Assembly (NCBI GenBank): GCA_035248345.1
Contig: DATFHO010000101.1
Location: forward strand, 80,407-144,406
Direction: 5' to 3'
DNA: 64,000 nt
Source of the DNA: Candidatus Limnocylindrales bacterium
GTDB lineage: Bacteria; Chloroflexota; Limnocylindria; Limnocylindrales; CSP1-4
The notes below the pieces were generated by a model. That model saw only the letters and a list, made by a program, of their open reading frames with translations. It was not told where the DNA came from and searched no databases. A program made the position numbers and the translations under genes. Positions 1 to 64,000 of this stretch are shown here, piece by piece. How positions within the stretch are numbered: position 1 is the first letter of the stretch; each line of letters opens with the position of its first letter.

Positions 1-561
1 GAGGAGCACTGGGAGGACGGGATCCCGGACAACGTCCTCCACGTGGACGACCTCCGCGGCGTGACCCTCGAAGCCGAGATGGACCTCTGGCGCCACCTCG
101 CGCAGATGGACCTGACCGCGACGATCAAGGCGGAGACCCGGCGGGAACGCGAACCCATGCAGTGGTACCTGGCCGACGGCCGCGCGGCCCGGGTCACCGG
201 CCTCTCCGACATGCTGTGGCTCCGCATCCTCGACGTGCCCGCAATGCTGGGCAGGCGCGCCTACGAGCGCGACGGCGACCTCGTCATCGAGGTCGAGGAT
301 GCCCTCGCCGACGGTCCGGGCCCTGCAGCCGGCCGCTATCGGTTGTCGGCTCGGGATGGCGTGGCCACCTGCGAGCGAACCGACGCGGCCGCGGACCTCA
401 CGGTCGGCGTCAGCCCGTTGAGTGCCGCGGTCCTCGGCGGCACGCGGCTCGCGGATGCAACGCGCGCCGGCGGCGCGACGGAACATCGCGCCGGCGCGCT
501 CCGGGAGCTGGACCTGCTGCTCACCACGGCGGACCCGCCGTGGTGCACGACCTGGTTCTAG
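1..561 (+). CDS. GNAT-family N-acetyltransferase, Eis/UPF0256-like; C-terminal part, 5'-truncated by the window edge
   Basis: Frame +1 is open from base 1. The C-terminal sterol-carrier-like region ends in ...PPWCTTWF, typical of Eis-like acetyltransferases. GC3-rich codon usage. Confidence 0.55.
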
Positions 562-986
562 GCCTCGGCGGAAGGGGCGGCGTCGACCGCCGGCTCGCTC
601 GCGCGCGGCTCGAAGTCGAGCGACGCGGAGTTCATGCAGTAGCGCATGCCGGTGGGCCGGGGTCCATCGGGAAACAGGTGGCCGAGATGCGCGCCACACG
701 TGGCGCACGTCGCCTCGACCCTGCGCATCCCGAGGGTTCGATCCTCGTGGAGGGCAACGCGACCGGGCTCGAGCTCCGCGAAGAAGCTCGGCCAACCGGA
801 GCCGGACTCGAACTTCGTCGTCGAGTCGAACAGCGGCGTGGAGCACACGACGCAGCGGTACGTGCCCTCGTCGTGGTTGTCCCAGTAGATGCCGGTGAAG
901 GCGCGCTCGGTCTGGCCCTGCTGGGTGACCGCGTACTGGAGGGGCGAGAGCTTGGCGAGGCGGGCCTCGACGTTCGTGTTCGTCAT
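558..986 (-). CDS. msrB: Peptide-methionine (R)-S-oxide reductase MsrB
   Basis: 142 aa starting [10 protein letters not shown]. Zn-binding CxxC pairs ([10 protein letters not shown] / [12 protein letters not shown]) and the GWPSF motif. ATG at 984-986. The long upstream extension in the ORF track is discarded as Arg-rich junk. Confidence 0.85.
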
Positions 987-1056
987 GCGCGGATCATGCG
1001 CCGAACGTGTGTCGGCAGCGTGACGGCCCGTGTCGCGGAGCGTCCGGCCGCTGGCG

Positions 1057-1695
1057 TCAGCGCCTGACGATTCGGGCCAGCCAGGCGCTCGGCTCGGCAC
1101 CGGACCAGCCGCTCGCCACCGAGAACGACTCGGCGATGACGCGCTGCACGCGCCAGTCGCCCGAGAAGGTCGCCCGGAGCTCGCCCTCGGTGACGCGCCG
1201 CGGTCCGTCCGTGCCGGGCGTGAGCTCGGAGAAGCACAGCAGGTGCAGCACACTACCCGGCTCCATCACGGACGCGAGGCTCCGCGCATACAGCGGCCGA
1301 TCGGCATTCGCGAAGGTGTGGAAGCAACCAACATCGATCACCGTGTCGAACGGCGGATCGAGCCGCGGCACGCCCGACAGGTCCAGCACGTCGCCGACGA
1401 GGAACTCGGCGATGAGGCCGCGCTGGCGCGCCTTGCCCCGCGCTCGCTCGATTGCCACCTGCGACACGTCCACGCCGGTCACCTGGAGGCCCATCGTGGA
1501 TGCGAGCAGGGCGTGCTCGCCGGAGCCGCAGCCGACATCGAGGACGTGGCCCGTGAGCTCACCGGCACCCGCGACGCGCACGATCGCGGGCTGCGGGCGC
1601 CCGATATCCCAGGGCACGCGCCCGCCACGATATGCATCATCCCACGACCCCCCGGCCATTGGCAGAGCATAGGGGCGGTGGGAAGCCCCGGCCAC
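1057..1695 (-). CDS. Class I SAM-dependent methyltransferase
   Basis: SAM-binding motif [14 protein letters not shown] followed by an acidic loop VDVS. Alternative start M13 at 1659. Confidence 0.7.
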
Positions 1696-1711
1696 CCGAA
1701 CGGATGGGCCC

Positions 1712-2071
1712 CTACCGGCCGCCGGCCTCCAGGTCCGCGAGCCGCGACGCGACGAGGTCGTCGAGCACGGCGTCGGGAAGCGGCTGCTCCGGGCTGAAAT
1801 GGAGGCTGCCCTTGGTCGTCGCGTACCCGCGCAGCAGGTCCGCGTGGCGCGCCATGACGTCGTCGCGCATCGGGTACACGCTCGAGTGGCGCTTCCAGCC
1901 GGCGTACGAGATCAGGAACGTCGTTCCGAGCTTGAACGCCGGCATGCCGTAGCTGATCGTCTCGGTCGCCTGCGGCGCGAGGCTCGCGACCCGGCGGCGG
2001 AGCGCTTCGAGCTGGTCTCGCTGCGCTGCCGGCAACGTCGCCAGGTACGCGTCCACGCGGGGGTCCGTCAA
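1712..2071 (-). CDS. DUF1801 (YdhG-like) domain protein
   Basis: 119 aa with TTG start (TTG ACG GAC CCC = LTDP). Small alpha/beta protein typical of the YdhG/DUF1801 family. Confidence 0.5.
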   Translation of the reverse strand: MTDPRVDAYLATLPAAQRDQLEALRRRVASLAPQATETISYGMPAFKLGTTFLISYAGWKRHSSVYPMRDDVMARHADLLRGYATTKGSLHFSPEQPLPDAVLDDLVASRLADLEAGGR

Positions 2072-2078
2072 GGGAAAG

Positions 2079-2154
2079 TGGCTCCGGCGGTAGGACTCGA
2101 ACCTACGACCAAGTGATTAACAGTCACCCGCTCTACCAACTGAGCTACGCCGGA
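2079..2154 (-). tRNA. tRNA-Asn (anticodon GTT)
   Basis: Reverse complement reads TCCGGCG-TA-GCTC-AGTTGGTA-GAGC-G-GGTGA-CTGTTAA-TCACT-TGGTC-GTAGG-TTCGAGT-CCTAC-CGCCGGA-G-CCA. That is 76 nt with a 7-bp acceptor stem, GTT in the anticodon loop, a T-loop TTCGAGT and an encoded CCA. Confidence 0.85.
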
Positions 2155-2224
2155 ACGTGCAGCGCCGACCGCGCCGGACGGGGAGGATATCAGAGGGTCG
2201 CCGCTCGGCCGTGTTCGCCGCAGG

Positions 2225-2998
2225 TCAGCGGGCGCGGAACGCGAGGCCTCCGCCGCCACCCTGCAGCAGGAGGCGGTCGCCGTTGATCGCCGCCGCGATC
2301 GACGGCGCGCGGAGCAGCTGCACGACCGCTGCTTCGACCTGGCCGGCCGCGTCCGCGCAGGCCTTCTTGGTGAGGACGAGGTCGCTGATCTCGATGCCCG
2401 CGCCGACCGCCTTCCAGCTGCCGCCGCCGGTATTGCAGCCGTCGTCGACGTCGAGCGTCCCGTCGGCATGGAAGACCAGCGTTGCCACGACGCCGCCCGG
2501 AATGCTCGAGACGACGTCGCCCGTGGTGATCGAGTCGAGGACCCATGTCGTGCCGGCGATCGGCCGGTCCGGGTTGACGACCTTCTCGTCGCGCAGGTGC
2601 ACGACCACGTCGTCCGTGCGCACCTCCAGCTCATCGGCGGTGAGCGTCAGGTGCGGCTTCGCGGTCAGCACCCGCTGCAGCCACTCGTCCTGCGCCATCC
2701 GCGGCTGATCGCAGCCCATGTCCGTCGTGGCCAATGCGTTCGTTTCCAGCCGGTCGCCAGCCATCTGGTAGTTGCCGCTCACGGTGTTGCACCCGACCGA
2801 CGCCTTGATCGTGTCGAGCACGGAGAAATCGAGGCGAAGCGTGGTGCCCGGCACGAGCTGCTTCGGGACGCCGTTCTCGGTGATCGAGACGGACAGGAAG
2901 ACCCGTCCCCCGACCGCCGGCGCCGTAGCCTGGCAAGCGCCGAGCGTCGCCGCGGCAAGCACCCCGATGACGAGCACGGAACGAAACAGGTTGGTCAC
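2225..2998 (-). CDS. Lipoprotein with tandem META/HslJ-like (DUF306) domains
   Basis: Signal peptide plus lipobox LGAC. Two repeated ~110-aa modules of the type found in HslJ/META domain proteins. Confidence 0.55.
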   Translation of the reverse strand: MTNLFRSVLVIGVLAAATLGACQATAPAVGGRVFLSVSITENGVPKQLVPGTTLRLDFSVLDTIKASVGCNTVSGNYQMAGDRLETNALATTDMGCDQPRMAQDEWLQRVLTAKPHLTLTADELEVRTDDVVVHLRDEKVVNPDRPIAGTTWVLDSITTGDVVSSIPGGVVATLVFHADGTLDVDDGCNTGGGSWKAVGAGIEISDLVLTKKACADAAGQVEAAVVQLLRAPSIAAAINGDRLLLQGGGGGLAFRAR

Positions 2999-3046
2999 GG
3001 CGGGCTGACGGTAGCGAGCGCCACCCGGTTCCGGTAGCCTCCCCCG

Positions 3047-3949
3047 ATGGACCCCGACAGCTCACCGCTCATCAGCGTCGACCGCCTCGCCGAGTGGCTC
3101 GAAGCGTCGGTGCCGCCCATCGTCATCGACCTCCGCTGGTACCTCGGGCGACCCGGCGACGGGCGCAGGGCGTTCCTCGACGGCCACCTGCCGGGCGCGA
3201 TCTTCCTCGACCTCGATGACGATCTCGCGGATCTGAACGGGTACGGGGCCCCGGGACGCCATCCCCTCCCCTCTCCCGCCGCGTTCGCGGCCCGCATGGC
3301 CGAGGCCGGCATTGGCGACGGCCGGCGCGTCGTCGGCTACGACGACGTGGGCGGCTGGGTCGCCGCCCGCCTGTGGTGGATGCTCGACAATCTCGGCTAC
3401 GGCCGGCGCGGGATCGCCGGCGAGTGGGTCGGCGTGCTCAACGGCGGCATCGGCGCGTGGACCGCTTCGGGCCGCGCGCTCGAGACCGGCGAGCATGCGC
3501 TCCCCTCTGCGTCGGGCGGCATGCACCTCGGCGACGCCTGGCGTGGCGTCATCGATCGCGAGACGCTCAAGTCGCGACTGGGGGACGTGACGCTGCTCGA
3601 TGCCCGTGGCGCACCGCGCTACCGCGGCGAGATCGAGCCGGTCGATCCGGTCGCCGGCCACATCCCCACGGCGCTCAGCGCGCCGATCGACGGCAACCTC
3701 GATCCCTCGGGGACGCTCAAGTCGCTCGATGCGATCCGAGCACGCTACGGCGAGCTCGGGATCGTCGAGGGCGCGCCGGGCGAGGTCGTCATCTCGTGCG
3801 GCTCGGGCACGTCGGCGACGCATCACTCGCTCGCGATGCGCGCAGCGGGCCTGCCCGATCCGACGCTGTACGTCGGGTCGTATTCCGACTGGAGCCGCTC
3901 CGGCGAGCCGGTCGCTACCGGGCCCGAGCCCGGAGATCCCCCGCGCTGA
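3047..3949 (+). CDS. sseA: Thiosulfate/3-mercaptopyruvate sulfurtransferase (tandem rhodanese domains)
   Basis: Two rhodanese modules. Active-site loop VVISCGSGTSATH with the catalytic Cys near the C-terminus. Confidence 0.8.
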   Translation: MDPDSSPLISVDRLAEWLEASVPPIVIDLRWYLGRPGDGRRAFLDGHLPGAIFLDLDDDLADLNGYGAPGRHPLPSPAAFAARMAEAGIGDGRRVVGYDDVGGWVAARLWWMLDNLGYGRRGIAGEWVGVLNGGIGAWTASGRALETGEHALPSASGGMHLGDAWRGVIDRETLKSRLGDVTLLDARGAPRYRGEIEPVDPVAGHIPTALSAPIDGNLDPSGTLKSLDAIRARYGELGIVEGAPGEVVISCGSGTSATHHSLAMRAAGLPDPTLYVGSYSDWSRSGEPVATGPEPGDPPR

Positions 3950-3962
3950 TCGGAGGCCCGCG

Positions 3963-4412
3963 ATGCCCGCTACCCAGGCGATGACGCCCTCCACCGAGAT
4001 CCGCGACACGGTGCTCGAGATGTACCGGCGGATGCTGGCCGGGGAGGGCGACGCGGCGAACGACCTGATCTCACGGGACCCCGCGCTGATCTTCATCGGC
4101 TCCGCGGGCGAATGGGTCGACGACCAGGCGACGCTTCGCAGCGGGACGCAGGAGCCCGGCGAAGGTCTGGTCGCAGGCCCGAATCCCGTCGGTTACGCGA
4201 ACGGCGACGTCGGCTGGTTCGCGGATCAGCCGTCCTGGCTGTTCACGGACGGCACGCGCGCCGAGATGCGGCTGACTGCCGTGCTCCAGCGTGAGGCCGA
4301 GGGCTGGCGGATCGTCAACATGCACATGTCCGTCGCCGTGCCGGACGACCAGTGCGTGATGCTCCAGCGCCGCTGGAAGTACGGCATCCCGGCCACCGAA
4401 CCGGGCTCCTGA
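3963..4412 (+). CDS. NTF2-like / SnoaL-like (DUF4440-type) small protein
   Basis: 150 aa from ATG at 3963 (MPATQAMTPSTEIRDTVLEMYRRMLAGEGDA...). The upstream part of ORF 3600..4412 overlaps the rhodanese gene and is Arg/Ser-rich, so the downstream start was preferred. Confidence 0.5.
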   Translation: MPATQAMTPSTEIRDTVLEMYRRMLAGEGDAANDLISRDPALIFIGSAGEWVDDQATLRSGTQEPGEGLVAGPNPVGYANGDVGWFADQPSWLFTDGTRAEMRLTAVLQREAEGWRIVNMHMSVAVPDDQCVMLQRRWKYGIPATEPGS

Positions 4413-4500
4413 GCTCGCGCCGCCTGCACTGTCGATTCCGGCCTGACTCGTTCGTCGATCCATCGAAGCGGCCGATCGGTCGCGTGATGGAGGTTCGGCC

Positions 4501-4854
4501 GTGAGCAACAAGATCGTGCACGCGGAAGTGGTCGGCAAGGATGGCCCGGCGATCCAGAAGTTCTGGGGCGACCTGTTCGGGTGGAACCAGAACCACGACT
4601 TTCCGGGCGGCTACGCGATGACCGACGCCGCCGATTCGGGCATCGTCCTCGGGACCGGCCCGGCGCCCGACGGCGGCAATGGCTGGGTGACGTTCTACGT
4701 GACGGTCGATGACCTCGACGCGTCGCTCGAGCGTGCGACGGCACTCGGCGGCAGGGTCGTGGCGCCCAAGTTCAGCCCCGCCCCGGACACATACCTCGCG
4801 ATGGTTGCCGACGCCGAGGGCCACGTCGTCGGCCTCAGCCAGGGCTCGATGTAG
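4501..4854 (+). CDS. VOC/glyoxalase-family protein
   Basis: 117 aa with GTG start. A beta-alpha-beta-beta-beta glyoxalase-like pattern (IVHAEVVGKD...GWVTFYVTVDDLDASL). Confidence 0.55.
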   Translation: MSNKIVHAEVVGKDGPAIQKFWGDLFGWNQNHDFPGGYAMTDAADSGIVLGTGPAPDGGNGWVTFYVTVDDLDASLERATALGGRVVAPKFSPAPDTYLAMVADAEGHVVGLSQGSM

Positions 4855-4983
4855 CGGCAGACGGGCCGCGAACCAGTGAACGGCCCCGTCATCGGCGGGG
4901 CCGTTTGCCGGGGGCATCGACTTCGAACGCGGCCGCCTCGCCTGGTGCGACTGGGTCCTCGACCTGGGCGCGGAGCGCGCGCC

Positions 4984-5184
4984 TCAGCCCTCGGCGAGGC
5001 GAACCGCCACGCCGTAGACCTCGCCGTCCTCGGGATCGCGCCGGGGCGCGACCGTGATCCGGCGGCGACGGCCGCCGATCTCGACCCAGCCCGCAAGCGG
5101 GCGTCCCCCCTCGAGGACGCGCCCGACGATGTCGAACGCCCGTTTCGGCCACTCGGGCAGGGCCTCGGTCGCGGGCAGCCCCAC
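4984..5184 (-). CDS. Hypothetical small protein (66 aa) downstream of rpoD
   Basis: GC3-rich ORF with GTG start and no recognisable domain. It could be non-coding. Confidence 0.2.
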   Translation of the reverse strand: MGLPATEALPEWPKRAFDIVGRVLEGGRPLAGWVEIGGRRRRITVAPRRDPEDGEVYGVAVRLAEG

Positions 5185-5276
5185 GCAGCCCGCGCCGAAC
5201 TCGGCGATGAACGCCGGGTTCGCATGGACGATCCGGGAGCCGCGTCCGTAGAGGAGCGCGACTGGCTGTTGCGGAC

Positions 5277-5320
5277 CGGCTGCGCGCGGCGTCTCCGCCG
5301 CGCCGCCGGACCCGCGTCCG
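5277..5320 (-). terminator. Candidate rpoD terminator: two adjacent GC hairpins (GCGGCG-TCTC-CGCCGC and CCGGAC-GCGG-GTCCGG)
   Basis: Inverted repeats immediately 3' of the rpoD stop (5324) on the minus strand. No U-tract follows, as is common in high-GC genomes. Confidence 0.35.
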
Positions 5321-5323
5321 GGA

Positions 5324-7078
<1,755 letters not shown>

Positions 7079-7085
7079 GGCGGGC

Positions 7086-9209
7086 CTACCTCCGTACGGT
7101 GGTCAACAGATGGGTCTGGTCGCGGCGTCGGTGCAGCGACTTTCGTTGCTCGTTCATGGCCTGGCTTTCGCGCAGGTACTGGTCGATCGCGGCCCGGTCG
7201 GCGGACTGCTCCGCCTCCGCGAGCGCAGCGGCGATGTAGTCGGCGCGCTCGTCGAGCGAGCGCTCCTCGAGATCGATCGTCAGCCGCTCGATCTCGTAGG
7301 CGAGGTCCGCAGCGGACAACGCGCGCGGATTGGGCTCGCGCCGGGCGATCACCGCCTGGGCGAGCGAGGCGGTCTCGGGATCGAGCCCGGCGATGAGCGC
7401 GGTGAGGCTGAACGGCGGGTGCACGCCCTTGTCGTCCGGCTCGCGGGCGATGACGACGGCCCGGAAGAGCTCGCGCGCGACCGTGCTCGGCAGCTGGTCC
7501 GGCCCGATCGCGTCGACGACCTTCAGCTGCATCTCCGGGACGAGCAGCAGGATCCGCAGGAACTCGGCCTCCTGCGGCAGGACGCCGCGCAGGATCTCCG
7601 CGATCGGCAGGGAGTCCTGGGCAGACACGATGGACTCTGCGTTGATGCGCCCGGTGTCAACACCGGTCCCGCCCGCGGTGGCCGGCCGGACCGCGCCGAC
7701 CGGCGCCATGCCCGCGTTCGCGAGACCGGACGCGCCACCGAGGCGGGTGCCCCGGAGGACCTCGAGGAGCACGCGCTCCTCCACCCCGGACACGCGATGC
7801 ACCAGCTGGAGGTACGCGTCGCGCATGACCGGGTTCGGGACGGCGCGGATCGTGGGCATCACGGCATCGACGAAGCGGGCCTTGCCGCCGGGCGTCTTGA
7901 GGTCGTACGTCTTCGCGTAGCTGTCGACGAGGTACTCGACGATCGGCTGGGCCGTGCGGACCTCCTCGCGCCAGCGATCCGGGCTTTCACGGAGGACCTC
8001 ATCCGGGTCCTTGCCCTCGGGGAGCCGGACGACGCGGACCTCGTCCAGCTCGATGCCGCTCTCGGTCGCGGCCAGCTGGCCGATCAGGGCCTGCAGCGCC
8101 TGCACGCCGAACGTGCCGGCCTTCTGCCCGGCGGCATCGACGTCGTACGCGAGCGCGATCCGCTTCGCATAGCGGGTCAGCAGCGCGACCTGGCCCGGGG
8201 TCAGCGCCGTCCCCAGGGACGCGACGACGTTGTCGAAGCCGGCTTGGTGGGCCATCAACGCGTCCGTATAGCCCTCGACGATCACGGCCTGGCCCGTCTT
8301 GCGCATCGACGTCTTGGCCTTGTCGATGAGATACAGGGAACGGCTCTTGTCGAAGAGCGGGGTGCCCGGGGTGTTGAGGTACTTCGGGCCGGTGTCGCGA
8401 CCGCCCTCCCCTTCCTTGCCCAGGATGCGGCCGCCCATGCCCGTGGCCGCCCCGTTCTGATCGCGGATCGGCCACAGCACGCGGCCGCGGAACTTGTCGA
8501 TGACGCCGACGCCGCGCTGCGGCGATCGAGCCGGCGAGGCGAGACCGGCCTCGACCAGCTCATCGGGACGAATGCCTTTCTTCTCGACCAGCGCGCGGCT
8601 CATGACATCCCACGCGTCCGGCGCCCAGCCGAGCTGTGCCGCGGCGATCGACTCGTCGGTGAAGCCGCGGTCGTGGAGGTAGTCCAGTGCGGGCTTGCCG
8701 TGCGAGGTCGCCGTCAGCACCTGGTGGTAGAACGCGATGGCCGTCTCCATGACCTCGCGGAGGCGGGCCTTGTGCATGTCCTCGCGCTTGGTCCGCTCGT
8801 CGATCTCGACGCCGGCCTTCGCGGCGAGGACCTTCAGGGCCTCCGGGAACGTGAGGTGATCGCGCTCCATCACGAAGCTGAAGACGTCACCGCCGAGGCC
8901 GCAGCCGAAGCACTTCCAGGATTCGCGGTTCGGGGTGACCGTGAACGAGGGCGTCTTCTCGCCGTGGAAGGGGCACAGGCCCTTGAAGGTCGTGCCTGCC
9001 TTCTTCAGCTGCACCGTCTCGCCGATCACCTCGACGATGTTCAGCTTGCTCTTGACTTCTGCTGCCGCGCCGCCTGCCGTCTCGCTCGCCTCCAGGTCCT
9101 GCCAGTCATTCCTACGCCCGGAACCACGCTTTGGTTGCGAATACGCCGGACATGGCTGTCGGCCTGTCAAGTCTTGACAAGCCGTCAGGGGGCATCGTAC
9201 CCCTCCCAT
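7086..9209 (-). CDS. dnaG: DNA primase DnaG (start uncertain)
   Basis: Zn-ribbon [11 protein letters not shown]...[24 protein letters not shown] region [30 protein letters not shown]. No stop occurs upstream for a further 150 codons. The ATG at 9209 (MGGVRCPL, preceded by AAGAGG) was chosen. An in-frame TTG at 9170 is an alternative. Confidence 0.8.
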
Positions 9210-9245
9210 ACCCCTCTTGACAAGAGGGTTTGTCAATACCCCTTG
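9160..9245. promoter_or_regulatory. dnaG upstream region with two copies of TCTTGACAAG, a third TTGTCAA and a hairpin cctctt-GAC-aagagg
   Basis: gtcaagTCTTGACAAGccg ... ccTCTTGACAAGagggTTTGTCAAtac. TTGACA hexamers occur on both strands in the 196-bp interval between divergent dnaG and the BNR gene. Confidence 0.3.
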
Positions 9246-9405
9246 GGAGTATTCCGTCCGGCGCCGCCGGCGCCAACGGCTCTCACCGGTGGCCCAGACC
9301 AATTCCCGCAGGTATCGGTCATACGACCGATGACGCTCGCGCCTGCCCGGCGGAGCCTTCACGGAGAAGCGGCAGTGTCGCCGCCACGGTGGAGGCGCAA
9401 TTTCC

Positions 9406-11151
9406 ATGGCCCGACTTACGGTCCGTCCCAGGCCCGGCGCGCTGGCGTTGCTCGGCGCGCTCGCGCTGCTCGTCCCGGCAATGCCTGCGAGCGCCGTCTC
9501 GACCGACACTCGGCTCGAATTCGGCGGCAATAAGCACGTCTTCGGCCAGATGTTCGAGGACGAGCCGTCGGTCGCCCTCGACCCGGCGCACCCGAACATC
9601 CTCGCCGCCGGCGTCAACGACAACCCGGACGGTGAGGCCTGCAACGCCGGCGATCCCACGGACTGCGCCTACACCGATGGCGCCGGAGGCGCCGGCATCT
9701 CGTTCTCGACCGATGGCGGCTCGACGTGGACCGCGCCGACGTACACGGGCTGGTCGGCGCGGGGCTGCCTCGGCCCGGAGGAGTGCGTTCCCGATCCGAA
9801 CGGGCCCATCAGCACGCTGCCCTGGTACGACGACATCGACATGTACACCATCGGTGACCCGGCCCTGGCGTTCGGTCCGCGACCGGACGCACAGGGTCGC
9901 TTCTCGTGGGCGAACGGCTCGCGGCTGTACTACGCCGCGATCGCGCTGCCCTTCCTGACGAACACCTCCTTCAAGGGCCAGGATGGGATCTACGTGTCGC
10001 GGACCGATGACGTCGCCGGTGCGATGGCCGGCGCGAAGTCGGCGTGGATGGCGCCGGTCCTCGTGGGCAAGCAGAACGCAGCGGTGACCCAGGACAAGAA
10101 CCAGCTGTGGGTCGACAACGCCGCGTCGAGCCCCTTCTTCGGCAACGTCTACGAGTGCAACGTCGCCTACCGGGGCGCCGGCAAGTCCTACTACGGCAAC
10201 GGCGAACCGATCCCGGACCCGGTGGTGTTCAGCCGTTCGACCGACGGCGGCACCACCTGGTCGACCAGCCAGATCTCGTCCGCGACGAACAACAAGCAGT
10301 CCGGCGGCCGGCAGGCCTGCAGCATCCGGACGACCAGTGACGGCGTCGTCGTCGTCATCTGGATCGGACAGAGCGACACGGTGCTCAACGCGGCCAGCGT
10401 CCTCTACGAGACCCGCTCCTACGACGGCGGCATCCGCTTCGAGAAGCCCCGACCGATCGGCACGACGACCTCGATCGGTCAGCTCGATCCCATGCAGGGC
10501 ACCACATCCATCGACGGCGTCGCCGGGGCGCGTACGTGGAACGCGCCGACGATCGACATCGCCAACGGCGCCCCGAGCGGTGCCGGCGCCACGAACCGGA
10601 TCGTCGTGGCGTGGTCGGACGATCGCAACGGCACGAACCAGGAGCAGGGCTGGCTCATCGCGTCGGCCGACAACGGCGGGACGTTCGGTTCGCCCGTCGC
10701 GTTCGGCCGCGCCGGTGATCGAGTCAACCAGCCGGCCGTCGCGATCTCCCCCGACGGCGCGAATGTCTACGTGGTCTACAACGCGTTCCTCGATCCATGG
10801 CGGAGCACGACGGCCGACCCGCGGCGAATGCTCGGGGTCGTCCGACAGGCTTCGTGGGGCAGCCTCGGAACCTGGTCGACCCTCCACACGGGCACGATCG
10901 CCGACGCACGGGGCGCGTCAGCCAACCCGCTCGAGAACGAGTTCCTGGGCGACTACAACAGCGCCGTCGCGACGAACAGCGGTGTCTTCGGGGCGTGGAA
11001 CGACGCTCGCGACGCGGCCTTGTGCCCCGCGATCGACGCGTATCGCCAGTCGATCCTCGACGGGAGCCCGACGGCGGCCCCGGCGCCGCAGCAGGACTGT
11101 CCGGATACGTTCGGCGCCGCGAGCATCTACGGCGGCTGGTACACCCCGTAA
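9406..11151 (+). CDS. Secreted BNR/Asp-box repeat protein (sialidase/glycoside-hydrolase-like)
   Basis: Signal peptide MARLTVRPRPGALALLGALALLVPAMPASA. Asp-box repeats STDGGSTW, STDGGTTW and SADNGGTF. GGAGG lies 10 nt upstream of the ATG. Confidence 0.6.
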   Translation: MARLTVRPRPGALALLGALALLVPAMPASAVSTDTRLEFGGNKHVFGQMFEDEPSVALDPAHPNILAAGVNDNPDGEACNAGDPTDCAYTDGAGGAGISFSTDGGSTWTAPTYTGWSARGCLGPEECVPDPNGPISTLPWYDDIDMYTIGDPALAFGPRPDAQGRFSWANGSRLYYAAIALPFLTNTSFKGQDGIYVSRTDDVAGAMAGAKSAWMAPVLVGKQNAAVTQDKNQLWVDNAASSPFFGNVYECNVAYRGAGKSYYGNGEPIPDPVVFSRSTDGGTTWSTSQISSATNNKQSGGRQACSIRTTSDGVVVVIWIGQSDTVLNAASVLYETRSYDGGIRFEKPRPIGTTTSIGQLDPMQGTTSIDGVAGARTWNAPTIDIANGAPSGAGATNRIVVAWSDDRNGTNQEQGWLIASADNGGTFGSPVAFGRAGDRVNQPAVAISPDGANVYVVYNAFLDPWRSTTADPRRMLGVVRQASWGSLGTWSTLHTGTIADARGASANPLENEFLGDYNSAVATNSGVFGAWNDARDAALCPAIDAYRQSILDGSPTAAPAPQQDCPDTFGAASIYGGWYTP

Positions 11152-11242
11152 CGCGACGCTCGCTTCGCGATCATGGATCGGCCCCGGGCTTCCGGGGCCG
11201 ATCCCGTTTCCTCGCCGGCGAGGTGCACTACGATGCACCGCC

Positions 11243-12010
11243 ATGGACCTCGGGCTCGCGACACTGCGCGCACTCGTCACCGGCGGCTCGGACGGCCTCG
11301 GTGCCGCCGTCGCTCGGGTGCTCGCAGGGGAGGGAGCCAGGGTCGCCGCCGCGGCACGTGCGTCCGATCGGCTGACGGGCATCGCGTCGGAGACCGGTGC
11401 CCACGCGATCGCCGCCGATCTCTCGACGGCGGACGGCCCGAGGCAAGCGGTCGACTCCGCGATCGATGCCCTCGGCGGGCTCGACCTGGTCGTCGTCAAC
11501 AGCGGCGGTCCTCCGCCCGGGCGCTTCGAGGACCTGTCCGAGGAGCAGTGGCAGCAGGCGATCGACGGCACGCTCTGGAGCTCCATCCGCCTCGTCCGGG
11601 CGGCGCTCCCGCACCTGCGCGACAGCACGGCGCCGGCGATCCTCGTGATCCTCTCCTCATCGGTGCGCGAGCCGATCCAGGCGCTCATGACCTCGAACGT
11701 CCTGCGCCCCGGGCTCGCGGGCATGATCAAGGCGCTCGTACCCGAGATCGCGCCGGTCCGGATCAACGGCATCGCGCCGGGGCGCGTGTCCACGAACCGG
11801 ATCGCACGACTGGATGCCAAGCGGGCGGCGGATGGCGGCGTCCCGGTCGAGGAGATCGAGCGGCAGACGATCGCGCGTATTCCGTTGGGCCGGTACGGCG
11901 ATCCTTCGGAGGTCGGCCGGCTGGGCGCCTTCCTCTTGTCGCCCGCCGCCTCGTACGTCAACGGGGCGATCGTGCCCGTTGATGGCGGCATGGTGAAAGC
12001 GCTTCCGTGA
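11243..12010 (+). CDS. SDR-family oxidoreductase
   Basis: Gly-rich loop LVTGGSDGLG, NSGG and the catalytic region of classical SDRs. The ATG at 11243 is in frame with the long track ORF, whose upstream part is Arg/Pro-rich junk. Confidence 0.75.
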   Translation: MDLGLATLRALVTGGSDGLGAAVARVLAGEGARVAAAARASDRLTGIASETGAHAIAADLSTADGPRQAVDSAIDALGGLDLVVVNSGGPPPGRFEDLSEEQWQQAIDGTLWSSIRLVRAALPHLRDSTAPAILVILSSSVREPIQALMTSNVLRPGLAGMIKALVPEIAPVRINGIAPGRVSTNRIARLDAKRAADGGVPVEEIERQTIARIPLGRYGDPSEVGRLGAFLLSPAASYVNGAIVPVDGGMVKALP

Positions 12011-12666
12011 GCTCGCCGCGGGTCGCGGCGGTCACGATCGGCCAGACACCCCGACCGGACCTGCTCGAGCCGCTCGTCGCGCGGGCCGGAACGGATGTGG
12101 AAATCATCGAGCTCGGCGCGCTGGACGGACTGACGGCGGACGAGCTGCCGCGACGAGCGCAAGCTGCCTACCCGTTGACGACCCGACTTCGCGACGGGTC
12201 GCGTGTCACGCTCGATGAAGCGGACCTCGCGCCCCTCGTCCAGCGGGCGATCGATGGGGCCGATGCTGTCGGAGCCGGCGTCACGCTCCTCCTGTGCGCA
12301 GGCGGGTTTGCCGACGCGACGGCGCGCGGAACGCTCGTCAGGCCGTTCGAGGCGGCGGTCGCGAAGGTGATGCAGCTCGGCGCACGGCGCGTCACCGTCC
12401 TCGTCCCGTTCGAGGCACAAGCCGACCCGACGCGGCGCAAGTGGGCCGCCGCAGGTGTCGATGCCGCGCCGTTGATCGGTGATCCGGCAACCGTCGACGT
12501 CCGCTGGATCGCCGACTGCCACGCGATCGTGCTCGACTACGTCGGGCATCCGGGCCGGGCTGTCAACGCACTCCGGACCCGCACCCGGATACCGGTGATC
12601 GATCTCGGCGAGTGCGGCGCGGACGCCGCCGTCGCTGCGCTCGGGATGGGCATGGTGGCCCGGTGA
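12007..12666 (+). CDS. AroM-family protein
   Basis: ~219 aa with the AroM-like pattern (VTIGQTPRPDL...TLLLCAGGF...VTVLVP). GTG start overlaps the SDR stop (GTGA). Confidence 0.55.
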   Translation: MSSPRVAAVTIGQTPRPDLLEPLVARAGTDVEIIELGALDGLTADELPRRAQAAYPLTTRLRDGSRVTLDEADLAPLVQRAIDGADAVGAGVTLLLCAGGFADATARGTLVRPFEAAVAKVMQLGARRVTVLVPFEAQADPTRRKWAAAGVDAAPLIGDPATVDVRWIADCHAIVLDYVGHPGRAVNALRTRTRIPVIDLGECGADAAVAALGMGMVAR

Positions 12667-13562
12667 GCGCGATCGACCAGCTCCGGGGTGTCTGGAACAT
12701 CGTCCCGACGCCGTTCGCGCACGACGGGAGCCTCGATGAAGCGAGCATCGGCACGCTCGTCGACTTCGTGATCGGCACGGGCGTCGACGGCATGACCGTC
12801 CTCGGGGTCATGGGCGAGGTCGGACGGTTGTCGGACGACGAGCGGCGGCGCGTCCTCGAGCTGGCCATCAGCGCCGCCGCCGGCCGCATCCCGGTGTGCG
12901 CGGGTGTCAGCCATGCGGCAACCGATCGCGCCGTCGCGTTCGCACGCGAAGCCCAGGAGCTCGGCGCGCACTCGGTGATGCTTGCGCCGCCCGCGCTCGC
13001 GAAGCCGAACGACGAGGCCGTCCGCGCGCACTACGCGGCGGTCGCGGGCGCCATCGCGATCCCGGTCGTCGTCCAGGACCACCCGGCCAGCTCGAGCGTC
13101 TGGATGAGCACATCGGTGATCGGCTCGATCGCCTGCGCGTCACCGCTGTGCCGCGTCGTCAAGCTCGAAGAGGAGCCGTCGCCGCCCAAGATCCGGCGGC
13201 TGCTCCGCGAGTCGCCTGACCTCGTCGTGCTCGGCGGGCTCGGCGCGATGCTGCTGATCGAGGAGCTGCGTGCGGGCGCGAGCGGCACGATGACCGGCTT
13301 CGGCTATCCCGACATCCTCGTGGACATCGTGCGCCGGTGGTTCGCGGGCGACGTCGACGGCGCGCGCGCCGCCTTCTACCGCGCTGCGCCGCTCATCCGG
13401 TTCGAGAACCAGGCGGGCTTGAACCTCACGATCCGCAAGGAAATCTACCGCAGGCGTGGGGCGATTGCGTCGGCTCGCGTCCGAGCGCCGGGGAGCCAGC
13501 TCGACGCCGGCACGATCGCCGACCTCGAAGACCTGCTCGCCCACCTGGAGCTGCCGGCCTGA
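12663..13562 (+). CDS. Dihydrodipicolinate synthase (DapA)/N-acetylneuraminate-lyase-family class I aldolase
   Basis: IVPTPFAHDGSLDEASIGTLVDFVIGTGVDGMTVLGVMGE is a DapA-family signature. GTG start overlaps the AroM stop (GTGA). Confidence 0.7.
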   Translation: MSAIDQLRGVWNIVPTPFAHDGSLDEASIGTLVDFVIGTGVDGMTVLGVMGEVGRLSDDERRRVLELAISAAAGRIPVCAGVSHAATDRAVAFAREAQELGAHSVMLAPPALAKPNDEAVRAHYAAVAGAIAIPVVVQDHPASSSVWMSTSVIGSIACASPLCRVVKLEEEPSPPKIRRLLRESPDLVVLGGLGAMLLIEELRAGASGTMTGFGYPDILVDIVRRWFAGDVDGARAAFYRAAPLIRFENQAGLNLTIRKEIYRRRGAIASARVRAPGSQLDAGTIADLEDLLAHLELPA

Positions 13563-14941
13563 TGGCGGTCGATCTCCTGGTCACGGGCGGGACCGTCGTG
13601 CTGCCCGACGGGACCCGGCGGGCGAGTATCGCGGTCGAGCGCGGCCGAATCGTCGCCATCGCGAGCGAGACGGACGAGCTGCCGGAGGCGCGCGAGCGCA
13701 TCGACGCGACCGGGCTGCACGTCCTGCCGGGCGTGATCGACACGCACACGCACGCACGCGACCCAAGCGTCGACGCGCGCGAGGATTTCGGCTCTGCGAC
13801 GGCGGCCGCGGCTGCCGGCGGGATCACGACGATCCTCGAGATGCCCATTTCCACGCCGTCCGTGCACTCGACGGCGACCTTCGAGCGGCGGGTCGAGATC
13901 GTGCAGCCGAAGGCGCACGTCGACTTCGGGCTGTACGGCGCGGCTGCCGCGGACAACCTCGCGGAGATCGAGGGCCTCGCCGCGGCCGGGGTCGTCGGGT
14001 ACAAGACGTTCCGGACACCGAAGCCCGTCGGGCGCGAGCGCGAGTTCATCGGGCTGTGCGCGCCCGATGCGGCCGACTACTCCGCGGCCCTTGTCGAAGT
14101 GGCGAGGACCGGGCTCATCGGTGCCGTGCACGCGGAAGATGCGCAGCTGCTCGCCGCGAACCAGCAGGCGCTGCAGGCCGCGGGCGATCGGGCACCGATG
14201 AGCCACGCCCGATGGCGCCCCGAGGTCGTGGAGCTCGCGTCGGTGGCGCAGTCGATCGAGCTCGCCCTTGCCGCGGGTGCGCGGCTGCAGCTGGCGCACT
14301 GCTCGAACCCGACGGCGGTCGCGCTCGCGGCTGCGGCTCGCGTGCGGGGCAGCGTCACGGTCGAGACGTGTCCGCACTACCTGTTCCTCACCGAGGCGGA
14401 CATCGAGCGCCATGGGCCGTTCGCCAAGATCAATCCTGCGCTTCGCTCGACGGCGTCCGTCGAGGGCATGTGGGCGGCGATCGCCGCGGGCCAGGTGGAT
14501 GTCATCGGCTCCGACCATTCGCCATTCCTCGTCGAGGAGAAGGCGCCGTTCGCCGACGACATGTGGGGCGCGCTGCCCGGCGCACCCGGTCTCGAGTCGC
14601 TCGTGCCGCTGATGCTCACGGCCGTGGCAGACGGTCGCATCTCGATCGAGCAGGCCGCGGGGCTGACGAGCGGCAACGCCGCCCGGATTTATGGCCTCCG
14701 CGACAAGGGGCGCATCGCCATCGGTGCCGACGGGGACTTGACGATCGTCGACCTGGCGCACGAGGGGAGGATCGACACCTCAGCGTGGCTGACGCGGTCA
14801 CGCGGGACGGCCGGTGTGTGGAACGGTCGGCGAGTGCGTGCGCAGGTGCGAGCCACCGTCGTTCGAGGCCGGACGGTGTACCGCGACGGGAACCTCGTGG
14901 GCGCACCCGGCTGGGGCCGGCTGGTGCGACCCGCCGCCTGA
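13562..14941 (+). CDS. Cyclic amidohydrolase (dihydroorotase/allantoinase/dihydropyrimidinase-hydantoinase family)
   Basis: MAVDLLVTGGTVVLPDG...GLHVLPGVIDTHTHARDP gives the metal-binding HxH. VHAED, HCS and GSDHSP motifs are present. ATG overlaps the preceding stop. Confidence 0.75.
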   Translation: MAVDLLVTGGTVVLPDGTRRASIAVERGRIVAIASETDELPEARERIDATGLHVLPGVIDTHTHARDPSVDAREDFGSATAAAAAGGITTILEMPISTPSVHSTATFERRVEIVQPKAHVDFGLYGAAAADNLAEIEGLAAAGVVGYKTFRTPKPVGREREFIGLCAPDAADYSAALVEVARTGLIGAVHAEDAQLLAANQQALQAAGDRAPMSHARWRPEVVELASVAQSIELALAAGARLQLAHCSNPTAVALAAAARVRGSVTVETCPHYLFLTEADIERHGPFAKINPALRSTASVEGMWAAIAAGQVDVIGSDHSPFLVEEKAPFADDMWGALPGAPGLESLVPLMLTAVADGRISIEQAAGLTSGNAARIYGLRDKGRIAIGADGDLTIVDLAHEGRIDTSAWLTRSRGTAGVWNGRRVRAQVRATVVRGRTVYRDGNLVGAPGWGRLVRPAA

Positions 14942-14963
14942 TTCCAGGGCCGGCGGCGGCCCT

Positions 14964-15887
14964 ATGATCCCGCCCATGGCCCTGATCGACGCTGACGTCA
15001 TCCCCGCCCATATCGAGCATCGCATCACCCTCCGCGACGGCCGAACGCTCGCGGCGGCGGAATGGGGAGACCCGAACGGGCTGCCGTTGATCTCGATGCA
15101 CGGCACGCCCGGCGGCCGGATCGGCTGGTGGAAGGATCCGACCATCTACGAGCGGCACGGCCTGCGACGGATCACCTTCGACCGCGCCGGCTATGGCGAA
15201 TCGACACGACAGAAGGGCCGCAGCGTCGTCGACAACGTATCGGACGTCGAGCAGCTGGCGGACGCGCTCGGCATCGATCAGTTCGTCGCCGCCGGCGGCT
15301 CCGGTGGCGGCCCGCATGTCCTCGCGGCTGCCGCCCTCCTCCCGGATCGCGTCATCCGCTGCCAGGCTGCCGTTTCCGTGGCGCCCTACGAGGCGTTCGG
15401 GGACACGTGGGTTGTCGGCATGACCGAGGGCAACGTCATCGAGTTCAACGCCGCGCGGCAGGGCGAAGGCGCGGTCACGGAGCTCTGCACCGACCTGCGG
15501 GTCATGAACGTGAACCGGCTCATGGAAGGCCGCGTCGACTGGATGGGCGACGACTACGACCTCTCCGACGCGGATCGCGAGCAGATGCAGAAGCACTTCA
15601 TCCGGACGCGCGCGCACATCGCCAATGGGCTCGCATCGAGCCCCGATGGCTGGATCGACGACAACCTGGCGATGGTCAAGCCGTGGGGCTTCGACGTCGA
15701 ATCGATCCGGGTGCCGGTGCTGCTCACCTACGGCCGGACCGACGTCCTCGTGCCGGCGGCGCACGGCGACTGGCTCGCCGCGCACATCCCGAACGTCACC
15801 GTCTGGGTGGACGAGGAGAGCGGCCACCTCGGCGACGACGACCAGATCGAGCGCGAGCACGCCTGGCTGAGCGGCCGAACGCCGTAG
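14964..15887 (+). CDS. Alpha/beta-hydrolase fold protein
   Basis: Nucleophile elbow GGSGGG, an HG oxyanion motif (ISMHGTPGG) and a C-terminal His (ESGHLGD). Confidence 0.7.
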   Translation: MIPPMALIDADVIPAHIEHRITLRDGRTLAAAEWGDPNGLPLISMHGTPGGRIGWWKDPTIYERHGLRRITFDRAGYGESTRQKGRSVVDNVSDVEQLADALGIDQFVAAGGSGGGPHVLAAAALLPDRVIRCQAAVSVAPYEAFGDTWVVGMTEGNVIEFNAARQGEGAVTELCTDLRVMNVNRLMEGRVDWMGDDYDLSDADREQMQKHFIRTRAHIANGLASSPDGWIDDNLAMVKPWGFDVESIRVPVLLTYGRTDVLVPAAHGDWLAAHIPNVTVWVDEESGHLGDDDQIEREHAWLSGRTP

Positions 15888-15914
15888 GCGGGACAGCGCG
15901 GGGCGGCGCCGGCG

Positions 15915-16604
15915 TCAGCCCTCTGCGCGCTCGTCCGCCGTCTCGAGCCCGCGAACGCGGATCTCGCTGATCACCTCGTCGATGCCGGGGACGGACTCGG
16001 CAACCGCCACGAGCTCGTCTTCGGATTCGATGTCGTCGACGCTTCCCCGCAGGATCGCCGTTCGACCCTCGACGCCGATCGACAGGTCGTCCAGCAGGGC
16101 GCTCGTCGCGGCATTCGTCATGAGTGCCTCCATCACCCGGGTCTGGACCTCGTCGCCCGCCGTCACCGGCTCGGCGTGATGGTCGGCGTCGAAAGGCTCG
16201 TCATCGGCGCTGGTCGCGAATCCCGCCGCGATCACCGCGTCGCCCCGCGCATCCGCGACGACGGGCGGATCGGTGGGCGGGATCCACGTGAAGCCTTCCT
16301 CGGCGGCCTCGTTCGGGTCGTCGGTTTCGCCGGCGCGGAACTCGCCGGCGGCGAGGTCCTCGATGCTTCCGGCCGGGCCGTCGTCCGGCTGGTCCGAATC
16401 GGGCGCGCGGGCCTCGAGGGCGCCCTCGTAGATGCCCGTGTCCGTGATCTCGCCGAGCTCGTCGACCTCGGCGGCGTCGGGTACCGAGTCCGCACCGACC
16501 GGGCGAAGGCCCAGCAGCGACGCCACGTCGGGATCGACGTCGGCGCGGCTGTCAGGCCCGGCGCCCGTCAGGGCGTCTCGAGCCGGATCAGATCGGTCGG
16601 TCAC
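15915..16604 (-). CDS. Acidic BON-domain (OsmY-like) protein
   Basis: C-terminal BON-like module (TAILRGSVDDIESEDELVAVAESVPGIDEVISEIRV). Highly acidic N-terminal half. GTG start overlaps the stop of the upstream hemerythrin gene. Confidence 0.5.
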   Translation of the reverse strand: MTDRSDPARDALTGAGPDSRADVDPDVASLLGLRPVGADSVPDAAEVDELGEITDTGIYEGALEARAPDSDQPDDGPAGSIEDLAAGEFRAGETDDPNEAAEEGFTWIPPTDPPVVADARGDAVIAAGFATSADDEPFDADHHAEPVTAGDEVQTRVMEALMTNAATSALLDDLSIGVEGRTAILRGSVDDIESEDELVAVAESVPGIDEVISEIRVRGLETADERAEG

Positions 16605-17116
16605 CGGTCGCTCGAGTCGCCGCCCTTGAGCGCCTGGTCGGCCTTGCCGAGGACCTCGGCCATCGCGCCGCCGGCTTCACCGGCTGCCTTCGCGGCACTC
16701 ACCTTGGCGCCGGCATCCTGCAGCTTGTCCTCGCCCCACGTCTCGCGGATGAGGGGCCAGAACTGGTCCTCCTCGACGGCCATGTGCTGCTCGAGCGCCT
16801 GGCGGAGCTGCTGCACCGTCGCGAGCCACTCGCTGTCGTTCACGTCCAGCTCGCCGATCCGATCCATGAGCTGGTTGGCGTCGTGCGCCTCCTGCTCGTG
16901 CTGCGCGTGGAATGCATCAAGGCGGGTGTCGGTGTCGCCGATCTCCTCCACGACGGGGTCGTAGACGAACTTCTCCTCGATCTGCTCGTGGAGCTTCAGC
17001 GCCGCGTGGAGCTTCGCCCAGGCGCCGGCACGGTCCGTTGCGCCGCTGGTTCCGAGCTTCGCGAATTCGGTCCGAGCCTCCTCGTGCATCTGCTCGAGCT
17101 CGTCGAGTGCGTCCAT
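16601..17116 (-). CDS. Hemerythrin HHE cation-binding-domain protein
   Basis: 171 aa with H/E-rich helix pairs (LHEQIEEKF...FHAQHEQEAHDAN...EQHMAVEEDQFWP). GGAGG lies 7 nt upstream of the ATG at 17116. Confidence 0.65.
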   Translation of the reverse strand: MDALDELEQMHEEARTEFAKLGTSGATDRAGAWAKLHAALKLHEQIEEKFVYDPVVEEIGDTDTRLDAFHAQHEQEAHDANQLMDRIGELDVNDSEWLATVQQLRQALEQHMAVEEDQFWPLIRETWGEDKLQDAGAKVSAAKAAGEAGGAMAEVLGKADQALKGGDSSDR

Positions 17117-17260
17117 TGGAATGCCTCCTGCAGGGTGATGCAGCGCCAGTGGCGGCGCGGGGGAATCCGCATGCTCGGCGGCGGCGTGATTCGGGCGACC
17201 AACGGCGCGGTCGCGCGGCTTGCAGGCGCACGACAGCGCTGATCGCGTACGGTTGTCCGG

Positions 17261-17761
17261 ATGAGTCGCGAGGTCGAGGACTTCAACCGCCGCCTCCTGC
17301 GCGCGCGCGACGCGATGGACCGCGCGTACGCGGAGCCGCTCGACGTGAAGGCCGTCGCCGCCGTCGCACATGTGTCCGCCGCGCACTTCAGCCGCAGCTT
17401 CCGGGCCGTCTTCGGGGAGACGCCGCACCGATACCTGCAGCGCCGGCGAGTCGAGCGCTCGATGTTCCTGCTGCGCGAGACCGACCGCAGCATCACCGAC
17501 ATCTGCCTTGACGTCGGGTTCTCCAGCCTGGGAACGTTCAGCCGGACGTTCACCGGGATCGTCGGCGAGACGCCGTCGCAGTACCGGGCGGGCAACGGGC
17601 CGATCGTCGCGCCGCATTGCGTGCAGCTGATGGGCATGCGGCCGCGCATCGGCGCGTTCGAGGTGGAGCCCGCCGCGGGCGACGCCGACCTGGCCGCGGG
17701 CGACGCAACGCAGATGAGCAGTTTTGGAGAAGCGCTCGAGCCGATGGCGGCCGTAGGGTGA
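17261..17761 (+). CDS. AraC-family HTH protein with the HTH at the N-terminus and a short Ala/Asp-rich tail
   Basis: The AraC HTH signature (HFSRSFRAVFGETPHRYLQRRRVERSMFLLRETDRSITDICLDVGFSSLGTFSRTFTGIVGETPSQYR) occupies residues ~35-110. No ligand-binding domain is present. Confidence 0.6.
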   Translation: MSREVEDFNRRLLRARDAMDRAYAEPLDVKAVAAVAHVSAAHFSRSFRAVFGETPHRYLQRRRVERSMFLLRETDRSITDICLDVGFSSLGTFSRTFTGIVGETPSQYRAGNGPIVAPHCVQLMGMRPRIGAFEVEPAAGDADLAAGDATQMSSFGEALEPMAAVG

Positions 17762-17807
17762 TCCTCGACAACACCGACGCCGGCATCCACCTCGAGAGGA
17801 GCACCAG

Positions 17808-18269
17808 ATGATCACTCGCCTGAACGTCGCCTCGATCTACGTCCTGGACAAGGACGAGGCGCTCGACTTCTACGTCAACAAGCTGGGCCTCGAGAAGGGC
17901 AACGACGTCCGCCAGGGCGACTACCGCTGGCTCACGATCCGGGTTCCGGGCCAGGCCGGCGCAACCGAGGTCTCGCTCGAACAGCCCGGGCCGCCGCTTC
18001 ATGACGAGGCGACCGCGGCGCAGATCCGCGAGCTCATCACCAAGGGCGCGCTCGGGGGCCTGGTCTGGATCACCGATGACGCGCGGGCGCTGTTCGATCA
18101 GCTGCGCGAGCGCGGCGTGACCGACTTCACGATGGAGCCCACGGACCACTTCTACGGCACCGACATGGGTCTCCGCGACCCGTTCGGCAACCACATCCGG
18201 ATCCTCCAGCAGGGCGAGGCGACCATCCGGCGCGAATCCCGCAAGGACGCCGCGAAGGCCTCGGCCTGA
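17808..18269 (+). CDS. VOC/glyoxalase-bleomycin-resistance-family protein
   Basis: MITRLNVASIYVLDKDEALDFYVNKLGLEK... Strong RBS GAGAGGAG 7 nt upstream of the ATG. Confidence 0.65.
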   Translation: MITRLNVASIYVLDKDEALDFYVNKLGLEKGNDVRQGDYRWLTIRVPGQAGATEVSLEQPGPPLHDEATAAQIRELITKGALGGLVWITDDARALFDQLRERGVTDFTMEPTDHFYGTDMGLRDPFGNHIRILQQGEATIRRESRKDAAKASA

Positions 18270-18301
18270 CGCGGCCTCAGACGAACGAAAGGAGCACCAC
18301 C

Positions 18302-18751
18302 GTGCCGAGCAAGGCAAAGGACAACGTCTTCTCGAAGGAAGAGCGCGCCGCGGTCGCCGCGACTGCGCGCGAGCGGAAGGCCGCCTCGGGCGATCCCGAG
18401 CAGGAGCGCGCCGAAGGGCTCGCCATGCTCCAGGAGAGCCTGGCCAAGATGCCCCCGGATGACCGCGCGATGGGCGAACGGATCCACGAGCTCGTCTCGA
18501 AGGCCGTGCCCGAGCTCGTCCCCGGGACGTATTACGGCATGCCCGCATACAAGACCCCCGGCAAGAACGGCAGGACGATCGGCTTCTACAAGGCGAAGTC
18601 CAAGTTCAAGGTCCGCTACTCGACCTTCGGATTCCAGCCGGACGCGAAGCTCGACGACGGCGAGATGTGGCCGACCGAGTTCGCCGTGATCAAGCTCACG
18701 CCGGCAGTCGAGGCGAAGCTCGTCGAGCTGGTCAAGAAGGGCGCCGGTTGA
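18302..18751 (+). CDS. DUF1801-like small protein
   Basis: 149 aa with GTG start. Resembles the other DUF1801-type protein in this window (YGMPAYK vs YGMPAFK). Confidence 0.45.
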   Translation: MPSKAKDNVFSKEERAAVAATARERKAASGDPEQERAEGLAMLQESLAKMPPDDRAMGERIHELVSKAVPELVPGTYYGMPAYKTPGKNGRTIGFYKAKSKFKVRYSTFGFQPDAKLDDGEMWPTEFAVIKLTPAVEAKLVELVKKGAG

Positions 18752-19218
18752 GCGCAGGCACCGCAGTCGCTCGGTCCGGCGCCCGGCGCCGTGCCGATGC
18801 GGTCGCCCGATTCGAGGCCCGCGACGGTGACCTGTGGGTCGCGACGGGGGCCGGCGATGGCTCCGTCCATCTCGTGCCGCTGTCGTATGCATGGGACGGC
18901 GAGCACATCCTGATCGCCGTCGCGGTGGATTCGCCGACCGCGCGGAACCTCCAGGCTTCGCGGCGGGCACGGCTCGGGTTCGGACCGACACGCGACGTGG
19001 TCCTTGTCGAGGCGGAGGTCACGCGCAGCTCGCCCGTCCGGCATCCGGATGCCGTCGCGGTCGGTGCGCGATACGCCGCGCAGGCCGACTGGGACCCGCG
19101 CGAGGCGTCCGCTTCCTACCTCTTCGTGCTGCTGCGGCCGGTGCGCATCCAGGCGTGGCGGGAGGCGAACGAGCTCGCCGGGCGGCTGCTGATGCGGGAT
19201 GGCACATGGCTGACGTGA
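18748..19218 (+). CDS. Pyridoxamine 5'-phosphate oxidase-family (PPOX class, possibly F420-dependent) protein
   Basis: TTG start overlapping the upstream stop (TTGA). Split-barrel PPOX-like core (GSVHLVPLSYAWDGEHILIAV). The 3' end overlaps uvrA2 by 13 nt. Confidence 0.55.
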   Translation: MSAGTAVARSGARRRADAVARFEARDGDLWVATGAGDGSVHLVPLSYAWDGEHILIAVAVDSPTARNLQASRRARLGFGPTRDVVLVEAEVTRSSPVRHPDAVAVGARYAAQADWDPREASASYLFVLLRPVRIQAWREANELAGRLLMRDGTWLT

Positions 19219-21578
19219 CGGACTTCGGCGCGATCAAGGTTCGCGGGGCGCGGGAGAACAACCTCCGCAGCGTCGACCTCGACATCCCGAAGCGGGAGCT
19301 GACGGTCTTCACCGGCGTCTCCGGCTCCGGGAAGAGCTCACTGGTGTTCGGGACGATCGCCGCCGAATCGCAGCGGCTCATCAACGAGACATACAGCGCG
19401 TTCGTACAGGGCTTCATGCCGACGCTCGCACGGCCGGACGTTGACTCGCTGGAGGGCCTGACGACCGCGATCATCCTCGACCAGGAGCGGATGGGCGCCA
19501 ACGTCCGATCCACGGTCGGCACGGTGACCGACGCCAACGCGATCCTGCGCGTCGTCTTCAGCCGCATCGCCCAGCCGCAGATCGGCGGCCCGCAGGCGTA
19601 CTCGTTCAACATCCCGTCCGTCAGTGGGGCCGGCGCGGTCAAGTTCCAGAAGGGCGGCCAGACCGTCACGGAGCGGAAGACCTTCTCCATCGCCGGCGGC
19701 ATGTGCCCCCGCTGCGAGGGGATGGGTACGGCGAAGGACATCGACACCACCCAGCTCTATGACGCATCGAAGACGCTCTCGACCGGTGCGATCACCATCC
19801 CCGGCTTCGCGGCCGAGGGCTGGCTGGTCCAGATCCTCGAGAAGACCGGCTTCTTCGACATGACGAAGCCGATCCGTGACTTCAACAAGGCGGAGCTGGA
19901 CCACCTGCTGTACCAGCAGCCGATGAAGGTCAAGGTGAACGGCGTCAACCTGACCTACCAGGGCCTGGTGCCGCGGATCCAGCAGTCGATGCTGTCGAAG
20001 GACGTCGAGGCGCTCCAGCCCCACATCCGGGCGTTCGTGGAGCGGATCGCGACGTTCACGCCGTGTCCGGAATGCGGCGGGACGCGGCTGTCCGAAGCGG
20101 CGCGCACATCCCGCATCGAGGGCGTCAGCATCGCGGACGCGTGTGCGATGCAGATCAGCGACCTCGCCGAGTGGGTCCGCGGGCTCCAGCAACCGTCCGT
20201 TGCACCGCTGCGCGCCGCGCTCGGCGAGACCCTGGATGCGTTCGTCGAGATGGGCCTCGGCTACCTGAGCCTGGACCGGGCCTCCGGCACGCTCTCCGGC
20301 GGCGAGGCACAGCGCACGCGGATGGTCCGACACGTTGGATCGCCGCTCACGGACGTCACCTACGTCTTCGACGAGCCGACGATCGGGCTCCACGCCCACG
20401 ACGTCGAGAAGATGAACGCGCTCCTCCGGCGCCTTCGTGACAAGGGCAACACGGTCCTCGTCGTCGAGCACGATCCGGAGGTGATCCGCATCGCGGACCA
20501 CGTCGTGGACATGGGGCCGGGTGCGGGTCCGCATGGCGGAACCGTGGTGTTCGAGGGAAGCGTGGACGGCCTCGCAGGCGCCGACACCGCCACCGGCCGG
20601 CACCTCGACCAGCAGGTCTCCCTCAAGCCGACCGTGCGCACGTCCTCGGCCTCGATCGCGATCCGGCACGCGGCGCTGCACAATCTCCAGGATGTCTCCG
20701 TGGACGTCCCGCTCGGGGTCATGGTGGCGATCACCGGCGTCGCCGGGTCCGGCAAGAGCTCGCTCATCCACGGCTGCCTGCCGCGCGAAACCCCGTCGGT
20801 GACCGTCATCGACCAATCGGCGATCAAGGGCTCGCGGCGGTCCAGCCCCGCCACCTACACCGGGATCCTCGATCCCATCCGCACCGCGTTCGCCAAGGCC
20901 AACGGCGTGAAGCCGGCGCTGTTCAGCGCGAACTCCGAGGGCGCGTGCCCGGCCTGCAACGGGCTCGGCAAGATCTACACGAGCCTCGGGTTCATGGCGG
21001 AGGTGGCCAGCGTGTGCGAGGTGTGCGAGGGCCGCCGCTTCACCGATGAAGTGCTCGAGTACCGGCTGCGCGGGAAGAACATCGTCGAGGTCCTCGCGAT
21101 GCCGGTGGAGGAGGCGGCGGCGTTCTTCACCGAGACGCCGGTGAAGACGATGCTCGACCGGTTGGCCGATGTCGGGCTCGGGTACGTCTCGCTCGGGCAG
21201 GAGCTCGACACGCTCTCCGGTGGCGAGCGCCAGCGGCTCAAGCTCGCGATCGAGATGTCGTCCGACACCGAGGTCTATGTCCTCGACGAGCCGACGACCG
21301 GCCTGCACATGCGGGACGTGGACAACCTCGTGGGCCTGCTGGATCGCCTCGTCGAGAGCCGCCGCACCGTCATCGTCATCGAGCACAACCTCGACGTCGT
21401 GGCGCACGCGGACTGGGTCATCGACATGGGCCCCGGTGCCGGCCACGATGGCGGCCGGGTGGTGTTCGAAGGGCCGCCATCGGCCCTGGTCGATGCGCCG
21501 GGCTCGCTGACCGGTGAGCACCTCCGGCGGCGCCTCGAGCCCGTTCGCGCTGCGTCTGGAGCCGCCGCGCACGCCTGA
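19206..21578 (+). CDS. uvrA2: Class II UvrA-like excinuclease ABC ATPase (UvrA2; no UvrB-binding domain)
   Basis: 790 aa. Two ABC modules: Walker A GVSGSGKSSL and GVAGSGKSSL; signatures LSGGEAQR and LSGGERQR. Zn-finger pairs CPRCEGMG, CPECGGTR, CPACNGLG and CEVCEG. Too short for a class I UvrA of ~950 aa. Confidence 0.85.
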   Translation: MADVTDFGAIKVRGARENNLRSVDLDIPKRELTVFTGVSGSGKSSLVFGTIAAESQRLINETYSAFVQGFMPTLARPDVDSLEGLTTAIILDQERMGANVRSTVGTVTDANAILRVVFSRIAQPQIGGPQAYSFNIPSVSGAGAVKFQKGGQTVTERKTFSIAGGMCPRCEGMGTAKDIDTTQLYDASKTLSTGAITIPGFAAEGWLVQILEKTGFFDMTKPIRDFNKAELDHLLYQQPMKVKVNGVNLTYQGLVPRIQQSMLSKDVEALQPHIRAFVERIATFTPCPECGGTRLSEAARTSRIEGVSIADACAMQISDLAEWVRGLQQPSVAPLRAALGETLDAFVEMGLGYLSLDRASGTLSGGEAQRTRMVRHVGSPLTDVTYVFDEPTIGLHAHDVEKMNALLRRLRDKGNTVLVVEHDPEVIRIADHVVDMGPGAGPHGGTVVFEGSVDGLAGADTATGRHLDQQVSLKPTVRTSSASIAIRHAALHNLQDVSVDVPLGVMVAITGVAGSGKSSLIHGCLPRETPSVTVIDQSAIKGSRRSSPATYTGILDPIRTAFAKANGVKPALFSANSEGACPACNGLGKIYTSLGFMAEVASVCEVCEGRRFTDEVLEYRLRGKNIVEVLAMPVEEAAAFFTETPVKTMLDRLADVGLGYVSLGQELDTLSGGERQRLKLAIEMSSDTEVYVLDEPTTGLHMRDVDNLVGLLDRLVESRRTVIVIEHNLDVVAHADWVIDMGPGAGHDGGRVVFEGPPSALVDAPGSLTGEHLRRRLEPVRAASGAAAHA

Positions 21579-21589
21579 CCGCGCATACG

Positions 21590-22789
21590 ATGCCGGCGAT
21601 GGACCTCCTCGCCGCTGCCCGCGCGATCCTGCCGGAGATCGTCGATACCCGGCGCCGCATCCATCGGCACCCGGAGCTCGGCCTGGAGCTGCCCGTGACG
21701 CAGCGGCTCGTCGCCGCACGGCTGGAGGAGCTGGGGCTCGAGCCGCAACTCGGGCGGGGCCTGTCGTCGGTGACGGCGCGGATCGGGGCCGATCGACCGG
21801 GCCGCACGGTGCTCCTGCGGGCCGACATGGACGCCCTGCCGATGCCCGAGGAGACCGGGCTGGAGTTCGCGTCCGAGGTTGACGGCGCGATGCACGCGTG
21901 CGGTCACGACACGCACGTCGCGATGCTGCTCGGCGCTGCTCGGCTGCTCGTGGATGCCGCCGCCGCCGACCCGTCAGCCCTGCCGGGACCCGTCGTCCTC
22001 ATGTTCCAGCCCGGGGAGGAAGGGTTCGCCGGCTCGCGGCACATGATCGAGGAGGGCCTCCTCGAGGGGCTCGACCCCGCGACGACCCGCGCATTGGCGG
22101 TGCACATCTCCGCGAGGTACCCGTCCGGCGAGCTCCACTCCCGTCCCGGCCCGATGCAGGCGTCCGCGGACAACTTCTTCATCACGATCCACGGGCGGGG
22201 CGGCCATGCCTCCACGCCGCACCTCGCCGCCGATCCGATACCCGTGGCCGCCGAGATCGTCCTCGCGCTGCAGACGGCCGTCACGCGGTCCGTGGACGTG
22301 TTCGACCCGGCCGTGCTGACGGTGGCGCATCTCGATGCGGGCACCACGCACAACGTGATCCCCGAGCGGGCATTCCTCGAGGGCACGTACCGCTGCGTCT
22401 CCGACGTTCGGCGGGCCGCGATGCCGGAGCTCATCCGCCGCGTCGCCGAGGGCGTGGCCGCGGCGCACGGGCTCGGCGTCCACGTCCGCTTCCAGGAGAT
22501 CTACCCGGTCACGATGAACGACCCGGAGGTCTTCGAAGCGGTCCGCGCGATCGCCGTCGACCTCGTCGGCGAGACCGACGTCCACACGATGGCGGCGCCG
22601 ATCATGCCCGCCGAGGACTGGTCCTTCGTGCTCCAGCGAATCCCGGGCGTGATGGTGGACCTCGGGGCGCGGCCAAGGGATCGGGCGCTCGAGGGCTATC
22701 CGCAGAACCACTCGAGCACGGTGGTGTTCGATGAGGCCGCCATGGCCGTGGGCGCCGCCCTGTACGCGAAGGCGGCGCTCGAGCTCTAG
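21590..22789 (+). CDS. M20-family amidohydrolase (N-acyl-amino-acid / hippurate hydrolase type)
   Basis: Metal ligands HACGHD, ...GEEG... and the dimerisation domain typical of the M20D subfamily. Confidence 0.8.
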   Translation: MPAMDLLAAARAILPEIVDTRRRIHRHPELGLELPVTQRLVAARLEELGLEPQLGRGLSSVTARIGADRPGRTVLLRADMDALPMPEETGLEFASEVDGAMHACGHDTHVAMLLGAARLLVDAAAADPSALPGPVVLMFQPGEEGFAGSRHMIEEGLLEGLDPATTRALAVHISARYPSGELHSRPGPMQASADNFFITIHGRGGHASTPHLAADPIPVAAEIVLALQTAVTRSVDVFDPAVLTVAHLDAGTTHNVIPERAFLEGTYRCVSDVRRAAMPELIRRVAEGVAAAHGLGVHVRFQEIYPVTMNDPEVFEAVRAIAVDLVGETDVHTMAAPIMPAEDWSFVLQRIPGVMVDLGARPRDRALEGYPQNHSSTVVFDEAAMAVGAALYAKAALEL

Positions 22790-22817
22790 GTCGGCCGCTG
22801 CGGAGCGCGCCGGGCGG

Positions 22818-24014
22818 CTAGGGCGCGCCGGCCTGCCGGCGCTTCGTGAACCAGTACACGCTGCCCCCGACCACGCCGCCGAGGACCAGGATCCGCGCGA
22901 TCAGGATCGGCAGCGGCATGCTGCCCGTCGCGGCTGCGTCTCCGGACCCGTTGTCGAGGCCCACGATCGTGGGTGCGGGCGTTGCACCGGGCGCGAGCAC
23001 CGCCGCCTGCGTCGGTGCCGGCGTGATGACGGTGCCGTCCGACGCGATGACGTCCGTCGGTGGGGCGCTCGTCGGCGCGACACCGGTTGGCGCCGGACCT
23101 GCGCTGCCCTTGCTCGTGGGCGCCGGGGTGAGCGGCGGCGGGGTGAGCTGCGCCGTCGGAGTCGGGTTGGGTGGCCCGGAGATCGGCGGCCCGATCGAAT
23201 CGAAGACCGCCGTCGTATCGACCGGCAGCGCGGGCACGTCGAACGAGCAGACGGGGTTCGTCGACCCGTCGCACTCGCCGCCCTCCCAGCGGTTGAAGGT
23301 GCCGCCGTTCTGGGGCTCCGCGGTGAGCGTGACCGGCTCGAGCCACTCGAACCACCACGTGCAGGTGGCGCCGCAGTCGATGCCTGCGGGATCGCTCGTG
23401 ACCGTGCCCTGGCCGAGGCCGCCCAGGGTGACGTTCACGTCGACCGGCCGGTTGATGTACGACACCGTCAGCTTGAAGTCCGTGAGTCCGAAGCTCTGGA
23501 CGGCGGCGTCCGTCGTGGATGCGTTCCGCGACAGTCGGATGCCGAAGTAGTCGCCGCCGTTGCTGACCTGGTCCTGCACCTGGCCGATCACGTTGAATTG
23601 CTTCGTCGTGGTGCCTGGGCTGAACGTGGCCGCGACCGAACCGGCAAGCACGTCACCAAGGTCGTCGTTGCCGTTGCCGGCATAGATCGCGAGGTCGACG
23701 GAGCAGTCGTTGGCCGGGCATCCGGCGGTCTTCTTGAGCGCCACGACGGCCGACATGATCTTCGCGCTGCTCGGGATGTTCGACATGTCGAACTCGGCGG
23801 CGCATCGGTACTCCTGCCCGCTGGCGAGCCCGACGTCGCAGCCGTCGGTGAAGCCCCACGCGCCGCCGGGGAAGGTGTGGCCCGCCCCGACGGTCTTGAA
23901 CGCGGAGTACGTGCTCTGGCTCACCGCCAGCACGTGGCCCGGCCGGGCGAGGGTGAGCGCGGACGCGACGATGGCCAGCACGGCGACCATGAGGGCGAGC
24001 CGGTACGTCCGCAT
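22818..24014 (-). CDS. Membrane-anchored secreted protein: Cys-containing N-domain + divergent InlB-B-repeat domain + Pro/Thr linker + C-terminal TM helix
   Basis: Signal peptide MRTYRLALMVAVLAIVASALTLA. The segment VNVTLGGLGQGTVTSDPAGIDCGATCTWWFEWLEPVTLTAEPQNGGTFNRWEGGEC matches the divergent InlB B-repeat pattern. PT-rich linker. C-terminal LPILIARILVLGGVVGGSVYWFTKRRQ. GGAGG lies 9 nt upstream. Confidence 0.6.
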   Translation of the reverse strand: MRTYRLALMVAVLAIVASALTLARPGHVLAVSQSTYSAFKTVGAGHTFPGGAWGFTDGCDVGLASGQEYRCAAEFDMSNIPSSAKIMSAVVALKKTAGCPANDCSVDLAIYAGNGNDDLGDVLAGSVAATFSPGTTTKQFNVIGQVQDQVSNGGDYFGIRLSRNASTTDAAVQSFGLTDFKLTVSYINRPVDVNVTLGGLGQGTVTSDPAGIDCGATCTWWFEWLEPVTLTAEPQNGGTFNRWEGGECDGSTNPVCSFDVPALPVDTTAVFDSIGPPISGPPNPTPTAQLTPPPLTPAPTSKGSAGPAPTGVAPTSAPPTDVIASDGTVITPAPTQAAVLAPGATPAPTIVGLDNGSGDAAATGSMPLPILIARILVLGGVVGGSVYWFTKRRQAGAP

Positions 24015-24073
24015 TGGTGGTCCTCCTGCCGGAGCCCCGGGTGAGCGAGGATAGCCTCGGCGAGGGTGGACGA

Positions 24074-24958
24074 TCAGCCGCTCGTGCGCTGTTCCCAGCG
24101 GAGCGCGAGCCGCCCGGCCATCGTCTCGCCGGGCGCGAGGAACGTCACGCCGGCGGCTCGTGCCGCGGCCTCGGGCAGTGCCAGGGCATTCGGCGGCGCG
24201 GTCTGCGGCTCCACGCAGACAGCGTTCCACGGCGTGTACACGACGACCGGCGCCGGCGACGGCTCGAATGCCACGGAGAGCCGCAGGTCCGGCCACTCCA
24301 GGATCGCCGGGCTGGGCGCGCTCGCAAATGCCGTGTCCAGGCGCCGCTCGCCGAGCACGGGGCCGCTCCGCAGATCCCGGTTGCCGGTCACGGGCCGCCG
24401 GGCTCCGGTCGGGATCATCCGGCGCGTTTCGAGGACCTCGTGCGCTTCGAGCCGCAGCGTCACCGGATCCCCCGCTCGGTCGAACCACGGGTGCCATCCG
24501 ACGGCGGCCGGCATCGCGGCTCCGGCGGTGACCGACGCATCCATCGCCAGGCCGTGCTCGGTGAGCGTGAGCTCGTGGCGCACTACGCCCCCCATCGGCC
24601 ACTCGTCAGGCAGGGCGCAGGTGAGCGTGGCCGACCTGCCGGAGGACCGCTCGATCGTCCACGGCCGGTTCCACACGAGGCCGTGGATCGCGTGGCGGCC
24701 GTGCGTCCGGGGCAGCTGGATCGTCCGGCCCTGCCATGTGAACCGGCCGTTCTCGAGCCGTCCCGGCCATGGCGCCATCAGGTAGCACCCCCAGCGCATC
24801 GGCTGCGCCTCGTTCCCCTGCCGGCCGACGAGCAGCTCGCGGCTCCCGACGCGGATCGATGCCAGCCGGCCACCCGCCTCCGGGTCGATGGCCACGCGCA
24901 CGTTCGACGCCTGCAGCTCGAGCATGTCGCACGGAGGGTATGTGATAACTTCGAACAA
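24074..24958 (-). CDS. Aldose 1-epimerase (galactose-mutarotase-like) family protein
   Basis: Mutarotase-fold motifs ([16 protein letters not shown]). TTG start at 24958 with GAGGGG upstream. An alternative ATG at 24925 lacks an RBS. Confidence 0.7.
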
Positions 24959-24992
24959 ATCCCCTCACCCTCGCGTCGGGAGGCCCAGCGCC

Positions 24993-26327
24993 GTGAGCAA
25001 GCCCTTCTTCACCGACGTCCCCGACCGCGTCCGCTTCGGCGGTCCCGACAATGACGATCCCCTCGCCTATTCCGTGTACGAGCCGGACCGGCTCGTGCTG
25101 GGCAAGCGCATGGAAGAGCACCTGCGCGTCGGCGTGTGCCTGTGGCACTCGTTCGCGTGGGGCGGCACGGACATGTTCGGGGCCGGGACGTTCGACCGGC
25201 CGTGGAACGCGCCCGGACTCGATCCACTTGTCGCGGCCGAGATGAAGCTCGATGCCGCGTTCGAGTTCCTGACCAAGCTCGGCGTCCCCTACTTCTGCGT
25301 GCACGATCGGGACATCGCCCCCGAGGGCGCTGACGGCCGCGAGACGCGCCGGATCTTCGATGCGGTGATGGACATGGTCGAGGCCCGGATCGCCTCGAGC
25401 GGGATGCAGCTCCTGTGGGGCACCGCGAACCTGTTCACCCACCCCCGGTACATGTCCGGCGCAGCGACGAACCCCAATCCCGAGGTCTTCGCCTTCGCCG
25501 CTGCCCAGGTCAAGCTGATGCTCGAGACGACGCAGCGCTTCGGTGGTCGCAACTACGTGCTCTGGGGCGGCCGCGAGGGCTACGACACGCTCCTCAACAC
25601 GGACCTCAAGCGCGAGGACGACCAGCTCGCCCGGTTCCTGCACCTCGTGGCGGAGCACAAGCACAGGATCGGGTTCGACGGGCTCCTGCTCATCGAGCCG
25701 AAGCCGCACGAGCCGACGAAGCACCAGTACGACCACGACGCCGCGACCGTCCACGGCTTCCTGACGCGGCACGGCCTCGACGGCGAGTACAAGCTGAACC
25801 TGGAGGCCAACCACGCGACGCTCTCGGGCAACAGCTTCCACCACGAGGTCGCGTACGCGGTGGCGCACGGGATGCTCGGCTCGATCGATGCCAATCGGGG
25901 CGACTACCAGAACGGCTGGGACACGGACCAGTTCCCGAACTCGGTCGACGAGCTCTCGCTCGCCGTGTACGAGATCCTCAAGGGCGGCGGCCTGACCACC
26001 GGCGGCTTCAACTTCGACGCGAAGCTCCGGCGGCAGAGCATCAGCCGCACGGACCTGTTCTCGGCCCACATCGGCGCGATCGACACGCTCGCGCGGTCCC
26101 TGCTCGTCGCGGCCGACATGGTCGAGCGCGAGACGCTGTCCGCGCCGCTCGCCGAGCGCTATGCCGGCTGGGACGGCGACCTGGGACGGTCGATCATGGA
26201 CGGGTCGGCGTCCCTGGGGTCGCTTACCGAGATGGTCGAGGCCGACGATCTGGACCCGGCACCGACCTCGGGTGGCCAGGAACGGCTCGAGGGCGCGGTC
26301 AACCGCCGCATCTGGGGCGCGCACTGA
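24993..26327 (+). CDS. xylA: Xylose isomerase
   Basis: Near-colinear with class II XylA ([78 protein letters not shown]). GTG start with GGGAGG 9 nt upstream. Confidence 0.9.
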
Positions 26328-26364
26328 CCCAGCGCGCTCGGCGCGCAGGCGCGACGATGGCGCC

Positions 26365-27849
26365 GTGAGCCACGTCCTCGGCATCGACGTCTCGACGACG
26401 GCGACCAAGGCCGTCCTCGTCGACGAATCCGGGACGGTCGTCGGGATCGGGATGTCCGAGTACGGCTTCGACCAGCCGCAGCCCCTCTGGACCGAGCAGG
26501 AGCCGGCGCTGTGGTGGGACGGCGCGATCGCCGCAATCCGCCAGGTGCTCGCGACGACGCGCGTGGATGCCGGGTCGATCGCGGCGATCGGGCTGACCGG
26601 GCAGATGCACGGCCTCGTCCTGCTCGATGCGTCGGATCGCGTGCTGCGGCCGGCGATCCTCTGGAACGATCAGCGCACGGCGCACGCCTGCGACGAGATT
26701 CGCTCCGCGGTGGGCGCACGGCGGCTCATCGAGATCACGGGCAACGACGCCGTCACGGGTCTCACGGCGCCGAAGCTCGTCTGGGTCCGCGATCACGAGC
26801 CGGCCACCTGGGAGCGCGCGGCCCACGTGCTGCTGCCGAAGGACTTCGTGCGGCTCCAGCTCACCGGCGAGCACGCGCTCGACAAGGCCGACGGTGCCGG
26901 CACGCTGCTCTTCGACCTGGCGGCTCGCGACTGGTCGACCGAGGTGGTCGACGCGCTCGGAATCCCGCGCACATGGCTGCCACGGACGCACGAGGGCCCG
27001 GAGGTCACCGGCACGGTCAGCGCGAGCGCCGCCGCGGCCACGGGCCTGCGAGCCGGCACGCCCGTCGTCGCGGGCGGCGGCGATCAGGCAGCGAATGCCG
27101 TGGGCGTCGGCGTGGTCGCGCCGGGCTCAGCCGCGCTGTCCCTGGGGACATCGGGGGTGATCTTCGCGGCGACGAGCGCGCCGCTGTACGACGAGCGCGG
27201 ACGCGTGCATGCCTTCTGCCACGCCGTGCCGGATCGCTGGCATCTCATGTCGGTGATGCTGTCCGCGGCCGGCAGCCTGCGCTGGTTCCGCGACACCGTC
27301 GCGCCGGAGATCGGGTTCGGCGACCTGGTCTCGACCGCCGCGGAGGTGCAGGCAGGCAGCAGCGGTCTCCTCTTCCTCCCCTACCTCTCCGGCGAGCGCA
27401 GCCCGCACCCGGATCCGCTCGCCCGCGGCGCATTCGTTGGGCTCACGCTGGCCCACGATCGACGCCATCTCGTGCGCGCCGTCCTCGAGGGCGTGGCGTT
27501 CGGGCTCCGTGACGGACTGGACCTGATGCGCGCTGCCGGCATGCCGGGCCCGGTCACGATCCGGGCCTCTGGTGGCGGGATCGCGAGCCCGCTGTGGCGG
27601 CAGATCCTGGCGGACGTGCTGGAGGCGGAGCTCGTGACCGTCAACACCACCGAGGGCGCGGCATTCGGCGCGGCGATCCTCGCGACCGTTGCCGCAGGCT
27701 GGCACGCGTCCGTCGACGACGCGGTGGTGGCAACGGTGACCACGATCCCCTCGGCATCACCCGGCCCGGACGCCGCCCGGTATCGCGAGCTGCACGCCGC
27801 ATACCGCGAGCTCTACCCCGCGCTGGCGCCGCACTTCCACCGCGCCTGA
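26365..27849 (+). CDS. xylB: Xylulokinase (FGGY carbohydrate kinase)
   Basis: FGGY N-terminal HVLGIDVSTTATKAVLVDE and C-terminal ASGGGIASPLWRQILADVL. Immediately downstream of xylA. Confidence 0.85.
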   Translation: MSHVLGIDVSTTATKAVLVDESGTVVGIGMSEYGFDQPQPLWTEQEPALWWDGAIAAIRQVLATTRVDAGSIAAIGLTGQMHGLVLLDASDRVLRPAILWNDQRTAHACDEIRSAVGARRLIEITGNDAVTGLTAPKLVWVRDHEPATWERAAHVLLPKDFVRLQLTGEHALDKADGAGTLLFDLAARDWSTEVVDALGIPRTWLPRTHEGPEVTGTVSASAAAATGLRAGTPVVAGGGDQAANAVGVGVVAPGSAALSLGTSGVIFAATSAPLYDERGRVHAFCHAVPDRWHLMSVMLSAAGSLRWFRDTVAPEIGFGDLVSTAAEVQAGSSGLLFLPYLSGERSPHPDPLARGAFVGLTLAHDRRHLVRAVLEGVAFGLRDGLDLMRAAGMPGPVTIRASGGGIASPLWRQILADVLEAELVTVNTTEGAAFGAAILATVAAGWHASVDDAVVATVTTIPSASPGPDAARYRELHAAYRELYPALAPHFHRA

Positions 27850-27926
27850 CCGAGGCGCGGCTCACCGGGGCGCGCCCGCGCGCCGGCACCCTGCGCGCCG
27901 GCACCCCGCGCGCAGGCGCAGTGCCG
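27850..27926. terminator. Candidate bidirectional terminator between convergent xylB and xylG
   Basis: Direct repeat gcgccggcaccc (x2) embedded in the inverted repeat TGCGCGC...GCGCGCA. The interval between the two convergent stops is only 77 bp. Confidence 0.35.
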
Positions 27927-28760
27927 TCAGGCGTGGAGCTGGGCCTTCTCCTCGTCGGTGAGCTTCGTGGGCGGCTTGCCGAGGATGATCATCCCGAGCA
28001 CTTCGTCCGTGGTGACGTCGTCCTTGTTCACCGTGCCGACGAGCCGGCCGTGGTACATGACCGAGATCCGCTCGGACAGGTCGAACACGTCGTGGATGTC
28101 GTGGCTGACGAGGAAGATCCCGAGCCCTTCCTTCTTGAGCTGGCGGATGAGATCCCGGACCTGCGCCGTCTCGGCCGGCCCGAGGGCAGCCGTGGGCTCG
28201 TCCATGATCAGGACCCTCGCGTTGAACTGGATCGCCCGCCCGATCGCGACAGCCTGGCGCTGGCCGCCGGACAGGCGCATGACCGGGCTGGTGAAGTTCT
28301 TGAAGTTCGGGTTGAGCCGCCCGATGACCTTGCGCGTCGCGTCCTCCATCGCGTCGTCATCGAGCTGGCCGCGGCTCATCACCTCGCGCCCCAGGAACAC
28401 GTTCGCCGGGGCATCGAGGTTGTCCGCGAGGGCGAGGGTCTGGTAGATCGTCTCGATGCCGTACGCCTTCGCGTCGCGTGGGTTGGCGATGCTCGCGGGC
28501 TTGCCGTCGACCCAGATCTCGCCTCGGTCGGGGGGCCGCGCGCCGGACAGCGCGCGCATGAGCGTGGACTTGCCGGCGCCGTTCCCGCCGACGAGGCCGA
28601 TCACCTCGCCGGGGTGGACGTCGACGCTGACGCCCTGGACGGCCTTGACGCCACCGAAGCTCACCTCGATGTTGCGCATCTCGATCAGGGGCGTCCGTGC
28701 GGCGGCCGGTGCGGCGGCCGGCGCCGTGGCGGCATTCGTCGTGGGTTGGGACAGTGCCAT
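27927..28760 (-). CDS. Sugar ABC transporter ATP-binding protein, single NBD (half-size, xylG-like position)
   Basis: 277 aa from [10 protein letters not shown] (ATG 28760). Walker [10 protein letters not shown], signature LSGGQRQ, Walker [12 protein letters not shown]-loop. Only one nucleotide-binding domain. Confidence 0.8.
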
Positions 28761-28764
28761 CGGA

Positions 28765-30153
28765 TCAGCCCGCCCTTCTGCGGATGAGCGTGTCGAGGAA
28801 GACCGCACCGACGAGCACGATGCCCACGACGATGTCCTGGGTCGGCGAGTCGACGAGCAGCAGCGACATGCCGGAACGGAGCGACTGCATCACGACCGCG
28901 CCGAGGATCGCGCCCGGGATCGTCCCGATGCCACCCGCGAACGACGTGCCGCCGATGACGGCAGCCGAGATGACGTCGAGCTCGTTCTGGATGCCGAGGT
29001 TGGTGACGGCGCTGTTGAGCCGCGCCGTCGCCACGGAAGCGCTGATGCCGCAGAGGATCCCCATCAGCGCGAACGTCTTGAGGATCGTCCAGCGCACGTT
29101 GATGCCGCCGAGGGCCGCGGCGTCGGGGTTGCCGCCGATCGCGTAGACGTACCGGCCGAACTGCCGTCGGGTCGCGAGGAAGGTGACGGCGATGCCGACG
29201 ACGATCAGCACCAGGACCGGGATCGCGACCCCTGTGGCGAATCCACCCGGCGGGACCGGGATGCCCTTCTCGGCCGCGACGGCCTGCGCGACGTTCGTCG
29301 GCAGGAGGTAGCTGTTGGCAACGAAGACGGCGCCGAGTGCGACGATGCTCGACACGGCGGCGACCGCCACCTCGGCCCAGAGCGGCCGCGTCGGGAAGCC
29401 GTAGCGACGCTTCCTGCGGCGCGCGAAGACGAGCGACGCGATGATCGCGAGGCAGGCGAGGCCGCCGAGCACCCAGCTCCCCACGTCGCCGAGTGCGCCA
29501 ACCCGCGTGCCGACCGTGCCGCCGCCGAGCATCTGGAACGTCTGGTCCAGCGGAGCGATCGTCTGGCCCTGGGCGTACCGGAAGATGAGGCCGCGCCAGA
29601 TGAGCAGCCCGCCGAGCGTGACGATGAACGAGGGCACGCCGCCGTAGGCGACGAAGAAGCCCTGGACGCCGCCGATGACGGCACCGAGCAGCATCCCCAC
29701 GAGCACCGTGACGATCCAGATCCACGGCTGCGGCTCGGCGCCGAAGACCTGCGGGATCCATTGCGATTGGAGCATCGCCATCGTGTAGCCGATGAAGGCG
29801 AGCATCGAGCCGACGGACAGGTCGATGTTGCGGGACACGATGATCAGGACCATGCCCGTGGCCATGATCGCGATCGAGGCGCTCTGGACGGACAGGTTCC
29901 AGAGGTTGCGCGCGGTGAGGAACGTGCCATTCCCATTCAGCACGCCGTCGGAGAGGTCGCTGGCGAAGTTGAAGCCGAACCAGATGACCAGCAGCGCCAC
30001 GACCATCCCGAGGAGGCGGGTATCGACCTCGAGGATCGCGAGGCGGGTTCGGACGGGAGCGAGCACGCCGCGCAGCGCGTCCACCGCACGCCGGATCGGC
30101 GATGCGGGGCGGCCCTCGGTCGTTACCTGTGCCGGGGTCTCGGAGAGCGCCAT
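28765..30153 (-). CDS. Sugar ABC transporter permease (XylH/RbsC-type, branched inner-membrane component)
   Basis: 462 aa with about 10 predicted TM helices (my estimate from hydrophobic runs). Sits between the SBP and ATPase genes. Confidence 0.8.
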
Positions 30154-30263
30154 GAGCGTTCGCTCCTGCTGCGCGCAGCGACGACGGGAAGCCGGATAGC
30201 AAAGGCGCCCTGCCCCGCGTTCGCGGAGGCAGGGCGCTTCAGGTCAACGGATGACCAAGGTCG

Positions 30264-31364
30264 CTAGCAGCCGGTAACGGAACCGGCGGTCACGCCCTTG
30301 CAGAGTGCGTCCTTCGTGATCCAGCCCGCATCGAGGACAACGTTGAGGTTGTCCTTGGTGATGGCCTCTGGCTTCAGGAAGATCGAGCTCACGGAGTTGC
30401 CGCCCGGCGTCGTGAACGCAGCTGCGCCACTGACCTTGCTGGCATCGGGGTTGGCGCACAGCGCAACCGCTGCCTCGCCCGCTGCCTTGCCAAGCGCCCG
30501 CGCGTCCTTCCAGACGTCGACGGTCTGCGTGCCAAGGGCGACGCGGTTGAGGGCAGCGAGATCGCCATCCTGGCCGGACACCGGCACGGTGCCGGCGAGG
30601 CCCTGGGCGGTCAGCGCCGCGATGGCGCCACCGGCCATGCCGTCGTTCTCGACGAAGGCAATGTCGATCTTGTTGCTGTTCGCGGTGAGGAACTGCTCCA
30701 TCTCCGCCTGGGCCTTTGCAGGATCCCAGTTGTCGGTGTAGGTCTCACCAACGTTCTTGAGCGTGGCGCTGCTCTGGCCGGCCTCGGGGAGGCCCGCCTC
30801 GACCATGCCCGCGCGGAGGAAGTCCGCGTTGGCGTCGGCCTTGTTGCCCTTGATCACGACGAAGTTGCCCGCGTTCTTGACCTTGAGCAGGGCCTCGGCC
30901 TGGAGCTTGCCGACGAGCTTGTTGTCGAAGGTGATGTACAGCACCTTCGGGTCTTCGATGAGGCGGTCGTAGGCGATGACCGGCACGTTGGCCTGGGTCG
31001 CCGACGAGACGGCCGTCTTGATGGCCGTGCCGTCCTGCGCGAGGATGATCACGACCTTCGCGCCCTGCGAGATCAGGTTCGCGACGTTGGAGTTCTGGGT
31101 GTCGGCGGACGACTTCGCGTCGTTCGAGATGTACTTCCCGCCACCGGCCTCGATTGCGGCCTTGATCGCGGGCTCATCCCACTTCGCCCATCGCTCTTCC
31201 TGGTAGTTGTTCCACGACACGCCGATCGTGCAGCCCGTTGCCGTGCCGCCCGTGCCGGGGGCCGAAGACGCGCCACCGGGACCCGTCGTTGCGGTCCCAC
31301 CGCCACTACAGGCCGCGAAGGCCACGACGGCGACGGCCGCGAACGCCAAGAACCGTTTGTGCAT
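30264..31364 (-). CDS. xylF: D-xylose-type ABC substrate-binding lipoprotein (XylF/RbsB family)
   Basis: Signal peptide plus lipobox FAACSGG. Periplasmic-binding-protein family 2 pattern (VIAYDRLIEDP..., ...IAFVENDGMAGGAI). Strong RBS GGAGG 6 nt upstream of the ATG at 31364. Confidence 0.8.
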   Translation of the reverse strand: MHKRFLAFAAVAVVAFAACSGGGTATTGPGGASSAPGTGGTATGCTIGVSWNNYQEERWAKWDEPAIKAAIEAGGGKYISNDAKSSADTQNSNVANLISQGAKVVIILAQDGTAIKTAVSSATQANVPVIAYDRLIEDPKVLYITFDNKLVGKLQAEALLKVKNAGNFVVIKGNKADANADFLRAGMVEAGLPEAGQSSATLKNVGETYTDNWDPAKAQAEMEQFLTANSNKIDIAFVENDGMAGGAIAALTAQGLAGTVPVSGQDGDLAALNRVALGTQTVDVWKDARALGKAAGEAAVALCANPDASKVSGAAAFTTPGGNSVSSIFLKPEAITKDNLNVVLDAGWITKDALCKGVTAGSVTGC

Positions 31365-31489
31365 TTCACTCCTCCACATCGGTGCCAAGACTGGGACACC
31401 CGGTGCGCTGTGCAGGCTATCACTCTCCTCTCGGGATTCATGCACGCGTGACGGCGGGCCGGAGCCGCGTCCCGACGCAATGAGCGGCT

Positions 31490-32728
31490 TCATGCGCCGG
31501 CCGCGGTGGCGAGCTGTGCCCGGGGTCCGAGCCAGCCTGCTGGGTCGGCGACGAACGGCTCAAGTGCGAGCTCGGCCGCGCCGACGAGCGGAGCGTCGAT
31601 CCCGAGTGCGGCCGGAGCGACGCGGACCAGCCCACGCGGTCCCTTGAGCGCCATCCGGCCCAGCTCTCGATCGAGCGCCCGATCGATGAACGGATACGCC
31701 CGGGCGAACAGGCCGCCCAGGACGATCACGCGAGGATTGAGGAGGTTGACCAGTCCGGCGAGGCCGATGCCGAGCCAGCGACCGATCTCGTCGAAGGCGG
31801 TGCGGGCCTGCGGGTCACCGGCCGCGGCGGCGGCGAGGACGCGGTCGACCTCGTCGGGGCCGCCGTCGCCGGCGCGGCCCACGAGCCGCAGCAGCGCCTG
31901 CTCGCCGACCTCGGTCTCCCAGCAGCCGATGGAGCCGCAGTGGCAGGCCCGGCCGTTGGGGTTCACCGGCATGTGCCCGACCTCGCCCGCGAATCCGGCA
32001 ACGCCGGTGAGGGGCTGGCCGTCGATGATGATCCCGCCGCCGACGCCGACCTCGCCCGAGATGAACAGGAGGTCGTCTGCGCCCCGTGCGGCACCGCGGC
32101 GGAGCTCCGCCATCGCGCCGAGATCTGCTTCGTTCGCGACGAACACCGGCCGCTGCGTCCCGATCGCGACCGCGATTCGCTCGGCCAGCGGAACGTCGCG
32201 CCAGCCCAGGTTCGGGGCCATCAGCACGATCCCGTCCTGGCGACGCACCAGCCCGGCGACCGCGACCCCCACGGCGATGGGCGCCTCGCGCTCCGCGGGA
32301 GGAAGGAGCCGGTCCGTCAGGCCCGCCAGGTCCGCAACGATCGTGTCCACCGAGAGGTGCTCACGTGGCCGCGCGATGCTCGCCTGGGCGATGATCTCGC
32401 CGCCCAGCCCGACGAGGGCCGCCGCCAGCGAATCGACGCGGATCTCGAGCGCCAGCACGAAGACGTCGCGCGACCTCGGCCGGACGCGGGGCGAGGGTCG
32501 GCCCGGAGCGCCATCGGGCGCCCCGCGCTCCTCGACGAGGATGCCGCCCGCGACGAGCTCCCCGATCAGCGCCCGGATCGCGGTACGGGTGAGGCCTGTG
32601 CGCGCCACGAGCTCTGAGCGGGATTGGGGTCCGCGCAGGTGCAGCTCGCGCACGATCGCGGCGAGGTTGGCGCGACGCACGGTCCCGCTCCGCTGGCCGA
32701 TCGATTCCGGGAACAACAACGGCGTCAC
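31490..32728 (-). CDS. xylR: ROK-family transcriptional regulator (XylR-like)
   Basis: N-terminal wHTH (VRRANLAAIVRELHLRGPQSRSELVARTGLTRTAIRALIGELV). ROK sugar-kinase-like body with the zinc motif CHCGSIGCWE. Start chosen at the GTG (VTPLLF); the Pro-rich upstream extension was rejected. Confidence 0.75.
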   Translation of the reverse strand: MTPLLFPESIGQRSGTVRRANLAAIVRELHLRGPQSRSELVARTGLTRTAIRALIGELVAGGILVEERGAPDGAPGRPSPRVRPRSRDVFVLALEIRVDSLAAALVGLGGEIIAQASIARPREHLSVDTIVADLAGLTDRLLPPAEREAPIAVGVAVAGLVRRQDGIVLMAPNLGWRDVPLAERIAVAIGTQRPVFVANEADLGAMAELRRGAARGADDLLFISGEVGVGGGIIIDGQPLTGVAGFAGEVGHMPVNPNGRACHCGSIGCWETEVGEQALLRLVGRAGDGGPDEVDRVLAAAAAGDPQARTAFDEIGRWLGIGLAGLVNLLNPRVIVLGGLFARAYPFIDRALDRELGRMALKGPRGLVRVAPAALGIDAPLVGAAELALEPFVADPAGWLGPRAQLATAAGA

Positions 32729-32869
32729 CTGCTGCTGGGGTGGAACGCGAGGTCGGGGGTCGGGGTCGGGCGGCGTGAACCCGGGGTTTGTGCACCTGTC
32801 TTCCAAACCGTGCGTGCTAGCCTCATACATCCCCCGGCCGGTGTCAAGATGCGATGGAGGAACGCGACG

Positions 32870-33577
32870 ATGGGAACCCTCGACGGGCGCGTCGCGCTCA
32901 TAACCGGCGCGAGCCGCGGGATCGGCAGCGCGATCGCGCGCACGCTCGTGGACGACGGCGCGCACGTGGGGCTCGCGTCACGGAGCGGGAGCGACCTCGG
33001 CATTCCCGGAGCGTTCGCCCGGGCCTGCGACGTGCGGGACGCCGACGCCCTCGCGCAGATGGCGGATGCAACCGCGAACCGCTTCGGGGGCATCGACATC
33101 CTCGTCGTGAACGCCGGGGTCGGCGCGTACGGCCCCTTCCTCGAGCTGGATCCGGCGCACCTCGAGGAGATGATCGACGTCAACGTGAAGGGCGCGATCT
33201 ACGCGGCCCGAGCCGTGCTCCCCTACCTCCTTGAGAGCGACGCGGCGGACTTCGTGATGATTGCCAGCGAGGCGGGCCGCCGGGGCCTGCCCTTCGAGGC
33301 CGTGTACTGCGCATCGAAGTTCGCCCAGGTCGGGCTGACCGCCGCGCTCGATCATGAGCTGCGCGAGCACGGCGTGCGCTGCACGAACATCTGCCCCGGT
33401 GGCGTCGCGACGGACTTCGCGATGGGTCACGGCCGCACCCCGGACATGCCTGCGCTGGCGGGGATGATGGCGCCGCAGGACGTCGCCGATGCCGTGCAGT
33501 TCGTCGTGACCCGGCCGCGGACGCACCGGATCCTCGAGGTCGCGTTCCGCCCGGTCACCGAGGCCTCGTGGGGCTGA
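32870..33577 (+). CDS. SDR-family oxidoreductase
   Basis: MGTLDGRVALITGASRGIGSAIA and the catalytic YxxxK (YCASK). GGAGG lies 9 nt upstream. Confidence 0.75.
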   Translation: MGTLDGRVALITGASRGIGSAIARTLVDDGAHVGLASRSGSDLGIPGAFARACDVRDADALAQMADATANRFGGIDILVVNAGVGAYGPFLELDPAHLEEMIDVNVKGAIYAARAVLPYLLESDAADFVMIASEAGRRGLPFEAVYCASKFAQVGLTAALDHELREHGVRCTNICPGGVATDFAMGHGRTPDMPALAGMMAPQDVADAVQFVVTRPRTHRILEVAFRPVTEASWG

Positions 33578-33608
33578 CGGCCCGCACGGGCTGCGAGGCC
33601 AGGTAGAC

Positions 33609-34631
33609 ATGAGCGCGCGGAAGCTCCGCTGGGGCGTGCTCTCGACGGCCGACATCGGTAGGAAGAAGTGGATCCCGGGCGTCCGCCGGGCGCCCGAGCA
33701 GCGCGGCGCGGTCGTGGCGATCGCGTCGCGCGATGCGGCCGTCGCGCGCCAGGTCGCCGATGCGCTCGAGATCCCGCGCGCGCACGGGTCGTACGAGGCG
33801 TTACTTGCCGACCCGGAGGTCGACGCGGTCTACATCCCGCTGCCCAATCACCTCCACCTGGAATGGACGATCGCTGCCGCGCGCGCCGGTAAGCACGTCC
33901 TGTGCGAGAAGCCGCTCGCCCTGTCGTCCGCGGACGCCGAGCGCATGGTCGCCGCCGCGGATGCCGCGGGCGTCAAGCTCATGGAGGCGTTCATGTACCG
34001 CCTCCACCCCTCGTGGCAGGCCGTTCGCCGGCTCGTGACGTCCGGCCGGATCGGGCGGCTCCAGAGCGTCCAGAGCTGGTTCTCGTACTGGAACGACGAC
34101 CCGGCCAACATCCGCAACCGTGCCGACGCCGGCGGCGGCGCGCTCATGGACATCGGCTGCTACTCGATCAACCTCTCGCGGCTGCTCTTCGACGCAGAGC
34201 CGGTGCGCGTGGAGGCATCGATCGTGCGCGATCCCGAGATGGGCATCGACGTCGTGACGTCGGCCTTCCTCGTGTTTCCCGGAGGCGGCACGGCCACCTT
34301 CACGTGCTCGACGCGCGCCGAGACCGACCAGCGCGTCCACATCTACGGCACCGACGGGCGGATCTCGGTGGGGATCCCGTTCAACATCCCGCCGGACCTC
34401 GAGACCCACGTGTTCGTGACGCAGGGCGGTGACCCGCCGGTCGCGCCGCACACGGAGACGCTGACGTTCCCGGTTGCCGATCCGTACGGGGTCGAGGCCG
34501 ACGCCTTCGCCGCCGCCATCCTGGACGGGACGCCGCTCCCGACGCCGGCGTGGGATGGGGTCGCGAACATGCGCGTGATCGAGCAGGTGTTCGAAGCCGC
34601 GGCGCGCGGGGCATCGACGGGCCGGCCGTGA
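33609..34631 (+). CDS. Gfo/Idh/MocA-family NAD(P)-dependent oxidoreductase
   Basis: N-terminal Rossmann LRWGVLSTADIGRKK and the EKP motif HVLCEKPLA. Confidence 0.8.
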   Translation: MSARKLRWGVLSTADIGRKKWIPGVRRAPEQRGAVVAIASRDAAVARQVADALEIPRAHGSYEALLADPEVDAVYIPLPNHLHLEWTIAAARAGKHVLCEKPLALSSADAERMVAAADAAGVKLMEAFMYRLHPSWQAVRRLVTSGRIGRLQSVQSWFSYWNDDPANIRNRADAGGGALMDIGCYSINLSRLLFDAEPVRVEASIVRDPEMGIDVVTSAFLVFPGGGTATFTCSTRAETDQRVHIYGTDGRISVGIPFNIPPDLETHVFVTQGGDPPVAPHTETLTFPVADPYGVEADAFAAAILDGTPLPTPAWDGVANMRVIEQVFEAAARGASTGRP

Positions 34632-36016
34632 GCCGGCACGCGAGCGCGATCGCGCGCCTCGCCGAGATCGACCTCCCGGACTTCGGCGTCGCGGCGGAGC
34701 GGCCCGAGCTCCCCCCGGCGATCCACGAGGCCCGCCTCGAGCGGCTCCGCGAGCGCGCTGCGGCTGCGGGGTTCGACCTCCTCGTCCTGTACGCCGACCG
34801 CGAGCACAGCGCGAACGTCAGCTGGCTCACCGGGTTCGATCCGCGATTCGAGGAGGCCATCGTCATCGTCCGCCCGACGGGCCGGCCGACGATCCTCGTC
34901 GGCAACGAGTGCTGGGGCATCGCGGGCGATGCACCCCTGCCGATGGACCGGGTGCTCCACCAGGACCTCAGCCTGCCGAGCCAGCCGCGAGGCCGTTCGC
35001 GGTCGCTCCGCGACGAGCTGCGCGACGCCGGGGTTGCGCCCGGCACGAAGGTCGGCGTCGTCGGCTGGAAGTCGTTCGGTGATCCCGCGTGGCTGGACGT
35101 CCCCGCCTACCTCGCGGACACGATTCGTGGCCTGGCGGGCGCGACCGGCACGGTTGCCAACGCGGCCGGCCTCCTCATCGATGCCGGAACGGGCCTCCGC
35201 GTCGTGAACGAGCTCGAGCAGCTCGCGGCCTTCGAGGCCGCCTCGACCAGAACCTCCAGCGGCGTCCTGCACCTGCTGCGCAACCTCCGGCCCGGCCTCC
35301 GGGAGCGCGACGCGGTTGCCCTTCTCGGCTGGGACGGCTCCCCGCTGTCGTGCCACCTGATGCTGACTGCAGGCCCCCGTGCCCGGTTCGGGTTGTACAG
35401 CCCGAGCGACCGGGCGATGGAGGCAGGCGACCCGTTCACGACGGCCTTCGGCGTGTGGGGCGCGCTCACCTGCCGGGCCGGATGGCTCGTCGACGACGCG
35501 GCGGCACTGCCCGACGGCATCCGCGATTACGTCGACCGACTCGTCGCGCCGTACTTCGCCGCGATCGCCGCCTGGTACCGCGCACTGCAGGTCGGGCAGA
35601 CGGGCGGCGTCCTCGACGACGTCATCGCGGCGCGCCTCGGTGATCCCTTCTTCGGGATCTTCCTGAACGCCGGCCACCAGATCTCGCTCGACGAGTGGGT
35701 CAACTCCCCGATCGGCCCCGGGTCCACGACCGAGCTGCGGTCCGGCATGTACCTCCAGGCCGACGTGATCCCGGCGACCGGGACGCCCTACTTCACGACG
35801 AACATCGAGGACGGCGTCGCGCTGGCCGACGAATCGCTCCGTGCTGCGTTCCGGGCGCGCTATCCCGAGGCGTGGGCACGGATCGAACGCCGGCGCGCGT
35901 TCATGGCAACGCACCTTGGCATCGAGCTGCACTCGGACGTGCTGCCCTTCTCCAACATCCCCGCCTGGCTGCCGCCGTTCCTGCTGGATACCGGGCGCGC
36001 GATGTCGCTCGCCTGA
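34628..36016 (+). CDS. M24-like (creatinase/prolidase N-terminal + pita-bread) family protein
   Basis: N-terminal domain pattern RLERLRERAAAAGFDLLVLYADREHSANVSWLTGFDP. GTG start overlaps the previous stop (GTGA). Metal ligands were not verified. Confidence 0.55.
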   Translation: MSRHASAIARLAEIDLPDFGVAAERPELPPAIHEARLERLRERAAAAGFDLLVLYADREHSANVSWLTGFDPRFEEAIVIVRPTGRPTILVGNECWGIAGDAPLPMDRVLHQDLSLPSQPRGRSRSLRDELRDAGVAPGTKVGVVGWKSFGDPAWLDVPAYLADTIRGLAGATGTVANAAGLLIDAGTGLRVVNELEQLAAFEAASTRTSSGVLHLLRNLRPGLRERDAVALLGWDGSPLSCHLMLTAGPRARFGLYSPSDRAMEAGDPFTTAFGVWGALTCRAGWLVDDAAALPDGIRDYVDRLVAPYFAAIAAWYRALQVGQTGGVLDDVIAARLGDPFFGIFLNAGHQISLDEWVNSPIGPGSTTELRSGMYLQADVIPATGTPYFTTNIEDGVALADESLRAAFRARYPEAWARIERRRAFMATHLGIELHSDVLPFSNIPAWLPPFLLDTGRAMSLA

Positions 36017-36032
36017 GCGGCCTGTGAAGGAG

Positions 36033-37727
36033 ATGGCGCGGGGCAGGAACGGCCGCCCGCTGCTGCTCGGCGCATCGGCGCTGATCCTCGTCGGCGTCAT
36101 CGCTGCCGTGGCCACCGTCGCGGGCATCGCGCCGTGGCTGCCGGGCGCATCCGCGGAGGCCGTCCCGGTCCCGCACTTCGTGGACGAGACGAGCTCCTCC
36201 GGCCTCGCGTTCACCTCGGGCGGCGAGTTCACCTATGCGGTCGGTGGCGGCGTCGCGGTGTTCGACTGCAACGACGACGGCCGCCCGGACATCTACTTCG
36301 CCGGGGGCCAGGATCCGGCCGCGCTGTTCCGCAACGACAGCCCGATCGGTGGCGAGCTCCGGTTCACGCGACTCGCCGGCACGACGACCGACCTTGCGGC
36401 GGTCAACGGCGCCTATCCGATCGACATCGACGGCGACGGCCGCGTCGATCTTGCAGTCCTGCGCAACGGCGAGAACGTCGTCCTGCGGGGGCTGGGCGAC
36501 TGTCGGTTCGAGCGCGCGAACGAGCGGTGGGGTCTCGATGGGGGCGGCGAGCTGACCGAGGCATTCAGCGCGACGTGGGAGCGCGGCGCCACGTGGCCGA
36601 CGCTGGCGTTCGGGAACTACGTCGACCCCGCGCCGGTCGATCCGTCGAAGTGGTGCCAGCCGAACGTGCTGGTCCGCCCGGCGGCCCGCGGCGCGAGGTT
36701 CGCCACGCCGCTCGAGCTCAACCCGAGCTATTGCGCGCTGTCGATGCTCTTCAGCGACTGGGACGGCTCCGGCCGGACGGACCTGCGCGTCAGCAACGAC
36801 CAGCACTACTACCCGCCGACGCTCGGCGAGGAGCAGCTCTGGCGGGTCGAGCCCGGGGTTGCGCCCCGGCTGTACACGAGCAGCGACGGCTGGCAGGCGG
36901 TCCGGATCCAGGGCATGGGCATCGCAAGCCAGGACCTGACCGGTGACGGCCTGCCCGAGATCTACCTCACCAGCCAGGCAGCGAGCCGGCTGCAGACGCT
37001 CGCCAACGGCCCGGCGCAACCCGACTACGCCGACATCGGCGGCGCGCGGAAGGCGAACGTTGCGCAGCCGTTCGCGGGCGGCGAGCACCTGCCGTCGACG
37101 GCGTGGCACCCGCAGTTCGAGGACGTCAACAACGACGGTCGCTTCGACCTCTTCGTCTCGAAGGGCAACGTCACGACCCAGCCCGACTACGCCCAGAAGG
37201 ATCCAAGCAACCTCCTGCTCGGCCTGTCCGACGGCACGTTCCGGGAGGTCGCGGATGTCGCGGGCATCCTCTCGTTCGATCGCGGGCGCGGCGCTGCCCT
37301 CGCCGACTTCAACCTCGACGGCTGGCTCGACCTCGTCGAGGTCAACTACGGCGCACCGGTCCGGATCTGGCGCAGCGCGGGCGCGGTTGCCGCCGGCGGG
37401 AGCGCGGAGGCAGGGCATTGGGTCGGGGTTCGCGTCCGGCAGGCGGCGCCCAATGTCGACGCGATCGGGGCCGTGCTCGAGGTGCGCGTCGGCGGCCCGG
37501 ATGGTTCGGTCGTTCGGCGCGAGCTGACCATCGGGGGCGGGCACGCCGGCGGGCAGCTCGGCTGGGTCCATGTCGGCCTCGGTGACGCGACGAGCGCGGA
37601 GCTCCGCGTCCAGTGGCCCGATGGCACCGAAGGCCCGTGGCAATCGGTCCCGCTCGACACCTTCGCCATCATCGATCGAGATGCGGCCGCCGTGCAGCCC
37701 TGGACGCCGGGGACGCCCCTGCCCTGA
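36033..37727 (+). CDS. CRTAC1-family protein (FG-GAP/VCBS repeats + ASPIC/UnbV C-terminal domain) with N-terminal membrane anchor
   Basis: N-terminal TM (LLLGASALILVGVIAAVATVAGIA). Repeated Dx[DN]xDGxxD Ca-binding loops (CNDDGRPDIY, DIDGDGRVDL, DLTGDGLPEIY, NNDGRFDLF, NLDGWLDLV). C-terminal UnbV_ASPIC-like segment GHWVGVRVRQ...VGLGDATSAELRVQWPDG. Confidence 0.65.
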   Translation: MARGRNGRPLLLGASALILVGVIAAVATVAGIAPWLPGASAEAVPVPHFVDETSSSGLAFTSGGEFTYAVGGGVAVFDCNDDGRPDIYFAGGQDPAALFRNDSPIGGELRFTRLAGTTTDLAAVNGAYPIDIDGDGRVDLAVLRNGENVVLRGLGDCRFERANERWGLDGGGELTEAFSATWERGATWPTLAFGNYVDPAPVDPSKWCQPNVLVRPAARGARFATPLELNPSYCALSMLFSDWDGSGRTDLRVSNDQHYYPPTLGEEQLWRVEPGVAPRLYTSSDGWQAVRIQGMGIASQDLTGDGLPEIYLTSQAASRLQTLANGPAQPDYADIGGARKANVAQPFAGGEHLPSTAWHPQFEDVNNDGRFDLFVSKGNVTTQPDYAQKDPSNLLLGLSDGTFREVADVAGILSFDRGRGAALADFNLDGWLDLVEVNYGAPVRIWRSAGAVAAGGSAEAGHWVGVRVRQAAPNVDAIGAVLEVRVGGPDGSVVRRELTIGGGHAGGQLGWVHVGLGDATSAELRVQWPDGTEGPWQSVPLDTFAIIDRDAAAVQPWTPGTPLP

Positions 37728-37741
37728 CCGTCAGGCGGGCG

Positions 37742-39328
37742 TCAGGCGGGCGGCAGCACCGCGACGAGCAGCCAGCGATCGCCCGTGGCACGCCGAACCG
37801 CGAACACCTTGTCCAGCGGCGACTCCTGCGTGGCGATGACGGCGCCCGTGGCGTCGCGCGTCTGCACGACCTGCGTGCCCGTCATGTGGAAGCCGAGGCT
37901 GAACCCGTCCTGCTTGCCGAACGGGATGAGCAGCGAGACGGCGCCCTTGTCGAAGCGGTAGGTCGTCAGCACGGTCCGACCCGCTGCCTGTGCTGCGACC
38001 AGCCGCTCGTTCATCTCGGCGAGGCGGTCGCCGTGGTCGGACGCCGCGAGGAGCGAGCCGTCCGCGTGGAGCATCGCTTCGTTCTCGATGGCGAGGTTCT
38101 GCGCCAGCGTGATGAGCACGTCGTTGATGCCCGGGCCGGCGAGCGACGGGTCGAAGTCCGCGACGTCCTGCCCGACCGTGATCGGCGGCAGCGTTCCGGG
38201 GTCGACCTGGGTCGGGAGGCGATTCAGGACCTCGGCCGAGACCGGCAGCGTCGCGTTCCGCGCGGGCGTCCCGGCGAGGACCACGCCGCCGCCAACGAGA
38301 ACGACCGCGACCACCGCGGCGATGGCGGCACTCGCCCGACGTGCCGCACCCGCCGCGGCATTGCCGCCGGTGGCGATCCGCTCGACGAAGGCGCGAAGGC
38401 GGTCCGCCGCGGACTTCGGCTCGGGCAGGATCCGCTCGAGGAGCGGTCGGGCCGCGCAGACCACGACGAGGCCGGACAGGAGCCCGACCTTCGCCCCGAA
38501 CTCGGTCGTCTGCGGCGCGATCAGCAGCGTGCTCACGACGCCGACGAGGAGCCCGAACACCACGCGCCCGACGCGCCCGCCGGGCACCGTCTTCGGGTCG
38601 GTGATCATGAAGAACAGGAAGATGAGGATCTCCGGCGACGTCACGATGGAGCGCCAGAAGTCGACACCGCAGACGGGCGCGAACGACCAGCGGGTGACCA
38701 TGCAGTGCCCGGACGCGGCCAGGAGGCCGAGCCCGGCCGCAAGCGTGAGCCAGAACGTGGCCCCGAGGATCAGCAGGTGCAGGCGCCGCGTGATCAGCGT
38801 GCCACCGACCAGGATCACCGCGTACGCCAGGATCATCGCCGGGTTCGTCAGGGGCGCCCACCAGAAGTCCAGCGGCTCCACGCGCGCCGAGCCGAGGATC
38901 ACGAACGCCAGGACCAGCCCGAGGTTGGCCGGGTTGAACACGTGGGAGCCGCGGTACCGGATCACGTACTTCGAGAGCAGCGACAGCGCCGCGACCCCGG
39001 CGAACAGCCACCACGCATAGCTCGTCCAGTGGTCACCCGGCGCCGTGCCGACCACCCGCATGATCAGCGCCACGGCGCTGCCGGTGAGCATCGCGCTCGC
39101 GGGCCAGACGAGCTGCTTCGTCTGCCAGAACGTGATCCCGACCTCCAGGACGAAGCACGTGCCGATCGCGGCAACGATCTGCGGCACGCTCACCCAGAAC
39201 CCGAGCCCGACCTGGCCGAGCACATGGACGGTCAGGACGACCACCGCGACGTGCAGCCGCGGGTCGCGGACGTTCGGGAGGACGAGCGGGTACGTCCCGC
39301 GGCCGATCGTGAGCGTCCTCGCGGTCAT
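37742..39328 (-). CDS. RnfD/NqrB-family-like polytopic membrane protein with an additional ~190-aa C-terminal domain
   Basis: GSHVFNPANLGLVLAFVILG parallels the RnfD (QNPFNPAMIGYVVLL) motif. FFMITDPKT parallels FFILTDPVT. The canonical flavinylation site SGAT is replaced by VTSP. After the last TM (AAIAAVVAVVLVGGGVVLAG) there is a soluble extension. Confidence 0.5.
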   Translation of the reverse strand: MTARTLTIGRGTYPLVLPNVRDPRLHVAVVVLTVHVLGQVGLGFWVSVPQIVAAIGTCFVLEVGITFWQTKQLVWPASAMLTGSAVALIMRVVGTAPGDHWTSYAWWLFAGVAALSLLSKYVIRYRGSHVFNPANLGLVLAFVILGSARVEPLDFWWAPLTNPAMILAYAVILVGGTLITRRLHLLILGATFWLTLAAGLGLLAASGHCMVTRWSFAPVCGVDFWRSIVTSPEILIFLFFMITDPKTVPGGRVGRVVFGLLVGVVSTLLIAPQTTEFGAKVGLLSGLVVVCAARPLLERILPEPKSAADRLRAFVERIATGGNAAAGAARRASAAIAAVVAVVLVGGGVVLAGTPARNATLPVSAEVLNRLPTQVDPGTLPPITVGQDVADFDPSLAGPGINDVLITLAQNLAIENEAMLHADGSLLAASDHGDRLAEMNERLVAAQAAGRTVLTTYRFDKGAVSLLIPFGKQDGFSLGFHMTGTQVVQTRDATGAVIATQESPLDKVFAVRRATGDRWLLVAVLPPA

Positions 39329-39347
39329 GGTCGGGCATCATAGGTGC

Positions 39348-39974
39348 ATGGCACGAGACGAAGAACGAGTCGCGCGGGCGCAGCAGGACCCTATCGTCGG
39401 CGGGTTGCCCGATGTCCAGGGCATCGGCGTGGCAATGCGCCTGACGCCCGGTCTCGGCGTGCACCTCCGCGGCCTCGCGGACGAGGTGCTCGTCCACGAC
39501 TTCCCGGGCGCCACGCTCCGCCGTGACCAGCGCGAGATCCTGGCGACGGCGGTCTCTGCCGCGAACGACTGCTTCTTCTGCATGGACTCGCACGGCGCGT
39601 TCGTGGCCGCGCTCCTGGACAAGCACGGCGCGCACGAGCTCATGCCGCTGATCGACGTCGCGAAGGCGGGGTCATCGGACGGGTTCGATCCGAAGATGCA
39701 GGCGCTCCTGCACATCGCGCGGACGGTTCGGCGCGATGCGCTCGCGCTCACGGAGGGTGACGTCACGGCGGCGCACGAGGCGGGCGCCACCGAGGCGGAC
39801 GTGCAGCTCGCCGTGCTCATCGCGTCCGCGTTCTCCATGTACAACCGGCTCGTCGACGGGTTCCGCGCCCGCACCTCGCCGTCGACGGAGGCGTACCGGG
39901 AGCGCGCCGCCGAGATCGCCGACAACGGCTACAGCGCACCGTCCGGCCTCACGGCCGCACCGACGCGAGGCTGA
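39348..39974 (+). CDS. Carboxymuconolactone-decarboxylase (AhpD-like, peroxidase-related) family protein
   Basis: AhpD-core motif CFFCMDSHG, about 208 aa. Divergent from the RnfD-like gene with only ~19 bp between the start codons. Confidence 0.7.
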   Translation: MARDEERVARAQQDPIVGGLPDVQGIGVAMRLTPGLGVHLRGLADEVLVHDFPGATLRRDQREILATAVSAANDCFFCMDSHGAFVAALLDKHGAHELMPLIDVAKAGSSDGFDPKMQALLHIARTVRRDALALTEGDVTAAHEAGATEADVQLAVLIASAFSMYNRLVDGFRARTSPSTEAYRERAAEIADNGYSAPSGLTAAPTRG

Positions 39975-40063
39975 GGCCCGGCCGATCGGCGCGCGCTCGG
40001 AGGCGCCAATTCGTCGCCGGCCTCTCAGCCGATTCGAAGAAACGGCGGCGAGCATGGCTGCCA

Positions 40064-40420
40064 ATGAACCCATCGACTCGCCCGACCACCACGCGGGAGC
40101 GCGACCGCGCGCTGCAGCGCCTCCGTTCGATCACCGCCGGGATCGCCGTCCTCGGAACGGCCGCCACCGCCGGCTTCGGAGCGCTTGCGGCGGTCACGTG
40201 GTCCGGCTCCGCCGGTACCGCGGGCGATGACACCGCGGCTGCTGCCGATCCCACCGCGAACGCCTGGTTCACCAATGCCGATGAGGACTCGGATCTCCTG
40301 ACGGGCGCCGAGCAGTCGACCCCGGCACCCAGCGAAGCGGCCGCGCCGATCCAGCCGAATCCCACCCCGCTCGCAACGACGCGGAAGAAGCCCAGGGTCA
40401 CCAGCGGCGGTTCCGGGTGA
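40064..40420 (+). CDS. Small single-pass membrane protein with Ala/Thr/Pro-rich extracytoplasmic tail
   Basis: 118 aa. TM ITAGIAVLGTAATAGFGALAAV, then a low-complexity tail. Its stop overlaps the apbE GTG start (GTGA), suggesting translational coupling. Confidence 0.35.
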   Translation: MNPSTRPTTTRERDRALQRLRSITAGIAVLGTAATAGFGALAAVTWSGSAGTAGDDTAAAADPTANAWFTNADEDSDLLTGAEQSTPAPSEAAAPIQPNPTPLATTRKKPRVTSGGSG

Positions 40421-41382
40421 TCCGCTGGCGGGCGCTCGGGACGCACGTCGACCTGCTCGTCCATCGGGGCGATCACCGCGCCGCTCGCGCCGCTGTCGAG
40501 GCGGTGCTGGAGCGCGTCGATCGCACCTACAGCCGCTTTCGACCCGACAGCGAGCTCGTGGTGCTCAATGCCCGCGCCGGCACGACCGTCTCACTGAGCC
40601 CGCTGCTCGCCGACGCCCTCGGGGCGGCGATCCAGGCAGCGGGCCAGACGGATGGGCTGTGCGACCCGACGATCGGGCGCGCCCTGCTGCGGATCGGCTA
40701 CGACGCGGACTTCGCGACGGTCGCGACGGGCACCGCCGCCATCGAGCTGCGCATGGAGCGCGTCGCCGGCTGGCAGTCGCTTCGCTTCGACCCGGTCGCG
40801 CGCACGATCCGCGTCCCCGCCGGCGTGGAGCTGGACCTCGGCTCGACCGGCAAGGCGCTGGCCGCTGACCTCGCCGCGACTGCCGCCGCGGAGGCAATGG
40901 GTCGCGGTGGCGTGCTGGTGAGCCTCGGCGGTGACCTCGCGATCGCCGGTGACGTGCCCGAGGACGGCTGGCCGGTTCTCGCGGCGGACGACAGCAGCAT
41001 CGAGCCGCGGCGCGGTGGCGAGGTGATCGCCGTTCGCGGCGGCGCGATCGCGACATCGAGCACCACCGTGCGCACCTGGCGACGCGCGTCCGTTGTCGTG
41101 CATCACCTCATCGACCCGCGAACCGGGCTTCCTGCGCGAAGCCCATGGCGAACCGTGTCCGTGGCCGCGGCCACCTGTGTCGATGCCAACGCCGCCGCGA
41201 CCGCCGGGCTGATCCGCGGCGCGGACGCGCCTGCGTGGCTCGACGGCCTCGGGCTCGCTGCGCGGCTCGTCTCCACCGACGGCGACGTCATCCGCGTCGG
41301 TGGCTGGCCCGTGCCGGAGCCGGCGCGGGAGCGGGACCGATCTCGCGAGCACGACCCGGCCCGCGCAGGAGCGGCGGCATGA
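40417..41382 (+). CDS. apbE: ApbE-family FAD:protein FMN transferase
   Basis: 321 aa. ApbE hallmarks: SRFRPDSEL, the FAD-binding segment LDLGSTGKALAADL, and SLGGDLAIAG. Confidence 0.8.
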   Translation: MIRWRALGTHVDLLVHRGDHRAARAAVEAVLERVDRTYSRFRPDSELVVLNARAGTTVSLSPLLADALGAAIQAAGQTDGLCDPTIGRALLRIGYDADFATVATGTAAIELRMERVAGWQSLRFDPVARTIRVPAGVELDLGSTGKALAADLAATAAAEAMGRGGVLVSLGGDLAIAGDVPEDGWPVLAADDSSIEPRRGGEVIAVRGGAIATSSTTVRTWRRASVVVHHLIDPRTGLPARSPWRTVSVAAATCVDANAAATAGLIRGADAPAWLDGLGLAARLVSTDGDVIRVGGWPVPEPARERDRSREHDPARAGAAA

Positions 41383-41981
41383 GCACGCAGGTGCTGTGGT
41401 TCGCGACCCGGGGCTCGGGCATCGTCTCGATGCTCCTCTTCAGCCTCGTCGTCGTCCTCGGCATCCTCACGACGATGCGCTGGCAGTCCGCCGGTTGGCC
41501 GCGCTTCCTGACCGTCGAGCTCCACCGGACGACCTCGCTCCTGTCGGTGGCGTTCATCGTCGCCCACATCCTCACGTCGATCCTCGATCCGTTCGCGAAG
41601 CTCGGTATCGACGCGGCGCTGATCCCCTTTGCCTCGTCGTATCGACCGCTGTGGGTCGGCCTCGGCGTCCTGTCGATGGACATCGGGATCGCGGTCCTCG
41701 TCACGAGCCTGCTCAAGGCCCGGATCGGGCAGCGGGCCTGGCGCCTCGTCCACTGGCTCGCCTACGCGTCATGGCCGCTCGCGATCCTCCACACGATCGG
41801 GTCCGGGTCGGACAACGGCGCGCCGTGGATGTTCGCGCTCGACGTCGTGTGCATCGGCTCCGTCTGCCTCGCGCTCATCTGGCGGATCCTCGCGGCCCGC
41901 GGGCCGAACACCGACGCCCTCGAGGCCGTCGCAGGAGGCGTCCAGCGCGTCCAGCGCGTCCACCGCTCGACGCCGCGATGA
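41379..41981 (+). CDS. Ferric-reductase-like transmembrane domain (FRD/MsrQ-type, putative di-heme b) membrane protein
   Basis: ~200 aa, about 6 TM helices (my estimate). Conserved His residues in TM helices (ELHRTT, VAHILTS, LVHWLAY, ILHTIGS). ATG overlaps the apbE stop (ATGA). Confidence 0.6.
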   Translation: MSTQVLWFATRGSGIVSMLLFSLVVVLGILTTMRWQSAGWPRFLTVELHRTTSLLSVAFIVAHILTSILDPFAKLGIDAALIPFASSYRPLWVGLGVLSMDIGIAVLVTSLLKARIGQRAWRLVHWLAYASWPLAILHTIGSGSDNGAPWMFALDVVCIGSVCLALIWRILAARGPNTDALEAVAGGVQRVQRVHRSTPR

Positions 41982-43243
41982 ACGGCGCGCGGGTTCTCGC
42001 CGGGCCACCGCTCGCATCCGGAGCCGAACCGTTCGAGGACCACCGGGCACGCCTGGGGCCATTGCCCCGTGGCGGGCGGTCCGCCGTCATCCACGAGCTG
42101 GAGCAGAGCGGGCTCCTCGGCCGCGGTGGCGCCGGGTTCCCGGTCGGCCGCAAGTGGCGGTCCGTCGCCGAACGCTCGGATGGCCGCGGGGCGGTCGTGC
42201 TGGTCAACGGCGCCGAGGGCGAGCCGCTCTCGCACAAGGACCGCACCCTCCTCGCCCTCCGGCCCCACCTCGTCCTCGACGGCGCCCAGCTGGCGGCGGA
42301 CGCCGTCGGCGCGGACGAGGTCATCCTGTACGTGGGTGAGGCACACGACGGCGCCGTGGAGGCGCTCCAGCGTGCCGGCGCGGAGCGCATCGCGGCGCGC
42401 GCCGGGTTCCCCGTGCCGGTTCGGATCTCGCGCGCGCCGGATCGGTACGTCGCCGGCGAAGAATCGGCGGCCGTCCACTTCGTGAATGCCGGTGATGCGC
42501 GCCCCATCACCACGCCGCCGCGACCGTACGAGCGGGGTGTCGCGGGCCTGCCCACGCTGGTCCAGAACGTGGAGAGCCTCGCGCACGCGGCCCTCATCGC
42601 GCGCAGGGGCGCCGCCTGGTACCGCGAGGCCGGCCGGGGCGAGACGCGCGGCACGGCGGTCATCACGGTGACGGCCCCGGGCGGACGGCCTCGCGTTCGC
42701 GAGATCGAGCTTGGACAGACGATCGGTGAGGTCGCGGCCACGGACGTCGCCGGCGAGGCGGCGCCGAGGCTGGAAACGACGCAGGCGGTCCTCCTGGGCG
42801 GCTATTTCGGGCGATGGGTCGGCGCCGAGCGCGCATGGGACCTGCAGCTCGATCCCGCGCAGCTGCGCGCCGACGGCCTCGCGCTCGGGGCCGGCATCGT
42901 CGCCTTTCTGTCGAACGCCACGTGTCCCATCATCGCCACAGCCCGCATCGCGGAGTACATGGCGGCGCAGAGCGCGGCCCAATGCGGGCCGTGCGTCTTC
43001 GGGCTGCGCTCGATCGCCGACGCGATGGGCCGGCTGGCGCGGCTCGAAGCGCATCGAGACGACTGGGACAACGTCGAACGGTGGGCGGCGCAGGTCAGGA
43101 ATCGGGGCGCCTGCCGCCATCCCGACGGCGCCGTGGGCATGCTCGAGAGCGCCCTCATGACGTTCGACGGCGAGCTCGAGCGGCACTGGCGCACGAAGCG
43201 CTGCGCATTCGCGGCGATCGCGGGATCCGGCAAGGCGGCGTGA
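41978..43243 (+). CDS. NuoF-like (NADH-dehydrogenase 51-kDa-type) FMN/Fe-S flavoprotein
   Basis: SGLLGRGGAGFPVGRKW is the NuoF FMN-site glycine loop. C-terminal Cys motif CPIIATARIAEYMAAQSAAQCGPCVFG. ATGA overlap with the FRD gene. Confidence 0.65.
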   Translation: MNGARVLAGPPLASGAEPFEDHRARLGPLPRGGRSAVIHELEQSGLLGRGGAGFPVGRKWRSVAERSDGRGAVVLVNGAEGEPLSHKDRTLLALRPHLVLDGAQLAADAVGADEVILYVGEAHDGAVEALQRAGAERIAARAGFPVPVRISRAPDRYVAGEESAAVHFVNAGDARPITTPPRPYERGVAGLPTLVQNVESLAHAALIARRGAAWYREAGRGETRGTAVITVTAPGGRPRVREIELGQTIGEVAATDVAGEAAPRLETTQAVLLGGYFGRWVGAERAWDLQLDPAQLRADGLALGAGIVAFLSNATCPIIATARIAEYMAAQSAAQCGPCVFGLRSIADAMGRLARLEAHRDDWDNVERWAAQVRNRGACRHPDGAVGMLESALMTFDGELERHWRTKRCAFAAIAGSGKAA

Positions 43244-43488
43244 TGGCGACGGAGATCGCCCCTGCCCACGGCAGGCCACTGGCGAAGGCGGAGACGCGCC
43301 TCGAGGTCGATCGCATCCTGTGCGACGGATATGGCATGTGCGCCGAGCTCCTCCCGGAGCTCATCGAGCTCGATGATTGGGGCTATCCGATCGTCCACTC
43401 CCTGGTGCCGCGACGGCTCGAGGGGGTTGCCCGGAAGGCCGTCGAGGTCTGTCCGGTCCTTGCCCTGCGACTCCGCACGGGACGCTGA
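43243..43488 (+). CDS. Small ferredoxin (CxxYxxC...CP, 3Fe-4S/4Fe-4S single-cluster type)
   Basis: 81 aa. CDGYGMCAELLPE...VEVCPV. TGATG overlap with the NuoF-like gene. Confidence 0.65.
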   Translation: MATEIAPAHGRPLAKAETRLEVDRILCDGYGMCAELLPELIELDDWGYPIVHSLVPRRLEGVARKAVEVCPVLALRLRTGR

Positions 43489-43527
43489 GCGAGGCGCGAA
43501 TCGCGCGTCCTTGGCACGATTCCCGCC

Positions 43528-44925
43528 ATGACGACAACGACGAGCGCGCTCCAGGACCAGCTCCAGCGCCTGCGGGCCGAGATCAGCGGCCGGGTCATCG
43601 AACCTGCCGACCCGGACTACGACACGCTCCGCTCCGTGATGTACGGCGGGGTCGATCGGCATCCCGCCGCTGTCGTTCGCGTGGCGAACGTCGACGATGT
43701 TCGCGCCGTGATCGCCTTCGCCCGGGAAACCGGCGCGCAGCTCGCGATCCGCAGCGGCGGGCACAGCGCCAAGGGCGACAGCACGACCGAGGGCGGCATC
43801 GTCCTCGACCTGAGGGAACTCCGTGCGATCGACATCGACGTCGACGCGCGGACGGGCTGGTTCGAGACCGGCCTCACGGCCGCCGACGTGTCCCAGGCGG
43901 CTGCAGCGCATGGCCTCGCGATCGGCTTCGGCGACACCGGCTCGGTCGGCATCGGCGGGATCACGACAGGCGGCGGCATCGGCTATCTCGTGCGCAAGCA
44001 CGGCATGACGATCGACAACGTCCTGGCCGCGGACGTCGTGACGGCCGACGGCCAGCTCCTGCGAGCCGACGCGTCCACGAACCCGGACCTGTTCTGGGCG
44101 ATCCGTGGTGGCGGTGGCAACTTCGGCGTCGTCGTGCGCGTGCAGTACCGCCTCGTGGAGCTGCCCGGGATCGTGGGCGGCATGCTCTTCCTGCCGGCAA
44201 CCGCGGAGACGGTCGAGCGGTTCATCGCGCTGGCAGGCGAGGCACCGGAGGAGCTCTCGACGATCGCCAACGTGATGCCCTGCCCGCCGATGCCGATGGT
44301 GGACGCGGCGTGGCACGGCAAGCTCGTGATCTTCGGGCTCATGTGCTACGCCGGGCCGGCCGAGGAGGGCGCCAATGCGCTCCAGCCGTTCCGCGACCTT
44401 GCGAAGCTCGCTGGGCTCGACGCGCCGATCGCGGACCTGGTGAAGCCGATGACCTACCCGGAGATGTTCCCGCCCGAGGACCCCGACTACCACCCGCTCG
44501 CGGTGAGCCTGAACCTCATGCTCGATCGCGTCGATCGCGGGACCGCGGAGACGATCATGTCGTTCCTCGAGTCATCGGACGCCTCGCTTCGCGCTGCCCA
44601 GATCCGGGTGCTCGGCGGCGCGATGGCGCGCGTGCCGGTCGACGCCACCGCGTATGCCCATCGGGCCAGCCCGATCATGGTCAACATCGCCGTCTTCTAC
44701 ACGGACGAGGAGGACCGCAAGCGCCGGCTCGCCTGGGCGACGGACTTCTTCAACGCGATCCGCCAGGGCGACGAGGGCGCGTACGTCGGCTTCGTCGGTG
44801 ACGAGGGCGAGGCGCGCATCCACGCCGCGTACCCGGGCGCCACCTACCAGCACCTCGCCGAGGTCAAGCGCCGCTATGACCCGACGAACCTGTTCCGCCT
44901 GAACCAGAACATCCCGCCCGCCTGA
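43528..44925 (+). CDS. FAD-linked oxidase (PCMH-type FAD-binding domain + BBE-like C-terminus)
   Basis: AIRSGGHSAKGDS, GIGGITTGGGIGYLVRKHGMTIDNV, RGGGGNFGVV, and a C-terminal KRRYDPTNLFRLNQNIPP BBE motif. Confidence 0.8.
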   Translation: MTTTTSALQDQLQRLRAEISGRVIEPADPDYDTLRSVMYGGVDRHPAAVVRVANVDDVRAVIAFARETGAQLAIRSGGHSAKGDSTTEGGIVLDLRELRAIDIDVDARTGWFETGLTAADVSQAAAAHGLAIGFGDTGSVGIGGITTGGGIGYLVRKHGMTIDNVLAADVVTADGQLLRADASTNPDLFWAIRGGGGNFGVVVRVQYRLVELPGIVGGMLFLPATAETVERFIALAGEAPEELSTIANVMPCPPMPMVDAAWHGKLVIFGLMCYAGPAEEGANALQPFRDLAKLAGLDAPIADLVKPMTYPEMFPPEDPDYHPLAVSLNLMLDRVDRGTAETIMSFLESSDASLRAAQIRVLGGAMARVPVDATAYAHRASPIMVNIAVFYTDEEDRKRRLAWATDFFNAIRQGDEGAYVGFVGDEGEARIHAAYPGATYQHLAEVKRRYDPTNLFRLNQNIPPA

Positions 44926-44958
44926 CGGGGCGGCTCGGCGCGCGGCACAATCGGGCGC

Positions 44959-45225
44959 ATGCCCGACGGGATTCTCGGCTGGATCATCATCGGCCTGCTC
45001 GCAGGCTCGATCTCGGGCTGGTTCGTGCGCGGCACCCGCAGCGTCCAGGGTTGCCTGCCGACGATCGTCGTCGGCGTGCTGGGCGGCGTGATCGGCGGCT
45101 GGCTCGCCCAGCAGATGAACGGCCAGCCGGTGACCGGGTTCATCGGGGCGCTCGTCTTCGCGATCATCGGGTCGATGCTGGTGCGGATCGTGCTGAAATC
45201 CCTGGAGGGCGACCGCAAGCGCTGA
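44959..45225 (+). CDS. GlsB/YeaQ/YmgE-family small membrane stress protein
   Basis: 88 aa. GWIIIGLLAGSISGWFV...ALVFAIIGSMLV is typical of the transglycosylase-associated (GlsB) family. Confidence 0.7.
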   Translation: MPDGILGWIIIGLLAGSISGWFVRGTRSVQGCLPTIVVGVLGGVIGGWLAQQMNGQPVTGFIGALVFAIIGSMLVRIVLKSLEGDRKR

Positions 45226-45280
45226 GCCCCGATGTCCGGCGCGTTGTCGGGCGCGCTGCCGAGCTCGTTCTCCAGTCCGG

Positions 45281-46015
45281 TCAGCGCCAGTCGATCGTGA
45301 CCACCTCGACCGGCTCGGAGAACCCCTTCAGCAGCTCGCTGCGGGGTGCCGACGTCGGGTAGGCATCGCCCGCCGTCGCGACGCTCGCGACGATCTCGTT
45401 GCCGCCGGCGATCGAGGCGATCCGCGATGCCTCGTGGACGCCACGGCCGCGGAAGTTCTCGCCGACCTGGTTCGCGTCCGCGGCGTGGATCCCGATCCTG
45501 ATGGGCGGCGCGAAGCCTGCCTTCTGGCGGTGCTCGGCGAGCCGGCGCTGGATCGCCACGGCTGCCGCCACCGCCTGCTCCGGCGAGTCGAAGCCGACGA
45601 AGAAGCCGTCGCCGGTCGTCGAGATCTCCTTGCCCTGATGCGCGGTGAAGACCTCCCGGAGCGTGGCGTCGTGCCAGCGCAGCAGCGTGTCCCACGCTTC
45701 GTCGCCCATCACCTCGACCAGGTTGGTGGAACCGACGACGTCCGTGAACATGAAGGTCTTGAGGACGCGGCGCTTGGGCTCGGCCTTGCCACGGAGCTGC
45801 CACGGCAGGAGCTCGGCGACATCCTCGATCCAGATCGCCGCGGTCGGGCACGCGAAGGCAGCCTCGCGAACGAGCTCGTCCTCCACGCTGTCCGGATCGA
45901 CGACGTCGGCCTTCGCGAAGTCACCTCGGAGCCAGTCGAACGCCGTGGGCGCGATCGTGATGCAGTTGCCGGCACCGATGCATTTGTGCCGGTCGACGCC
46001 GACGCGCAGCGGCAT
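45281..46015 (-). CDS. Ferredoxin-like domain fused to class III adenylate/guanylate cyclase catalytic domain
   Basis: N-terminal VDRHKCIGAGNCITIAPTAFDW...AFACPTAAI is a CxxAxxC...CP cluster motif. C-terminal CHD: FMFTDVVGSTNL...TTGDGFFVGF...IRIGIHAADA...GRGVHEASRI. The start codon (46013-46015) overlaps the stop of the LAL regulator (46015-46017) by 1 nt. Confidence 0.7.
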   Translation of the reverse strand: MPLRVGVDRHKCIGAGNCITIAPTAFDWLRGDFAKADVVDPDSVEDELVREAAFACPTAAIWIEDVAELLPWQLRGKAEPKRRVLKTFMFTDVVGSTNLVEVMGDEAWDTLLRWHDATLREVFTAHQGKEISTTGDGFFVGFDSPEQAVAAAVAIQRRLAEHRQKAGFAPPIRIGIHAADANQVGENFRGRGVHEASRIASIAGGNEIVASVATAGDAYPTSAPRSELLKGFSEPVEVVTIDWR

Positions 46016-49000
46016 CAGCCGGCCCCCGCGGGTTGGGCGCCGCCTGAAGCCGCCACCAGGCCGGCGGTCCCGCCGAGGCCACGGAACGCGAGCGTCGTGG
46101 CCTCCGCCCGGCTCGACGCGCCGAGGCCGGCGTAGACGCGGGTCAGCCGCTGGGCGAGATCGGCCTCGGACATCCCGAGCGCCGCCGCCATCTCGCTGTT
46201 CGTCTGGCCTTCGGTCAGGAGCTTGGCGATGCGTCGATCCGTGTCGTCGAGCCCGCCCGCGCCGCTCGGCGCGGCGGGTTGCGTGGCTGCGGCGGCGCCG
46301 CCGGCAACCGCGGGCTCGAAGGCGCCCGCGAGGCCTACCAGCTCGCGACCGAGCGGGCTTCGGAGCCAGCGCACGCGGACGTGGTCATCAACCGTTGCCT
46401 GCGCGATCCGCGACAGCGTGAGGCGCAGCCAGTCGCGGACCTGCTCCTGCATGTCCGGCGGTGCGCCGGAGAGCACGCCGCGACTCGCGGACAGGACCGC
46501 CTCGAGGTGCACGTCCTCCGTGATCGCATCCTGGAGGGCCTGCATCACGGCAGCGCCTGCGGCTGCCGCAGCTTCCAGATCGCCGTGGGCCAGCGCAATC
46601 TCCGCCTTGGCGGCGTCCGCATATGCCGGCCATGGGCTGTGGCCGGGCAGCGTCGCCGCGATCGCGGTCGCCTGGTCCGCGGATTCCCGGGCCATCGCAA
46701 GGAGCGGCTCCGCGTCGATGTGTGTCCGGGCGGCAAGCCGTGCGCTGGTGAGCGCGACCCACGCCGCGGTCTCGCACCGAGCCGCTGCGCCTGCTCGCGA
46801 TGCGAGGAGCTGCGCCTGCTCGAAGTGACGGCGCATCCCGGCCACGTCGTCGGCGATCGCGCGGACCCTGCCGCGCATGAGCTCCAGCTGCCGGGTGCGC
46901 AGCGGAGTGAGCGCGGTGGCGGCCAGCGGCGCCGCGATATCGAGCCAGCGATCCGCGTCGGCGACCTCGCCGAGGTCGAGGTGCGTCAGCGCCACGCCGG
47001 CAGCGGCGCTGAACTCCGTCGACTGGTCGCCATCGATGCGCGCGGCGCGGTATGCCTCCTCGCCGCGGCTCAGCGCGAGATCCGGGACGACCTTGGCGCG
47101 CGCATACACGTGGACGCCCATGAGCAGGTGCAGCTCCTGGCGCGCGCGCTCGCTCTCGGTGACGAGGTCCTGCTGGCGCGCGATGACGCGCCGAATCTCC
47201 TCGAGGTGGCGCGCGGACGACGTCAGGTGGATCGTCGGGGCGTAGTTGAGATACGCCATCAGGATCACCGTTGACATCACGCCGGTGCGATCCCCGAGTC
47301 GCTCGTAGATCTCGAGCGCCCGCTCGCAGTGGTCGCGCGTCTCCATGACGATGGGCGCGATCGGTGTCTCGCGGAGGAGATCCTCGACGTCCTCGCCCGC
47401 GAGCACGCGCGTCGCGACGCCGAAGATCGCGCCGGCCCGCACCTGCTCGACGAACCACGCACGCACCTTGGAGACGGACATCGCACCGGCCTCGCGCTCG
47501 GCGGCGGCAAGGGCTCGCTCGTCCCCGAGCTCGCGGGCAAGCTCGATCGCCCGCTCGAACGCCGCCTCCGCCGCGTCGATGTCGACCTCGACACCGGACA
47601 CGCCGAACCCTTCGCCGATCGGCGTCTTCGTCAGCGCCTGGCCCAGCTCGAGCGTTGCCCGGAGCTCCGTGGCGCGATCGCCGAGCGCGGCTGCGCGGCC
47701 GATCACGCGTCGTGCCAGCTCGGCCGCCGCTTCCTCGTCGTGGGCCGCCCGGAATGCGGCGGCGCGCCGGACCTGCACGTCCAGCTCCAGCGTCGGGTCG
47801 CGCAATGCCTCCGCGAGCGCGCCGAGCTCGGCGAGCCCGTCGATGCGATCCGACGTCCGTCGCAACGCGGCGTACGCGTCGTCGCGCGTCGACAGCAGGA
47901 CGCGCCGCTCCGCGGGCGAGGACACCACCGGCAGCGCCGCGTCGACCAGCCGCAACGCCTCTTCCGGTGCGTTCGACCGGAGCGCCGCTGCCGCGGCCTC
48001 GATCGAGAACCGGGCAGCACGGGTGTTGTCGCCGGCCGAGAGCGCGTGCTGGGCGAGCATGGGCAGGCCCTCGGCGGGCGGCTCGCCGGCCTCGAGTAGC
48101 AGATCGACCACCCGACCGTGCACCTCGCGCCGGCGGGCATTGGACAGCCGCGACACGGCGAAGTCGCGGACCTGCTCGTGCGTGAACGTGTAGTCGGCCG
48201 CGTCACCCTGCGGGTGCGGCAGGAGGAGGCCGGCCTCGACGGCCGGTGCCAGCGCGGCCGCGATCCCGTCGCCGGTCCGTGCCGCGCCCGAGCCCGAGCC
48301 CGAGGCGACGCCGGAGCCCGCGGTCGACCCGGAGCCGATCGCGACGAGGTCGCGCACGCTGAAGCTCCGGCCAAGGACGCCCGCATCCCCGAGCAGCGCC
48401 AGGGCGTCGCCCGGCAGCCGGGCGGCACGTCGCGAGATGAGCGTGCGCACGGCCGACGGCACCAGCCGCGCGGCGTTCCGCCCGAGCCGCCATTCGCCGC
48501 CGGACTGCTGCAGCGTCCCGGCATCCCGATGCGCCTGCGCGAGCTCCTCGACGATGAACGGCACGCCCTCGGACTGGGCATGCATTGCTGCGATCGACTG
48601 GCCCTCGACCGGCGCGCCGAGCACCTGCTGGAGGAGCAGGCCCGTCTCCGTCGCGCCGAACCGCGCCACCCGCAACCGCCGGACGAGTCCCATCCGCTCC
48701 ATGTCGGCCAGGAAGTTCGTCGCCTCGACATTCTTCGCGAGCTCCACCTGGCGGAACGTCAGGAAGAGGAACACCGGCCGATCGGCGACGCTGCGAACGA
48801 CGTACCGGAGCATCCGGAGGGTGTCGTCGTCGGCCCACTGCACGTCATCGAGCAGCAGCGCGATCGGCTTGACGCCCGCGAGCTCCTGGATCGCGATCCC
48901 GGCGAGGTCGAACGTCCGCAGGAGCTTCGCGTCAGCCGAGAGCTGCTCGAAGCCCGGCTCGTCGCGTCCGGCAAGCGCTCCGGCGACTCGGCGAACCGCG

Positions 49001-49374
49001 GATTCCGCGCGGGTGCCGACGGCGAGCTCGCGAAGCGCGCCGTTTCCGAACACCGAGCGCGCGACCAGGAACGGCCCGCGGATCTCCTCGTCGGCAGTGA
49101 TCGCGACGGTGGTGAAGCCCGCCGCCTCGGCCATCTCGGCGGCTGCGACCAGCAGCCGGGTCTTGCCGATGCCGGGCTCGCCTTCGAGGGTGACCGCGGC
49201 GAGCCGAGACTTCGCTTCGCGGATCCCGTGCTCGATCGCCTGGAGCTCAGTGCTGCGACCGACGATCGATCCGGTCGCGCGCCGCAGCTGCACCGACAGG
49301 GAGCACTGGGGCTGGACCAGCGGGTCCAGCGCCTCGCCATCGAGGAGGCGCACGGGTCCAGCTTCTGCAACCAT
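46015..49374 (-). CDS. LAL-type regulator (AAA ATPase + TPR-like region + C-terminal LuxR HTH)
   Basis: P-loop EGEPGIGKTRLL and Walker B LLLDDVQWADDDT. A long helical repeat region. C-terminal DDTDRRIAKLLTEGQTNSEMAAALGMSEADLAQRL LuxR HTH. Start chosen at MVAEAGPVRLL (ATG 49374). Confidence 0.75.
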   Translation of the reverse strand: MVAEAGPVRLLDGEALDPLVQPQCSLSVQLRRATGSIVGRSTELQAIEHGIREAKSRLAAVTLEGEPGIGKTRLLVAAAEMAEAAGFTTVAITADEEIRGPFLVARSVFGNGALRELAVGTRAESAVRRVAGALAGRDEPGFEQLSADAKLLRTFDLAGIAIQELAGVKPIALLLDDVQWADDDTLRMLRYVVRSVADRPVFLFLTFRQVELAKNVEATNFLADMERMGLVRRLRVARFGATETGLLLQQVLGAPVEGQSIAAMHAQSEGVPFIVEELAQAHRDAGTLQQSGGEWRLGRNAARLVPSAVRTLISRRAARLPGDALALLGDAGVLGRSFSVRDLVAIGSGSTAGSGVASGSGSGAARTGDGIAAALAPAVEAGLLLPHPQGDAADYTFTHEQVRDFAVSRLSNARRREVHGRVVDLLLEAGEPPAEGLPMLAQHALSAGDNTRAARFSIEAAAAALRSNAPEEALRLVDAALPVVSSPAERRVLLSTRDDAYAALRRTSDRIDGLAELGALAEALRDPTLELDVQVRRAAAFRAAHDEEAAAELARRVIGRAAALGDRATELRATLELGQALTKTPIGEGFGVSGVEVDIDAAEAAFERAIELARELGDERALAAAEREAGAMSVSKVRAWFVEQVRAGAIFGVATRVLAGEDVEDLLRETPIAPIVMETRDHCERALEIYERLGDRTGVMSTVILMAYLNYAPTIHLTSSARHLEEIRRVIARQQDLVTESERARQELHLLMGVHVYARAKVVPDLALSRGEEAYRAARIDGDQSTEFSAAAGVALTHLDLGEVADADRWLDIAAPLAATALTPLRTRQLELMRGRVRAIADDVAGMRRHFEQAQLLASRAGAAARCETAAWVALTSARLAARTHIDAEPLLAMARESADQATAIAATLPGHSPWPAYADAAKAEIALAHGDLEAAAAAGAAVMQALQDAITEDVHLEAVLSASRGVLSGAPPDMQEQVRDWLRLTLSRIAQATVDDHVRVRWLRSPLGRELVGLAGAFEPAVAGGAAAATQPAAPSGAGGLDDTDRRIAKLLTEGQTNSEMAAALGMSEADLAQRLTRVYAGLGASSRAEATTLAFRGLGGTAGLVAASGGAQPAGAG

Positions 49375-49384
49375 CGGGCCGATT

Positions 49385-50509
49385 ATGCGCGAGCACGAGG
49401 CGAACGCGGTCGACATCCATCTCGACGCCGACGGCGAAAGCCGGCTGCATCGCGCGCTGCGCGGGTGCTGGCAGCCCGTCTGCCGCGTTGCGGACCTCGG
49501 CGACAAGCCCATTCCGGTGATGCTGCTCGAGGAGCAGCTCGTCGTCGTCCGCCTCGGGAACGAGATCGCGTGCTTCCCGGACCTGTGCGTCCACCGCGGC
49601 ACGGCGCTGTCGCTTGGCTGGATCGACGACGGGTCCCAGCCGGCCCCTGACGGCTCGGCCACGCTCGGCGAGCCGTGCCTCGTGTGCCCGTACCACGGCT
49701 GGAGCTACGACCGGCGCGGCGTGGTCCGGCGCATACCAGCGGTCCACGGCCGGGCCATCCCGAATCGCGCTCGCGTGACCCGCTACGCGACCGCAGAGGC
49801 GCTCGGCCTCGTGTGGGTGCTGCTCGACCCCGGCCCGGGCGGGTGGGAGCAGCCGAGCGCCGCGTATCCCCTGCCCCGGGCAGACGGGTGGTGGGACCGC
49901 GAGGGCTTCCGGACGATCCCCATCGAGACGTACGACTGGGCGTGCTCGGCGGCGCGGCGCGTGGAGAACTTCGTGGACTTCAGCCACTTTCCGTGGGTCC
50001 ATCCGGACGTCCTCGGCGATCGATCGAAGCCGCTGTCGCCCGACCACGAGGTCATCGACGATGGCACGACGATCTCGTTCGACATCGCGCTCGAGGAGCC
50101 CCAGGCGTCGGTCAAGGGCGATGTTGCGCCGGGCGTGAAGGTGCAGCGCGATCCGACGACGTACACGCTCCACCTCCCGCTCTCGGTGACGCTCGACCAG
50201 CGCCTGCCGCCATCATCGGAACGGCCCGACGGCAACCGGTTCATCCTCTTCCTGGCCGTCTCACCGCTCACGGCGCGGCGCTGTCGCTCGTTCACGTGGA
50301 ACGCGCGGACGTACAACCTCGATCCGTCGGCGGACACGGAGCTCGCCTCGTTCCAGGCGCTCATCCTCGACCAGGACCGCCCGATCGCGGAATCGCAGCG
50401 CCCGGAAGCGCTGCCCGTCGACCTCTCGCAGGAGCTCCACATCGCCGGCCCGGACAAGGCATCGATCCAGTACCGGCGCCGCCTGGCCGAGCTCGCCGCA
50501 GGCGGCTGA
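49385..50509 (+). CDS. Rieske [2Fe-2S] non-heme-iron oxygenase alpha-subunit-like (VanA/ring-hydroxylating family)
   Basis: Rieske motif CVHRGTALSLGW...CPYHGWSY. C-terminal catalytic domain with His residues (FSHFPWVHPD). Only ~10 bp separate it from the divergent LAL start. Confidence 0.7.
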   Translation: MREHEANAVDIHLDADGESRLHRALRGCWQPVCRVADLGDKPIPVMLLEEQLVVVRLGNEIACFPDLCVHRGTALSLGWIDDGSQPAPDGSATLGEPCLVCPYHGWSYDRRGVVRRIPAVHGRAIPNRARVTRYATAEALGLVWVLLDPGPGGWEQPSAAYPLPRADGWWDREGFRTIPIETYDWACSAARRVENFVDFSHFPWVHPDVLGDRSKPLSPDHEVIDDGTTISFDIALEEPQASVKGDVAPGVKVQRDPTTYTLHLPLSVTLDQRLPPSSERPDGNRFILFLAVSPLTARRCRSFTWNARTYNLDPSADTELASFQALILDQDRPIAESQRPEALPVDLSQELHIAGPDKASIQYRRRLAELAAGG

Positions 50510-50524
50510 CGTGGGCCCCGGGTT

Positions 50525-51523
50525 TCAGCTCGTGACGTACCGCGCGACGAAGCCGGCCTCGACGAGCGCCCGATCGACGTCGAGCTCGTGGCTGTCATCG
50601 GCGGGCACGACGAGCGAGGCGTGCGAGCCCGGCCACGGAGCATTCGCCTTCGAGGCGAACCGGACCGGCACCTCGGAGCCGTCTGGCCGGGCGAGGACGT
50701 AGGGTCCCTGCGCCGAGCCATCCTGGACGAACCGTTCGAAGGCCTCCGGCACGAGTGGGCGCTCTGCGGCTCGCGTGATGTCCTCCACCCGCATCGTGAG
50801 GAGGCGCGCCAAAGGTCGGCCGCTGAGCTGTGCGGCGGCAGGCGTCGCGTGGACGTAGCGGCGCCGGTCGTCGGTCAGGAACAGCGCCGGCGCGTCAGGC
50901 CTCGGATCGACCGCGGTGAGCGCATCGAAATGCTCGATCGACGGATCGGCCGCCCAGAACTGTGCGAGCTCCGCCCCGCCCATCGGACGGTCGAGGTCGG
51001 CGCCGGCAACGTCGCGGAGGGCCGCCTCGTCCTGCCAGAGCATCGCCGCGACGATGTCATCCTGCCGACCGACGATCCTGCGCCCGAGGGTGAAGGCAAT
51101 GAGACCCGAGTCGTCCATCAGCCGGTCCGCCCACTTGCGAACTGCCGCGTAGTACGCCGATTCGGCATTCGGCTTGATCGGGATCCGGATGAGCCGCAGC
51201 TTCGCCTGGCGCAGTGGCATGGCCCGGGCCTCGCCGAGGACCAGCTCGTAGTGCTCGGCTCGCGGGCTGTCGAGCATCGAGCCGGCGCCCGGAAGCGAGA
51301 GGGGCTGGTCGAGATCCGTGCCGGCAGCCGTCATCTCCTCGAACCCCGCCCACGTCGAGACGATGACGAGCTCCGACCCGGCCTCGGTCTCGCGAACGGC
51401 GGGCTGCAGCGACAGCAGGCCGGGCACCGCGAGGGCGTTGGCAACGGCTTCGTCGCGGATGAATCGGAGCAGGCGCGGCGACTCGCCAGCGACGACGCGC
51501 GCCCGAAGTACTCGAAGGATCAT
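50525..51523 (-). CDS. Protein with two ABM/Dabb-like alpha+beta-barrel modules and a C-terminal PAS-like domain
   Basis: MILRVLRARVVAGESPRLLRFIRDEAV... and MPLRQAKLRLIRIPIKPNAESAYYAAVRKW... resemble ABM folds. C-terminal ALFLTDDRRRYVHATPAAAQLSGRPLARLLTMRVEDI is PAS-like. An alternative upstream ATG lies at 51610. Confidence 0.45.
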   Translation of the reverse strand: MILRVLRARVVAGESPRLLRFIRDEAVANALAVPGLLSLQPAVRETEAGSELVIVSTWAGFEEMTAAGTDLDQPLSLPGAGSMLDSPRAEHYELVLGEARAMPLRQAKLRLIRIPIKPNAESAYYAAVRKWADRLMDDSGLIAFTLGRRIVGRQDDIVAAMLWQDEAALRDVAGADLDRPMGGAELAQFWAADPSIEHFDALTAVDPRPDAPALFLTDDRRRYVHATPAAAQLSGRPLARLLTMRVEDITRAAERPLVPEAFERFVQDGSAQGPYVLARPDGSEVPVRFASKANAPWPGSHASLVVPADDSHELDVDRALVEAGFVARYVTS

Positions 51524-51743
51524 TGGGGTCCCTGGCTCAACTGATCCCGTGGACCGCCACAGTACGGCATCGTCGCGCGGTTGTCGCGTGTTTGCGATGT
51601 TGCAAATCATTGGTTGATGGGTTCGCGATTCCGCAACGCTCCCGTTGGCTGCCTGCAACCCCCGGCCTTCGGTCGGCCGGCTTCCGGCAACCCCTTCGCG
51701 GTCAGCATTCCGGGGTGTCCATCCCCCACGAGTCAGACGACCC

Positions 51744-52391
51744 GTGCGAACGCGCCGGTTGCGTCCGCGTCGTCGCGCGCTCCTTCCGCTCCTCGTCGCC
51801 GGCGCACTGAGCCTCGGCGCAACCGCCGCTGCCGGCCTCCAGCCGTCGTCACCGGGTCCGATCGCCGATTCCGCGTTCGTGCCCGTGACCCTCGACGCCA
51901 TCGATGCGTCGGGGCTCCCGCCTGCGCGGGGCGGCGGGCCCGCGCGTGCGCCGGAGACGGCGCCGATCGCGGACCCCTGGTTCCTCGTCACGCCGCCGGC
52001 TGATCGCGCACGACCGAAGCTCCCGGCTTCGGGCCCGATCGTCATCCAGCGGCCGTCGTCAACCGCCGGTTCCTCGACTGGCTCGACGTCTGTCGCCTCG
52101 ACCAGGCACTCGATCTCCGGTCGAGCGTCGTGGTACTGCGACGCCGGTATCTCGGCATGCACGACGAACCATCCGGATACCTCCGGCTTCGACGCTTACG
52201 CGGCGGCCGGACCGAAGCTTCGTGCCGCGATCGGGTCGAATTGGCGCGGCATGGTGGTCACCGTCGACGGCATCCGGGTGAAGCTCATCGACTGGTGCCA
52301 GTGCTACAAGGGCGAGTCGAACGAGAAGCTCCTCGACCTGTACCACGACGTCTACCTGCGGACCGGATCGCCCGTCACGATCCGCTGGTAG
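51744..52391 (+). CDS. Secreted RlpA-like double-psi beta-barrel (DPBB) domain protein
   Basis: Arg-rich n-region plus hydrophobic signal (RRLRPRRRALLPLLVAGALSLGATAAA), an Ala/Pro/Ser-rich linker, and C-terminal GRASWYCDAG...GMVVTVDGIRVKLIDWCQCYKG...LDLYHDVY DPBB motifs. Start (GTG 51744 or TTG 51759) is uncertain. Confidence 0.5.
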   Translation: MRTRRLRPRRRALLPLLVAGALSLGATAAAGLQPSSPGPIADSAFVPVTLDAIDASGLPPARGGGPARAPETAPIADPWFLVTPPADRARPKLPASGPIVIQRPSSTAGSSTGSTSVASTRHSISGRASWYCDAGISACTTNHPDTSGFDAYAAAGPKLRAAIGSNWRGMVVTVDGIRVKLIDWCQCYKGESNEKLLDLYHDVYLRTGSPVTIRW

Positions 52392-52413
52392 CGCGGCGCC
52401 GGAACGGCCACCG

Positions 52414-53679
52414 TCAGGCTCGGTTCGCGCCGCCGCTGGGGGCCCGGCTCCGGAGCGCGTAGCTCGCGCTTGCGTGGAGCGACTTGCGGGTCATCTCCGG
52501 CATCGGGGCACTCCAGCGGGCATCCTCGGCCTTCAGCTCCGCGACCAGCCCCTGGAGCACCGGGTCGTTGCCGGCGTAGGCCGCGATCCGTTCCGCGACG
52601 GCACGGACTCCGCCGGCGGCGCGCTTGAGATCACCGTGCCGGTTGAGCTGCACCGCATCCTGGCGAGCCCGCGCTGCGAACAGCTTCGCGACGGCCCGAT
52701 CGACGACCCGGTCGCGAGCCTGCCCGTCGTTCGTCCGGTCGTCCGCGAACTCCCAACCGACTGCCGCCGGCTGCGGCATCGACGCCGCGAGCGCACCGTC
52801 GCGGTCAACGGCCGCGACGAGCAGCCCGACATCCTGGCCCACCGGCCCGTAGCCGAACTTCACCCGCAGCACGACCTCCAGGCGCTGCTCGGCAACGAGG
52901 TCTCCGACGAGCACCTGGAGCCGGTTGCCGCGCCGCTCGAGCGGGTACGGTGACAGCGTCGAGATGGCGACGCTCTCCGGCGCCGTGATCTCGAGGACAG
53001 CCTCGCGCGCGACCACCTGGAGCAGCTCCCCCACCTCGGTCGCGATGTGGTCCGGGATCTGGGCGGCGTTCTCGATGAAGTAGAAGTGGCCGCCACCGGC
53101 GTCCGCCATCGACTGCAGCAGCGCTTCGTCGAAGTCCGCGCCGACTCCGAACGTCGTCGTCGTCACGCCGCGTGCCCGCAGCTCACGGGCGTGCCGCGCG
53201 AGTTCCTGCGGGTCGACGATGCCCACGTTCGCAAGCCCGTCGGTCAGGACGAGCGTGCGGTTCACGCCGGTGGGCGCCATCGACAGGGCAACCTGTTCGG
53301 CGCCGCGCAGCCAGCCACCGGCAAGGTCGGTCGAGCCGCGCGCGTCGATCGCGCGAAGGCGGTCGATGGCGTTCGTCTTCGCCTCGCGGGAGGCAGGCGT
53401 TGCCTCCACGACGACGTCGATCCGGTCGTCGTAGCAGACGATGGCGAACCGGTCCTGCGGCAGCAGCCGGTCAACCGCGGTCTCGATCGCCTGCTTGGCG
53501 AGGGCCAGCTTGTCGCCGGACATCGAGCCCGATCGATCGAGCACGAAGGCGAGGTTCACGGGGTCGCGCTGCGTCTGTCGTGGCGCCGGGGGGGCCTCGA
53601 GCTCGACGAGCACGAACCGCTCGCTGCGGTGGGCCGAACGGACATAGCGGCGATCCGATCGCGCGCGAAGGTTGGTCAT
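52414..53679 (-). CDS. von Willebrand factor type A (VWA) domain protein, cytoplasmic
   Basis: Intact MIDAS (VLDRSGSMSG = DxSxS, plus downstream T and D). No signal peptide. GGAGG lies 8 nt upstream. The ATG overlaps the MerR stop (ATGA). Confidence 0.7.
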   Translation of the reverse strand: MTNLRARSDRRYVRSAHRSERFVLVELEAPPAPRQTQRDPVNLAFVLDRSGSMSGDKLALAKQAIETAVDRLLPQDRFAIVCYDDRIDVVVEATPASREAKTNAIDRLRAIDARGSTDLAGGWLRGAEQVALSMAPTGVNRTLVLTDGLANVGIVDPQELARHARELRARGVTTTTFGVGADFDEALLQSMADAGGGHFYFIENAAQIPDHIATEVGELLQVVAREAVLEITAPESVAISTLSPYPLERRGNRLQVLVGDLVAEQRLEVVLRVKFGYGPVGQDVGLLVAAVDRDGALAASMPQPAAVGWEFADDRTNDGQARDRVVDRAVAKLFAARARQDAVQLNRHGDLKRAAGGVRAVAERIAAYAGNDPVLQGLVAELKAEDARWSAPMPEMTRKSLHASASYALRSRAPSGGANRA

Positions 53680-54398
53680 GGCTGTTCCTCCTTGAGGACC
53701 TGGCGGGCGATCGTGATGAGGCGCTCGACCCGTTTCTGCTCGAGCCGGCCGAGCGGCCGGCGGACGTGGAGCTCGAGATTGGGCCCGAGCGAGAGGCGCT
53801 CCCACTGGGAGCGTTCGATGGATGGGGACGTGGCCGCCTGGGGGGCGGCCTGGGCGGCGGCCAGAGCGGCTGCCGCCACCGGTGGCGCCGCGGGCAGATC
53901 CGGGTCCGCCGCGGCTGTACTAAGTCGCGTCGTGAACGGCAGGTCGATCCGGCGAAGGGACCGCCCGACGACCGGCGCGTCGCGCATGGCCGGCATTGCG
54001 GGCGGCGGCATTGCCTGCGCCGGAGCGGCCACCGGCGGGACCGGCGACGGCTGCGGTGGCACCGGCGTCCGGTTCGAGCCGGCAATGACCGATCGCACGT
54101 AGTCGAGCGCCGACGTCGCGGGCTCGGTGACCACGTCCGATGCCGCCGCGAGCGACGTGGCCTCGTCATCTCGCAGCGACGCGAGGCGCGCCCGAATCTC
54201 GGCGAGCGGCAGGTGCTGTTGCTGCAGGCGACGCACGAGGCGCAGCCTGGCGAGGTGGCCCTCCCCGTAGTGCGCGCCGGGCCCGGATTCTCCGGATGCC
54301 GGGATCAGCCCCTGGGCGAGGTAATAGCGGATCGTGCGGACACTGAGGCCGGTAAGCCCCGCGAGGTCGCTGATCGTGTAAGATGCGTCATTTGCCAC
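53676..54398 (-). CDS. MerR-family transcriptional regulator with long Pro/Ala-rich C-terminal region
   Basis: N-terminal MerR HTH YTISDLAGLTGLSVRTIRYYLAQGLI, a coiled-coil, then a PPQPSPVPPVAAPAQAMPPPAMPAM linker and a C-terminal domain. Confidence 0.7.
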   Translation of the reverse strand: MANDASYTISDLAGLTGLSVRTIRYYLAQGLIPASGESGPGAHYGEGHLARLRLVRRLQQQHLPLAEIRARLASLRDDEATSLAAASDVVTEPATSALDYVRSVIAGSNRTPVPPQPSPVPPVAAPAQAMPPPAMPAMRDAPVVGRSLRRIDLPFTTRLSTAAADPDLPAAPPVAAAALAAAQAAPQAATSPSIERSQWERLSLGPNLELHVRRPLGRLEQKRVERLITIARQVLKEEQP

Positions 54399-54454
54399 CG
54401 CATAAATATACAGTCGACAGTCCGACTGTCAAGACCGTCAGCAGGGCGGCGCCG

Positions 54455-55405
54455 TCAGGAGCGCCCGTCCACCATCGGGACCACCTCGCCGATCCAGCGC
54501 TCGATCGTCTCCTCGTCGTACGGTGCCGCGAGCTCCGCGAGGAAGGTGTGGAAGCCCAACGAGGTGACCTCGTCCATCTTCTCGGCAATGAGCTCCGGGG
54601 TCCCGACCCAGAACGTGTCGTCATCGAGGACGTCGGACATCGGCGTGCGGTTGTTCGCCATCTGCGCCTCCCAGACGCGCCGCGCCTCCTCGACGGTGTT
54701 GCGGATGATCGGCTTGCAGCCGCCGGTGAACTCGATGTCGGCGATGCGCCGGCCGACCTCGTCGCAGTGCCGCTGGAGGATCTCGATCTTGCGCTGCAGG
54801 AACTCCCGAGTGCCCATCGCGTTCCACATGTCCGCGTGGCGCGCCACGGACCGGAGCGTCTTCTTCTCCCCGGAGCCGCCGATCATGATCGGGAGCCGCG
54901 GCTGGACGGGCGCCGGAAGGAGGGCGAAGTCGTCGAGCTGGTAGTGCGCGCCGGGCGGCGACGTGTACCGCTTCCCTGCGAACAGCGTCTCGAGCGCGTC
55001 GGCCGTCTCCTCCATCCAGTCGAGGCGTTCGCCGAAGCCCGACCCGAAGTCGATGCCCGCGGCCTGGTGCTCGAGCTCCATCCACGCGCCGCCGATGCCC
55101 GCGATCGCGCGCCCGCCGCTCGCGTGGTCGATCGTCGTGAGCATCTTCGCGACGACGGCGGGATTGCGGAAGGTGTTCGCGCCGACGAGCAGCCCGAGTC
55201 GAACCCGCTTCGTCATGCCCGCCCACGCGGCAAGGCTCGTGTAGCCCTCGAAGATCGGCTGGTACGGGTCGCCGAAGATCGCGTACAGGTGGTCCCAGGC
55301 GAGGAGGTAGTCGTAGCCGAGCTCGTCGATGCGGCGCGCCGCCTTCTCGTAGGCGGCCCAGTCGCTGGCCTGGTTCCAGAGCAGGATGCCGAGCTTGGTG
55401 GTCAC
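54455..55405 (-). CDS. LLM-class (luciferase-like) flavin/F420-dependent oxidoreductase
   Basis: TIM-barrel LLM pattern (LGYDYLLAWDHL, ...GANTFRNPAVVAKM...). GTG start overlaps the MFS stop (GTGA). Confidence 0.7.
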   Translation of the reverse strand: MTTKLGILLWNQASDWAAYEKAARRIDELGYDYLLAWDHLYAIFGDPYQPIFEGYTSLAAWAGMTKRVRLGLLVGANTFRNPAVVAKMLTTIDHASGGRAIAGIGGAWMELEHQAAGIDFGSGFGERLDWMEETADALETLFAGKRYTSPPGAHYQLDDFALLPAPVQPRLPIMIGGSGEKKTLRSVARHADMWNAMGTREFLQRKIEILQRHCDEVGRRIADIEFTGGCKPIIRNTVEEARRVWEAQMANNRTPMSDVLDDDTFWVGTPELIAEKMDEVTSLGFHTFLAELAAPYDEETIERWIGEVVPMVDGRS

Positions 55406-56607
55406 GTGGTCGTCTCCGAAGCTGGTATAGGTGCTCGACTGTACCGGGCGGGACCGCTCGATCTCACCGCGAAGGCGACGATGAGCATTGCACCCACGCC
55501 GAGGCCGGCAGCAAGGGCGAACAGCCCCTGGAGTCCCGCGAGCGCGGCGATCGCGCCGCCGCCGGCGGCGGCCGTAACCTGGGCGAGGCTGCTCCCCACG
55601 CCCTGGAAGATCCCCTGGGCGGTGGCGGCGAGCTCGGGTGGCACGTGGGTGGACACGTAGACGACGCCCGCAACGAGGAACAGCGCGTACCCGAAGCCCG
55701 CGAACACCGAGGCCGCGAGGAGCAGCTCCGGGCTCGTCGCGAGCGCCGCCACGATCGAGCGCGCCATCAGGAAGAACGCGCCGGCGATGAGCAGGCGATT
55801 CGCACCCACCCGTGTCGCGAGGAGCGGGAACAACAGCATGAGCGGCACCTCGATCCCCGCCGCGATCGCGCCGCCCAGGCCGATGATCGTCGCCCCGGCG
55901 TGGAGCTCATCGAACCGGAGTGGCGTGAAGCTGAGCACGAGCTGCATGCCGAGCCAGGCAAGGAACGACCCGAGCACGAACACGCCGAGCCCTCGCGGCC
56001 CGAAGAGCCGTCCGGCATCGCGGAGCGGGCTGCCGTAGCGGCGGGCGCTCGCGGCCGGCGGGCGGAGCGTCAGGCCGATCGCGGCGGTGGCCACGAAGAA
56101 GATGGCCTGCACGATCAGCAGGGAGCGCGGGCTCGTGGCCTGGACGAGCGCGCCCGTCGCCAGCGCCGAGATGACATAGCCCACGGAGCCCCAGGCGCGC
56201 AGCGGGCCGTAGCCGTTCCGAGCGGCGCCCGCGGTCTCGAGCGCGCGGGCATCGATGATCGGCAGCGTGCCCGCGATGCCGCAGCCCAGCAGCCCGGCTC
56301 CGATCGGCACCGCGAAGCCCGTGGAGCCCAGCAGGCCGGGCCCGAACGCGAGCAACGCCGTTCCGGCGAGCGATGTCCCAACCGCCGCAACGAGCACGTA
56401 CGGCGAGCCTCGCCGCCGATCCGACAGCGAGCCCCATACGGGCGCGGACACCAGGCCCACGAACGACGCGATGGCGAGCAGGCCGCCGATCTCGCCCAGC
56501 TGGAAGCCCAGCTCGCGGTAGTACAGGGTGAGGTACGGGACCCACGCACCGGCGGCCGCGAAGAATGCGGCATACGCCAGGGCAGCGCGGACCTTCGGCG
56601 GAATCAC
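55402..56607 (-). CDS. MFS transporter
   Basis: About 12 TM segments (my estimate). GTG start chosen at VIPPKVRAALAY; the Arg/Cys-rich upstream extension was rejected. Confidence 0.65.
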   Translation of the reverse strand: MIPPKVRAALAYAAFFAAAGAWVPYLTLYYRELGFQLGEIGGLLAIASFVGLVSAPVWGSLSDRRRGSPYVLVAAVGTSLAGTALLAFGPGLLGSTGFAVPIGAGLLGCGIAGTLPIIDARALETAGAARNGYGPLRAWGSVGYVISALATGALVQATSPRSLLIVQAIFFVATAAIGLTLRPPAASARRYGSPLRDAGRLFGPRGLGVFVLGSFLAWLGMQLVLSFTPLRFDELHAGATIIGLGGAIAAGIEVPLMLLFPLLATRVGANRLLIAGAFFLMARSIVAALATSPELLLAASVFAGFGYALFLVAGVVYVSTHVPPELAATAQGIFQGVGSSLAQVTAAAGGGAIAALAGLQGLFALAAGLGVGAMLIVAFAVRSSGPARYSRAPIPASETTT

Positions 56608-56668
56608 GAGGTCCGAATCATCGCAGCAGGCGCCGTGATGCCCTGCGCCGGATCCGACGGGCGATGGT

Positions 56669-57967
56669 TCAGCCCGGATCCCGCGGGAAGAACCTGGGCA
56701 GATGGCCGCGATTGGCCTCGAGCAGAGCGGGCAGCAGCGGCTCTGCGATGGACCACCGGGCGACGAGCGGGTTCGCGAGCAGTGCCTGCATCGCGATGCC
56801 CCGATCCCCGGAGCGGGCGGCCGCCACCGCAAGCTCCTCGTACGCCTTCATCGACTGGACGAGGCCGCGCATGCCCGGCTGGAGCGCTTCCTGGGGCATG
56901 ATCTCGGCGCCGTCGCGCGTGATGCGCGCGGGCACTTCGACGACCGCGTGGTCGGGCAGCTCCGGGAGGGCGCGGGCGCCCGTCCCGTCACCGTTGCGGA
57001 TGTCGACGACCTGGACATCGCCCCGCCCATCGTGGAGCGACGCGATCAGCTGCGCGGCCGCCTCGGAGTAGAAGGCGCCGCCGCGGCGCTCGAGGAGCTT
57101 CGGCTTCTCGTCGAGATTGGGGTTCCGGTACATGTCGAGGAGCTCGCCTTCGATGTCCATGACCTGCGATGCGCGCGTCTCGGCGCCCTCGAGCTGGTCG
57201 TGGAGCACCTTGTCGAAGGCGTAGTAGTACTTGAGGTAGTAGCTCGGGATCGAGCGCGTGAGCCGGATCAGGTCCGCGGACGTGCCGACGTCCTGCGCCA
57301 GCGCATCGGCATGCAGCTCGAGGATGTTCGGCAGGCGGTCCTCACCGTCGACCTTGACCGAGCGGATCCACGACAGGTGGTTGAGCCCGACGTGGCCCAG
57401 CTCCACCCGCTCGGGCTCGACGTGGTTTCGCTCCGCGAACCGCCGCTGGAACCCGATCGCCACGTTGCACAGCCCGATCGCGCGGTGGCCGTCGTCGAGC
57501 AGGGCCTGGGTGACGATGCCGACCGGGTTCGTGAAATCCACGATCCAGGCGCCGGGCGCCGCGCGGCGGGCCGTCCGCTCCGCGATGTCGAGCACGACCG
57601 GCACCGTGCGGAGCGCCTTGGCGAACCCGCCTGCGCCCGTTGTCTCCTGGCCGATCGTGCCGAACTTCGGCGGCAGCGTCTCGTCGACGAGGCGTGCGGC
57701 CTGCCCGCCAACGCGGAGCTGGATGAGCACGAAGCTCGCGCCGTCGATGGCGGCGTCGGTGTCACTGGTCAGCGTCAGCCGGCCGGGCCAGCCGAGGCGC
57801 CGGAGCATCCGGCTCGCGAGTCCACCGACGATCTCGAGCCGCTCGGGGTCGATATCGAGGAGGACGAGCTCGTCGACCGGAAGTCGATCCGAGCGCCGTG
57901 CGATCCCTTCGATCAGCTCAGGCGTGTACGTGCTGCCGCCGCCGACCACCGCGAGCTTCACGCCCAA
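56669..57967 (-). CDS. Glycoside hydrolase family 4 (6-phospho-glucosidase, CelF/ChbF-like)
   Basis: N-terminal NAD Rossmann KLAVVGGGSTYTPEL, FTNPVGIVTQAL, and GLCNVAIG with the catalytic Cys. TTG start at 57967; GTG at 57961 is an alternative. Confidence 0.8.
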   Translation of the reverse strand: MGVKLAVVGGGSTYTPELIEGIARRSDRLPVDELVLLDIDPERLEIVGGLASRMLRRLGWPGRLTLTSDTDAAIDGASFVLIQLRVGGQAARLVDETLPPKFGTIGQETTGAGGFAKALRTVPVVLDIAERTARRAAPGAWIVDFTNPVGIVTQALLDDGHRAIGLCNVAIGFQRRFAERNHVEPERVELGHVGLNHLSWIRSVKVDGEDRLPNILELHADALAQDVGTSADLIRLTRSIPSYYLKYYYAFDKVLHDQLEGAETRASQVMDIEGELLDMYRNPNLDEKPKLLERRGGAFYSEAAAQLIASLHDGRGDVQVVDIRNGDGTGARALPELPDHAVVEVPARITRDGAEIMPQEALQPGMRGLVQSMKAYEELAVAAARSGDRGIAMQALLANPLVARWSIAEPLLPALLEANRGHLPRFFPRDPG

Positions 57968-58067
57968 TCGCCGCCTCGCTTTCCCGTCTTGACATCGGGT
58001 CGATTGCTTATAACGTTATCAACTCTCGCGCGGGAAACAAGGGGCTACTGGAGGAGACCGGCGACCC

Positions 58068-58853
58068 GTGGCGCGCTACCGGCTGGAGCTGGGTCCTGTT
58101 CCGCTGCACCACCAGGTCTACCTCGACCTGCGCGCGGCGATGGACTCGGGTGAGCACCCGGTCGGCGACCGGCTGCCTCCCGAGCGCGAGCTCGCGCGCC
58201 GCTACGGCTGCAGCCTGATCACGGTCCGCCGCGCGCTCGACGAGCTGTCACGCGAGGGCCGGCTCCAGCGCCACCAGGGCCGCGGCACGTTCGTGCTCCC
58301 GCCCCGGCTGGATCGCGACATCGGCGCGGCGCTCTCCTTCACCGACGAGATGCAGCGGCGTGGCCTCGATCCGGAGACGCGGCTCGTCGCGGCGCGTCCC
58401 GAAGCCGCGGTGGAGTCCGTAGCCGCCGCGCTGGCGCTGGAGATCGGCTCCCCCACGCTGTACCTCGAACGGCTCCGCCTCGCCGGCGGCGAGCCTCTGC
58501 TGCTCGAGATGGTCCACCTGCCTGCGGAGCGGTTCCCGGGCCTGCTGGCCAGCGACCTCGAGCACGACTCGCTCTACGACGTCCTCACCGAGCGGTACGG
58601 AACGCCGGTGGTTCGCGCCCGGGAGGCGCTCGAGCCGGTGCTCCTCCCGGCCCGCGAAGCACGCCTCCTCGGGCTCGAACCGCGGAGTCTCGCGCTGCTC
58701 GTGGAGGGCGTCGCATTCACCCGGGATGACACACCCGTCGAGTTCGGGCGGACGTTCGTCCGTGGGGATCGGACTCGGTATTACGTCGAACGGGTCCACG
58801 TCCGGTCCGGCATGAGCCGGGTCCGGGAAGCAGGGCCGGCGCTCGCCGGCTGA
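58068..58853 (+). CDS. GntR/HutC-family transcriptional regulator (wHTH + UTRA effector domain)
   Basis: GntR HTH (LPPERELARRYGCSLITVRRALDELSREGRL) and a UTRA-like C-terminal domain. DasR/NagR-type architecture. Confidence 0.8.
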   Translation: MARYRLELGPVPLHHQVYLDLRAAMDSGEHPVGDRLPPERELARRYGCSLITVRRALDELSREGRLQRHQGRGTFVLPPRLDRDIGAALSFTDEMQRRGLDPETRLVAARPEAAVESVAAALALEIGSPTLYLERLRLAGGEPLLLEMVHLPAERFPGLLASDLEHDSLYDVLTERYGTPVVRAREALEPVLLPAREARLLGLEPRSLALLVEGVAFTRDDTPVEFGRTFVRGDRTRYYVERVHVRSGMSRVREAGPALAG

Positions 58854-58869
58854 TCGAGAGGAGGCGCTC

Positions 58870-60327
58870 GTGCACTCGAGATCCCGCATCACGGGGCTGC
58901 TGGCGACGATGGCGATCGTCGCCTCGGCTTGCAGTGGCAACACTGCGTCACCCGCTGCGACGGGCAGCGGCGCGACCCAGCCCGCGGCGACGACCGCCGC
59001 GACCCAGGCGGCGGAAGCCACGCTCACGCCGTTCTCGTTCCCGCCTGCGGACCTGCGCTGGTACTGCTGCCTCGGCACGGGTCAGGACGCGACGCAGGTG
59101 CCGGTCGAGAACCAGGTCGCCGCCGACTTCTCCAAGAAGGCGCCGGGCAGCACCCTCAAGTTCGAGGCGGTGACGTACGACCAGGCGCGCGACACGCTGT
59201 CGACGCAGCTCGGCGGCGGGAACGCACCGGACATCGTCGGCCCGAACGGCTTCGGCGGGTTCAACGCCTTCGAAGGCCAGTGGCTCGACCTCGCGCCGTA
59301 CATCGCGAAGTCGAACTACGACCTGACCCAGTTCGACCAGTCGACCGTGGACTTCTACAAGTCGGCGGATGGCCAGATCGGCATCCCGTTCGACGTCTAC
59401 CCCTCGGTCCTTTGGTACAAGAAGGACATGTTCACGGAGGCCGGCCTCGCCGAGCCCCCGCACAAGTACGGCGACAAGTACACGATGCCGGACGGCTCCC
59501 AGGTCGAGTGGAACTACGACACGCTCAAGCAGATCGCGCTCATCCTGACCGTCGACAAGAACGGCAAGGACGCGACCCAGGCAGGGTTCGACCCCAAGAA
59601 CGTCGTCCAGTACGGCTTCGAGCCGCAGCGCGATGACCTTCGCGGGCTGGCGGCCTACTGGGCGCCGGGCAGCCTCGTCGGCTCCGACGGCAAGACGGTC
59701 ACGATCCCCGACGCCTGGAAGGTGGCGTGGAAGTACTTCTACGACGGCATGTGGACCGACCACTTCATCATGACCGACGCGGTCTTCCAGTCCGACAAGT
59801 TCGGAGGCGGTGAGTACGCGTTCTTCTCGGGCAACGTGGCCATGAGCGAGAACTTCCTCTGGACCACGTACGGCGTCGCAAATGCAGGCACCGATTGGGA
59901 CCTCGCTGCGATCCCGGCCTACAACGGCGTCGCGACCGCCCCGCTCAATGCGGATTCGTTCGCGATCCCGAAGCACTCGAAGAACCCGGACACGGCGTTC
60001 GCGGCGCTCACGTACCTGCTGGGCGATGCGTCGGACACGCTGCTCAACATCTATGGCGGCATGCCCGCCCGACCCGACAAGCAGGACGCCTTCCTGGCGC
60101 AGCTCGGCAAGTCCGAGGGCTTCCCGGCCAAGGTGGACTGGCAGGTCGCGAAGGACAGCCTGTCGCACGCGGACATCCCGAACTTCGAGTCCCCGATGCC
60201 GCAGTACAACAAGACCCTCGACATCCTGATCAAGTACCGGACCAAGTGGACGACCACGCCGGGCCTGAACATGGACGCCGAGTTCGATGCCATGGCGGCG
60301 GAGATCCAGGCAGCCTGGAACAGCTGA
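58870..60327 (+). CDS. ABC transporter substrate-binding lipoprotein (solute-binding family 1, oligosaccharide type)
   Basis: Lipobox IVASACSGN. SBP_bac_1 pattern. GAGAGGAGG RBS 7 nt upstream of the GTG. Confidence 0.8.
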   Translation: MHSRSRITGLLATMAIVASACSGNTASPAATGSGATQPAATTAATQAAEATLTPFSFPPADLRWYCCLGTGQDATQVPVENQVAADFSKKAPGSTLKFEAVTYDQARDTLSTQLGGGNAPDIVGPNGFGGFNAFEGQWLDLAPYIAKSNYDLTQFDQSTVDFYKSADGQIGIPFDVYPSVLWYKKDMFTEAGLAEPPHKYGDKYTMPDGSQVEWNYDTLKQIALILTVDKNGKDATQAGFDPKNVVQYGFEPQRDDLRGLAAYWAPGSLVGSDGKTVTIPDAWKVAWKYFYDGMWTDHFIMTDAVFQSDKFGGGEYAFFSGNVAMSENFLWTTYGVANAGTDWDLAAIPAYNGVATAPLNADSFAIPKHSKNPDTAFAALTYLLGDASDTLLNIYGGMPARPDKQDAFLAQLGKSEGFPAKVDWQVAKDSLSHADIPNFESPMPQYNKTLDILIKYRTKWTTTPGLNMDAEFDAMAAEIQAAWNS

Positions 60328-60454
60328 CCTGACCTCGCTCCTCCTCGCAGCGGGCGGCCCGCGATGACCTCGGGGCCGCCCGCTCGCTTCCTTCCTCGCT
60401 TTCCTTTTCGCCCGCTCCCCGCCCACCGCACCGACTGAACACAGGAGCCGACGG

Positions 60455-61447
60455 TTGGACCACGTCCCGGCGATGCTCGGTCCCAGCGCCACCACTGCCG
60501 TCCGGCCGGCCCGCACTCGGCGATTCGGCCGGCCGCATTGGCCGAAGCTGTCGCCGCTCGCACGTCGCGAGGCGCGGCTCGGCTACCTCTACATCTCGCC
60601 CTGGATCATCGGGTTCGTCGCCTTCACGGCGCTGCCGATGCTGGCGACGTTCGGCTTCACCTTCCTCAACCTCACGCTGGCGCAGAAGGAGCCGCTGCAG
60701 TTCGTCGGGCTCGACAACTACGCCCGCCTGGCGAAGGACGGCCAGGTCTGGGAATCGCTGTCGGTCACGTTGCGGTTCGCGCTCCTGTGGCTGCCCATCT
60801 CGATCATCGTCCCGTTCCTGGTCGCGCTCGGCCTCAACAGCAAGCTGCTGAAGGGCGCCGCGATCATGCGGAGCCTGTTCTTCCTGCCGTACGTCGTGCC
60901 CTTCGTGGCCGGCGTGCTGGTCTGGGAGCAGATGCTGTCAGATAGCGGCTGGCTGAACGGCGTCCTCCGGCTCGTCGGCATCTCCGACCCCCCGTCCTGG
61001 CTGTTCAGCCAGACGTTCATCTACCCGGCCCTGGTCGCGATCGGGATCTGGGGCATCGGCGCCGGGATCGTGATCAATCTCGCCGGCCTGCGCGGCATCC
61101 CGACGGAGCTCTACGAGGCCGCCCGGATCGATGGCGCGGGCGCGTGGGCCCAGCTGCGGAACGTGACGATCCCGATGATGTCGCCGATTCTCTTCTACAC
61201 GCTGATCCTCGGCGTCGTCGATGTCCTCCAGTACTTCCTCGTGCCGCTGGTCCTCAAGAACGGGACCGGCGAGCCGGGTGGGCAGACGCTCTTCTACAAC
61301 CTCTACCTCTACAAGACGTTCTTCACGTACCAGGAGCTGTCGTACGGGGCGACGCTCGCCTGGCTCCTGTTCGCGATCACGCTCGTGATCACGCTGCTGC
61401 TCTTCGCGCTCAGCCGGCGCTGGGTCTACTACGCGGGCGAGCGATGA
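60455..61447 (+). CDS. Carbohydrate ABC transporter permease (MalF/UgpA-type)
   Basis: EAA loop region (AARIDGAGAWAQLRNVTIP), 6 TM. TTG start with AGGAG 8 nt upstream; an internal ATG lies at 60473. Confidence 0.8.
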   Translation: MDHVPAMLGPSATTAVRPARTRRFGRPHWPKLSPLARREARLGYLYISPWIIGFVAFTALPMLATFGFTFLNLTLAQKEPLQFVGLDNYARLAKDGQVWESLSVTLRFALLWLPISIIVPFLVALGLNSKLLKGAAIMRSLFFLPYVVPFVAGVLVWEQMLSDSGWLNGVLRLVGISDPPSWLFSQTFIYPALVAIGIWGIGAGIVINLAGLRGIPTELYEAARIDGAGAWAQLRNVTIPMMSPILFYTLILGVVDVLQYFLVPLVLKNGTGEPGGQTLFYNLYLYKTFFTYQELSYGATLAWLLFAITLVITLLLFALSRRWVYYAGER

Positions 61448-62538
61448 GCGCCGGGAGCGTCATGCGCGAAAGCGCCGGCTCGACCCCACCGCGGCGGAAC
61501 CGCGTGCGCCGGTCGGCTGCGGAATGGACGCGGATGGGCGTCCTCACGTCCCTGTTCGTGGCCATCCTCATCGCGTTCCTCTCCCCGCTCGCCTACAGCT
61601 TCATCGTCTCCCTCAAGACGCCGGACCAGATCACCGCGCCGAACGCGCCGATCCTCCCGTCCGACCCTGCGACGTACGACTACAACGGCAAGACGGTCAA
61701 TGTCTACAACGTCCCGATGCCCGACGGCTCGATCCGCCAGCTGGCGATCATCAAGCCCGGCCGGACGCAAAGCGACTTCATCGATCCCGCGAACCCCAGC
61801 GCGCCGCCGATCACATGGCAGGGCTCGTGGCGCACGCTGACGCAGCCGTGGCAGGTGGCGCCCCACCCGGAGAACTACTCGACGGTCTGGGACCTCATCA
61901 ACTTCCCCCTGCTGCTGCGGAACACGATCCTGCTGTCGGCGATCGGGACGTTCGGGACGGTGCTGTCGTGCACGCTCGTCGCGTACGGCTTCGCCCGCTT
62001 CCGCTTTCCGGGCCGGGGCCTGCTGTTCACCATCCTCCTCGCGACGATCTTCCTGCCGGGGGCGGTCACCCTCATCCCGACATACGCGATCTTCAACAAG
62101 ATCGGCTGGGTCGGCACGTGGCTGCCGTTGCTCGTGCCCACGTTCTTCGCGAACGCCTACGACGTCTTCCTGTTGCGCCAGTACCTCATGACGATCCCGC
62201 GCGACCTCGACGAGGCCGCGGCGATCGACGGCGCGGGCTCGTTCCGGATCCTCCGGTCGGTCATCCTGCCGCAGGCGTGGCCGGTGCTGGTCGCGGTGTT
62301 CATCTTCAGCTTCGTGTACTCGTGGAACGATTTCTTCGGGCCGCTCATCTACCTCGCCGGGCATGCGGATCTCGTGCCGCTGCAGGTTGGACTGGCGTCG
62401 TTCCATGGCATCTACTACACGAACCCGGCCTACATCCAGGCCGGCAACCTCATGACGCTGCTCATCCCGGTGCTCCTGTTCGTGATCTTCCAGCGCGTCT
62501 TCATCCGCGGCGTCGTGATCACCGGCGTCGAGAAATAG
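61444..62538 (+). CDS. Carbohydrate ABC transporter permease (MalG/UgpE-type)
   Basis: EAA loop AAAIDGAGSFRILRSVILP. ATGA overlap with the preceding permease. Confidence 0.8.
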   Translation: MSAGSVMRESAGSTPPRRNRVRRSAAEWTRMGVLTSLFVAILIAFLSPLAYSFIVSLKTPDQITAPNAPILPSDPATYDYNGKTVNVYNVPMPDGSIRQLAIIKPGRTQSDFIDPANPSAPPITWQGSWRTLTQPWQVAPHPENYSTVWDLINFPLLLRNTILLSAIGTFGTVLSCTLVAYGFARFRFPGRGLLFTILLATIFLPGAVTLIPTYAIFNKIGWVGTWLPLLVPTFFANAYDVFLLRQYLMTIPRDLDEAAAIDGAGSFRILRSVILPQAWPVLVAVFIFSFVYSWNDFFGPLIYLAGHADLVPLQVGLASFHGIYYTNPAYIQAGNLMTLLIPVLLFVIFQRVFIRGVVITGVEK

Positions 62539-62554
62539 GCGTAGGGTCGACGCC

Positions 62555-63211
62555 GTGACAGCCGCCGACTCCCCCTTCCGCGTCGCCCTGACCTTCGATG
62601 CCGAGCATCCGGACCGGCCGGCGCGGCTCGGCAACGACGCGCGGCTGCTCAACGCGCTGCAGCATGCCGACGTGCGGGCCACGGTCTTCATCCAGGGCCG
62701 CTGGGCCGAGGCGCACCCCGAGGTCGCGCGGCGCGTCGCGACGGACGGCCACCTCGTGGGCCACCACTCGCACTACCACGTCCGGATGATCGGCCTGAGC
62801 GCGCACGGGCTGCAGAGCGACATCGCCCGCGGCGAGGAAGCCATCCTCGAGGCGACCGGGGTCGATCCGCATCCGTGGTTCCGCTGCCCGTTCGGCTCCG
62901 GAGACAACGATCCCCGGGTGCAGCGCGCCATCCGCTGGGCCGGCTACCGGCACGTGGGCTGGAACGTCGCCGGCATCGACTGGGAGTCCGATCGAACGGC
63001 CCGCGATGTGGAGAACACGGTCGTCGACGCGTCGGTCGCGCACGGGGACGGCGCGGTCGTCCTGCTCCACAGCTGGCCGGACCAGTCCGTCGGCGCGGTG
63101 GCGGGGATCGTGCGGCGGCTTCGCGCACGCGGCGCCACCTTCGTGACCGTCGACGAGCTCCCGGTTCGATCCGTCCCCCGGCGGGACGTCTCGGTCGGCA
63201 TCGAGGCGTGA
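62555..63211 (+). CDS. Polysaccharide deacetylase (NodB-homology, CE4) family protein
   Basis: ALTFDAEHPDR (the metal-binding Asp motif region) and HSHYH (His-His). GTG start. Confidence 0.7.
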   Translation: MTAADSPFRVALTFDAEHPDRPARLGNDARLLNALQHADVRATVFIQGRWAEAHPEVARRVATDGHLVGHHSHYHVRMIGLSAHGLQSDIARGEEAILEATGVDPHPWFRCPFGSGDNDPRVQRAIRWAGYRHVGWNVAGIDWESDRTARDVENTVVDASVAHGDGAVVLLHSWPDQSVGAVAGIVRRLRARGATFVTVDELPVRSVPRRDVSVGIEA

Positions 63212-64000
63212 CGACCGCCGCGGTCCTCGCCGTCGACGGCGGCAACTCCAAGGCCGACGTTGCCCTCGTTGCCGCCGACGGAACGCTCCTCGCCGCGATC
63301 CACGGCCCCTCGATCTCCCATCAGGCTGTCGGGCTCGAGGCCGGGATGGCGAACCTGCTCGGGATCGCGAGGCAGGCAGCCGTGGCCGCCGGGTTTCCGG
63401 CGGACCAGCCGCCCTTCGCCGAGGCGGGCATGTACTGCCTCGCCGGCGCGGACTATCCCGAGGACGTCCACCTCCTGGCGCGATCCATCGGGGCGCTCGG
63501 ACTGACCGCGCAGCTCGACGTCCGGAACGACACGCTCGGTGCGCTGCGTGCCGGCACGCACCGGCCGTGGGGCGTGGCGCTGATCTGCGGCCGCGGCGTG
63601 AACGGCGCCGGTGTGGCGCCGGGCGGTCGCACGATCCGGTTCGACGGCGTCGGGACGTACAGCGGCGACTGGGGCGGTGGCGGCGGCATCGGGCTGGCAG
63701 CCATCGCCGCCGCGGTTCGGAGCCGGGACGGGCGCGGCCCGTGGACCCGCCTCGAGGCCAGCGTGCCCGCCTTCTTCGGCGTCGCCTCGCCGCCGGAGCT
63801 GACGAAGGGCCTGTACCTCCAGCAGCTCTCGGAGCATCGGATCACGGAGCTCGCGCCACTCGTGTTCCAGGCGGCTGCGGACGGTGACGAGGTCGCGCGC
63901 GGGATCCTCGACCGCCTCGCGGACGAGCTCATCGCCATGGCGGGCGCGCTCGTTCGCCGGCTCGGGCTGGAGCTGCTGGAGCCAGAGGTCGTGCTCGCCG
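63208..64000 (+). CDS. BadF/BadG/BcrA/BcrD-type ATPase (N-acetylglucosamine-kinase-like), 3'-truncated by the window edge
   Basis: LAVDGGNSKADVAL is the ASKHA N-terminal phosphate loop. GTG start overlaps the deacetylase stop (GTGA). The ORF is still open at 64000. Confidence 0.65.
   Translation, partial: MTTAAVLAVDGGNSKADVALVAADGTLLAAIHGPSISHQAVGLEAGMANLLGIARQAAVAAGFPADQPPFAEAGMYCLAGADYPEDVHLLARSIGALGLTAQLDVRNDTLGALRAGTHRPWGVALICGRGVNGAGVAPGGRTIRFDGVGTYSGDWGGGGGIGLAAIAAAVRSRDGRGPWTRLEASVPAFFGVASPPELTKGLYLQQLSEHRITELAPLVFQAAADGDEVARGILDRLADELIAMAGALVRRLGLELLEPEVVLA

Follow-up and report, generated by a model that had tools for sequence, protein, structure and literature searches.

The stretch of DNA analysed here (the window, 64,000 nucleotides of a Candidatus Limnocylindrales contig) carries four genes on one strand, between positions 11243 and 14941, which encode an SDR-like protein, an AroM protein, a DHDPS-like protein, and a cyclic amidohydrolase (Table 1). 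Re-reading the open reading frames and junctions directly from the sequence gave the same overlaps as an earlier, sequence-only reading of this locus, GTGA twice and TGATG once, and the gene starts as chosen match the N-termini of homologues. Such overlaps at all three junctions point to co-translation of the four genes, and Pfam agrees with all four family calls made previously. The alpha/beta hydrolase gene that follows may be co-transcribed with the operon; since no homologue of it lies beside the module in any other locus compared, it is not a conserved module member. A BNR/sialidase-like gene (Pfam) is located upstream of the operon in the window and is not conserved at other loci.

Table 1. 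Coordinates of the operon genes, their junctions, and the downstream gene
Feature	Position	Strand	Details
SDR-like gene	11243..12010	+	ATG start 11243, stop 12010; 255 aa
AroM gene	12007..12666	+	GTG start 12007; 219 aa
DHDPS-like gene	12663..13562	+	GTG start 12663; 299 aa
Cyclic amidohydrolase gene	13562..14941	+	ATG start 13562; 459 aa
GTGA overlap, SDR-like stop / AroM start	12007..12010	+	sequence reading
GTGA overlap, AroM stop / DHDPS-like start	12663..12666	+	sequence reading
TGATG overlap, DHDPS-like stop / amidohydrolase start	13560..13564	+	sequence reading
Alpha/beta hydrolase gene	14964..15887	+	22 bp 3' of amidohydrolase; Pfam Abhydrolase_1, 1.4e-18

Subfamily placement and active sites of the four proteins

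The amidohydrolase (Pfam Amidohydro_1, 2e-19) belongs, as first proposed, to the dihydroorotase/allantoinase/hydantoinase superfamily. Among NCBIfam models it scores highest with allantoinase TIGR03178 (340.4; cut-off 357.85), and it also stays below the second allantoinase model NF004839 (337 against 631), DHOase PRK09060 (314 against 482), ErtD (303 against 650), and D-hydantoinase (256 against 393). As it passes no NCBIfam equivalog cut-off, the tight clustering with bona fide PyrC or allantoinase (AllB) that the sequence-only reading had named as evidence against itself was not found. The best PDB match is L-hydantoinase 1gkr (235 bits), and the protein shows 32% identity with E. coli AllB and 33% with the ErtD whose gene adjoins AroM in Sporosarcina and Bacillus. 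All metal ligands (HxH, Lys, His, His, and Asp) are conserved in the active-site alignment. Judged by its sequence, the protein is a complete binuclear-metal enzyme of the DHOase/hydantoinase/allantoinase type, and its clade is a distinct one between L-hydantoinase, allantoinase, and ErtD.

The AroM protein matches PF07302 with 112.9 bits against a cut-off of 23.8 (2e-32). The suspected kinship of AroM with the Asp/Glu/hydantoin racemase fold is borne out by its AF2 model (pLDDT 94.1), which Foldseek matches best with allantoin racemase 3qvj (E 3e-8, TM 0.66), other top matches being arylmalonate decarboxylase (AMDase), maleate isomerase, and hydantoin racemase. Cys97 directly follows strand 92-96, and Tyr178 takes the place of the second catalytic Cys; this column is Cys in most other AroM proteins of the family alignment, and Y178 aligns with the second Cys of hydantoin-racemase-like proteins in a weak hhalign match. 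We therefore predict that the protein racemises or epimerises its substrate without a cofactor. That the window protein lacks the second Cys of two-thiol racemases counts against this role. AroM is also found fused to an Asp_Glu_race domain.

The third protein had been described as a DapA-family Schiff-base aldolase or lyase. Its membership in the DHDPS family (Pfam PF00701, 4.6e-35) and its Schiff-base Lys stand, but the protein is not DapA-like. It falls under every NCBIfam equivalog cut-off (dapA, 120 vs 206), and its PDB matches are 3dz1 (161 bits) and L-KDA dehydratase (KdaD) 3fkk/7c0c (150 bits), with true DapA entries at about 70-98 bits. QDHP replaces YNxP, with Gln in place of Tyr133, and the Schiff-base Lys is retained together with a Glu base at K+2 (VVKLEEE; K-x-E). 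The DHDPS/NAL fold, QDxP for YNxP, and K-x-E are common to KdaD/AraD (3fkk, 7c0c) and the uncharacterised R. palustris 3dz1, to both of which the window protein is 37% identical, and these likenesses place it in the KdaD/3dz1-like branch of the DHDPS/NAL family of Schiff-base enzymes. In KdaD, a catalytic Glu-Glu pair deprotonates C5 (PMC13398020). Unlike KdaD, the window protein has GGLG at the site of the catalytic DGEE, so that the pair is absent, and no 2-oxoglutarate-semialdehyde dehydrogenase is linked to it.

The SDR-like protein (Pfam adh_short_C2, 2e-39) has PRK08339 as its top NCBIfam match (159 bits against a cut-off of 339) and 5va8 and 2z1n as its closest PDB matches. It retains the Gly-rich NAD(P) motif TGGSDGLG and the catalytic-tetrad Ser (LSSSV), and S-N-V-L-R replaces the classical Y-x3-K; in the alignment with E. 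coli FabG, Y151 becomes Ser and K155 becomes Arg. The S-N-x-x-R form was kept in all 12 of the 12 module-linked SDRs examined. The protein is therefore an atypical family member devoid of the catalytic Tyr and Lys, and the name "dehydrogenase" given to it earlier is not secure.

Conservation and genomic contexts of the gene set

Conservation was assessed in 79 AroM-bearing species-representative genomes, where the set was defined as a window-type amidohydrolase (AMH), a DHDPS-like, and an SDR-like gene within 8 kb of AroM. The full four-gene set was found in 24 of the 79 genomes, in three gene orders (SDR-AroM-DHDPS-AMH, AroM-DHDPS-SDR-AMH, and AMH-AroM-DHDPS-SDR), and these genomes belong to Chloroflexota, Acidobacteriota, and Actinomycetota. 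In Rhodothermales, Gemmatimonadota, and Trueperaceae, three-gene variants (AroM-AMH-DHDPS) are seen. The operon is thus real and recurs with shuffled order in at least six bacterial phyla, and the association of its genes is beyond chance. The sequence-only reading would have been weakened by an arrangement confined to this genome; because the arrangement is widely conserved, that objection falls away. A literature search found no description of the four-gene module.

An HpcH/GarL-like aldolase lies 3' of the module in 13 loci. Most four-gene loci, the window included, have no adjacent transporter or regulator, and the transporters adjoining variant sets are of amino-acid or peptide type. The four-gene set has no linked carbamoylase, transaminase, or aldehyde dehydrogenase, and none of the window-type modules has an allantoate amidohydrolase (ErtE/AllC-type M20) as a neighbour. 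By two PROSITE ALDH patterns, an ALDH gene was found in only 1 of about 105 loci, which argues against 2-oxoglutarate semialdehyde as a product. At loci L008, L084, and L085, AroM, DHDPS, and SDR occur without the amidohydrolase, so that ring opening seems to be an optional entry point rather than the core.

AroM directly adjoins ErtE and ErtD, both above NCBIfam cut-offs, in Sporosarcina and Bacillus; elsewhere it lies beside DUF917/hydantoinase genes, or beside a third amidohydrolase clade and a PLP decarboxylase, sometimes with an M20 carbamoylase-like protein. This recurrence beside several types of ring-opening amidase supports a pairing of racemase and ring opener. Analogous sets drawn from the same four superfamilies are present in cultured Proteobacteria: amidohydrolase(s), a hydantoin-racemase-like protein, a 3dz1-type DHDPS, and an S-N-x-x-R SDR in Sulfitobacter and Labrenzia, and a racemase, an SDR, dihydropyrimidinase hydA, an amino-acid ABC transporter, and a DHDPS in Comamonas. 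They belong to different subfamilies, their DHDPS proteins being 36-40% identical to that of the window, and may differ in function from the window operon. At L008 and L085, ProDH and an AspAT-like transaminase accompany orthologous AroM, DHDPS, and SDR, the last two with 65-69% identity. Agrobacterium and Paracoccus combine PxpABC 5-oxoprolinase, a D-amino-acid transaminase, and a 3dz1-type DHDPS, and Mesorhizobium combines an M24 Xaa-Pro-peptidase-like gene with DHDPS and SDR. These related contexts suggest a skeleton of glutamate or hydroxyproline type and a lactam entry.

Proposed pathway and known systems

We put at roughly one half the probability that the four genes form a translationally coupled operon that breaks down a five- or six-membered cyclic amide derived from an amino acid, for which a 5-substituted hydantoin, a cyclic ureide, or a 5-oxoproline-type lactam are candidate substrates. 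The sequence comparisons show how the genes are arranged, which families and subfamilies they belong to, what motifs their active sites carry, and how the set is conserved and co-occurs; from this we infer the catalytic roles, step order, and substrate as follows. AroM, as a cofactor-independent racemase with a Cys97/Tyr178 pair, would interconvert the ring stereoisomers, and the stereoselective metal-dependent amidohydrolase could then open the whole substrate pool. The open-chain product would be handled by the Tyr-less SDR-like protein, although an oxidation at this step is uncertain because the catalytic Tyr and Lys are missing. The K-x-E lyase of the KdaD/3dz1 branch would finally bind a 2-oxo acid and remove, or cleave at, its C4 substituent, with pyruvate-type compounds rather than 2-oxoglutarate semialdehyde as expected products. 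Our leading guess for the substrate is a ring derivative, hydantoin or lactam, of 4-hydroxyglutamate type. A 4-amino or 4-ureido group would leave at the lyase step, which would explain why neither a carbamoylase nor a transaminase is needed.

The operon can be classed as a variant of racemase-plus-hydantoinase catabolism. Like the Hyu systems, which consist of a hydantoin racemase, a D- or L-hydantoinase, and an N-carbamoyl-amino-acid amidohydrolase, it pairs a putative cofactor-independent racemase of the Asp/Glu/hydantoin-racemase fold with a binuclear-metal cyclic amidohydrolase whose nearest solved relative is the Arthrobacter L-hydantoinase 1gkr. Unlike them, its racemase is AroM (PF07302) instead of PF01177, with Cys/Tyr instead of Cys/Cys, and its constant partners are the K-x-E Schiff-base lyase and the Tyr-less SDR-like protein. 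The hydantoin/dihydropyrimidine-like route first suggested is thus favoured by the racemase fold and the hydantoinase-type opener, but the operon fits the classical form of that route poorly for lack of a linked carbamoylase, and a lactam is an equally likely substrate. The missing carbamoylase is odd for a ureide route, and a lactam would be an unusual substrate for an enzyme scoring so near allantoinase and hydantoinase. ErtD and ErtE of ergothioneine utilisation, a hydantoin-5-propionate amidohydrolase and an N-carbamyl-L-glutamate amidohydrolase, resemble the operon in adjoining AroM, yet the window amidohydrolase is far under the ErtD cut-off and no ErtE is present in the window (tblastn). 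The uncharacterised PxpABC clusters of Agrobacterium pAt and Paracoccus denitrificans appear to follow the same logic from ring-amide opener through 2-oxo acid to K-x-E DHDPS-family enzyme; their ring opener, however, is ATP-dependent and non-homologous, a transaminase is present, and both racemase and SDR are missing from the Agrobacterium cluster. The operon provides the first consistent functional context for the orphan AroM family.

Alternative explanations

One specific version of the cyclic-amide reading, possible albeit rather doubtful, is a hydroxyproline/4-hydroxyglutamate branch through a lactam. AroM would epimerise a 4-hydroxy-5-oxoproline-type lactam, the amidohydrolase would open it to 4-hydroxyglutamate, the SDR-like protein or a housekeeping transaminase would give 4-amino- or 4-hydroxy-2-oxoglutarate, and the DHDPS-like protein would yield pyruvate and glyoxylate. 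The contexts with ProDH and transaminase, with PxpABC, and with the M24 prolidase-like gene fit this branch, as do the existence of TauD-type hydroxylase-AroM fusions, the lack of a linked ALDH, and the human precedent of HOGA1, a DHDPS-family 4-hydroxy-2-oxoglutarate aldolase. HOGA1 is, however, not among the 60 best PDB matches found for the DHDPS-like protein, the window contains no ProDH or similar transaminase, the amidohydrolase is nearest to ureide hydrolases, and hydrolysing 5-oxoproline-type lactams without ATP is thermodynamically unfavourable. Allantoin utilisation would have AroM as an allantoin racemase (HpxA/AllR), the amidohydrolase as AllB, and DHDPS and SDR (with the HpcH aldolase in some lineages) handling the released glyoxylate. 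This we consider unlikely, even though allantoinase is the best amidohydrolase model, a Roseiflexaceae-type orthologue passes its cut-off (362.1), and the closest structural neighbour of AroM is allantoin racemase: identity to AllB is low and like that to ErtD, the score on NF004839 is far under its cut-off, the position of AllB Asn94, which we take to matter for allantoin binding, is Ser or Ala here, and an allantoate amidohydrolase is not linked. Among the neighbour clusters that recur around the module, none was an allantoicase, ureidoglycolate lyase, or urease, and DHDPS and SDR also accompany ProDH, Pxp, or M24 entry enzymes unrelated to allantoin.

Less probable again is catabolism of cyclic dipeptides (2,5-diketopiperazines), with AroM epimerising the alpha-carbons and the amidohydrolase opening the ring to give the dipeptide in linear form. 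At several loci AroM does adjoin Dpp/OPT transporters and M20 peptidases, and cyclodipeptide-oxidase clusters without CDPS are reported to be enriched in AroM, DUF917, hydantoin racemases, and peptide transporters (PMC10557607). The window-type module nevertheless has no dipeptidase, most four-gene loci have no peptide transporter, and the conserved Schiff-base lyase and SDR-like protein would be left without a role. A further reading is a non-phosphorylative sugar-acid pathway, with the SDR as sugar/keto-deoxy-acid dehydrogenase, the amidohydrolase as lactonase, AroM as epimerase, and the DHDPS-like protein as keto-deoxy-acid dehydratase/aldolase. It is very improbable: the kinship with L-KDA dehydratase, the HpcH/GarL-like aldolase after the module, and the upstream BNR gene are offset by the missing Glu-Glu pair, the lack of a linked sugar-acid dehydratase or 2-oxoglutarate-semialdehyde dehydrogenase, an amidohydrolase in the ureide-hydrolase rather than the lactonase branch, the amino-acid or peptide transporters of the variants, and the non-conservation of the BNR gene. 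Finally, several DHOase models match the amidohydrolase with E-values of 1e-94 to 1e-79, as a housekeeping PyrC beside unrelated genes would, but all DHOase equivalogs stay below cut-off and the genes overlap by 1-4 bp. With the same partners found in shuffled order across phyla, a chance grouping around PyrC is effectively refuted by the conservation data.

The operon in the window and the motifs of its products

In the window, whose G+C content is about 70%, genes for an SDR-like protein, AroM, a DHDPS-like protein and a cyclic amidohydrolase (together called the module below) are linked in that order by the overlaps GTGA, GTGA and TGATG, and the start codons chosen for them agree with the N-termini of homologues. 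Reading of the frames from the sequence, along with Pfam searches, reproduced the gene structure, overlaps and family assignments of the sequence-only reading. Neither the alpha/beta-hydrolase gene located 22 bp 3' of the module nor the BNR-like gene ending 91 bp 5' of it is kept beside the module in other loci, and the product of the latter gave only sub-threshold BNR/sialidase-like matches and no NCBIfam match. The rpoD-dnaG pair also flanks the module in locus L089. Across positions 9200-16800, a scan revealed neither a consensus promoter nor a terminator.

Genes of the window discussed in the text (systematic gene annotation reaches to about 22.7 kb)
Feature	Position	Strand	Remarks
Principal sigma-70 factor (RpoD-like)	5324-7078	-	Directly on the upstream side of the operon region
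DnaG primase	about 7086-9209	-	Upstream, on the strand opposite to the operon
BNR-like predicted secreted protein, 581 aa	9406-11151	+	Signal-peptide-like N-terminus
SDR-like protein	11243-12010	+	Pfam family match
AroM	12007-12666	+	Pfam PF07302
DHDPS-like protein	12663-13562	+	Pfam PF00701
Amidohydrolase	13562-14941	+	Pfam family match
UvrA-like ABC ATPase, ~790 aa	about 19206-21578	+	Canonical UvrA is longer
M20 amidohydrolase	21590-22789	+	Starts 12 bp past the UvrA-like gene

The window AroM, which shows 100% identity to an NCBI entry from a "Candidatus Limnocylindrales bacterium" MAG (Chloroflexota), belongs to PF07302 (112.9 bits over residues 6-198; cut-off 23.8), a small family with 989 matches at E <= 1e-3 among 1.84 billion representative proteins. 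It scores below the cut-offs of NF007788/PRK10481, the E. coli AroM equivalog (84.5 bits; cut-off 198), and of the Asp/Glu/hydantoin racemase family PF01177 (18.7 bits; gathering score 31), and a sequence search against the PDB gave chance matches only, with no solved structure. Its AlphaFold2 model (pLDDT 94.1) has a two-domain racemase fold, for which Foldseek listed allantoin racemase 3qvj first (E 3e-8, TMq 0.66), followed by arylmalonate decarboxylase, maleate isomerase and hydantoin racemase; the kinship of AroM to the Asp/Glu/hydantoin racemase fold had thus been suspected correctly. The two-Cys pair of cofactor-independent racemases is incomplete in the window protein. Cys97, which follows strand 92-96, is invariant in the alignment, and most AroM proteins have a second Cys after the matching strand of the other domain (LDCxG), including those linked to the hydantoin-5-propionate amidohydrolase ErtD or to DUF917 and those of Acidobacteria modules. 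In the window clade this column holds Tyr178 (VLDYVGH), and a weak hhalign match likewise pairs it with the second Cys in proteins resembling hydantoin racemase. Since the AroM of the acidobacterial modules is of the Cys/Cys type, the Cys/Cys and Cys/Tyr versions both serve the same gene set. The pattern is reversed in E. coli K-12 AroM (L092, 3429-4106), the namesake of the family, which has Ser for the first catalytic-site Cys (ILLMSTAN) and keeps the second (MLDCLGF).

The DHDPS-like protein is a member of the DHDPS/NAL class I aldolase family (PF00701, 121.2 bits; cut-off 22.1), and in the alignment the Lys of its VVKLEEE motif shares a column with the residue that forms the Schiff base in 3fkk and in 3dz1, an uncharacterised structural-genomics entry from R. 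palustris. The earlier label "DapA-like" holds for the family but not for DapA itself, as the protein stays below the DapA equivalog cut-off (120.3 bits against 206.15) and has Gln, in the motif QDHP, in place of the catalytic Tyr133 of DapA (YNxP). Its nearest relatives are 3dz1 and L-2-keto-3-deoxyarabinonate (L-KDA) dehydratase, KdaD, with which it has in common QDxP and a Schiff-base Lys followed by Glu (K-x-E). KdaD uses a Glu base at K+2 and a Glu-Glu pair that deprotonates C5 (E174, E200/E201 of CnKdaD; PMC13398020). At the position of this pair (DGEE), however, the window protein has GGLG and 3dz1 has GNG. For want of the Glu-Glu pair, an assignment of the window protein as L-KDA dehydratase was rejected. 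The pattern QDxP, K-x-E and GGLG is found in every module orthologue. Because K-x-E is kept and the Glu-Glu pair is absent, the protein is read as a putative Schiff-base enzyme that would deprotonate C3 of a 2-oxo acid and then eliminate a C4 substituent or cleave the C3-C4 bond.

The SDR-like protein matches family HMMs and reaches no equivalog cut-off. It retains the Rossmann Gly motif (TGxxxGxG) and the catalytic Ser, but alignment with FabG revealed replacement of the catalytic Tyr by Ser and of the Lys by Arg, giving S-N-x-x-R instead of the YxxxK of classical SDRs. This motif is kept in all 12 module-linked SDRs examined, proteobacterial ones included (the window, L001, L016, L059, L067, L084, L085, L094, L095, L098, L099 and L100), and in CDD this group (APE0912/2z1n-like) is reportedly described as having an imperfect catalytic tetrad. 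Thus, of the "dehydrogenase" proposed earlier the SDR family stands and the classical catalytic residues do not; NAD(P) binding may persist, whereas catalysis in the manner of a classical dehydrogenase is not to be taken for granted.

In the amidohydrolase, the set of binuclear-metal ligands (HxH, a putatively carboxylated Lys, His, His and Asp) is complete, and the corresponding motifs DTHTH, GYKTF, VHAED, AHCSN and SDHSP align with the ligands of allantoinase AllB and with 1gkr, the Arthrobacter L-hydantoinase that is its closest solved relative. No NCBIfam equivalog cut-off was reached. The miss was borderline for allantoinase TIGR03178 (340.4 against 357.85), for which the orthologue in L016 lies just above the cut-off (362.1). 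The enzyme also scored below the cut-offs for allantoinase NF004839 (336.8; cut-off 631), DHOase PRK09060 (313.8; 482), PRK02382 (291.8; 452) and TIGR00857 (266; 279), the two ErtD models (302.8; 650 and 289.9; 600) and D-hydantoinase/dihydropyrimidinase TIGR02033 (255.9; 393.25). Given these scores and its identities (32% to E. coli AllB and 33% to ErtD, versus 44-54% to module enzymes of other phyla), the amidohydrolase appears to form a clade of its own, placed by sequence between L-hydantoinase, allantoinase and ErtD, and to be neither a bona fide PyrC nor AllB. Tight clustering with PyrC or allantoinase, which would have spoken against the sequence-only reading, was therefore not observed, albeit by a narrow margin for TIGR03178.

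Distribution, gene order and analogous sets

A scan of one genome per GTDB species with the AroM alignment yielded 79 loci, in which the window proteins served as tblastn queries for module partners no farther than 8 kb from AroM; an amidohydrolase of at least 40% identity counted as window-type. The full set of window-type amidohydrolase, DHDPS-like and SDR-like genes at most 8 kb from AroM is present in 24 of the 79 loci; three further loci lack the SDR alone, and nine combine AroM and the DHDPS-like gene with a more distant amidohydrolase (31-40% identity). The order is SDR-AroM-DHDPS-amidohydrolase in Limnocylindria (the window, L001 and L058), AroM-DHDPS-SDR-amidohydrolase in Roseiflexaceae-type Chloroflexota, where an HpcH/HpaI aldolase gene lies 3' of the module in 13 loci, amidohydrolase-AroM-DHDPS-SDR in Acidobacteriota and one Actinomycetota MAG, and AroM-amidohydrolase-DHDPS in Rhodothermales, Gemmatimonadota and Trueperaceae. 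Upstream of the last arrangement, a DUF6282/Amidohydro_2-like gene and one for an SBP_bac_5 binding protein are found in Rhodothermales, Trueperaceae and related loci (L037, L041, L046, L051 and L054). Genes for solute-binding proteins also adjoin module variants in L094 (SBP_bac_5), L084 and L099 (SBP_bac_3), L086 (Peripla_BP_6) and L097 (TRAP). The genes flanking the module bear no relation from locus to locus. Fixed gene content combined with reshuffled order across phyla is a classic mark of functional coupling. As the content of the module is constant and its order shuffled, the arrangement is conserved elsewhere, and the sequence-only reading does not fall on the ground that its operon is confined to one genome.

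In a close Limnocylindrales relative (L003/L005, 8001-11075), only AroM and an 83% identical amidohydrolase are found, mutually overlapping and followed by an adenosine-deaminase-family gene, and DHDPS and SDR are missing. The Roseiflexaceae-type module has near-identical neighbours across several contigs (L011, L020, L032, L034, L016 and L038), whose MAG labels 'uncultured Klebsiella sp.', 'Singulisphaera sp.' and 'Thermoflexus hugenholtzii JAD2' appear unreliable.

With the window DHDPS-like protein as query, analogous proteobacterial sets were found, the genes of four plasmid records being assigned by tblastn. Their DHDPS proteins are of the 3dz1 type (45-72% identity to 3dz1 and 36-40% to the window protein). 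Sulfitobacter alexandrii combines DHDPS with a Dpp transporter, a TRZ/ATZ-like amidohydrolase, a two-Cys hydantoin-racemase-like protein, SDR, CN-hydrolase and an FAD oxidoreductase, and the Labrenzia set is similar but has two amidohydrolases. Comamonas antarctica has a racemase, LysR, SDR, dihydropyrimidinase, an amino-acid ABC transporter and DHDPS, and in Rhizobium and Mesorhizobium a DHDPS-SDR pair is joined by either an amidohydrolase gene or one for an M24 Xaa-Pro-peptidase-like protein. In Agrobacterium (pAt, L097) and Paracoccus denitrificans (L103), a conserved and apparently uncharacterised cluster contains the 5-oxoprolinase genes PxpC-PxpB and PxpA, a TRAP transporter, a D-amino-acid transaminase and 3dz1-type DHDPS, a gene content that suggests metabolism of a substituted lactam of the 5-oxo-D-proline type. 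Among Limnocylindria relatives, L008 and L085 hold orthologues of AroM, DHDPS and SDR (65-69% identity for the latter two), but where the amidohydrolase would be they carry proline dehydrogenase and an AspAT-like transaminase; in L084 the three orthologues are accompanied only by a polar-amino-acid ABC transporter. We infer that the lyase and the SDR-like protein, usually with a racemase, form a core to which variable entry enzymes are added, namely several cyclic amidohydrolases, 5-oxoprolinase, proline dehydrogenase and prolidase-like proteins.

A candidate route for a cyclic amide

A constant core with varied entry enzymes points to an amino-acid-derived intermediate, reachable from a ring amide or a proline-type ring, that would be turned into a 2-oxo acid substituted at C4. 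The best fit would be chemistry of the 4-hydroxyglutamate type. With proline dehydrogenase, a transaminase and a DHDPS-family enzyme, L008 and L085 parallel the mammalian hydroxyproline route, whose last enzyme is HOGA1. Moreover, if the compound enters as a ring (a 5-substituted hydantoin or a 4-hydroxy-5-oxoproline lactam), a racemase and a ring-opening enzyme would be required, and loss of an amino or ureido group from C4 in the lyase reaction would account for the absence of a carbamoylase and a transaminase. In the scenario proposed here, AroM would racemise the ring, the amidohydrolase would open it, the Tyr-less SDR-like protein would make or handle the 2-oxo function, and the K-x-E Schiff-base enzyme would release the C4 substituent (amino or ureido) through a retro-Mannich cleavage or a beta-elimination, giving pyruvate, glyoxylate and either ammonia or urea. 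To this undescribed route, in which the cyclic amide of a glutamate-type amino acid substituted at C4 would be disposed of with neither carbamoylase nor transaminase, we give a probability of only about 15%.

Other products and substrates have to be weighed against it. 2-Oxoglutarate semialdehyde was considered as the product of the DHDPS-like enzyme; every KdaD, KdgD or HypD pathway known to us, however, has an aldehyde dehydrogenase nearby, and such a gene is near only one of about 105 loci, so that this product, and with it a Pyr4H2C-deaminase or KdgD-like route, is unlikely. Allantoin is a lesser rival as substrate, which the near-miss of the amidohydrolase on the TIGR03178 allantoinase model keeps alive, and diketopiperazines and sugar-acid lactones are likewise lesser candidates. 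As for the missing carbamoylase, the M20 gene of the window was rejected: its product is CpsA-like (351 bits; cut-off 500) and DoeB2-like (264 bits; 550), has no similarity to the N-carbamyl-L-glutamate amidohydrolase ErtE, and is encoded 6.6 kb off behind unrelated genes. Searches of the window by tblastn for homologues of ProDH, AspAT-like transaminase, HpcH, ErtE, DUF6282 and AstE found none.

The proposal of an undescribed cyclic-amide pathway is thus borne out in its recurring conserved gene set, racemase fold and complete amidohydrolase site, and weakened in its DapA label and its dehydrogenase. What is partly supported is a widespread racemase-plus-hydantoinase-type catabolism in which every component comes from an uncharacterised subfamily whose catalytic motif is altered (AroM with Cys/Tyr, the SDR with S-N-x-x-R, and the DHDPS-like protein with QDxP and K-x-E but no Glu-Glu). 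If the 4-substituted glutamate route is true, it would provide first functions for four orphan subfamilies: AroM, 3dz1-like DHDPS, the S-N-x-x-R SDR and this amidohydrolase clade. The hosts belong to lineages (Limnocylindria, Roseiflexaceae and Vicinamibacterales) that are abundant in soil and fresh water and for the most part uncultured, and the module may indicate a nitrogen-rich substrate absent from current pathway maps. Stereoselective hydantoinase-racemase pairs, if new, would also be of biocatalytic interest. Since cultured Comamonas (C. antarctica 16-35-5), Sulfitobacter (S. alexandrii AM1-D1), Labrenzia (sp. THAF187b) and Paracoccus (P. denitrificans) carry analogous sets, the question is open to direct testing.

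AroM outside the module

The aroL-aroM operon of E. coli was reportedly sequenced in 1986, and to our knowledge the AroM family has been an orphan ever since. Our literature searches (on AroM/PF07302, on hydantoin racemase together with DHDPS and SDR genes, and on ergothioneine/ErtD/thiourocanate themes) found no account of the module or of AroM function, and two transcriptome studies naming both a hydantoin racemase and a DHDPS-family gene were uninformative. The one published comment found describes AroM as uncharacterised and reports that it is enriched, along with genes related to hydantoins, in clusters for cyclodipeptide oxidases (PMC10557607). In Sporosarcina and Bacillus, AroM lies beside ErtE (568 bits; cut-off 520) and ErtD (791 bits; cut-off 650), together with an IclR-type regulator and a Na+/solute symporter. 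DUF917/hydantoinase genes and OPT or Dpp transporters accompany it in Streptomyces, Neorhizobium, Roseomonas and others, and in Anaerolineales its neighbours are an amidohydrolase of a third clade and a PLP decarboxylase, in some cases also an M20 carbamoylase-like gene. AroM thereby gains a consistent context as a partner of ring-opening amidases, and this neighbourhood, along with the racemase fold of the model, makes a racemase or epimerase serving such an amidase its best-supported predicted role.

Ten loci of Anaerolineales and Promineifilaceae (L010, L012, L013, L022, L023, L025, L026, L035, L056 and L057) combine AroM with a group II PLP decarboxylase and a distinct DHOase-like amidohydrolase that shares 27-32% identity with the window enzyme, some of them adding an M20 carbamoylase-like gene; the set resembles a pathway that turns a ring amide into an amine. 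Two SBP_bac_5-AroM 'fusions' (P0189 and P0225) appear to be merged gene calls. In other proteins (P0190, P0266, P0236, P0264, P0261 and P0141), the AroM domain is fused to a TauD/TfdA-type Fe(II)/2-oxoglutarate dioxygenase, a full Asp_Glu_race (hydantoin racemase) domain or a GNAT acetyltransferase.

What the first reader, a model, noticed from the sequence alone, without database searches (positions are those of the whole stretch)
37742..39974. Orphan RnfD/NqrB-like membrane protein with degenerate flavinylation site and extra C-terminal domain, divergently paired (about 19 bp) with an AhpD-like protein and about 1 kb upstream of the ApbE operon
The N-terminal ~330 aa match the NQR2/RnfD/RnfE fold motifs (…VFNPANLG…, …FFMITDPKT…). 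However, the Thr-bearing SGAT flavin-attachment motif reads VTSP. The protein also carries a ~190-aa soluble extension after a final TM helix, and no other Rnf/Nqr subunits (A, B, C, E, G) are nearby.

RnfD/NqrB normally never occurs alone. A solitary copy with a new C-terminal domain sitting beside ApbE suggests recruitment into a different complex, or a flavinylation site relocated into the new domain. The near-zero spacing to the divergent CMD/AhpD-like gene implies overlapping promoters and possibly a redox-stress link.
Basis: partly seen in the sequence, partly recalled or inferred. Interest (0 to 1): 0.62.

Follow-up and report, generated by a model that had tools for sequence, protein, structure and literature searches.

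The report
Flavin-less RnfD-like membrane protein, UnbU type
The gene is an intact member of a large, uncharacterised family of stand-alone membrane proteins that share the fold of the respiratory subunit RnfD but have lost its flavin attachment site. Its real partners appear to be the neighbouring beta-propeller protein and a small redox protein, not the ApbE operon 1 kb away.

Summary
A 528-aa ORF (37742..39328, minus strand) has an RnfD/NqrB-like membrane core, one extra helix and a ~175-aa C-terminal domain. It lies 19 bp divergent from an AhpD/CMD gene and about 1.1 kb from ApbE, and no other rnf/nqr genes are in the window.

The interpretation needs correcting on four points.
- **Flavin site.** 'VTSP' aligns to the wrong SGAT. 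The true site (E. coli RsxD D181..T187-PLD) aligns to L145..E151-PLD after a 46-residue deletion. No ApbE motif exists anywhere in the protein.
- **ApbE link.** The ApbE cluster is nearby in only 2 of 83 related loci, and it matches a published MsrQ-like/NuoF-like flavinylation system.
- **C-terminal domain.** It is a family hallmark with an NTF2/Tim44-like fold, and it faces outward.
- **Partners.** One is the convergent FG-GAP/UnbV (CRTAC1-type) gene, which is fused to this protein in both orders in many bacteria. The other is the AhpD-like CxxC gene, within 1.5 kb in 60 of 83 loci. In a distant clade its second Cys is a TGA codon, probably selenocysteine.

The pair resembles the enediyne cassette pair UnbU/UnbV (E5/E4), but no PKS is present. 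I read it as the membrane link of a peroxide- or redox-related envelope module. The mechanism is inferred, not shown.

The parts
37742..39328 (-). UnbU-like gene, 528 aa: a flavin-less RnfD/NqrB-fold membrane protein with a C-terminal ectodomain (the stop codon is 37742-37744).
   Evidence: ORF. 3458 homologues, the top 120 full-length. AlphaFold model with pLDDT 78.8. Foldseek hits to RnfD. hhalign against RsxD.
38363..39328 (-). Membrane core, residues 1-322, with 10 helices and the N-terminus inside. Near-invariant residues across the family: D22, R24, Q39, W75-P76, S78, R91, K120, N132-P133, N135, W156-W157, H208, S231-P232-E233, D244-P245, E276, K280.
   Evidence: Helices from the model. 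Lys+Arg count is 15 in even-numbered loops against 2 in odd-numbered loops. Conservation measured over 92 diverse members at 38-71% identity.
38867..38896 (-). Remnant of the RnfD flavinylation loop, residues 145-154 (L-G-S-A-R-V-E-P-L-D). E151 sits where the FMN-bearing Thr of RsxD (T187) lies, and the loop faces outward.
   Evidence: hhalign. Position 151 is Glu or Asp in 78 of 92 members, and P152, W156 and W157 are above 95% conserved.
38594..38644 (-). It aligns to the second, non-flavinylated SGAT of RsxD and the shared TDP motif.
   Evidence: hhalign register. S231, P232, E233 and D244 are 100% conserved in the family.
38273..38347 (-). Eleventh TM helix (residues 328-352). It carries the chain from an Arg/Lys-rich cytoplasmic linker to the outside.
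   Evidence: Model helix 328-352. Loop 293-327 has 6 Lys+Arg.
37745..38266 (-). C-terminal ectodomain, residues 355-528: three helices plus a four-stranded sheet, an NTF2/Tim44-like fold. It has no conserved polar residues, so it is probably a docking or binding module.
   Evidence: Block-mean pLDDT is mostly 79-96 over residues ~380-528. Foldseek hits to the Tim44 C-terminal domain, mL45 and the ARC6 intermembrane-space domain. Present in 70 of 150 representatives and in the fusions. Conservation.
39348..39974 (+). AhpD/CMD-family gene (208 aa, no signal peptide or TM segment seen by eye) with CxxC at C75/C78 (39570..39581). It is the divergent partner.
   Evidence: Pfam CMD at 35.9 bits, TIGR01926 at 57.5 bits. 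PDB relatives are 'peroxidase-related' AhpD-core proteins. Synteny in 60 of 83 loci. A TGA replaces C78 in a distant clade.
36033..37727 (+). FG-GAP beta-propeller plus UnbV_ASPIC protein (CRTAC1/UnbV type) with an N-terminal membrane anchor. It is convergent, with its stop 14 bp from the target's stop.
   Evidence: Pfam FG-GAP_3 and UnbV_ASPIC. Matches human CRTAC1 9etn. Within 5 kb in 23 of 83 loci, including the Acidimicrobiia. Fused to the RnfD-like domain in both orders.
33609..36016 (+). GFO/IDH/MocA oxidoreductase (33609..34631) and a creatinase/prolidase-N-like protein (about 34640..36016). They are frequently co-located with the module, but membership is uncertain.
   Evidence: Pfam. 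GFO within 10 kb in 15 of 83 loci and the M24-like gene within 5 kb in 14 of 83. GFO lies directly upstream of the fused gene in 14 of 59 metagenome loci.

Best explanation
The gene encodes a stand-alone, flavin-less member of the NqrB/RnfD fold superfamily. It is of the type paired with UnbV-like proteins, and it resembles the enediyne cassette protein UnbU/E5. It is not a subunit of an Rnf or Nqr complex and not a substrate of the ApbE encoded nearby.

The protein has ten core helices with the N-terminus inside. The long outward loop that carries the FMN-threonine in RnfD is cut down to a short Trp-rich loop with an acidic residue at the Thr position. An eleventh helix places an NTF2/Tim44-like domain outside the membrane.

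It works as the membrane part of a three-part module:
- Outside, the anchored CRTAC1/UnbV beta-propeller encoded convergently next door. The ectodomain probably docks it.
- In the membrane, this protein.
- In the cytoplasm, the divergently encoded AhpD-like CxxC protein.

Inferred mechanism: the conserved polar residues on the broken helices (FNPxN, SPE, TDP, E276/K280, H208) form a path through the membrane. That path would couple chemistry at the beta-propeller to thiol (elsewhere probably selenol) peroxidase-type chemistry inside. It would carry either a small oxidised solute such as a peroxide, or reducing equivalents through a non-covalent cofactor.

Shown: fold, topology, loss of the flavin site, gene fusions, synteny. 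Inferred: physical docking, what crosses the membrane, and the substrate.
For: Fold and homology:
- Foldseek hits to RnfD.
- hhalign Prob 92%.
- Some relatives pass the Pfam cutoff.

No flavin site:
- Alignment of T187 to E151.
- No [ST]G[AS][ST] motif anywhere in the protein.

Topology:
- Positive-inside count of 15 against 2.
- N-terminal fusions insert an extra TM helix plus an Arg/Lys-rich linker, as expected if the core starts inside.

UnbV partner:
- Adjacent in the window.
- Within 5 kb in 23 of 83 loci.
- Natural fusions of RnfD-like, NTF2-like, FG-GAP and UnbV_ASPIC domains in both orders, with 80 full-length fused loci in metagenomes.

AhpD partner:
- Within 1.5 kb in 60 of 83 loci, in five arrangements.
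- Within 900 bp of the fused gene in 15 of 74 loci of a distant clade.
- There, TGA replaces the second Cys, followed by a conserved hairpin with a GGUC loop.

Peroxide or redox theme in independent contexts:
- An anchored AhpC/TSA redoxin in an operon with a 265-aa relative in Metabacillus.
- A haloperoxidase-like DUF6851/VCPO_2nd domain fused or directly downstream in 10 of 44 loci.
- A cytochrome c peroxidase next to a 46%-identical CRTAC1 gene in Phaeobacter.

Family size:
- At least 530 species genomes.
- 1701 clusters at 50% identity.
Against: - No experiment exists for any member.
- The identity of UnbU/E5 with this family rests on one JGI label (P0014) and on the UnbV pairing. I could not obtain a bona fide E5 sequence.
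- No conserved Cys or His motif for a redox cofactor is present. Only H208 is at least 90% conserved, and C209/C220 are at 51%. An electron-wire role therefore has no visible cofactor site.
- Fourteen of 83 loci show neither AhpD nor UnbV nearby.
- Much of the synteny comes from one class (Limnocylindria), so shared ancestry inflates the counts.
- Sugar-related neighbours (ROK, xylF-like, GFO) fit a transport reading as well.
- The model has low confidence (pLDDT below 50) at residues 146-157, exactly the remnant loop.
Confidence: 0.5

Rival explanations
1. It is a plain transporter or channel for a small, possibly sugar-derived solute. It would use the AmtB/urea-transporter-like architecture of the NqrB fold and have no redox role. 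The AhpD link would be incidental or regulatory.
For: - No cofactor motif, and conserved polar residues on discontinuous helices.
- An Rh-protein chain appears among the Foldseek hits (rank 38).
- Recurrent ROK, xylF-like, sugar ABC transporter, GFO and FGGY neighbours.
- NCBI assigns the GO term 'transmembrane transport' to the Metabacillus relative.
Against: - It does not explain the conserved pairing with a Cys/Sec redox protein across two distant clades.
- It does not explain the repeated association with peroxide-handling domains.
- It does not explain fusion to a large extracytoplasmic propeller.
Confidence: 0.2
2. It is a membrane-embedded enzyme acting on a hydrophobic substrate. One candidate is a desaturase- or acetylenase-like oxidase, as once proposed for CalU15 (which I equate with UnbU from memory). 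The NTF2-like domain would hold the lipid or polyene.
For: - The literature proposal for CalU15, explicitly unproven (PMC8341276).
- Conserved carboxylates and His (D22, H208, E233, D244, E276; H26 at 82%, H129 at 76%) could bind a metal.
- NTF2/Tim44-like domains often have hydrophobic pockets; the yeast Tim44 domain was solved with Cymal-3 (3qk9).
Against: - No His-box motifs of di-iron desaturases are present.
- The fold is RnfD-like, not desaturase-like.
- The ectodomain has no conserved polar residues.
- No PKS or lipid-pathway genes are in the window. The largest ORF is 1215 aa and hits only AAA_16.
Confidence: 0.1
3. It is merely a membrane anchor or scaffold that holds the UnbV-type propeller at the cell surface, with the RnfD-like core being functionally inert.
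For: Fusions in both orders and a non-catalytic-looking ectodomain.
Against: About 25 positions inside the membrane core are at least 95% conserved across members sharing only 38-71% identity. That is far more than an anchor needs. The UnbV protein in the window also has its own anchor helix.
Confidence: 0.1
4. One reading: a solitary RnfD recruited by the neighbouring ApbE, with a flavinylation site moved into the new C-terminal domain.
For: ApbE lies 1.1 kb away. The outward-facing C-terminal domain would be accessible to ApbE.
Against: - No ApbE motif anywhere in the protein.
- The ApbE cluster is near the gene in only 2 of 83 loci.
- The ApbE operon matches an independent published system type.
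Confidence: 0.03
5. It is a decaying remnant of an rnf/nqr operon.
For: The Pfam score is below the family threshold and no partner subunits are present.
Against: The ORF is intact and aligns full-length with hundreds of homologues. Mean column identity is 72% over 46 sequences. The family has its own invariant motifs and at least 530 carrier species.
Confidence: 0.01

Closest known systems
RnfD / NqrB (subunit D of the Rnf complex, subunit B of Na+-NQR; Pfam PF03116)
   Same: Same ten-helix core fold (Foldseek). Shared motifs S-A-x-L-T-G, K120, FNPA, P-L-D, GG and F-F-x-x-T-D-P. The loop equivalent to the flavinylation loop faces outward.
   Different: - The FMN-bearing Thr and the whole D-x-x-S-x-A-T motif are lost, and 46 residues of that loop are deleted.
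- No RnfA/B/C/E/G or NqrA/C/D/E/F genes are nearby in the window or in 163 related loci.
- It has an extra TM helix and an NTF2-like ectodomain.
- It has its own invariant residues (D22/R24, R91, H208, SPE, E276/K280).
- Its Pfam score is below the gathering threshold.
UnbU/E5 and UnbV/E4 of the enediyne 'warhead' cassette (SgcE5/SgcE4, CalU15/CalU14)
   Same: A polytopic membrane protein paired with a secreted FG-GAP/UnbV_ASPIC protein. JGI labels one 75%-identical homologue 'enediyne biosynthesis protein E5'. The function of E4/E5 is also unknown (PMC8341276).
   Different: There is no enediyne PKS, thioesterase or UnbL in the window. The context is instead AhpD-like, GFO/IDH/MocA and sugar-uptake genes. 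From memory, E5 proteins are about 330-390 aa and would lack the ectodomain. Direct sequence comparison with a real E5 could not be made.
NQR/RNF-like systems of Meheust et al. 2021 (solitary NqrB/RnfD-like domain fused to an NqrF-type NAD-binding domain, in ApbE clusters)
   Same: An RnfD-like membrane domain working outside Rnf/Nqr with a fused C-terminal domain.
   Different: The C-terminal domain here is extracytoplasmic and NTF2-like, not a cytosolic PF00175 NAD-binding domain. There is no flavinylation motif and no conserved ApbE link.
Tim44 C-terminal domain, mitoribosomal mL45, and the ARC6/PARC6 intermembrane-space domain (membrane-proximal NTF2-like folds)
   Same: The fold of residues ~380-528: three helices packed on a curved sheet, with Foldseek E about 3e-3 to 3e-2. 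All of these sit at a membrane surface and bind membrane or partner peptides.
   Different: There is no sequence similarity (no Pfam hit). The domain is bacterial, extracytoplasmic and tethered to an RnfD-like core.
AhpD-like 'peroxidase-related enzyme' (TIGR01926) and AhpD-related (seleno)proteins (NF041238)
   Same: The partner gene 39348..39974 has the CMD fold and a CxxC at the canonical place. Distant orthologues next to fused UnbU-UnbV genes read C-x-F-TGA-T. One of them scores 87.7 bits on TIGR01926, above the cutoff of 81.8.
   Different: The window protein scores 57.5 bits, below that cutoff. No AhpC-type peroxiredoxin partner is encoded nearby in the window.

Membership tests
RnfD/NqrB (PF03116) | Sequence score at or above the Pfam gathering threshold (27.7 bits) | tested here: not met
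   20.9 bits, E 2.6e-4. NCBIfam rnfD at 17.8 bits against a cutoff of 207. Distant homology is nevertheless supported, and some relatives pass the threshold: 34.8, 40.9 and 63.2 bits.
RnfD/NqrB (PF03116) | Ten-helix RnfD/NqrB core fold | tested here: met
   Foldseek: 8rbq_D E 3.4e-6 with TMt 0.61; 9eri_D, 8ahx_D and 7zc6_D also hit. NqrB chains are weaker. The model has a mean pLDDT of 78.8.
RnfD/NqrB (PF03116) | ApbE flavinylation motif D-x-x-[ST]-G-A-[ST] with the FMN-bearing Thr in the outward loop | tested here: not met
   RsxD D181..T187 aligns with L145-G-S-A-R-V-E151. No [ST]G[AS][ST] occurs in the whole protein.
RnfD/NqrB (PF03116) | Encoded with the other Rnf or Nqr subunits | tested here: not met
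   tblastn with RsxA/B/C/D/G against the window finds nothing but the NuoF-like ORF. Against 163 related loci there is a single RsxC-like hit. The rest of the genome could not be searched.
UnbU/E5 of enediyne cassettes | Polytopic membrane protein encoded beside, or fused with, an UnbV_ASPIC protein | tested here: met
   The convergent neighbour 36033..37727 has FG-GAP_3 plus UnbV_ASPIC. Fusions in both orders.
UnbU/E5 of enediyne cassettes | Located in a cassette with the enediyne PKS (about 1900 aa), its thioesterase and UnbL | tested here: not met
   The largest ORF in the window is 1215 aa and hits only AAA_16. No PKS domains were found in the large ORFs.
UnbU/E5 of enediyne cassettes | Significant sequence similarity to an experimentally anchored E5 (SgcE5, CalU15, DynU15) | not testable with these tools
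   No E5 sequence could be retrieved. The plasmid search found none and the papers hold no sequences. The only support is the JGI name on P0014.
NQR/RNF-like system (Meheust 2021) | RnfD-like N-terminal domain plus a cytosolic NqrF-type NAD-binding domain (PF00175), inside a flavinylation gene cluster | tested here: not met
   No PF00175 hit. The C-terminal domain is NTF2-like and faces outward. ApbE proximity is not conserved. The definition is taken from PMC8238504.
Tim44-like / NTF2-like domain (C-terminal domain) | Alpha+beta cone fold: helices followed by a curved antiparallel sheet | tested here: met
   Secondary structure H400-449 plus four strands at 452-525. Foldseek hits to 2cw9, 3qk9, mL45 and ARC6.
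Tim44-like / NTF2-like domain (C-terminal domain) | Sequence match to a curated Tim44 or NTF2-type family | tested here: not met
   No Pfam or NCBIfam hit on residues 355-528. The homologue search with the domain alone returned only fragments of the same family.
AhpD/CMD family (partner gene 39348..39974) | CMD domain with a redox CxxC | tested here: met
   PF02627 at 35.9 bits against a cutoff of 23. C75-F-F-C78 is present. The same position is TGA in 11 distant orthologues.
MsrQ-like flavinylation system (neighbouring operon 40417..43243, not the target) | apbE plus a PF01794 membrane protein, with a NuoF-like or NAD-binding partner and an FMN-binding-domain protein | tested here: inconclusive
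   ApbE, Ferric_reduct and NuoF-like proteins are present, matching the 31 NuoF-type clusters of PMC8238504. No FMN_bind gene and no canonical motif were found. The only candidate substrate is the 118-aa protein ending in TSGGSG.

The most novel reading that the evidence does not exclude
The AhpD-like (Cys/Sec) protein, the UnbU-like membrane protein and the UnbV propeller would form a previously unrecognised, widespread envelope system. Its chemistry would be peroxide-dependent and possibly halide-dependent, given the optional fused haloperoxidase-like domain. The flavin-free RnfD-fold protein would be the conduit across the membrane.

The enediyne E4/E5 pair would then be a specialised offshoot of this system. 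That would give a mechanistic lead for the unexplained oxidative and iodination steps attributed to the enediyne cassette. I take those steps from the title of Gui et al. 2024 (seen) and from memory of its abstract.
Probability: 0.15. Interest if true: 0.8.

Novelty: new variant of a known kind. Interest (0 to 1): 0.45.

Why it matters
RnfD and NqrB are known only as flavin-carrying subunits of ion-pumping redox complexes. This is a branch of that fold present in at least 530 species genomes and 1701 sequence clusters. It has dropped the flavin site, gained an outward NTF2-like domain, and is repeatedly fused to CRTAC1/UnbV propellers.

Databases label its members 'RnfD subunit', which is misleading for metabolic reconstruction of abundant soil and freshwater Chloroflexota and Actinomycetota.

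If the family includes the enediyne protein E5, the fold assignment, topology and partner set give concrete handles on a cassette whose E4/E5 steps were still unassigned in the one review I could read (PMC8341276). Those handles include the AhpD-like Cys/Sec protein and the haloperoxidase-like domain.

Tried and rejected
- **Direct PDB sequence search** with the protein found nothing. With the family profile it found only a 40-residue RnfD stretch.
- **Homologue search with the C-terminal domain alone** returned mostly truncated fragments of the same family and no new architecture.
- **Literature searches** for UnbU, UnbV, SgcE5, TnmE5 and similar, and for enediyne together with RnfD, found no paper discussing the fold or function of E5 beyond one unproven proposal. 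Gui et al. 2024 and Backiel et al. 2008 are not held.
- **tblastn of the membrane domain against plasmids**, run to catch a plasmid-borne enediyne cluster, found only a Metabacillus relative.
- **Context look-ups of short family representatives** (337-393 aa), as candidate E5-like proteins, failed. They sit on short or truncated contigs.
- **All-against-all clustering of stop-to-stop ORFs** from 84 loci was unusable, because overlapping frames in 70% GC DNA merged into one cluster. I replaced it with targeted tblastn panels.
- **The sigma-70 promoter and terminator scan** of the divergent intergenic region found nothing, and nothing in the shuffles either, so it is uninformative for this organism.
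- **My first guess that 'SGHC' (206-209) replaces SGAT** was rejected by hhalign.
- **A thiol relay through the membrane protein** was rejected, because its cysteines are only 51-79% conserved.
- **A wrong-frame ORF in L142** gave a false 'no CMD' result, corrected.


Full report
**What is at the coordinates**

The window is about 70% GC. Its closest relatives are Candidatus Limnocylindrales (Chloroflexota) genome bins, with 84-91% protein identity (L004, L005).

The span 37742..39974 holds two divergent genes:
- A 528-aa ORF on the minus strand (37742..39328).
- A 208-aa ORF on the plus strand (39348..39974), 19 bp away.

The 528-aa protein hits Pfam NQR2_RnfD_RnfE over residues 31-270, but only at 20.9 bits, below the curated 27.7. 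NCBIfam RnfD, NqrB and RsxD models score 15-18 bits against cutoffs above 200. The plus-strand gene is a CMD/AhpD-family protein (35.9 bits) with a C-F-F-C motif.

Downstream lie:
- a 118-aa ORF with no family;
- ApbE (40417..41382);
- a Ferric_reduct (MsrQ-like) membrane protein;
- a NuoF-like protein.

Upstream and convergent, with 14 bp between the stop codons, lies a FG-GAP plus UnbV_ASPIC protein.

**Is it really RnfD-like, and is it alive?**

It is intact and under strong constraint.
- A search of 5.8 billion proteins gave 3458 hits. The best 120 are all 525-549 aa, with about 100% coverage.
- An alignment of 46 of them has 72% mean column identity.
- A scan of one genome per species found at least 530 carriers.
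- An exhaustive HMMER search with the membrane part found 1701 clusters at 50% identity.

The AlphaFold model (pLDDT 78.8) matches RnfD chains of four solved Rnf complexes (best E 3.4e-6, TM 0.61 normalised on RnfD). It matches NqrB more weakly. Profile-profile alignment with an E. coli RsxD alignment gives 92% probability and E 6e-7.

So the fold claim holds, the pseudogene alternative is excluded, and the relationship is distant.

**The flavin site**

The ApbE motif is D-x-x-[S/T]-G-A-[S/T] (PMC12052999). In E. coli RsxD it reads D181-G-I-S-Q-A-T187, followed by P-L-D. From my own knowledge, T187 is also the residue shown to carry FMN in Vibrio cholerae RnfD (Backiel 2008). That paper is not held.

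hhalign places this stretch opposite L145-G-S-A-R-V-E151-P-L-D of the target, after a 46-residue gap. Every motif position is lost and Thr is replaced by Glu. Across 92 diverse family members this position is Glu or Asp in 78.

That one sits inside the helix before FFILTDP and has no Asp three residues before its Ser, the position the motif's Asp would occupy. No [ST]G[AS][ST] occurs anywhere in the target, including the C-terminal domain.

The conclusion 'no usable flavinylation site' is therefore right, but for a different residue. The idea of a relocated site finds no support.

**Topology and the extra domain**

Using the model's helices, Lys+Arg total 15 in the even-numbered loops and 2 in the odd-numbered ones. 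This gives three placements:
- The N-terminus is inside.
- The remnant loop 147-162 is outside, as expected for a former ApbE target.
- The eleventh helix (328-352) carries the C-terminal domain outside.

That domain (three helices plus a four-stranded sheet, block-mean pLDDT mostly 79-96 over residues ~380-528) matches the Tim44 C-terminal domain, mitoribosomal mL45 and the ARC6/PARC6 intermembrane-space domain. These are NTF2-like folds that sit on membranes and bind partners.

It is not an oddity of this gene. An HMM built from close relatives detects it in 70 of 150 family representatives. Across 39 diverse copies no polar residue is conserved, which points to docking rather than catalysis.

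**Who are the partners?**

I compared 83 related loci from genomes.

| Neighbour | Distance criterion | Loci out of 83 |
|---|---|---|
| AhpD-like gene | within 1.5 kb | 60 |
| UnbV-like gene | within 5 kb | 23 |
| Either of the two | as above | 69 |
| ApbE cluster | within 10 kb | 2 |

- The 60 AhpD-like cases fall into five arrangements: divergent and adjacent 29; same strand directly downstream 15; downstream after one gene 12; same strand directly upstream 2; upstream on the opposite strand after one gene 2.
- The UnbV-like cases include the Acidimicrobiia loci, which lack the AhpD gene.
- The two ApbE cases are the two nearest relatives.

The decisive evidence for UnbV is gene fusion. Many representatives are 900-1550 aa and combine the RnfD-like domain, the NTF2-like domain, FG-GAP repeats and UnbV_ASPIC. 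The propeller comes either after the core (P0198, P0214, P0231, P0180, P0221) or before it (P0178, P0176).

When the propeller comes first, an extra TM helix and an Arg/Lys-rich linker are inserted. That is exactly what the N-in topology requires. A metagenome scan returned 80 full-length fused loci.

**The AhpD link in an independent clade, and a probable selenocysteine**

Next to the fused genes an AhpD-like gene lies within 900 bp in 15 of 74 loci with enough flank. In 11 of the 18 loci where a Sec-type query finds an AhpD-like hit, the codon matching the window's second Cys (C78) is an in-frame stop; it is TGA in the six inspected. The motifs are N-Q-C-P-F-TGA-T and N-R-C-E-F-TGA-T, against N-D-C-F-F-C-M in the window. 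The reading frame is conserved on both sides.

Fourteen nucleotides after the TGA lies an invariant hairpin, CGGCGC-GGUC-GCGUCG. From my own knowledge, its GGUC loop is that of the E. coli fdhF SECIS element.

With U read as C, one of these proteins passes the TIGR01926 'peroxidase-related enzyme' cutoff (87.7 against 81.8 bits). A Cys/Sec pair marks a catalytic redox residue.

**A recurring peroxide and sugar theme**

- A 265-aa relative on a Metabacillus plasmid shares the D-P-R, GSH.FNPSN and FFMITDPKT.P motifs. It overlaps by 4 bp a membrane-anchored AhpC/TSA redoxin with C-Q-A-C.
- In 10 of 44 fused loci a DUF6851/VCPO_2nd domain (vanadium-haloperoxidase-like) is fused or directly downstream.
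- The window's UnbV protein is 46% identical to a Phaeobacter 'CRTAC1 family protein'. That gene sits between a ROK regulator, xylFGH and a cytochrome c peroxidase.
- GFO/IDH/MocA oxidoreductases, ROK and xylF-like genes recur around both the split and the fused forms.

**How it most likely works**

Shown: a flavin-less RnfD-fold core, N-in topology, an outward NTF2-like domain, and genetic coupling to an outward CRTAC1/UnbV propeller and to an AhpD-like Cys/Sec protein with no apparent signal peptide or TM segment.

Inferred:
- The ectodomain docks the propeller.
- The near-invariant polar residues in the core (D22, R24, Q39, S78, R91, K120, N132, N135, H208, S231-P-E233, D244, E276, K280) line a path across the membrane.
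- That path links chemistry outside to peroxidase-type thiol or selenol chemistry inside.

Whether a small oxidised solute or electrons pass is open. Cysteines in the core are only 51-79% conserved, so a DsbD-like thiol relay is unlikely, and no cofactor motif is visible. I put 0.5 on the module assignment and considerably less on any specific cargo.

**Comparison with known systems**

- It is not a member of Rnf/Nqr. The fold is met, but the flavin motif, the operon context and the family score are not.
- It differs from the NQR/RNF-like solitary proteins of Meheust et al., which carry a cytosolic NAD-binding domain.
- It works like, and may belong with, the UnbU/UnbV (E5/E4) pair of the enediyne cassette. 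One homologue carries that JGI name. However, there is no PKS in the window, and I could not obtain a real E5 sequence to test.
- E5-type proteins remain functionally unassigned. CalU15 was only proposed to be an acetylenase (PMC8341276).
- No paper in the library connects enediyne proteins with RnfD.

The ApbE operon next door is a separate matter. It matches the published MsrQ-like system with a NuoF-like partner, of which 31 clusters are known.

**Verdict**

- The ApbE-centred interpretation is not supported.
- The AhpD link is supported.
- The gene is a typical member of a large uncharacterised variant of the RnfD/NqrB fold.
- Interest is moderate (0.45). It is not a singular oddity, but the family, its fusions and its probable selenoprotein partner are undescribed and experimentally approachable.

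Noticed in passing
window 40064..40420 (+); orthologues in L004 and L005: A 118-aa protein has one TM helix, a variable Ala/Thr/Pro-rich linker and a C-terminal tail ...K-x-R-V-T-S-G-G-S-G*. The tail is identical in three orthologues that are otherwise only 53-81% identical. Its stop codon overlaps the ApbE start (GTGA). The operon has no FMN_bind gene, so this tail resembles a minimal ApbE tag ([ST]-G-A-[ST] with Ala changed to Gly) and could be the real ApbE substrate.
   Followed up: partly
L123, L124, L135, L141, L142, L155 (AhpD-like gene next to fused UnbU-UnbV genes): An in-frame TGA sits exactly at the second Cys of the CxxC motif (C-x-F-TGA-T). The frame is conserved on both sides, and an invariant hairpin with a GGUC loop lies 14 nt downstream. 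This is a probable selenoprotein form of the window's AhpD-like partner.
   Followed up: partly
P0180 / L088 8001..12659; L167 10001..14212; 10 of 44 fused loci: Four-part fusion proteins of 1400-1550 aa combine an RnfD-like core, an NTF2-like domain, a FG-GAP/UnbV propeller and DUF6851/VCPO_2nd. The last is a vanadium-haloperoxidase-like domain of the PAP2 superfamily.
   Followed up: partly
L086 8399..9786 (Metabacillus sp. B2-18 plasmid pB218): A 265-aa minimal relative of the family, annotated 'Rnf subunit D', overlaps by 4 bp a membrane-anchored AhpC/TSA redoxin (C-Q-A-C). No other rnf genes are present, and a mer operon and a glutaredoxin gene lie nearby.
   Followed up: partly
window 40417..44925: ApbE, a MsrQ-like (Ferric_reduct) protein and a NuoF-like protein are followed by a small ferredoxin-like ORF (by eye, not tested) and an FAD_binding_4/BBE-type oxidase (43528..44925). 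The same set recurs in L004. This matches the rare NuoF-type MsrQ-like flavinylation clusters of Meheust et al. 2021.
   Followed up: partly
L091 (Phaeobacter inhibens DSM 17395 plasmid pPGA1_262, record 48880..50436): A CRTAC1 family protein 46% identical to the window's UnbV-like protein sits between a ROK regulator with xylFGH and a cytochrome c peroxidase with an aldose epimerase. tblastn detected no UnbU-like gene on that plasmid.
   Followed up: no
P0139 (197 aa, 130-kb contig), P0163 (128 aa, 510-kb contig), P0130 (356 aa): The C-terminal NTF2-like domain appears as short separate ORFs on long contigs. These could be split genes, frameshifts or genuine stand-alone ectodomain proteins.
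   Followed up: no
L009 8573..9874 (-) and 11526..12752 (-): In the arrangement where the AhpD-like gene lies about 1.2 kb downstream, the intervening gene is on the opposite strand and has no Pfam hit. A cytochrome P450-like ORF (by eye, not tested) lies divergently upstream of the target homologue.
   Followed up: no
window 18834..21578 (+) and 46015..49662 (-): Two large ORFs: a 914-aa ABC-ATPase/nSTAND-like protein and a 1214-aa AAA_16 protein. A 1097-aa ORF at 6240..9533 has no Pfam hit and may be a spurious frame in GC-rich DNA.
   Followed up: no

Follow-up and report, generated by a model that had tools for sequence, protein, structure and literature searches.

The operon analysed here raises the question of how electrons drawn from NADH could be carried to the outside of the cell and, in particular, which protein would receive the flavin attached by its ApbE.

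Five coupled genes form a conserved operon

ORF analysis of the 64-kb window (the whole stretch of DNA analysed) delimited five same-strand genes coupled by overlapping GTGA, ATGA, ATGA and TGATG junctions, as the initial annotation had described (Table 1). The third codon position had the highest GC content in all five, including the small first gene (GC3 0.83). The identities proposed for the other four, ApbE, an FRD-type heme membrane protein (FRD), a NuoF-like flavoprotein and a ferredoxin, were confirmed by domains, cofactor motifs and synteny, with PF02424, PF01794, PF01512, PF10589 and PF13459 all matching in the expected proteins.

Table 1. Features of the operon and its downstream neighbour (positions within the 64-kb window)
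Feature	Position	Strand	Length	Remarks
Small protein gene	40064-40420	+	118 aa	ORF analysis
TM helix of small protein	40130-40198	+		about residues 23-45; hydropathy and AF2; predicted N-in/C-out
C-terminal motif VTSGGSG	40397-40417	+		small protein; invariant in 11 close homologues
Ser117	40412-40414			proposed FMN phosphoester site
ApbE gene	40417-41382	+	321 aa	GTGA overlap with small protein gene
FRD gene	41379-41981	+	200 aa	ATGA overlap with ApbE gene
NuoF-like gene	41978-43243	+	421 aa	ATGA overlap with FRD gene
Ferredoxin gene	43243-43488	+	81 aa	TGATG overlap (1 nt) with NuoF-like gene
BBE-type FAD oxidase gene	43528-44925	+	465 aa	40 nt downstream of ferredoxin gene; PF01565 and PF08031

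The gene order is kept among relatives. FRD, NuoF-like and ferredoxin genes followed one another with tight spacing across three phyla, more than 20 MAG loci of Chloroflexota, Dormiibacterota and Gaiellales showing this order; among the 24 closer loci, 23 did so, and independent JGI gene calls gave the same order. ApbE was encoded directly upstream of this trio in about 16 of the 24 closer loci and was non-adjacent in about 7. One Gaiellales MAG additionally contained a second, paralogous cluster, and in one relative (L005) a NuoF-like/ferredoxin pair was found inside a formate-dehydrogenase-like cluster without FRD. Downstream of the operon in the window lies a gene for a BBE-type FAD oxidase with no signal peptide recognizable by eye, homologues of which are adjacent or a few kb away in L001, L006, L013, L015, L021 and L027. 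We regard this oxidase as a loosely associated neighbour and make no claim that it belongs to the module.

A NuoF-like protein and a three-cysteine ferredoxin form the predicted cytoplasmic electron input

The NuoF-like protein matched Complex1_51K (PF01512, E 7e-33) and NADH_4Fe-4S (PF10589, E 1.5e-16) and showed full-length homology to NDUFV1/Nqo1 (E ~1e-46). The FMN- and NADH-binding residues on which the initial assignment depended are present: the FMN loop and the NADH-binding residues align with those of NDUFV1, and the motifs GRGGAGFPVGRKW, NGAEGEP and AGEES are kept in 21 orthologues. However, in contrast to NuoF/NDUFV1/Nqo1 of complex I and of NAD-linked hydrogenase or formate-dehydrogenase diaphorases, the protein stands alone, with no NuoE partner in the cluster, and its first canonical N3 cysteine is replaced by alanine (SAAQCGPC versus ESCGQCTPC). 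C316, C336, C339, C379 and C409 are invariant in the 21 orthologues, and the upstream Cys316 is a possible substitute ligand. Pfam did not detect an SLBB domain. Because the set of four N3 cysteines is incomplete and the TIGR01959 score of 211 bits lies far below the NCBIfam equivalog cutoff of 559, we refer to the protein as NuoF-like and not as NuoF.

The ferredoxin matched Fer4_15 (PF13459) at E 1e-11. In proteins with the motif C-x2-X-x2-C...C-P, a cysteine at X indicates a 4Fe-4S cluster and any other residue a 3Fe-4S cluster. The window protein has tyrosine at this position (C-x2-Y-x2-C...C-P; in the window C-D-G-Y-G-M-C...C-P) and hence three cysteines for a single cluster; in 21 orthologues the three cysteines are kept and the fourth-ligand position is Y, H or R. 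The cluster would be of the [3Fe-4S] type.

The FRD protein retains two histidine pairs but lacks a first helix

The FRD protein matched Ferric_reduct (PF01794) at 32.1 bits (cutoff 28). As the initial annotation had supposed, it has four conserved TM histidines: H49, H63, H125 and H138 are invariant in 47 homologues and lie 13-14 residues apart on two TM helices (H49/H63 and H125/H138), a spacing that fits the bis-heme b pattern. Across the helices, H49/H125 (inner) and H63/H138 (outer) would bind two b hemes. The Pfam domain and the 13-14-residue spacing are shared with E. coli MsrQ (YedZ), which works with Fre, and with NOX and STEAP proteins, all of which carry electrons across the membrane from a cytoplasmic nicotinamide or flavin donor. 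Consistent with this, the top Foldseek matches of the FRD model were STEAP2, the NOX5 TM domain, DUOX1 and STEAP1 (E 0.012-0.4). In contrast to the six-helix core of this superfamily, however, only five TM helices are predicted in the window FRD from hydropathy, and AF2 gives five long helices at modest confidence (pLDDT 67). PF01794 begins at residue 13 in the window FRD but only at residue 47 in E. coli MsrQ; there a TM1 (residues 13-31) precedes the domain, and it has no counterpart in the window protein. Furthermore, the donor here would be a NuoF-like Fe-S flavoprotein with a ferredoxin, and not the fused FNR-like domain of NOX or the soluble flavin reductase of E. coli MsrQ.

An alternative reading is that the FRD protein is an MsrQ orthologue feeding an extracytoplasmic MsrP-like molybdoenzyme encoded elsewhere, with the NuoF-like protein and the ferredoxin in place of Fre. 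Databases name FRD homologues 'sulfoxide reductase heme-binding subunit YedZ', and the OmpR-type two-component system hprRS beside E. coli msrPQ has a parallel in about 10 related loci, where the ferredoxin gene is directly followed by genes for an OmpR-type regulator and a histidine kinase. We nevertheless consider such an MsrPQ-type repair role very unlikely. The operon has no MsrP partner, and neither the examined flanks in the window nor L027 and L031, two loci with Pfam annotation, contained an MsrP/Oxidored_molyb gene; the profile-profile match of the FRD protein to E. coli MsrQ was weak (probability 14%), the latter having three of the four histidine positions and six helices; and ApbE and the small protein would be left unexplained.

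The first gene encodes a predicted membrane-anchored tail with a C-terminal motif resembling the ApbE target site

The product of the first gene matched no Pfam or NCBIfam family. Its Arg-rich N-terminus (RERDRALQRLR), predicted to be cytoplasmic, is followed by a single TM helix rich in Gly and Ala and then by a tail of about 70 disordered residues in which T, A, S, G and P abound; AF2 gave a single helix at residues 10-45, coil elsewhere and no folded domain. All 22 loci in which an FRD gene and the sequence ahead of it are available encode the small protein, its gene lying directly before ApbE or, where ApbE is non-adjacent, before FRD. Its family comprises 171 clusters at 50% identity in a library of 1.84 billion proteins. 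Members found by sequence alone have the same neighbours: in L030 ApbE comes next, and in L031 ApbE, FRD, NuoF-like protein, ferredoxin, response regulator and histidine kinase follow in that order. In most loci, those of distant family members included, the small gene and ApbE are either translationally coupled or no more than about 90 nt apart.

The C-terminus is the most constrained part of the tail. Among the best 150 representatives of the family, 130 end in H/Q/R-[VA]-[ST]-[ST]-G-G-S followed by 0-2 residues. Numbered from the final serine, all 130 have T or S at -3, G at -2 and S at 0, while position -1 is G in 124 and A in 3; these three natural TGAS/SGAS variants correspond to the canonical [ST]GA[ST]. 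Among 4,523 ORFs there were 4 non-syntenic matches to the motif, a background of ~0.1% of ORF ends. Because the C-terminus is fixed while the linker before it cannot be aligned, we conclude that the motif is under selection. The window sequence T-S-G-G-S agrees with the ApbE motif D-x-x-[ST]-G-A-[ST] at -3, -2 and 0, whereas the family has H, Q, R or K in place of the canonical Asp at -6, and Gly in place of Ala at -1.

Published work bears on both departures. A bare tag of 7 residues suffices for flavinylation by ApbE in vitro and in vivo and works best when placed at the end of a protein; replacement of the Asp at -6 by Ala was nearly neutral, Ser was accepted, and an Ala-to-Val exchange left ~50% flavinylation (PMC12052999). 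In FMN_red proteins the predicted sites likewise lie on an unstructured C-terminal extension; flavinylation was observed on the purified proteins and depended on the Ser/Thr of that site (PMC11334425). Like known ApbE substrates (FMN_bind domains of NqrC, RnfG and PplA, C-terminally flavinylated FMN_red proteins and the synthetic Flavin-tag), the small protein has a Ser/Thr ending of the form [ST]-G-(A/G)-[ST] and is encoded beside apbE. In contrast to them, this candidate substrate has no flavin-binding fold, only a membrane helix and a disordered linker, and its family consensus is H-[VA]-[TS]-[TS]-G-G-S. The initial annotation had seen no obvious flavinylated acceptor in the operon; judged from this family-wide [ST]GGS ending, the acceptor is probably the small protein itself, with FMN attached to its tail and Ser117 as the proposed phosphoester site.

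Alternatively, the small protein could serve the same NADH-to-FRD conduit in a purely structural role, as a detached first helix or anchor whose C-terminal motif is for docking or another purpose, while ApbE modifies a target elsewhere in the genome, such as an FMN_bind protein. The FRD protein does lack a counterpart of TM1 in E. coli MsrQ; the helix of the small protein, likewise oriented N-in, may supply it in trans. A structural role would also suit the two departures from the canonical motif and the ~7 loci in which the small protein is encoded but ApbE is not next to it. However, it leaves unexplained why an invariant G-G-S should end an otherwise unconstrained tail of ~70 residues, and the close coupling of ApbE to the small gene speaks against it. 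Furthermore, neither an FMN_bind gene nor a canonical ApbE motif in a coding frame was found within the 64-kb window or the flanks examined, and PF04205 (FMN_bind) matched none of the operon proteins or flanking genes tested, nor any in the Pfam-annotated L027 and L031. We therefore consider a structural role alone possible but rather unlikely.

ApbE appears cytosolic while the tail is predicted to lie outside

ApbE matched PF02424 (E 1e-46) over profile positions 1-257 of 266. It retains the motifs ATSS, HHLIDPRTGLP and DANAAATA, which in the alignment to 1vrm and 4xdt correspond to A-T-S-(G/S), HH-(I/L)-(I/L)-DP-x-TG-x-P and D-A-x-A-x-(S/A)-T, and by fold and motifs it is assigned to the ApbE-family FAD:protein FMN transferases. 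The initial annotation had assumed that ApbE acts outside the cytoplasm. This is not supported: inspection of the N-terminus, hydropathy and the 1vrm alignment revealed no signal peptide, lipobox or TM segment. No in-frame start lies between the preceding stop and 40417. The protein opens directly with the mature domain, and its residue 3 aligns with residue 22 of 1vrm, the ApbE of T. maritima. The orthologues likewise open at W-x-A-L-G-T, all without a signal peptide. Thus, the enzyme looks cytosolic.

The tail of the small protein, in contrast, is predicted to lie outside the cell by the positive-inside rule, the charge being +3.65 on the N-flank of the helix and -1.19 on the C-flank, with N exceeding C in 123 of 124 representatives. 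A cytosolic-looking ApbE and an outside tail would require that flavinylation precede translocation of the tail or that ApbE be exported by an unconventional route; both are speculative ways of reconciling the two locations.

The mismatch would disappear if the signal-less ApbE modified a tail that stays in the cytosol, the FMN then linking the ferredoxin/NuoF-like module to the inner heme, at the place of the FAD in NOX/STEAP proteins or of the flavin delivered by Fre to E. coli MsrQ. A flavin at the inner face is the characteristic electron source of FRD-domain proteins, which accords with such an arrangement, as does the net positive charge (+1.4) of the last 15 residues. Cytosolic ApbEs with cytosolic substrates are known, for example that of Klebsiella fumarate reductase (PMC12052999). 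Against a cytoplasmic flavin stand the strongly N-in/C-out charges of the helix, and a flavin relay seems redundant given the ferredoxin. The Thr/Ser/Pro/Ala-rich spacer, too, is of a kind typical of extracytoplasmic linkers in monoderm bacteria. On balance we judge an inner-face flavin unlikely.

The operon is a variant of catalogued MsrQ-like flavinylation clusters

The initial annotation did not recognise the combination of genes as a described system, but Méheust et al. (2021) already catalogued ApbE-associated MsrQ-like (PF01794) flavinylation clusters (eLife, PMC8238504). In 31 of their 1797 clusters a NuoF-like (PF10589) protein takes the role that a fused NAD-binding domain normally has. 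The published MsrQ-like clusters pair apbE with an FMN_bind gene; they are known from comparative genomics only, and a flow from NAD(P)H to the outside has been proposed for them (PMC8238504). The window operon falls within the definition of these clusters (PF01794 with ApbE PF02424 or FMN_bind PF04205) through its adjacent, overlapping PF01794 and PF02424 genes, and within the NuoF-like sub-type by combining both in one cluster with PF10589 as cytosolic NAD(P)H-binding donor. It differs from them in several respects: its ApbE has no signal peptide, a domain-less tail protein takes the place of the FMN_bind gene, a three-cysteine ferredoxin is a constant member, and the hosts are mainly Chloroflexota and Dormiibacterota and not Actinobacteria.

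A model for NADH-driven electron export

Domains, motifs and synteny support the compact chain initially proposed, from NADH through FMN/Fe-S, ferredoxin and the di-heme FRD protein to the outside. With moderate confidence, we interpret the operon as an NADH-driven transmembrane electron-export module of the MsrQ-like/FRD type in which the small protein is the ApbE-loaded outer flavin acceptor. In this model, NADH would reduce FMN bound non-covalently by the stand-alone NuoF-like protein, whose Fe-S cluster would hand electrons to the three-cysteine ferredoxin and from there to the heme on the cytoplasmic side (His49/His125) in the five-helix FRD protein. The electrons would then cross the membrane to the outer heme (His63/His138) and be taken up by the membrane-anchored, fold-less product of the first gene, the helix of which probably packs against the FRD protein at the place of the first MsrQ helix. 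ApbE would attach FMN through a phosphoester bond to the final Ser of ...H/R-V-T-S-G-G-S, and the flavin would therefore be tethered on a flexible arm of ~70 residues. The tethered flavin could dock at the outer face of the FRD protein and reduce acceptors beyond the membrane, for example Fe(III), quinones/humics, O2 or envelope enzymes. While the general operon type has been catalogued since 2021, what appears to be new here is the small tail protein, a candidate flavin-tail subunit that would be a minimal substrate for covalent flavinylation.

The five-gene operon and its surroundings

Reading frames, stop/start overlaps, Pfam assignments and codon-position composition agreed on a translationally coupled five-gene operon, and because they did so the layout and component identities proposed in the initial annotation stand as written. 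The window has a G+C content of about 71%, and G+C was highest at the third codon position (GC3) in all five genes. The product of the first gene, a single-pass protein referred to here as the small protein, had no Pfam match. No sigma-70 promoters or intrinsic terminators were found in a scan of 39200-45400, a type of scan that is uninformative for this phylum.

Genes of the operon and neighboring features in the window
Feature	Position	Strand	Evidence
FG-GAP/ASPIC-UnbV repeat protein	36033-37727	+	upstream of the operon
Polytopic membrane protein, 528 aa	37742-39328	-	weak NqrB/RnfD/RnfE likeness (PF03116, E 2.6e-4, under gathering cutoff)
Small protein, 118 aa	40064-40420	+	ORF; GTGA overlap with ApbE gene
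ApbE, 321 aa	40417-41382	+	ORF; Pfam ApbE E 1e-46; ATGA overlap with FRD gene
FRD (ferric-reductase-type, MsrQ-like membrane protein), 200 aa	41379-41981	+	ORF; Pfam Ferric_reduct 32 bits (cutoff 28); ATGA overlap with NuoF-like gene
NuoF-like protein, 421 aa	41978-43243	+	ORF; Pfam Complex1_51K and NADH_4Fe-4S; TGATG, one-nucleotide overlap with ferredoxin gene
Ferredoxin, 81 aa	43243-43488	+	ORF; Pfam Fer4_15
BBE-type FAD-linked oxidase	43528-44925	+	FAD_binding_4 and BBE
Ferredoxin-cyclase fusion	45281-46015	-	N-terminal single-cluster ferredoxin domain (Fer4_13/Fer4_15, C-x2-A-x2-C...C-P); class III adenylate/guanylate cyclase domain (PF00211)
AAA_16 and LuxR(GerE)-type regulator, 1,215 aa	46015-49662	-	downstream of the operon

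The repeat protein and the LuxR-type regulator are ordinary neighbors that are not conserved with the module, and the ferredoxin-cyclase fusion could be a redox-sensing cyclase. The gene for the 528-aa membrane protein is divergent, lying ~700 nt upstream of 40064 and ~1 kb from the ApbE gene with a CMD/AhpD-like gene in between, and its product carries a C-terminal part of ~180 residues beyond the last helix. It was considered as a target of ApbE and rejected: it has no [ST]G[AG][ST] sequence, no PDB sequence match and only the sub-cutoff Pfam match, and no related locus shows it in synteny with the module. The CMD/AhpD-like gene was likewise not a conserved neighbor of the module in the related loci.

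Redox components of a likely NADH-fed electron conduit

The NuoF-like protein aligned over its full length with NDUFV1/Nqo1 (E about 1e-46), and in this alignment its FMN loop GRGGAGFPVGRKW was intact and the NADH-site residues NGAEGEP...KDR and GEES were retained; its score fell far below the NuoF equivalog cutoffs. The first cysteine of the N3 cluster is replaced by Ala, and since five cysteines (C316, C336, C339, C379 and C409) were invariant across 21 orthologues, an upstream cysteine may, on alignment grounds, substitute for the missing ligand. Cys409 itself lies near the C-terminus, beyond the N3-like set. The ferredoxin carries the motif C-x2-Y-x2-C...C-P, with three cysteines conserved and Y, H or R at the position of the fourth ligand in 21 orthologues, a pattern typical of [3Fe-4S]-type single-cluster ferredoxins. 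The best 120 homologues each of FRD and of the NuoF-like protein were all stand-alone proteins, with no natural fusions to neighboring genes.

In FRD, His49, His63, His125 and His138 were invariant among 47 homologues. Its AF2 model contained five long helices at modest confidence (pLDDT 67), and the best structural matches were STEAP2, the NOX5 transmembrane domain, DUOX1 and STEAP1 (E 0.012-0.4). A profile search against PDB sequences gave no match at E up to 1, and the tie of FRD to known structures comes from Pfam and the fold search only. In the NOX family, paired histidines form an inner and an outer heme site. Charged loops in the FRD sequence place its C-terminus and loops 34-44 and 112-120 inside which, by analogy with NOX, would make His49/His125 the inner and His63/His138 the outer site. 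Furthermore, the Pfam domain begins at residue 13 of FRD but only at residue 47 of E. coli MsrQ, whose first helix spans residues 13-31; thus, the opening helix of the six-helix core is missing from FRD. The helix of the small protein may complete the bundle in its place, as it has the same predicted N-in orientation as MsrQ TM1. We consider it likely that the operon encodes an NADH-fed transmembrane electron conduit through FRD.

Conservation of the module in related genomes

A conservation scan in which each GTDB species was represented by one genome identified 26 loci, mostly from Limnocylindrales and other Chloroflexota, but also from Dormiibacterota and one Gaiellales MAG. The order FRD-NuoF-like-ferredoxin was kept in 23 of the 24 closer loci, and ApbE was encoded directly upstream in about 16; an adjacent ApbE gene was missing in about seven loci, a count that refers to the locus only. 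Complete genomes such as OY969796.1 are among those in which no ApbE gene adjoins the module. Independent gene calls by JGI gave the same order, the small ORF included (loci L027 and L031). In about 10 loci the ferredoxin gene was directly followed, in the same orientation, by genes for an OmpR-type response regulator and a histidine kinase (e.g. L002, 2428-4418, and L031, 8507-10381), a pair that the window lacks. E. coli msrPQ similarly adjoins an OmpR-type two-component system, hprRS.

Several loci differed from the common arrangement. The Gaiellales (Actinomycetota) contig L019 held two paralogous copies, at 12751-15469 (-) and 6049-9421 (+): one with ApbE and ferredoxin, the other with only a small protein (...AVSGGS), FRD and NuoF-like protein, with a response regulator adjoining the second. 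Locus L005 (5555-11735) contained the only close NuoF-like/ferredoxin pair without FRD, flanked by a NuoE-NuoF fusion (2Fe-2S_thioredx, Complex1_51K, SLBB and NADH_4Fe-4S) and a NuoG/formate-dehydrogenase-like protein (Fer2_4, Fer4 and Molybdop_Fe4S4). Because this pair sits in a formate-dehydrogenase-like cluster, the NuoF-like protein and ferredoxin may constitute a reusable NADH/ferredoxin module. A BBE-type oxidase was encoded beside the module or within a few kb of it, in either orientation, in seven loci including the window (the others being L001, L006, L013, L015, L021 and L027); its best NCBIfam matches were bagremycin/ferroverdin oxygenases, far under cutoffs.

The small protein ends in a motif resembling the ApbE site

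The small protein was 100% identical to the hypothetical protein VJ850_14195 of a 'Candidatus Limnocylindrales bacterium' MAG (Chloroflexota). In all 22 loci with an FRD gene and available upstream sequence, the ORF directly upstream of ApbE was a small protein of ~100-140 aa, and in loci without ApbE it lay directly upstream of FRD. These 22 proteins share an Arg-rich N-terminus (R-D-R-A-h-x-R-L-R-x-h-T), followed by one Gly/Ala-rich hydrophobic helix and a low-complexity tail that defied alignment between clades. Yet all 22 close with [ST]-G-G-S, sometimes with an added Gly. Such an ending is otherwise uncommon: a stricter tail pattern matched 20 of the 4,523 stop-to-stop ORFs in the related loci, and 16 of these matches were the syntenic small-protein gene.

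Searched with a profile, 1.84 billion representative proteins yielded 171 clusters of the family (50% identity). The tail [ST]-G-[GAS]-S plus 0-2 residues was present in 130 of the best 150 members, and most of the remaining 20 look like fragments. Counting back from the last serine of the motif (position 0), the 130 tails had S at 0 and G at -2 in all cases, G (124), A (3) or S (3) at -1, T/S at -3 and -4, V/A at -5, and H (89), Q (23) or R (12) at -6. Two distant members with T-G-A-S tails were found by sequence search alone, and the genes that follow them again encode ApbE (L030) and ApbE-FRD-NuoF-ferredoxin-response regulator-histidine kinase (L031). In the 106-aa metagenome protein P0378 the motif is duplicated in tandem at the end (...RTSSGGSHATSGASG), and ~6 kb downstream of the module in L003 a second, unrelated-looking protein with a hydrophobic segment (15220-15837) ends in ...NSSSGSSG.

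ApbE is known to attach FMN to the last residue of the site D-x-x-[S/T]-G-A-[S/T]. The small-protein tail agrees with this site at -3, -2 and 0 but has G for A at -1 and H/Q/R for D at -6. Across all likely coding ORFs of the 64-kb window, [DNE]-x-x-[ST]-G-[AG]-[ST] matched only twice, once antisense to the BBE gene and once in ORF 31506-32903. In engineered ApbE tags seven residues suffice and work best at a protein terminus, exchanging D for A makes almost no difference, and Ser is tolerated (PMC12052999). Moreover, FMN_red proteins have predicted sites on an unstructured C-terminal extension, and their flavinylation, which requires the predicted Ser/Thr, has been confirmed experimentally (PMC11334425). 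Because of the motif match and these precedents, together with the FMN_bind genes of MsrQ-like clusters discussed below, we propose the small protein as the flavinylated acceptor of the conduit, a sequence-based assignment to which we give an even chance.

Topology and possible routes of flavinylation

Aligned with ApbEs of solved structure, the window ApbE retains the motifs ATS(G/S), HH(I/L)(I/L)DPxTGxP and DAxAx(S/A)T. Its N-terminus coincides with that of the mature domain, 40417 being the earliest possible in-frame start, and all orthologues begin in the same way; by this criterion the enzyme is predicted to be cytosolic. A programmed frameshift that would fuse the small protein to ApbE as a membrane-anchored enzyme was rejected because the junction is not conserved: the genes overlap by 4 nt in many loci, are adjacent in L003, L010 and L019, and are separated by 28 nt in L020 and 92 nt in L031. 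No slippery heptamer was found at the junction.

The AF2 model of the small protein showed one helix (residues 10-45) and coil elsewhere, with no FMN-binding fold. Among 124 representatives the mean net charge was +3.65 in the N-flank and -1.19 in the C-flank, and the N-flank was the more positive in 123, which predicts an N-in/C-out topology. The tail averaged 70 residues, 69% of them T, A, S, G or P. A signal-less ApbE is hard to reconcile with such an outward-facing tail. Flavinylation in the cytosol followed by translocation of the unfolded, FMN-bearing tail is a speculative solution that would account for the placement of the site at the very C-terminal end of a disordered stretch. Tat export of the pre-flavinylated small protein was rejected as a general explanation, the N-region consensus being R-x-R (RLRS in the window) with a twin-Arg in only some clades. 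An unconventional export of ApbE is another possibility, as is a tail that, counter to the predicted topology, is cytoplasmic and feeds the inner heme of FRD, as flavins do in NOX, STEAP and MsrQ-Fre.

A further reading, to which we give somewhat less than an even chance, is that the small protein is a natural 'flavin-tag' loaded in the cytosol: a membrane helix with a disordered arm of ~70 residues, whose terminal Ser would carry FMN attached by ApbE. Because the cognate ApbE is signal-less, FMN may be attached in the cytosol and then cross the membrane together with the unfolded tail, with no need for extracytoplasmic FAD. In the proposed conduit as a whole, electrons would pass from NADH to the FMN and then the Fe-S cluster of the NuoF-like protein, and on through the three-Cys ferredoxin, the inner heme and the outer heme to the tethered FMN and an external acceptor. 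As the acceptor, the small protein would hold FMN on a flexible arm tethered to the membrane and take electrons from the outer heme. On the flavin-tag reading, this heme would belong to an FRD split into five plus one helices, and the arm could swing as a shuttle to envelope acceptors up to tens of nanometres away. Beyond the presence of the motifs, we infer every step of this path.

Discussion

The initial annotation, which read the operon as a chain exporting electrons from NADH, is partly supported; its further claim that the combination was undescribed is incorrect, as MsrQ-like clusters with a NuoF-like protein were catalogued by Méheust et al. (2021; PMC8238504). That survey lists 1,797 'MsrQ-like' flavinylation clusters, mostly in Actinobacteria, in which NAD(P)H is the proposed cytosolic donor and apbE is typically accompanied by an FMN_bind gene; in 31 of them, a NuoF-like PF10589 protein takes the place of the NAD-binding domain that is usually fused (PMC8238504). 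In contrast, the module described here has neither a signal peptide on ApbE nor an FMN_bind gene. ApbE and FMN_bind genes without a predicted signal peptide were dropped from the survey (PMC8238504), and the module would therefore fall outside its operational set. In the supplementary tables, the matches listed comprised only an unrelated Desulfitobacterium NuoEF (PMC8238504). In the library searched, we found no paper adding experimental data on the NuoF-like sub-type. Thus, the operon is best filed as a variant of the MsrQ-like flavinylation clusters, a kind that is known but still uncharacterised. One element that may be new is the small-protein family, a domain-less candidate family of ApbE substrates for which there is no Pfam or NCBIfam model.

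In Chloroflexota, Dormiibacterota, Actinomycetota and other monoderm bacteria of the soil, extracytoplasmic electron transfer is poorly understood, and MsrQ-like flavinylation systems, although catalogued, have yet to be characterised. In this locus four redox parts and ApbE form a compact set, with every member specified, that could be reconstituted, and the pairing of a cytosolic-looking ApbE with an outward tail raises the question of where and when exported proteins are flavinylated. If the tail is flavinylated, the small protein would be the first ApbE substrate without a flavin-binding fold, surveys requiring FMN_bind or a signal-bearing ApbE would have missed this type of cluster, the engineered Flavin-tag would have a natural counterpart, and the definition of ApbE substrates would come to include a bare peptide at a protein terminus as well as folded FMN-binding domains.
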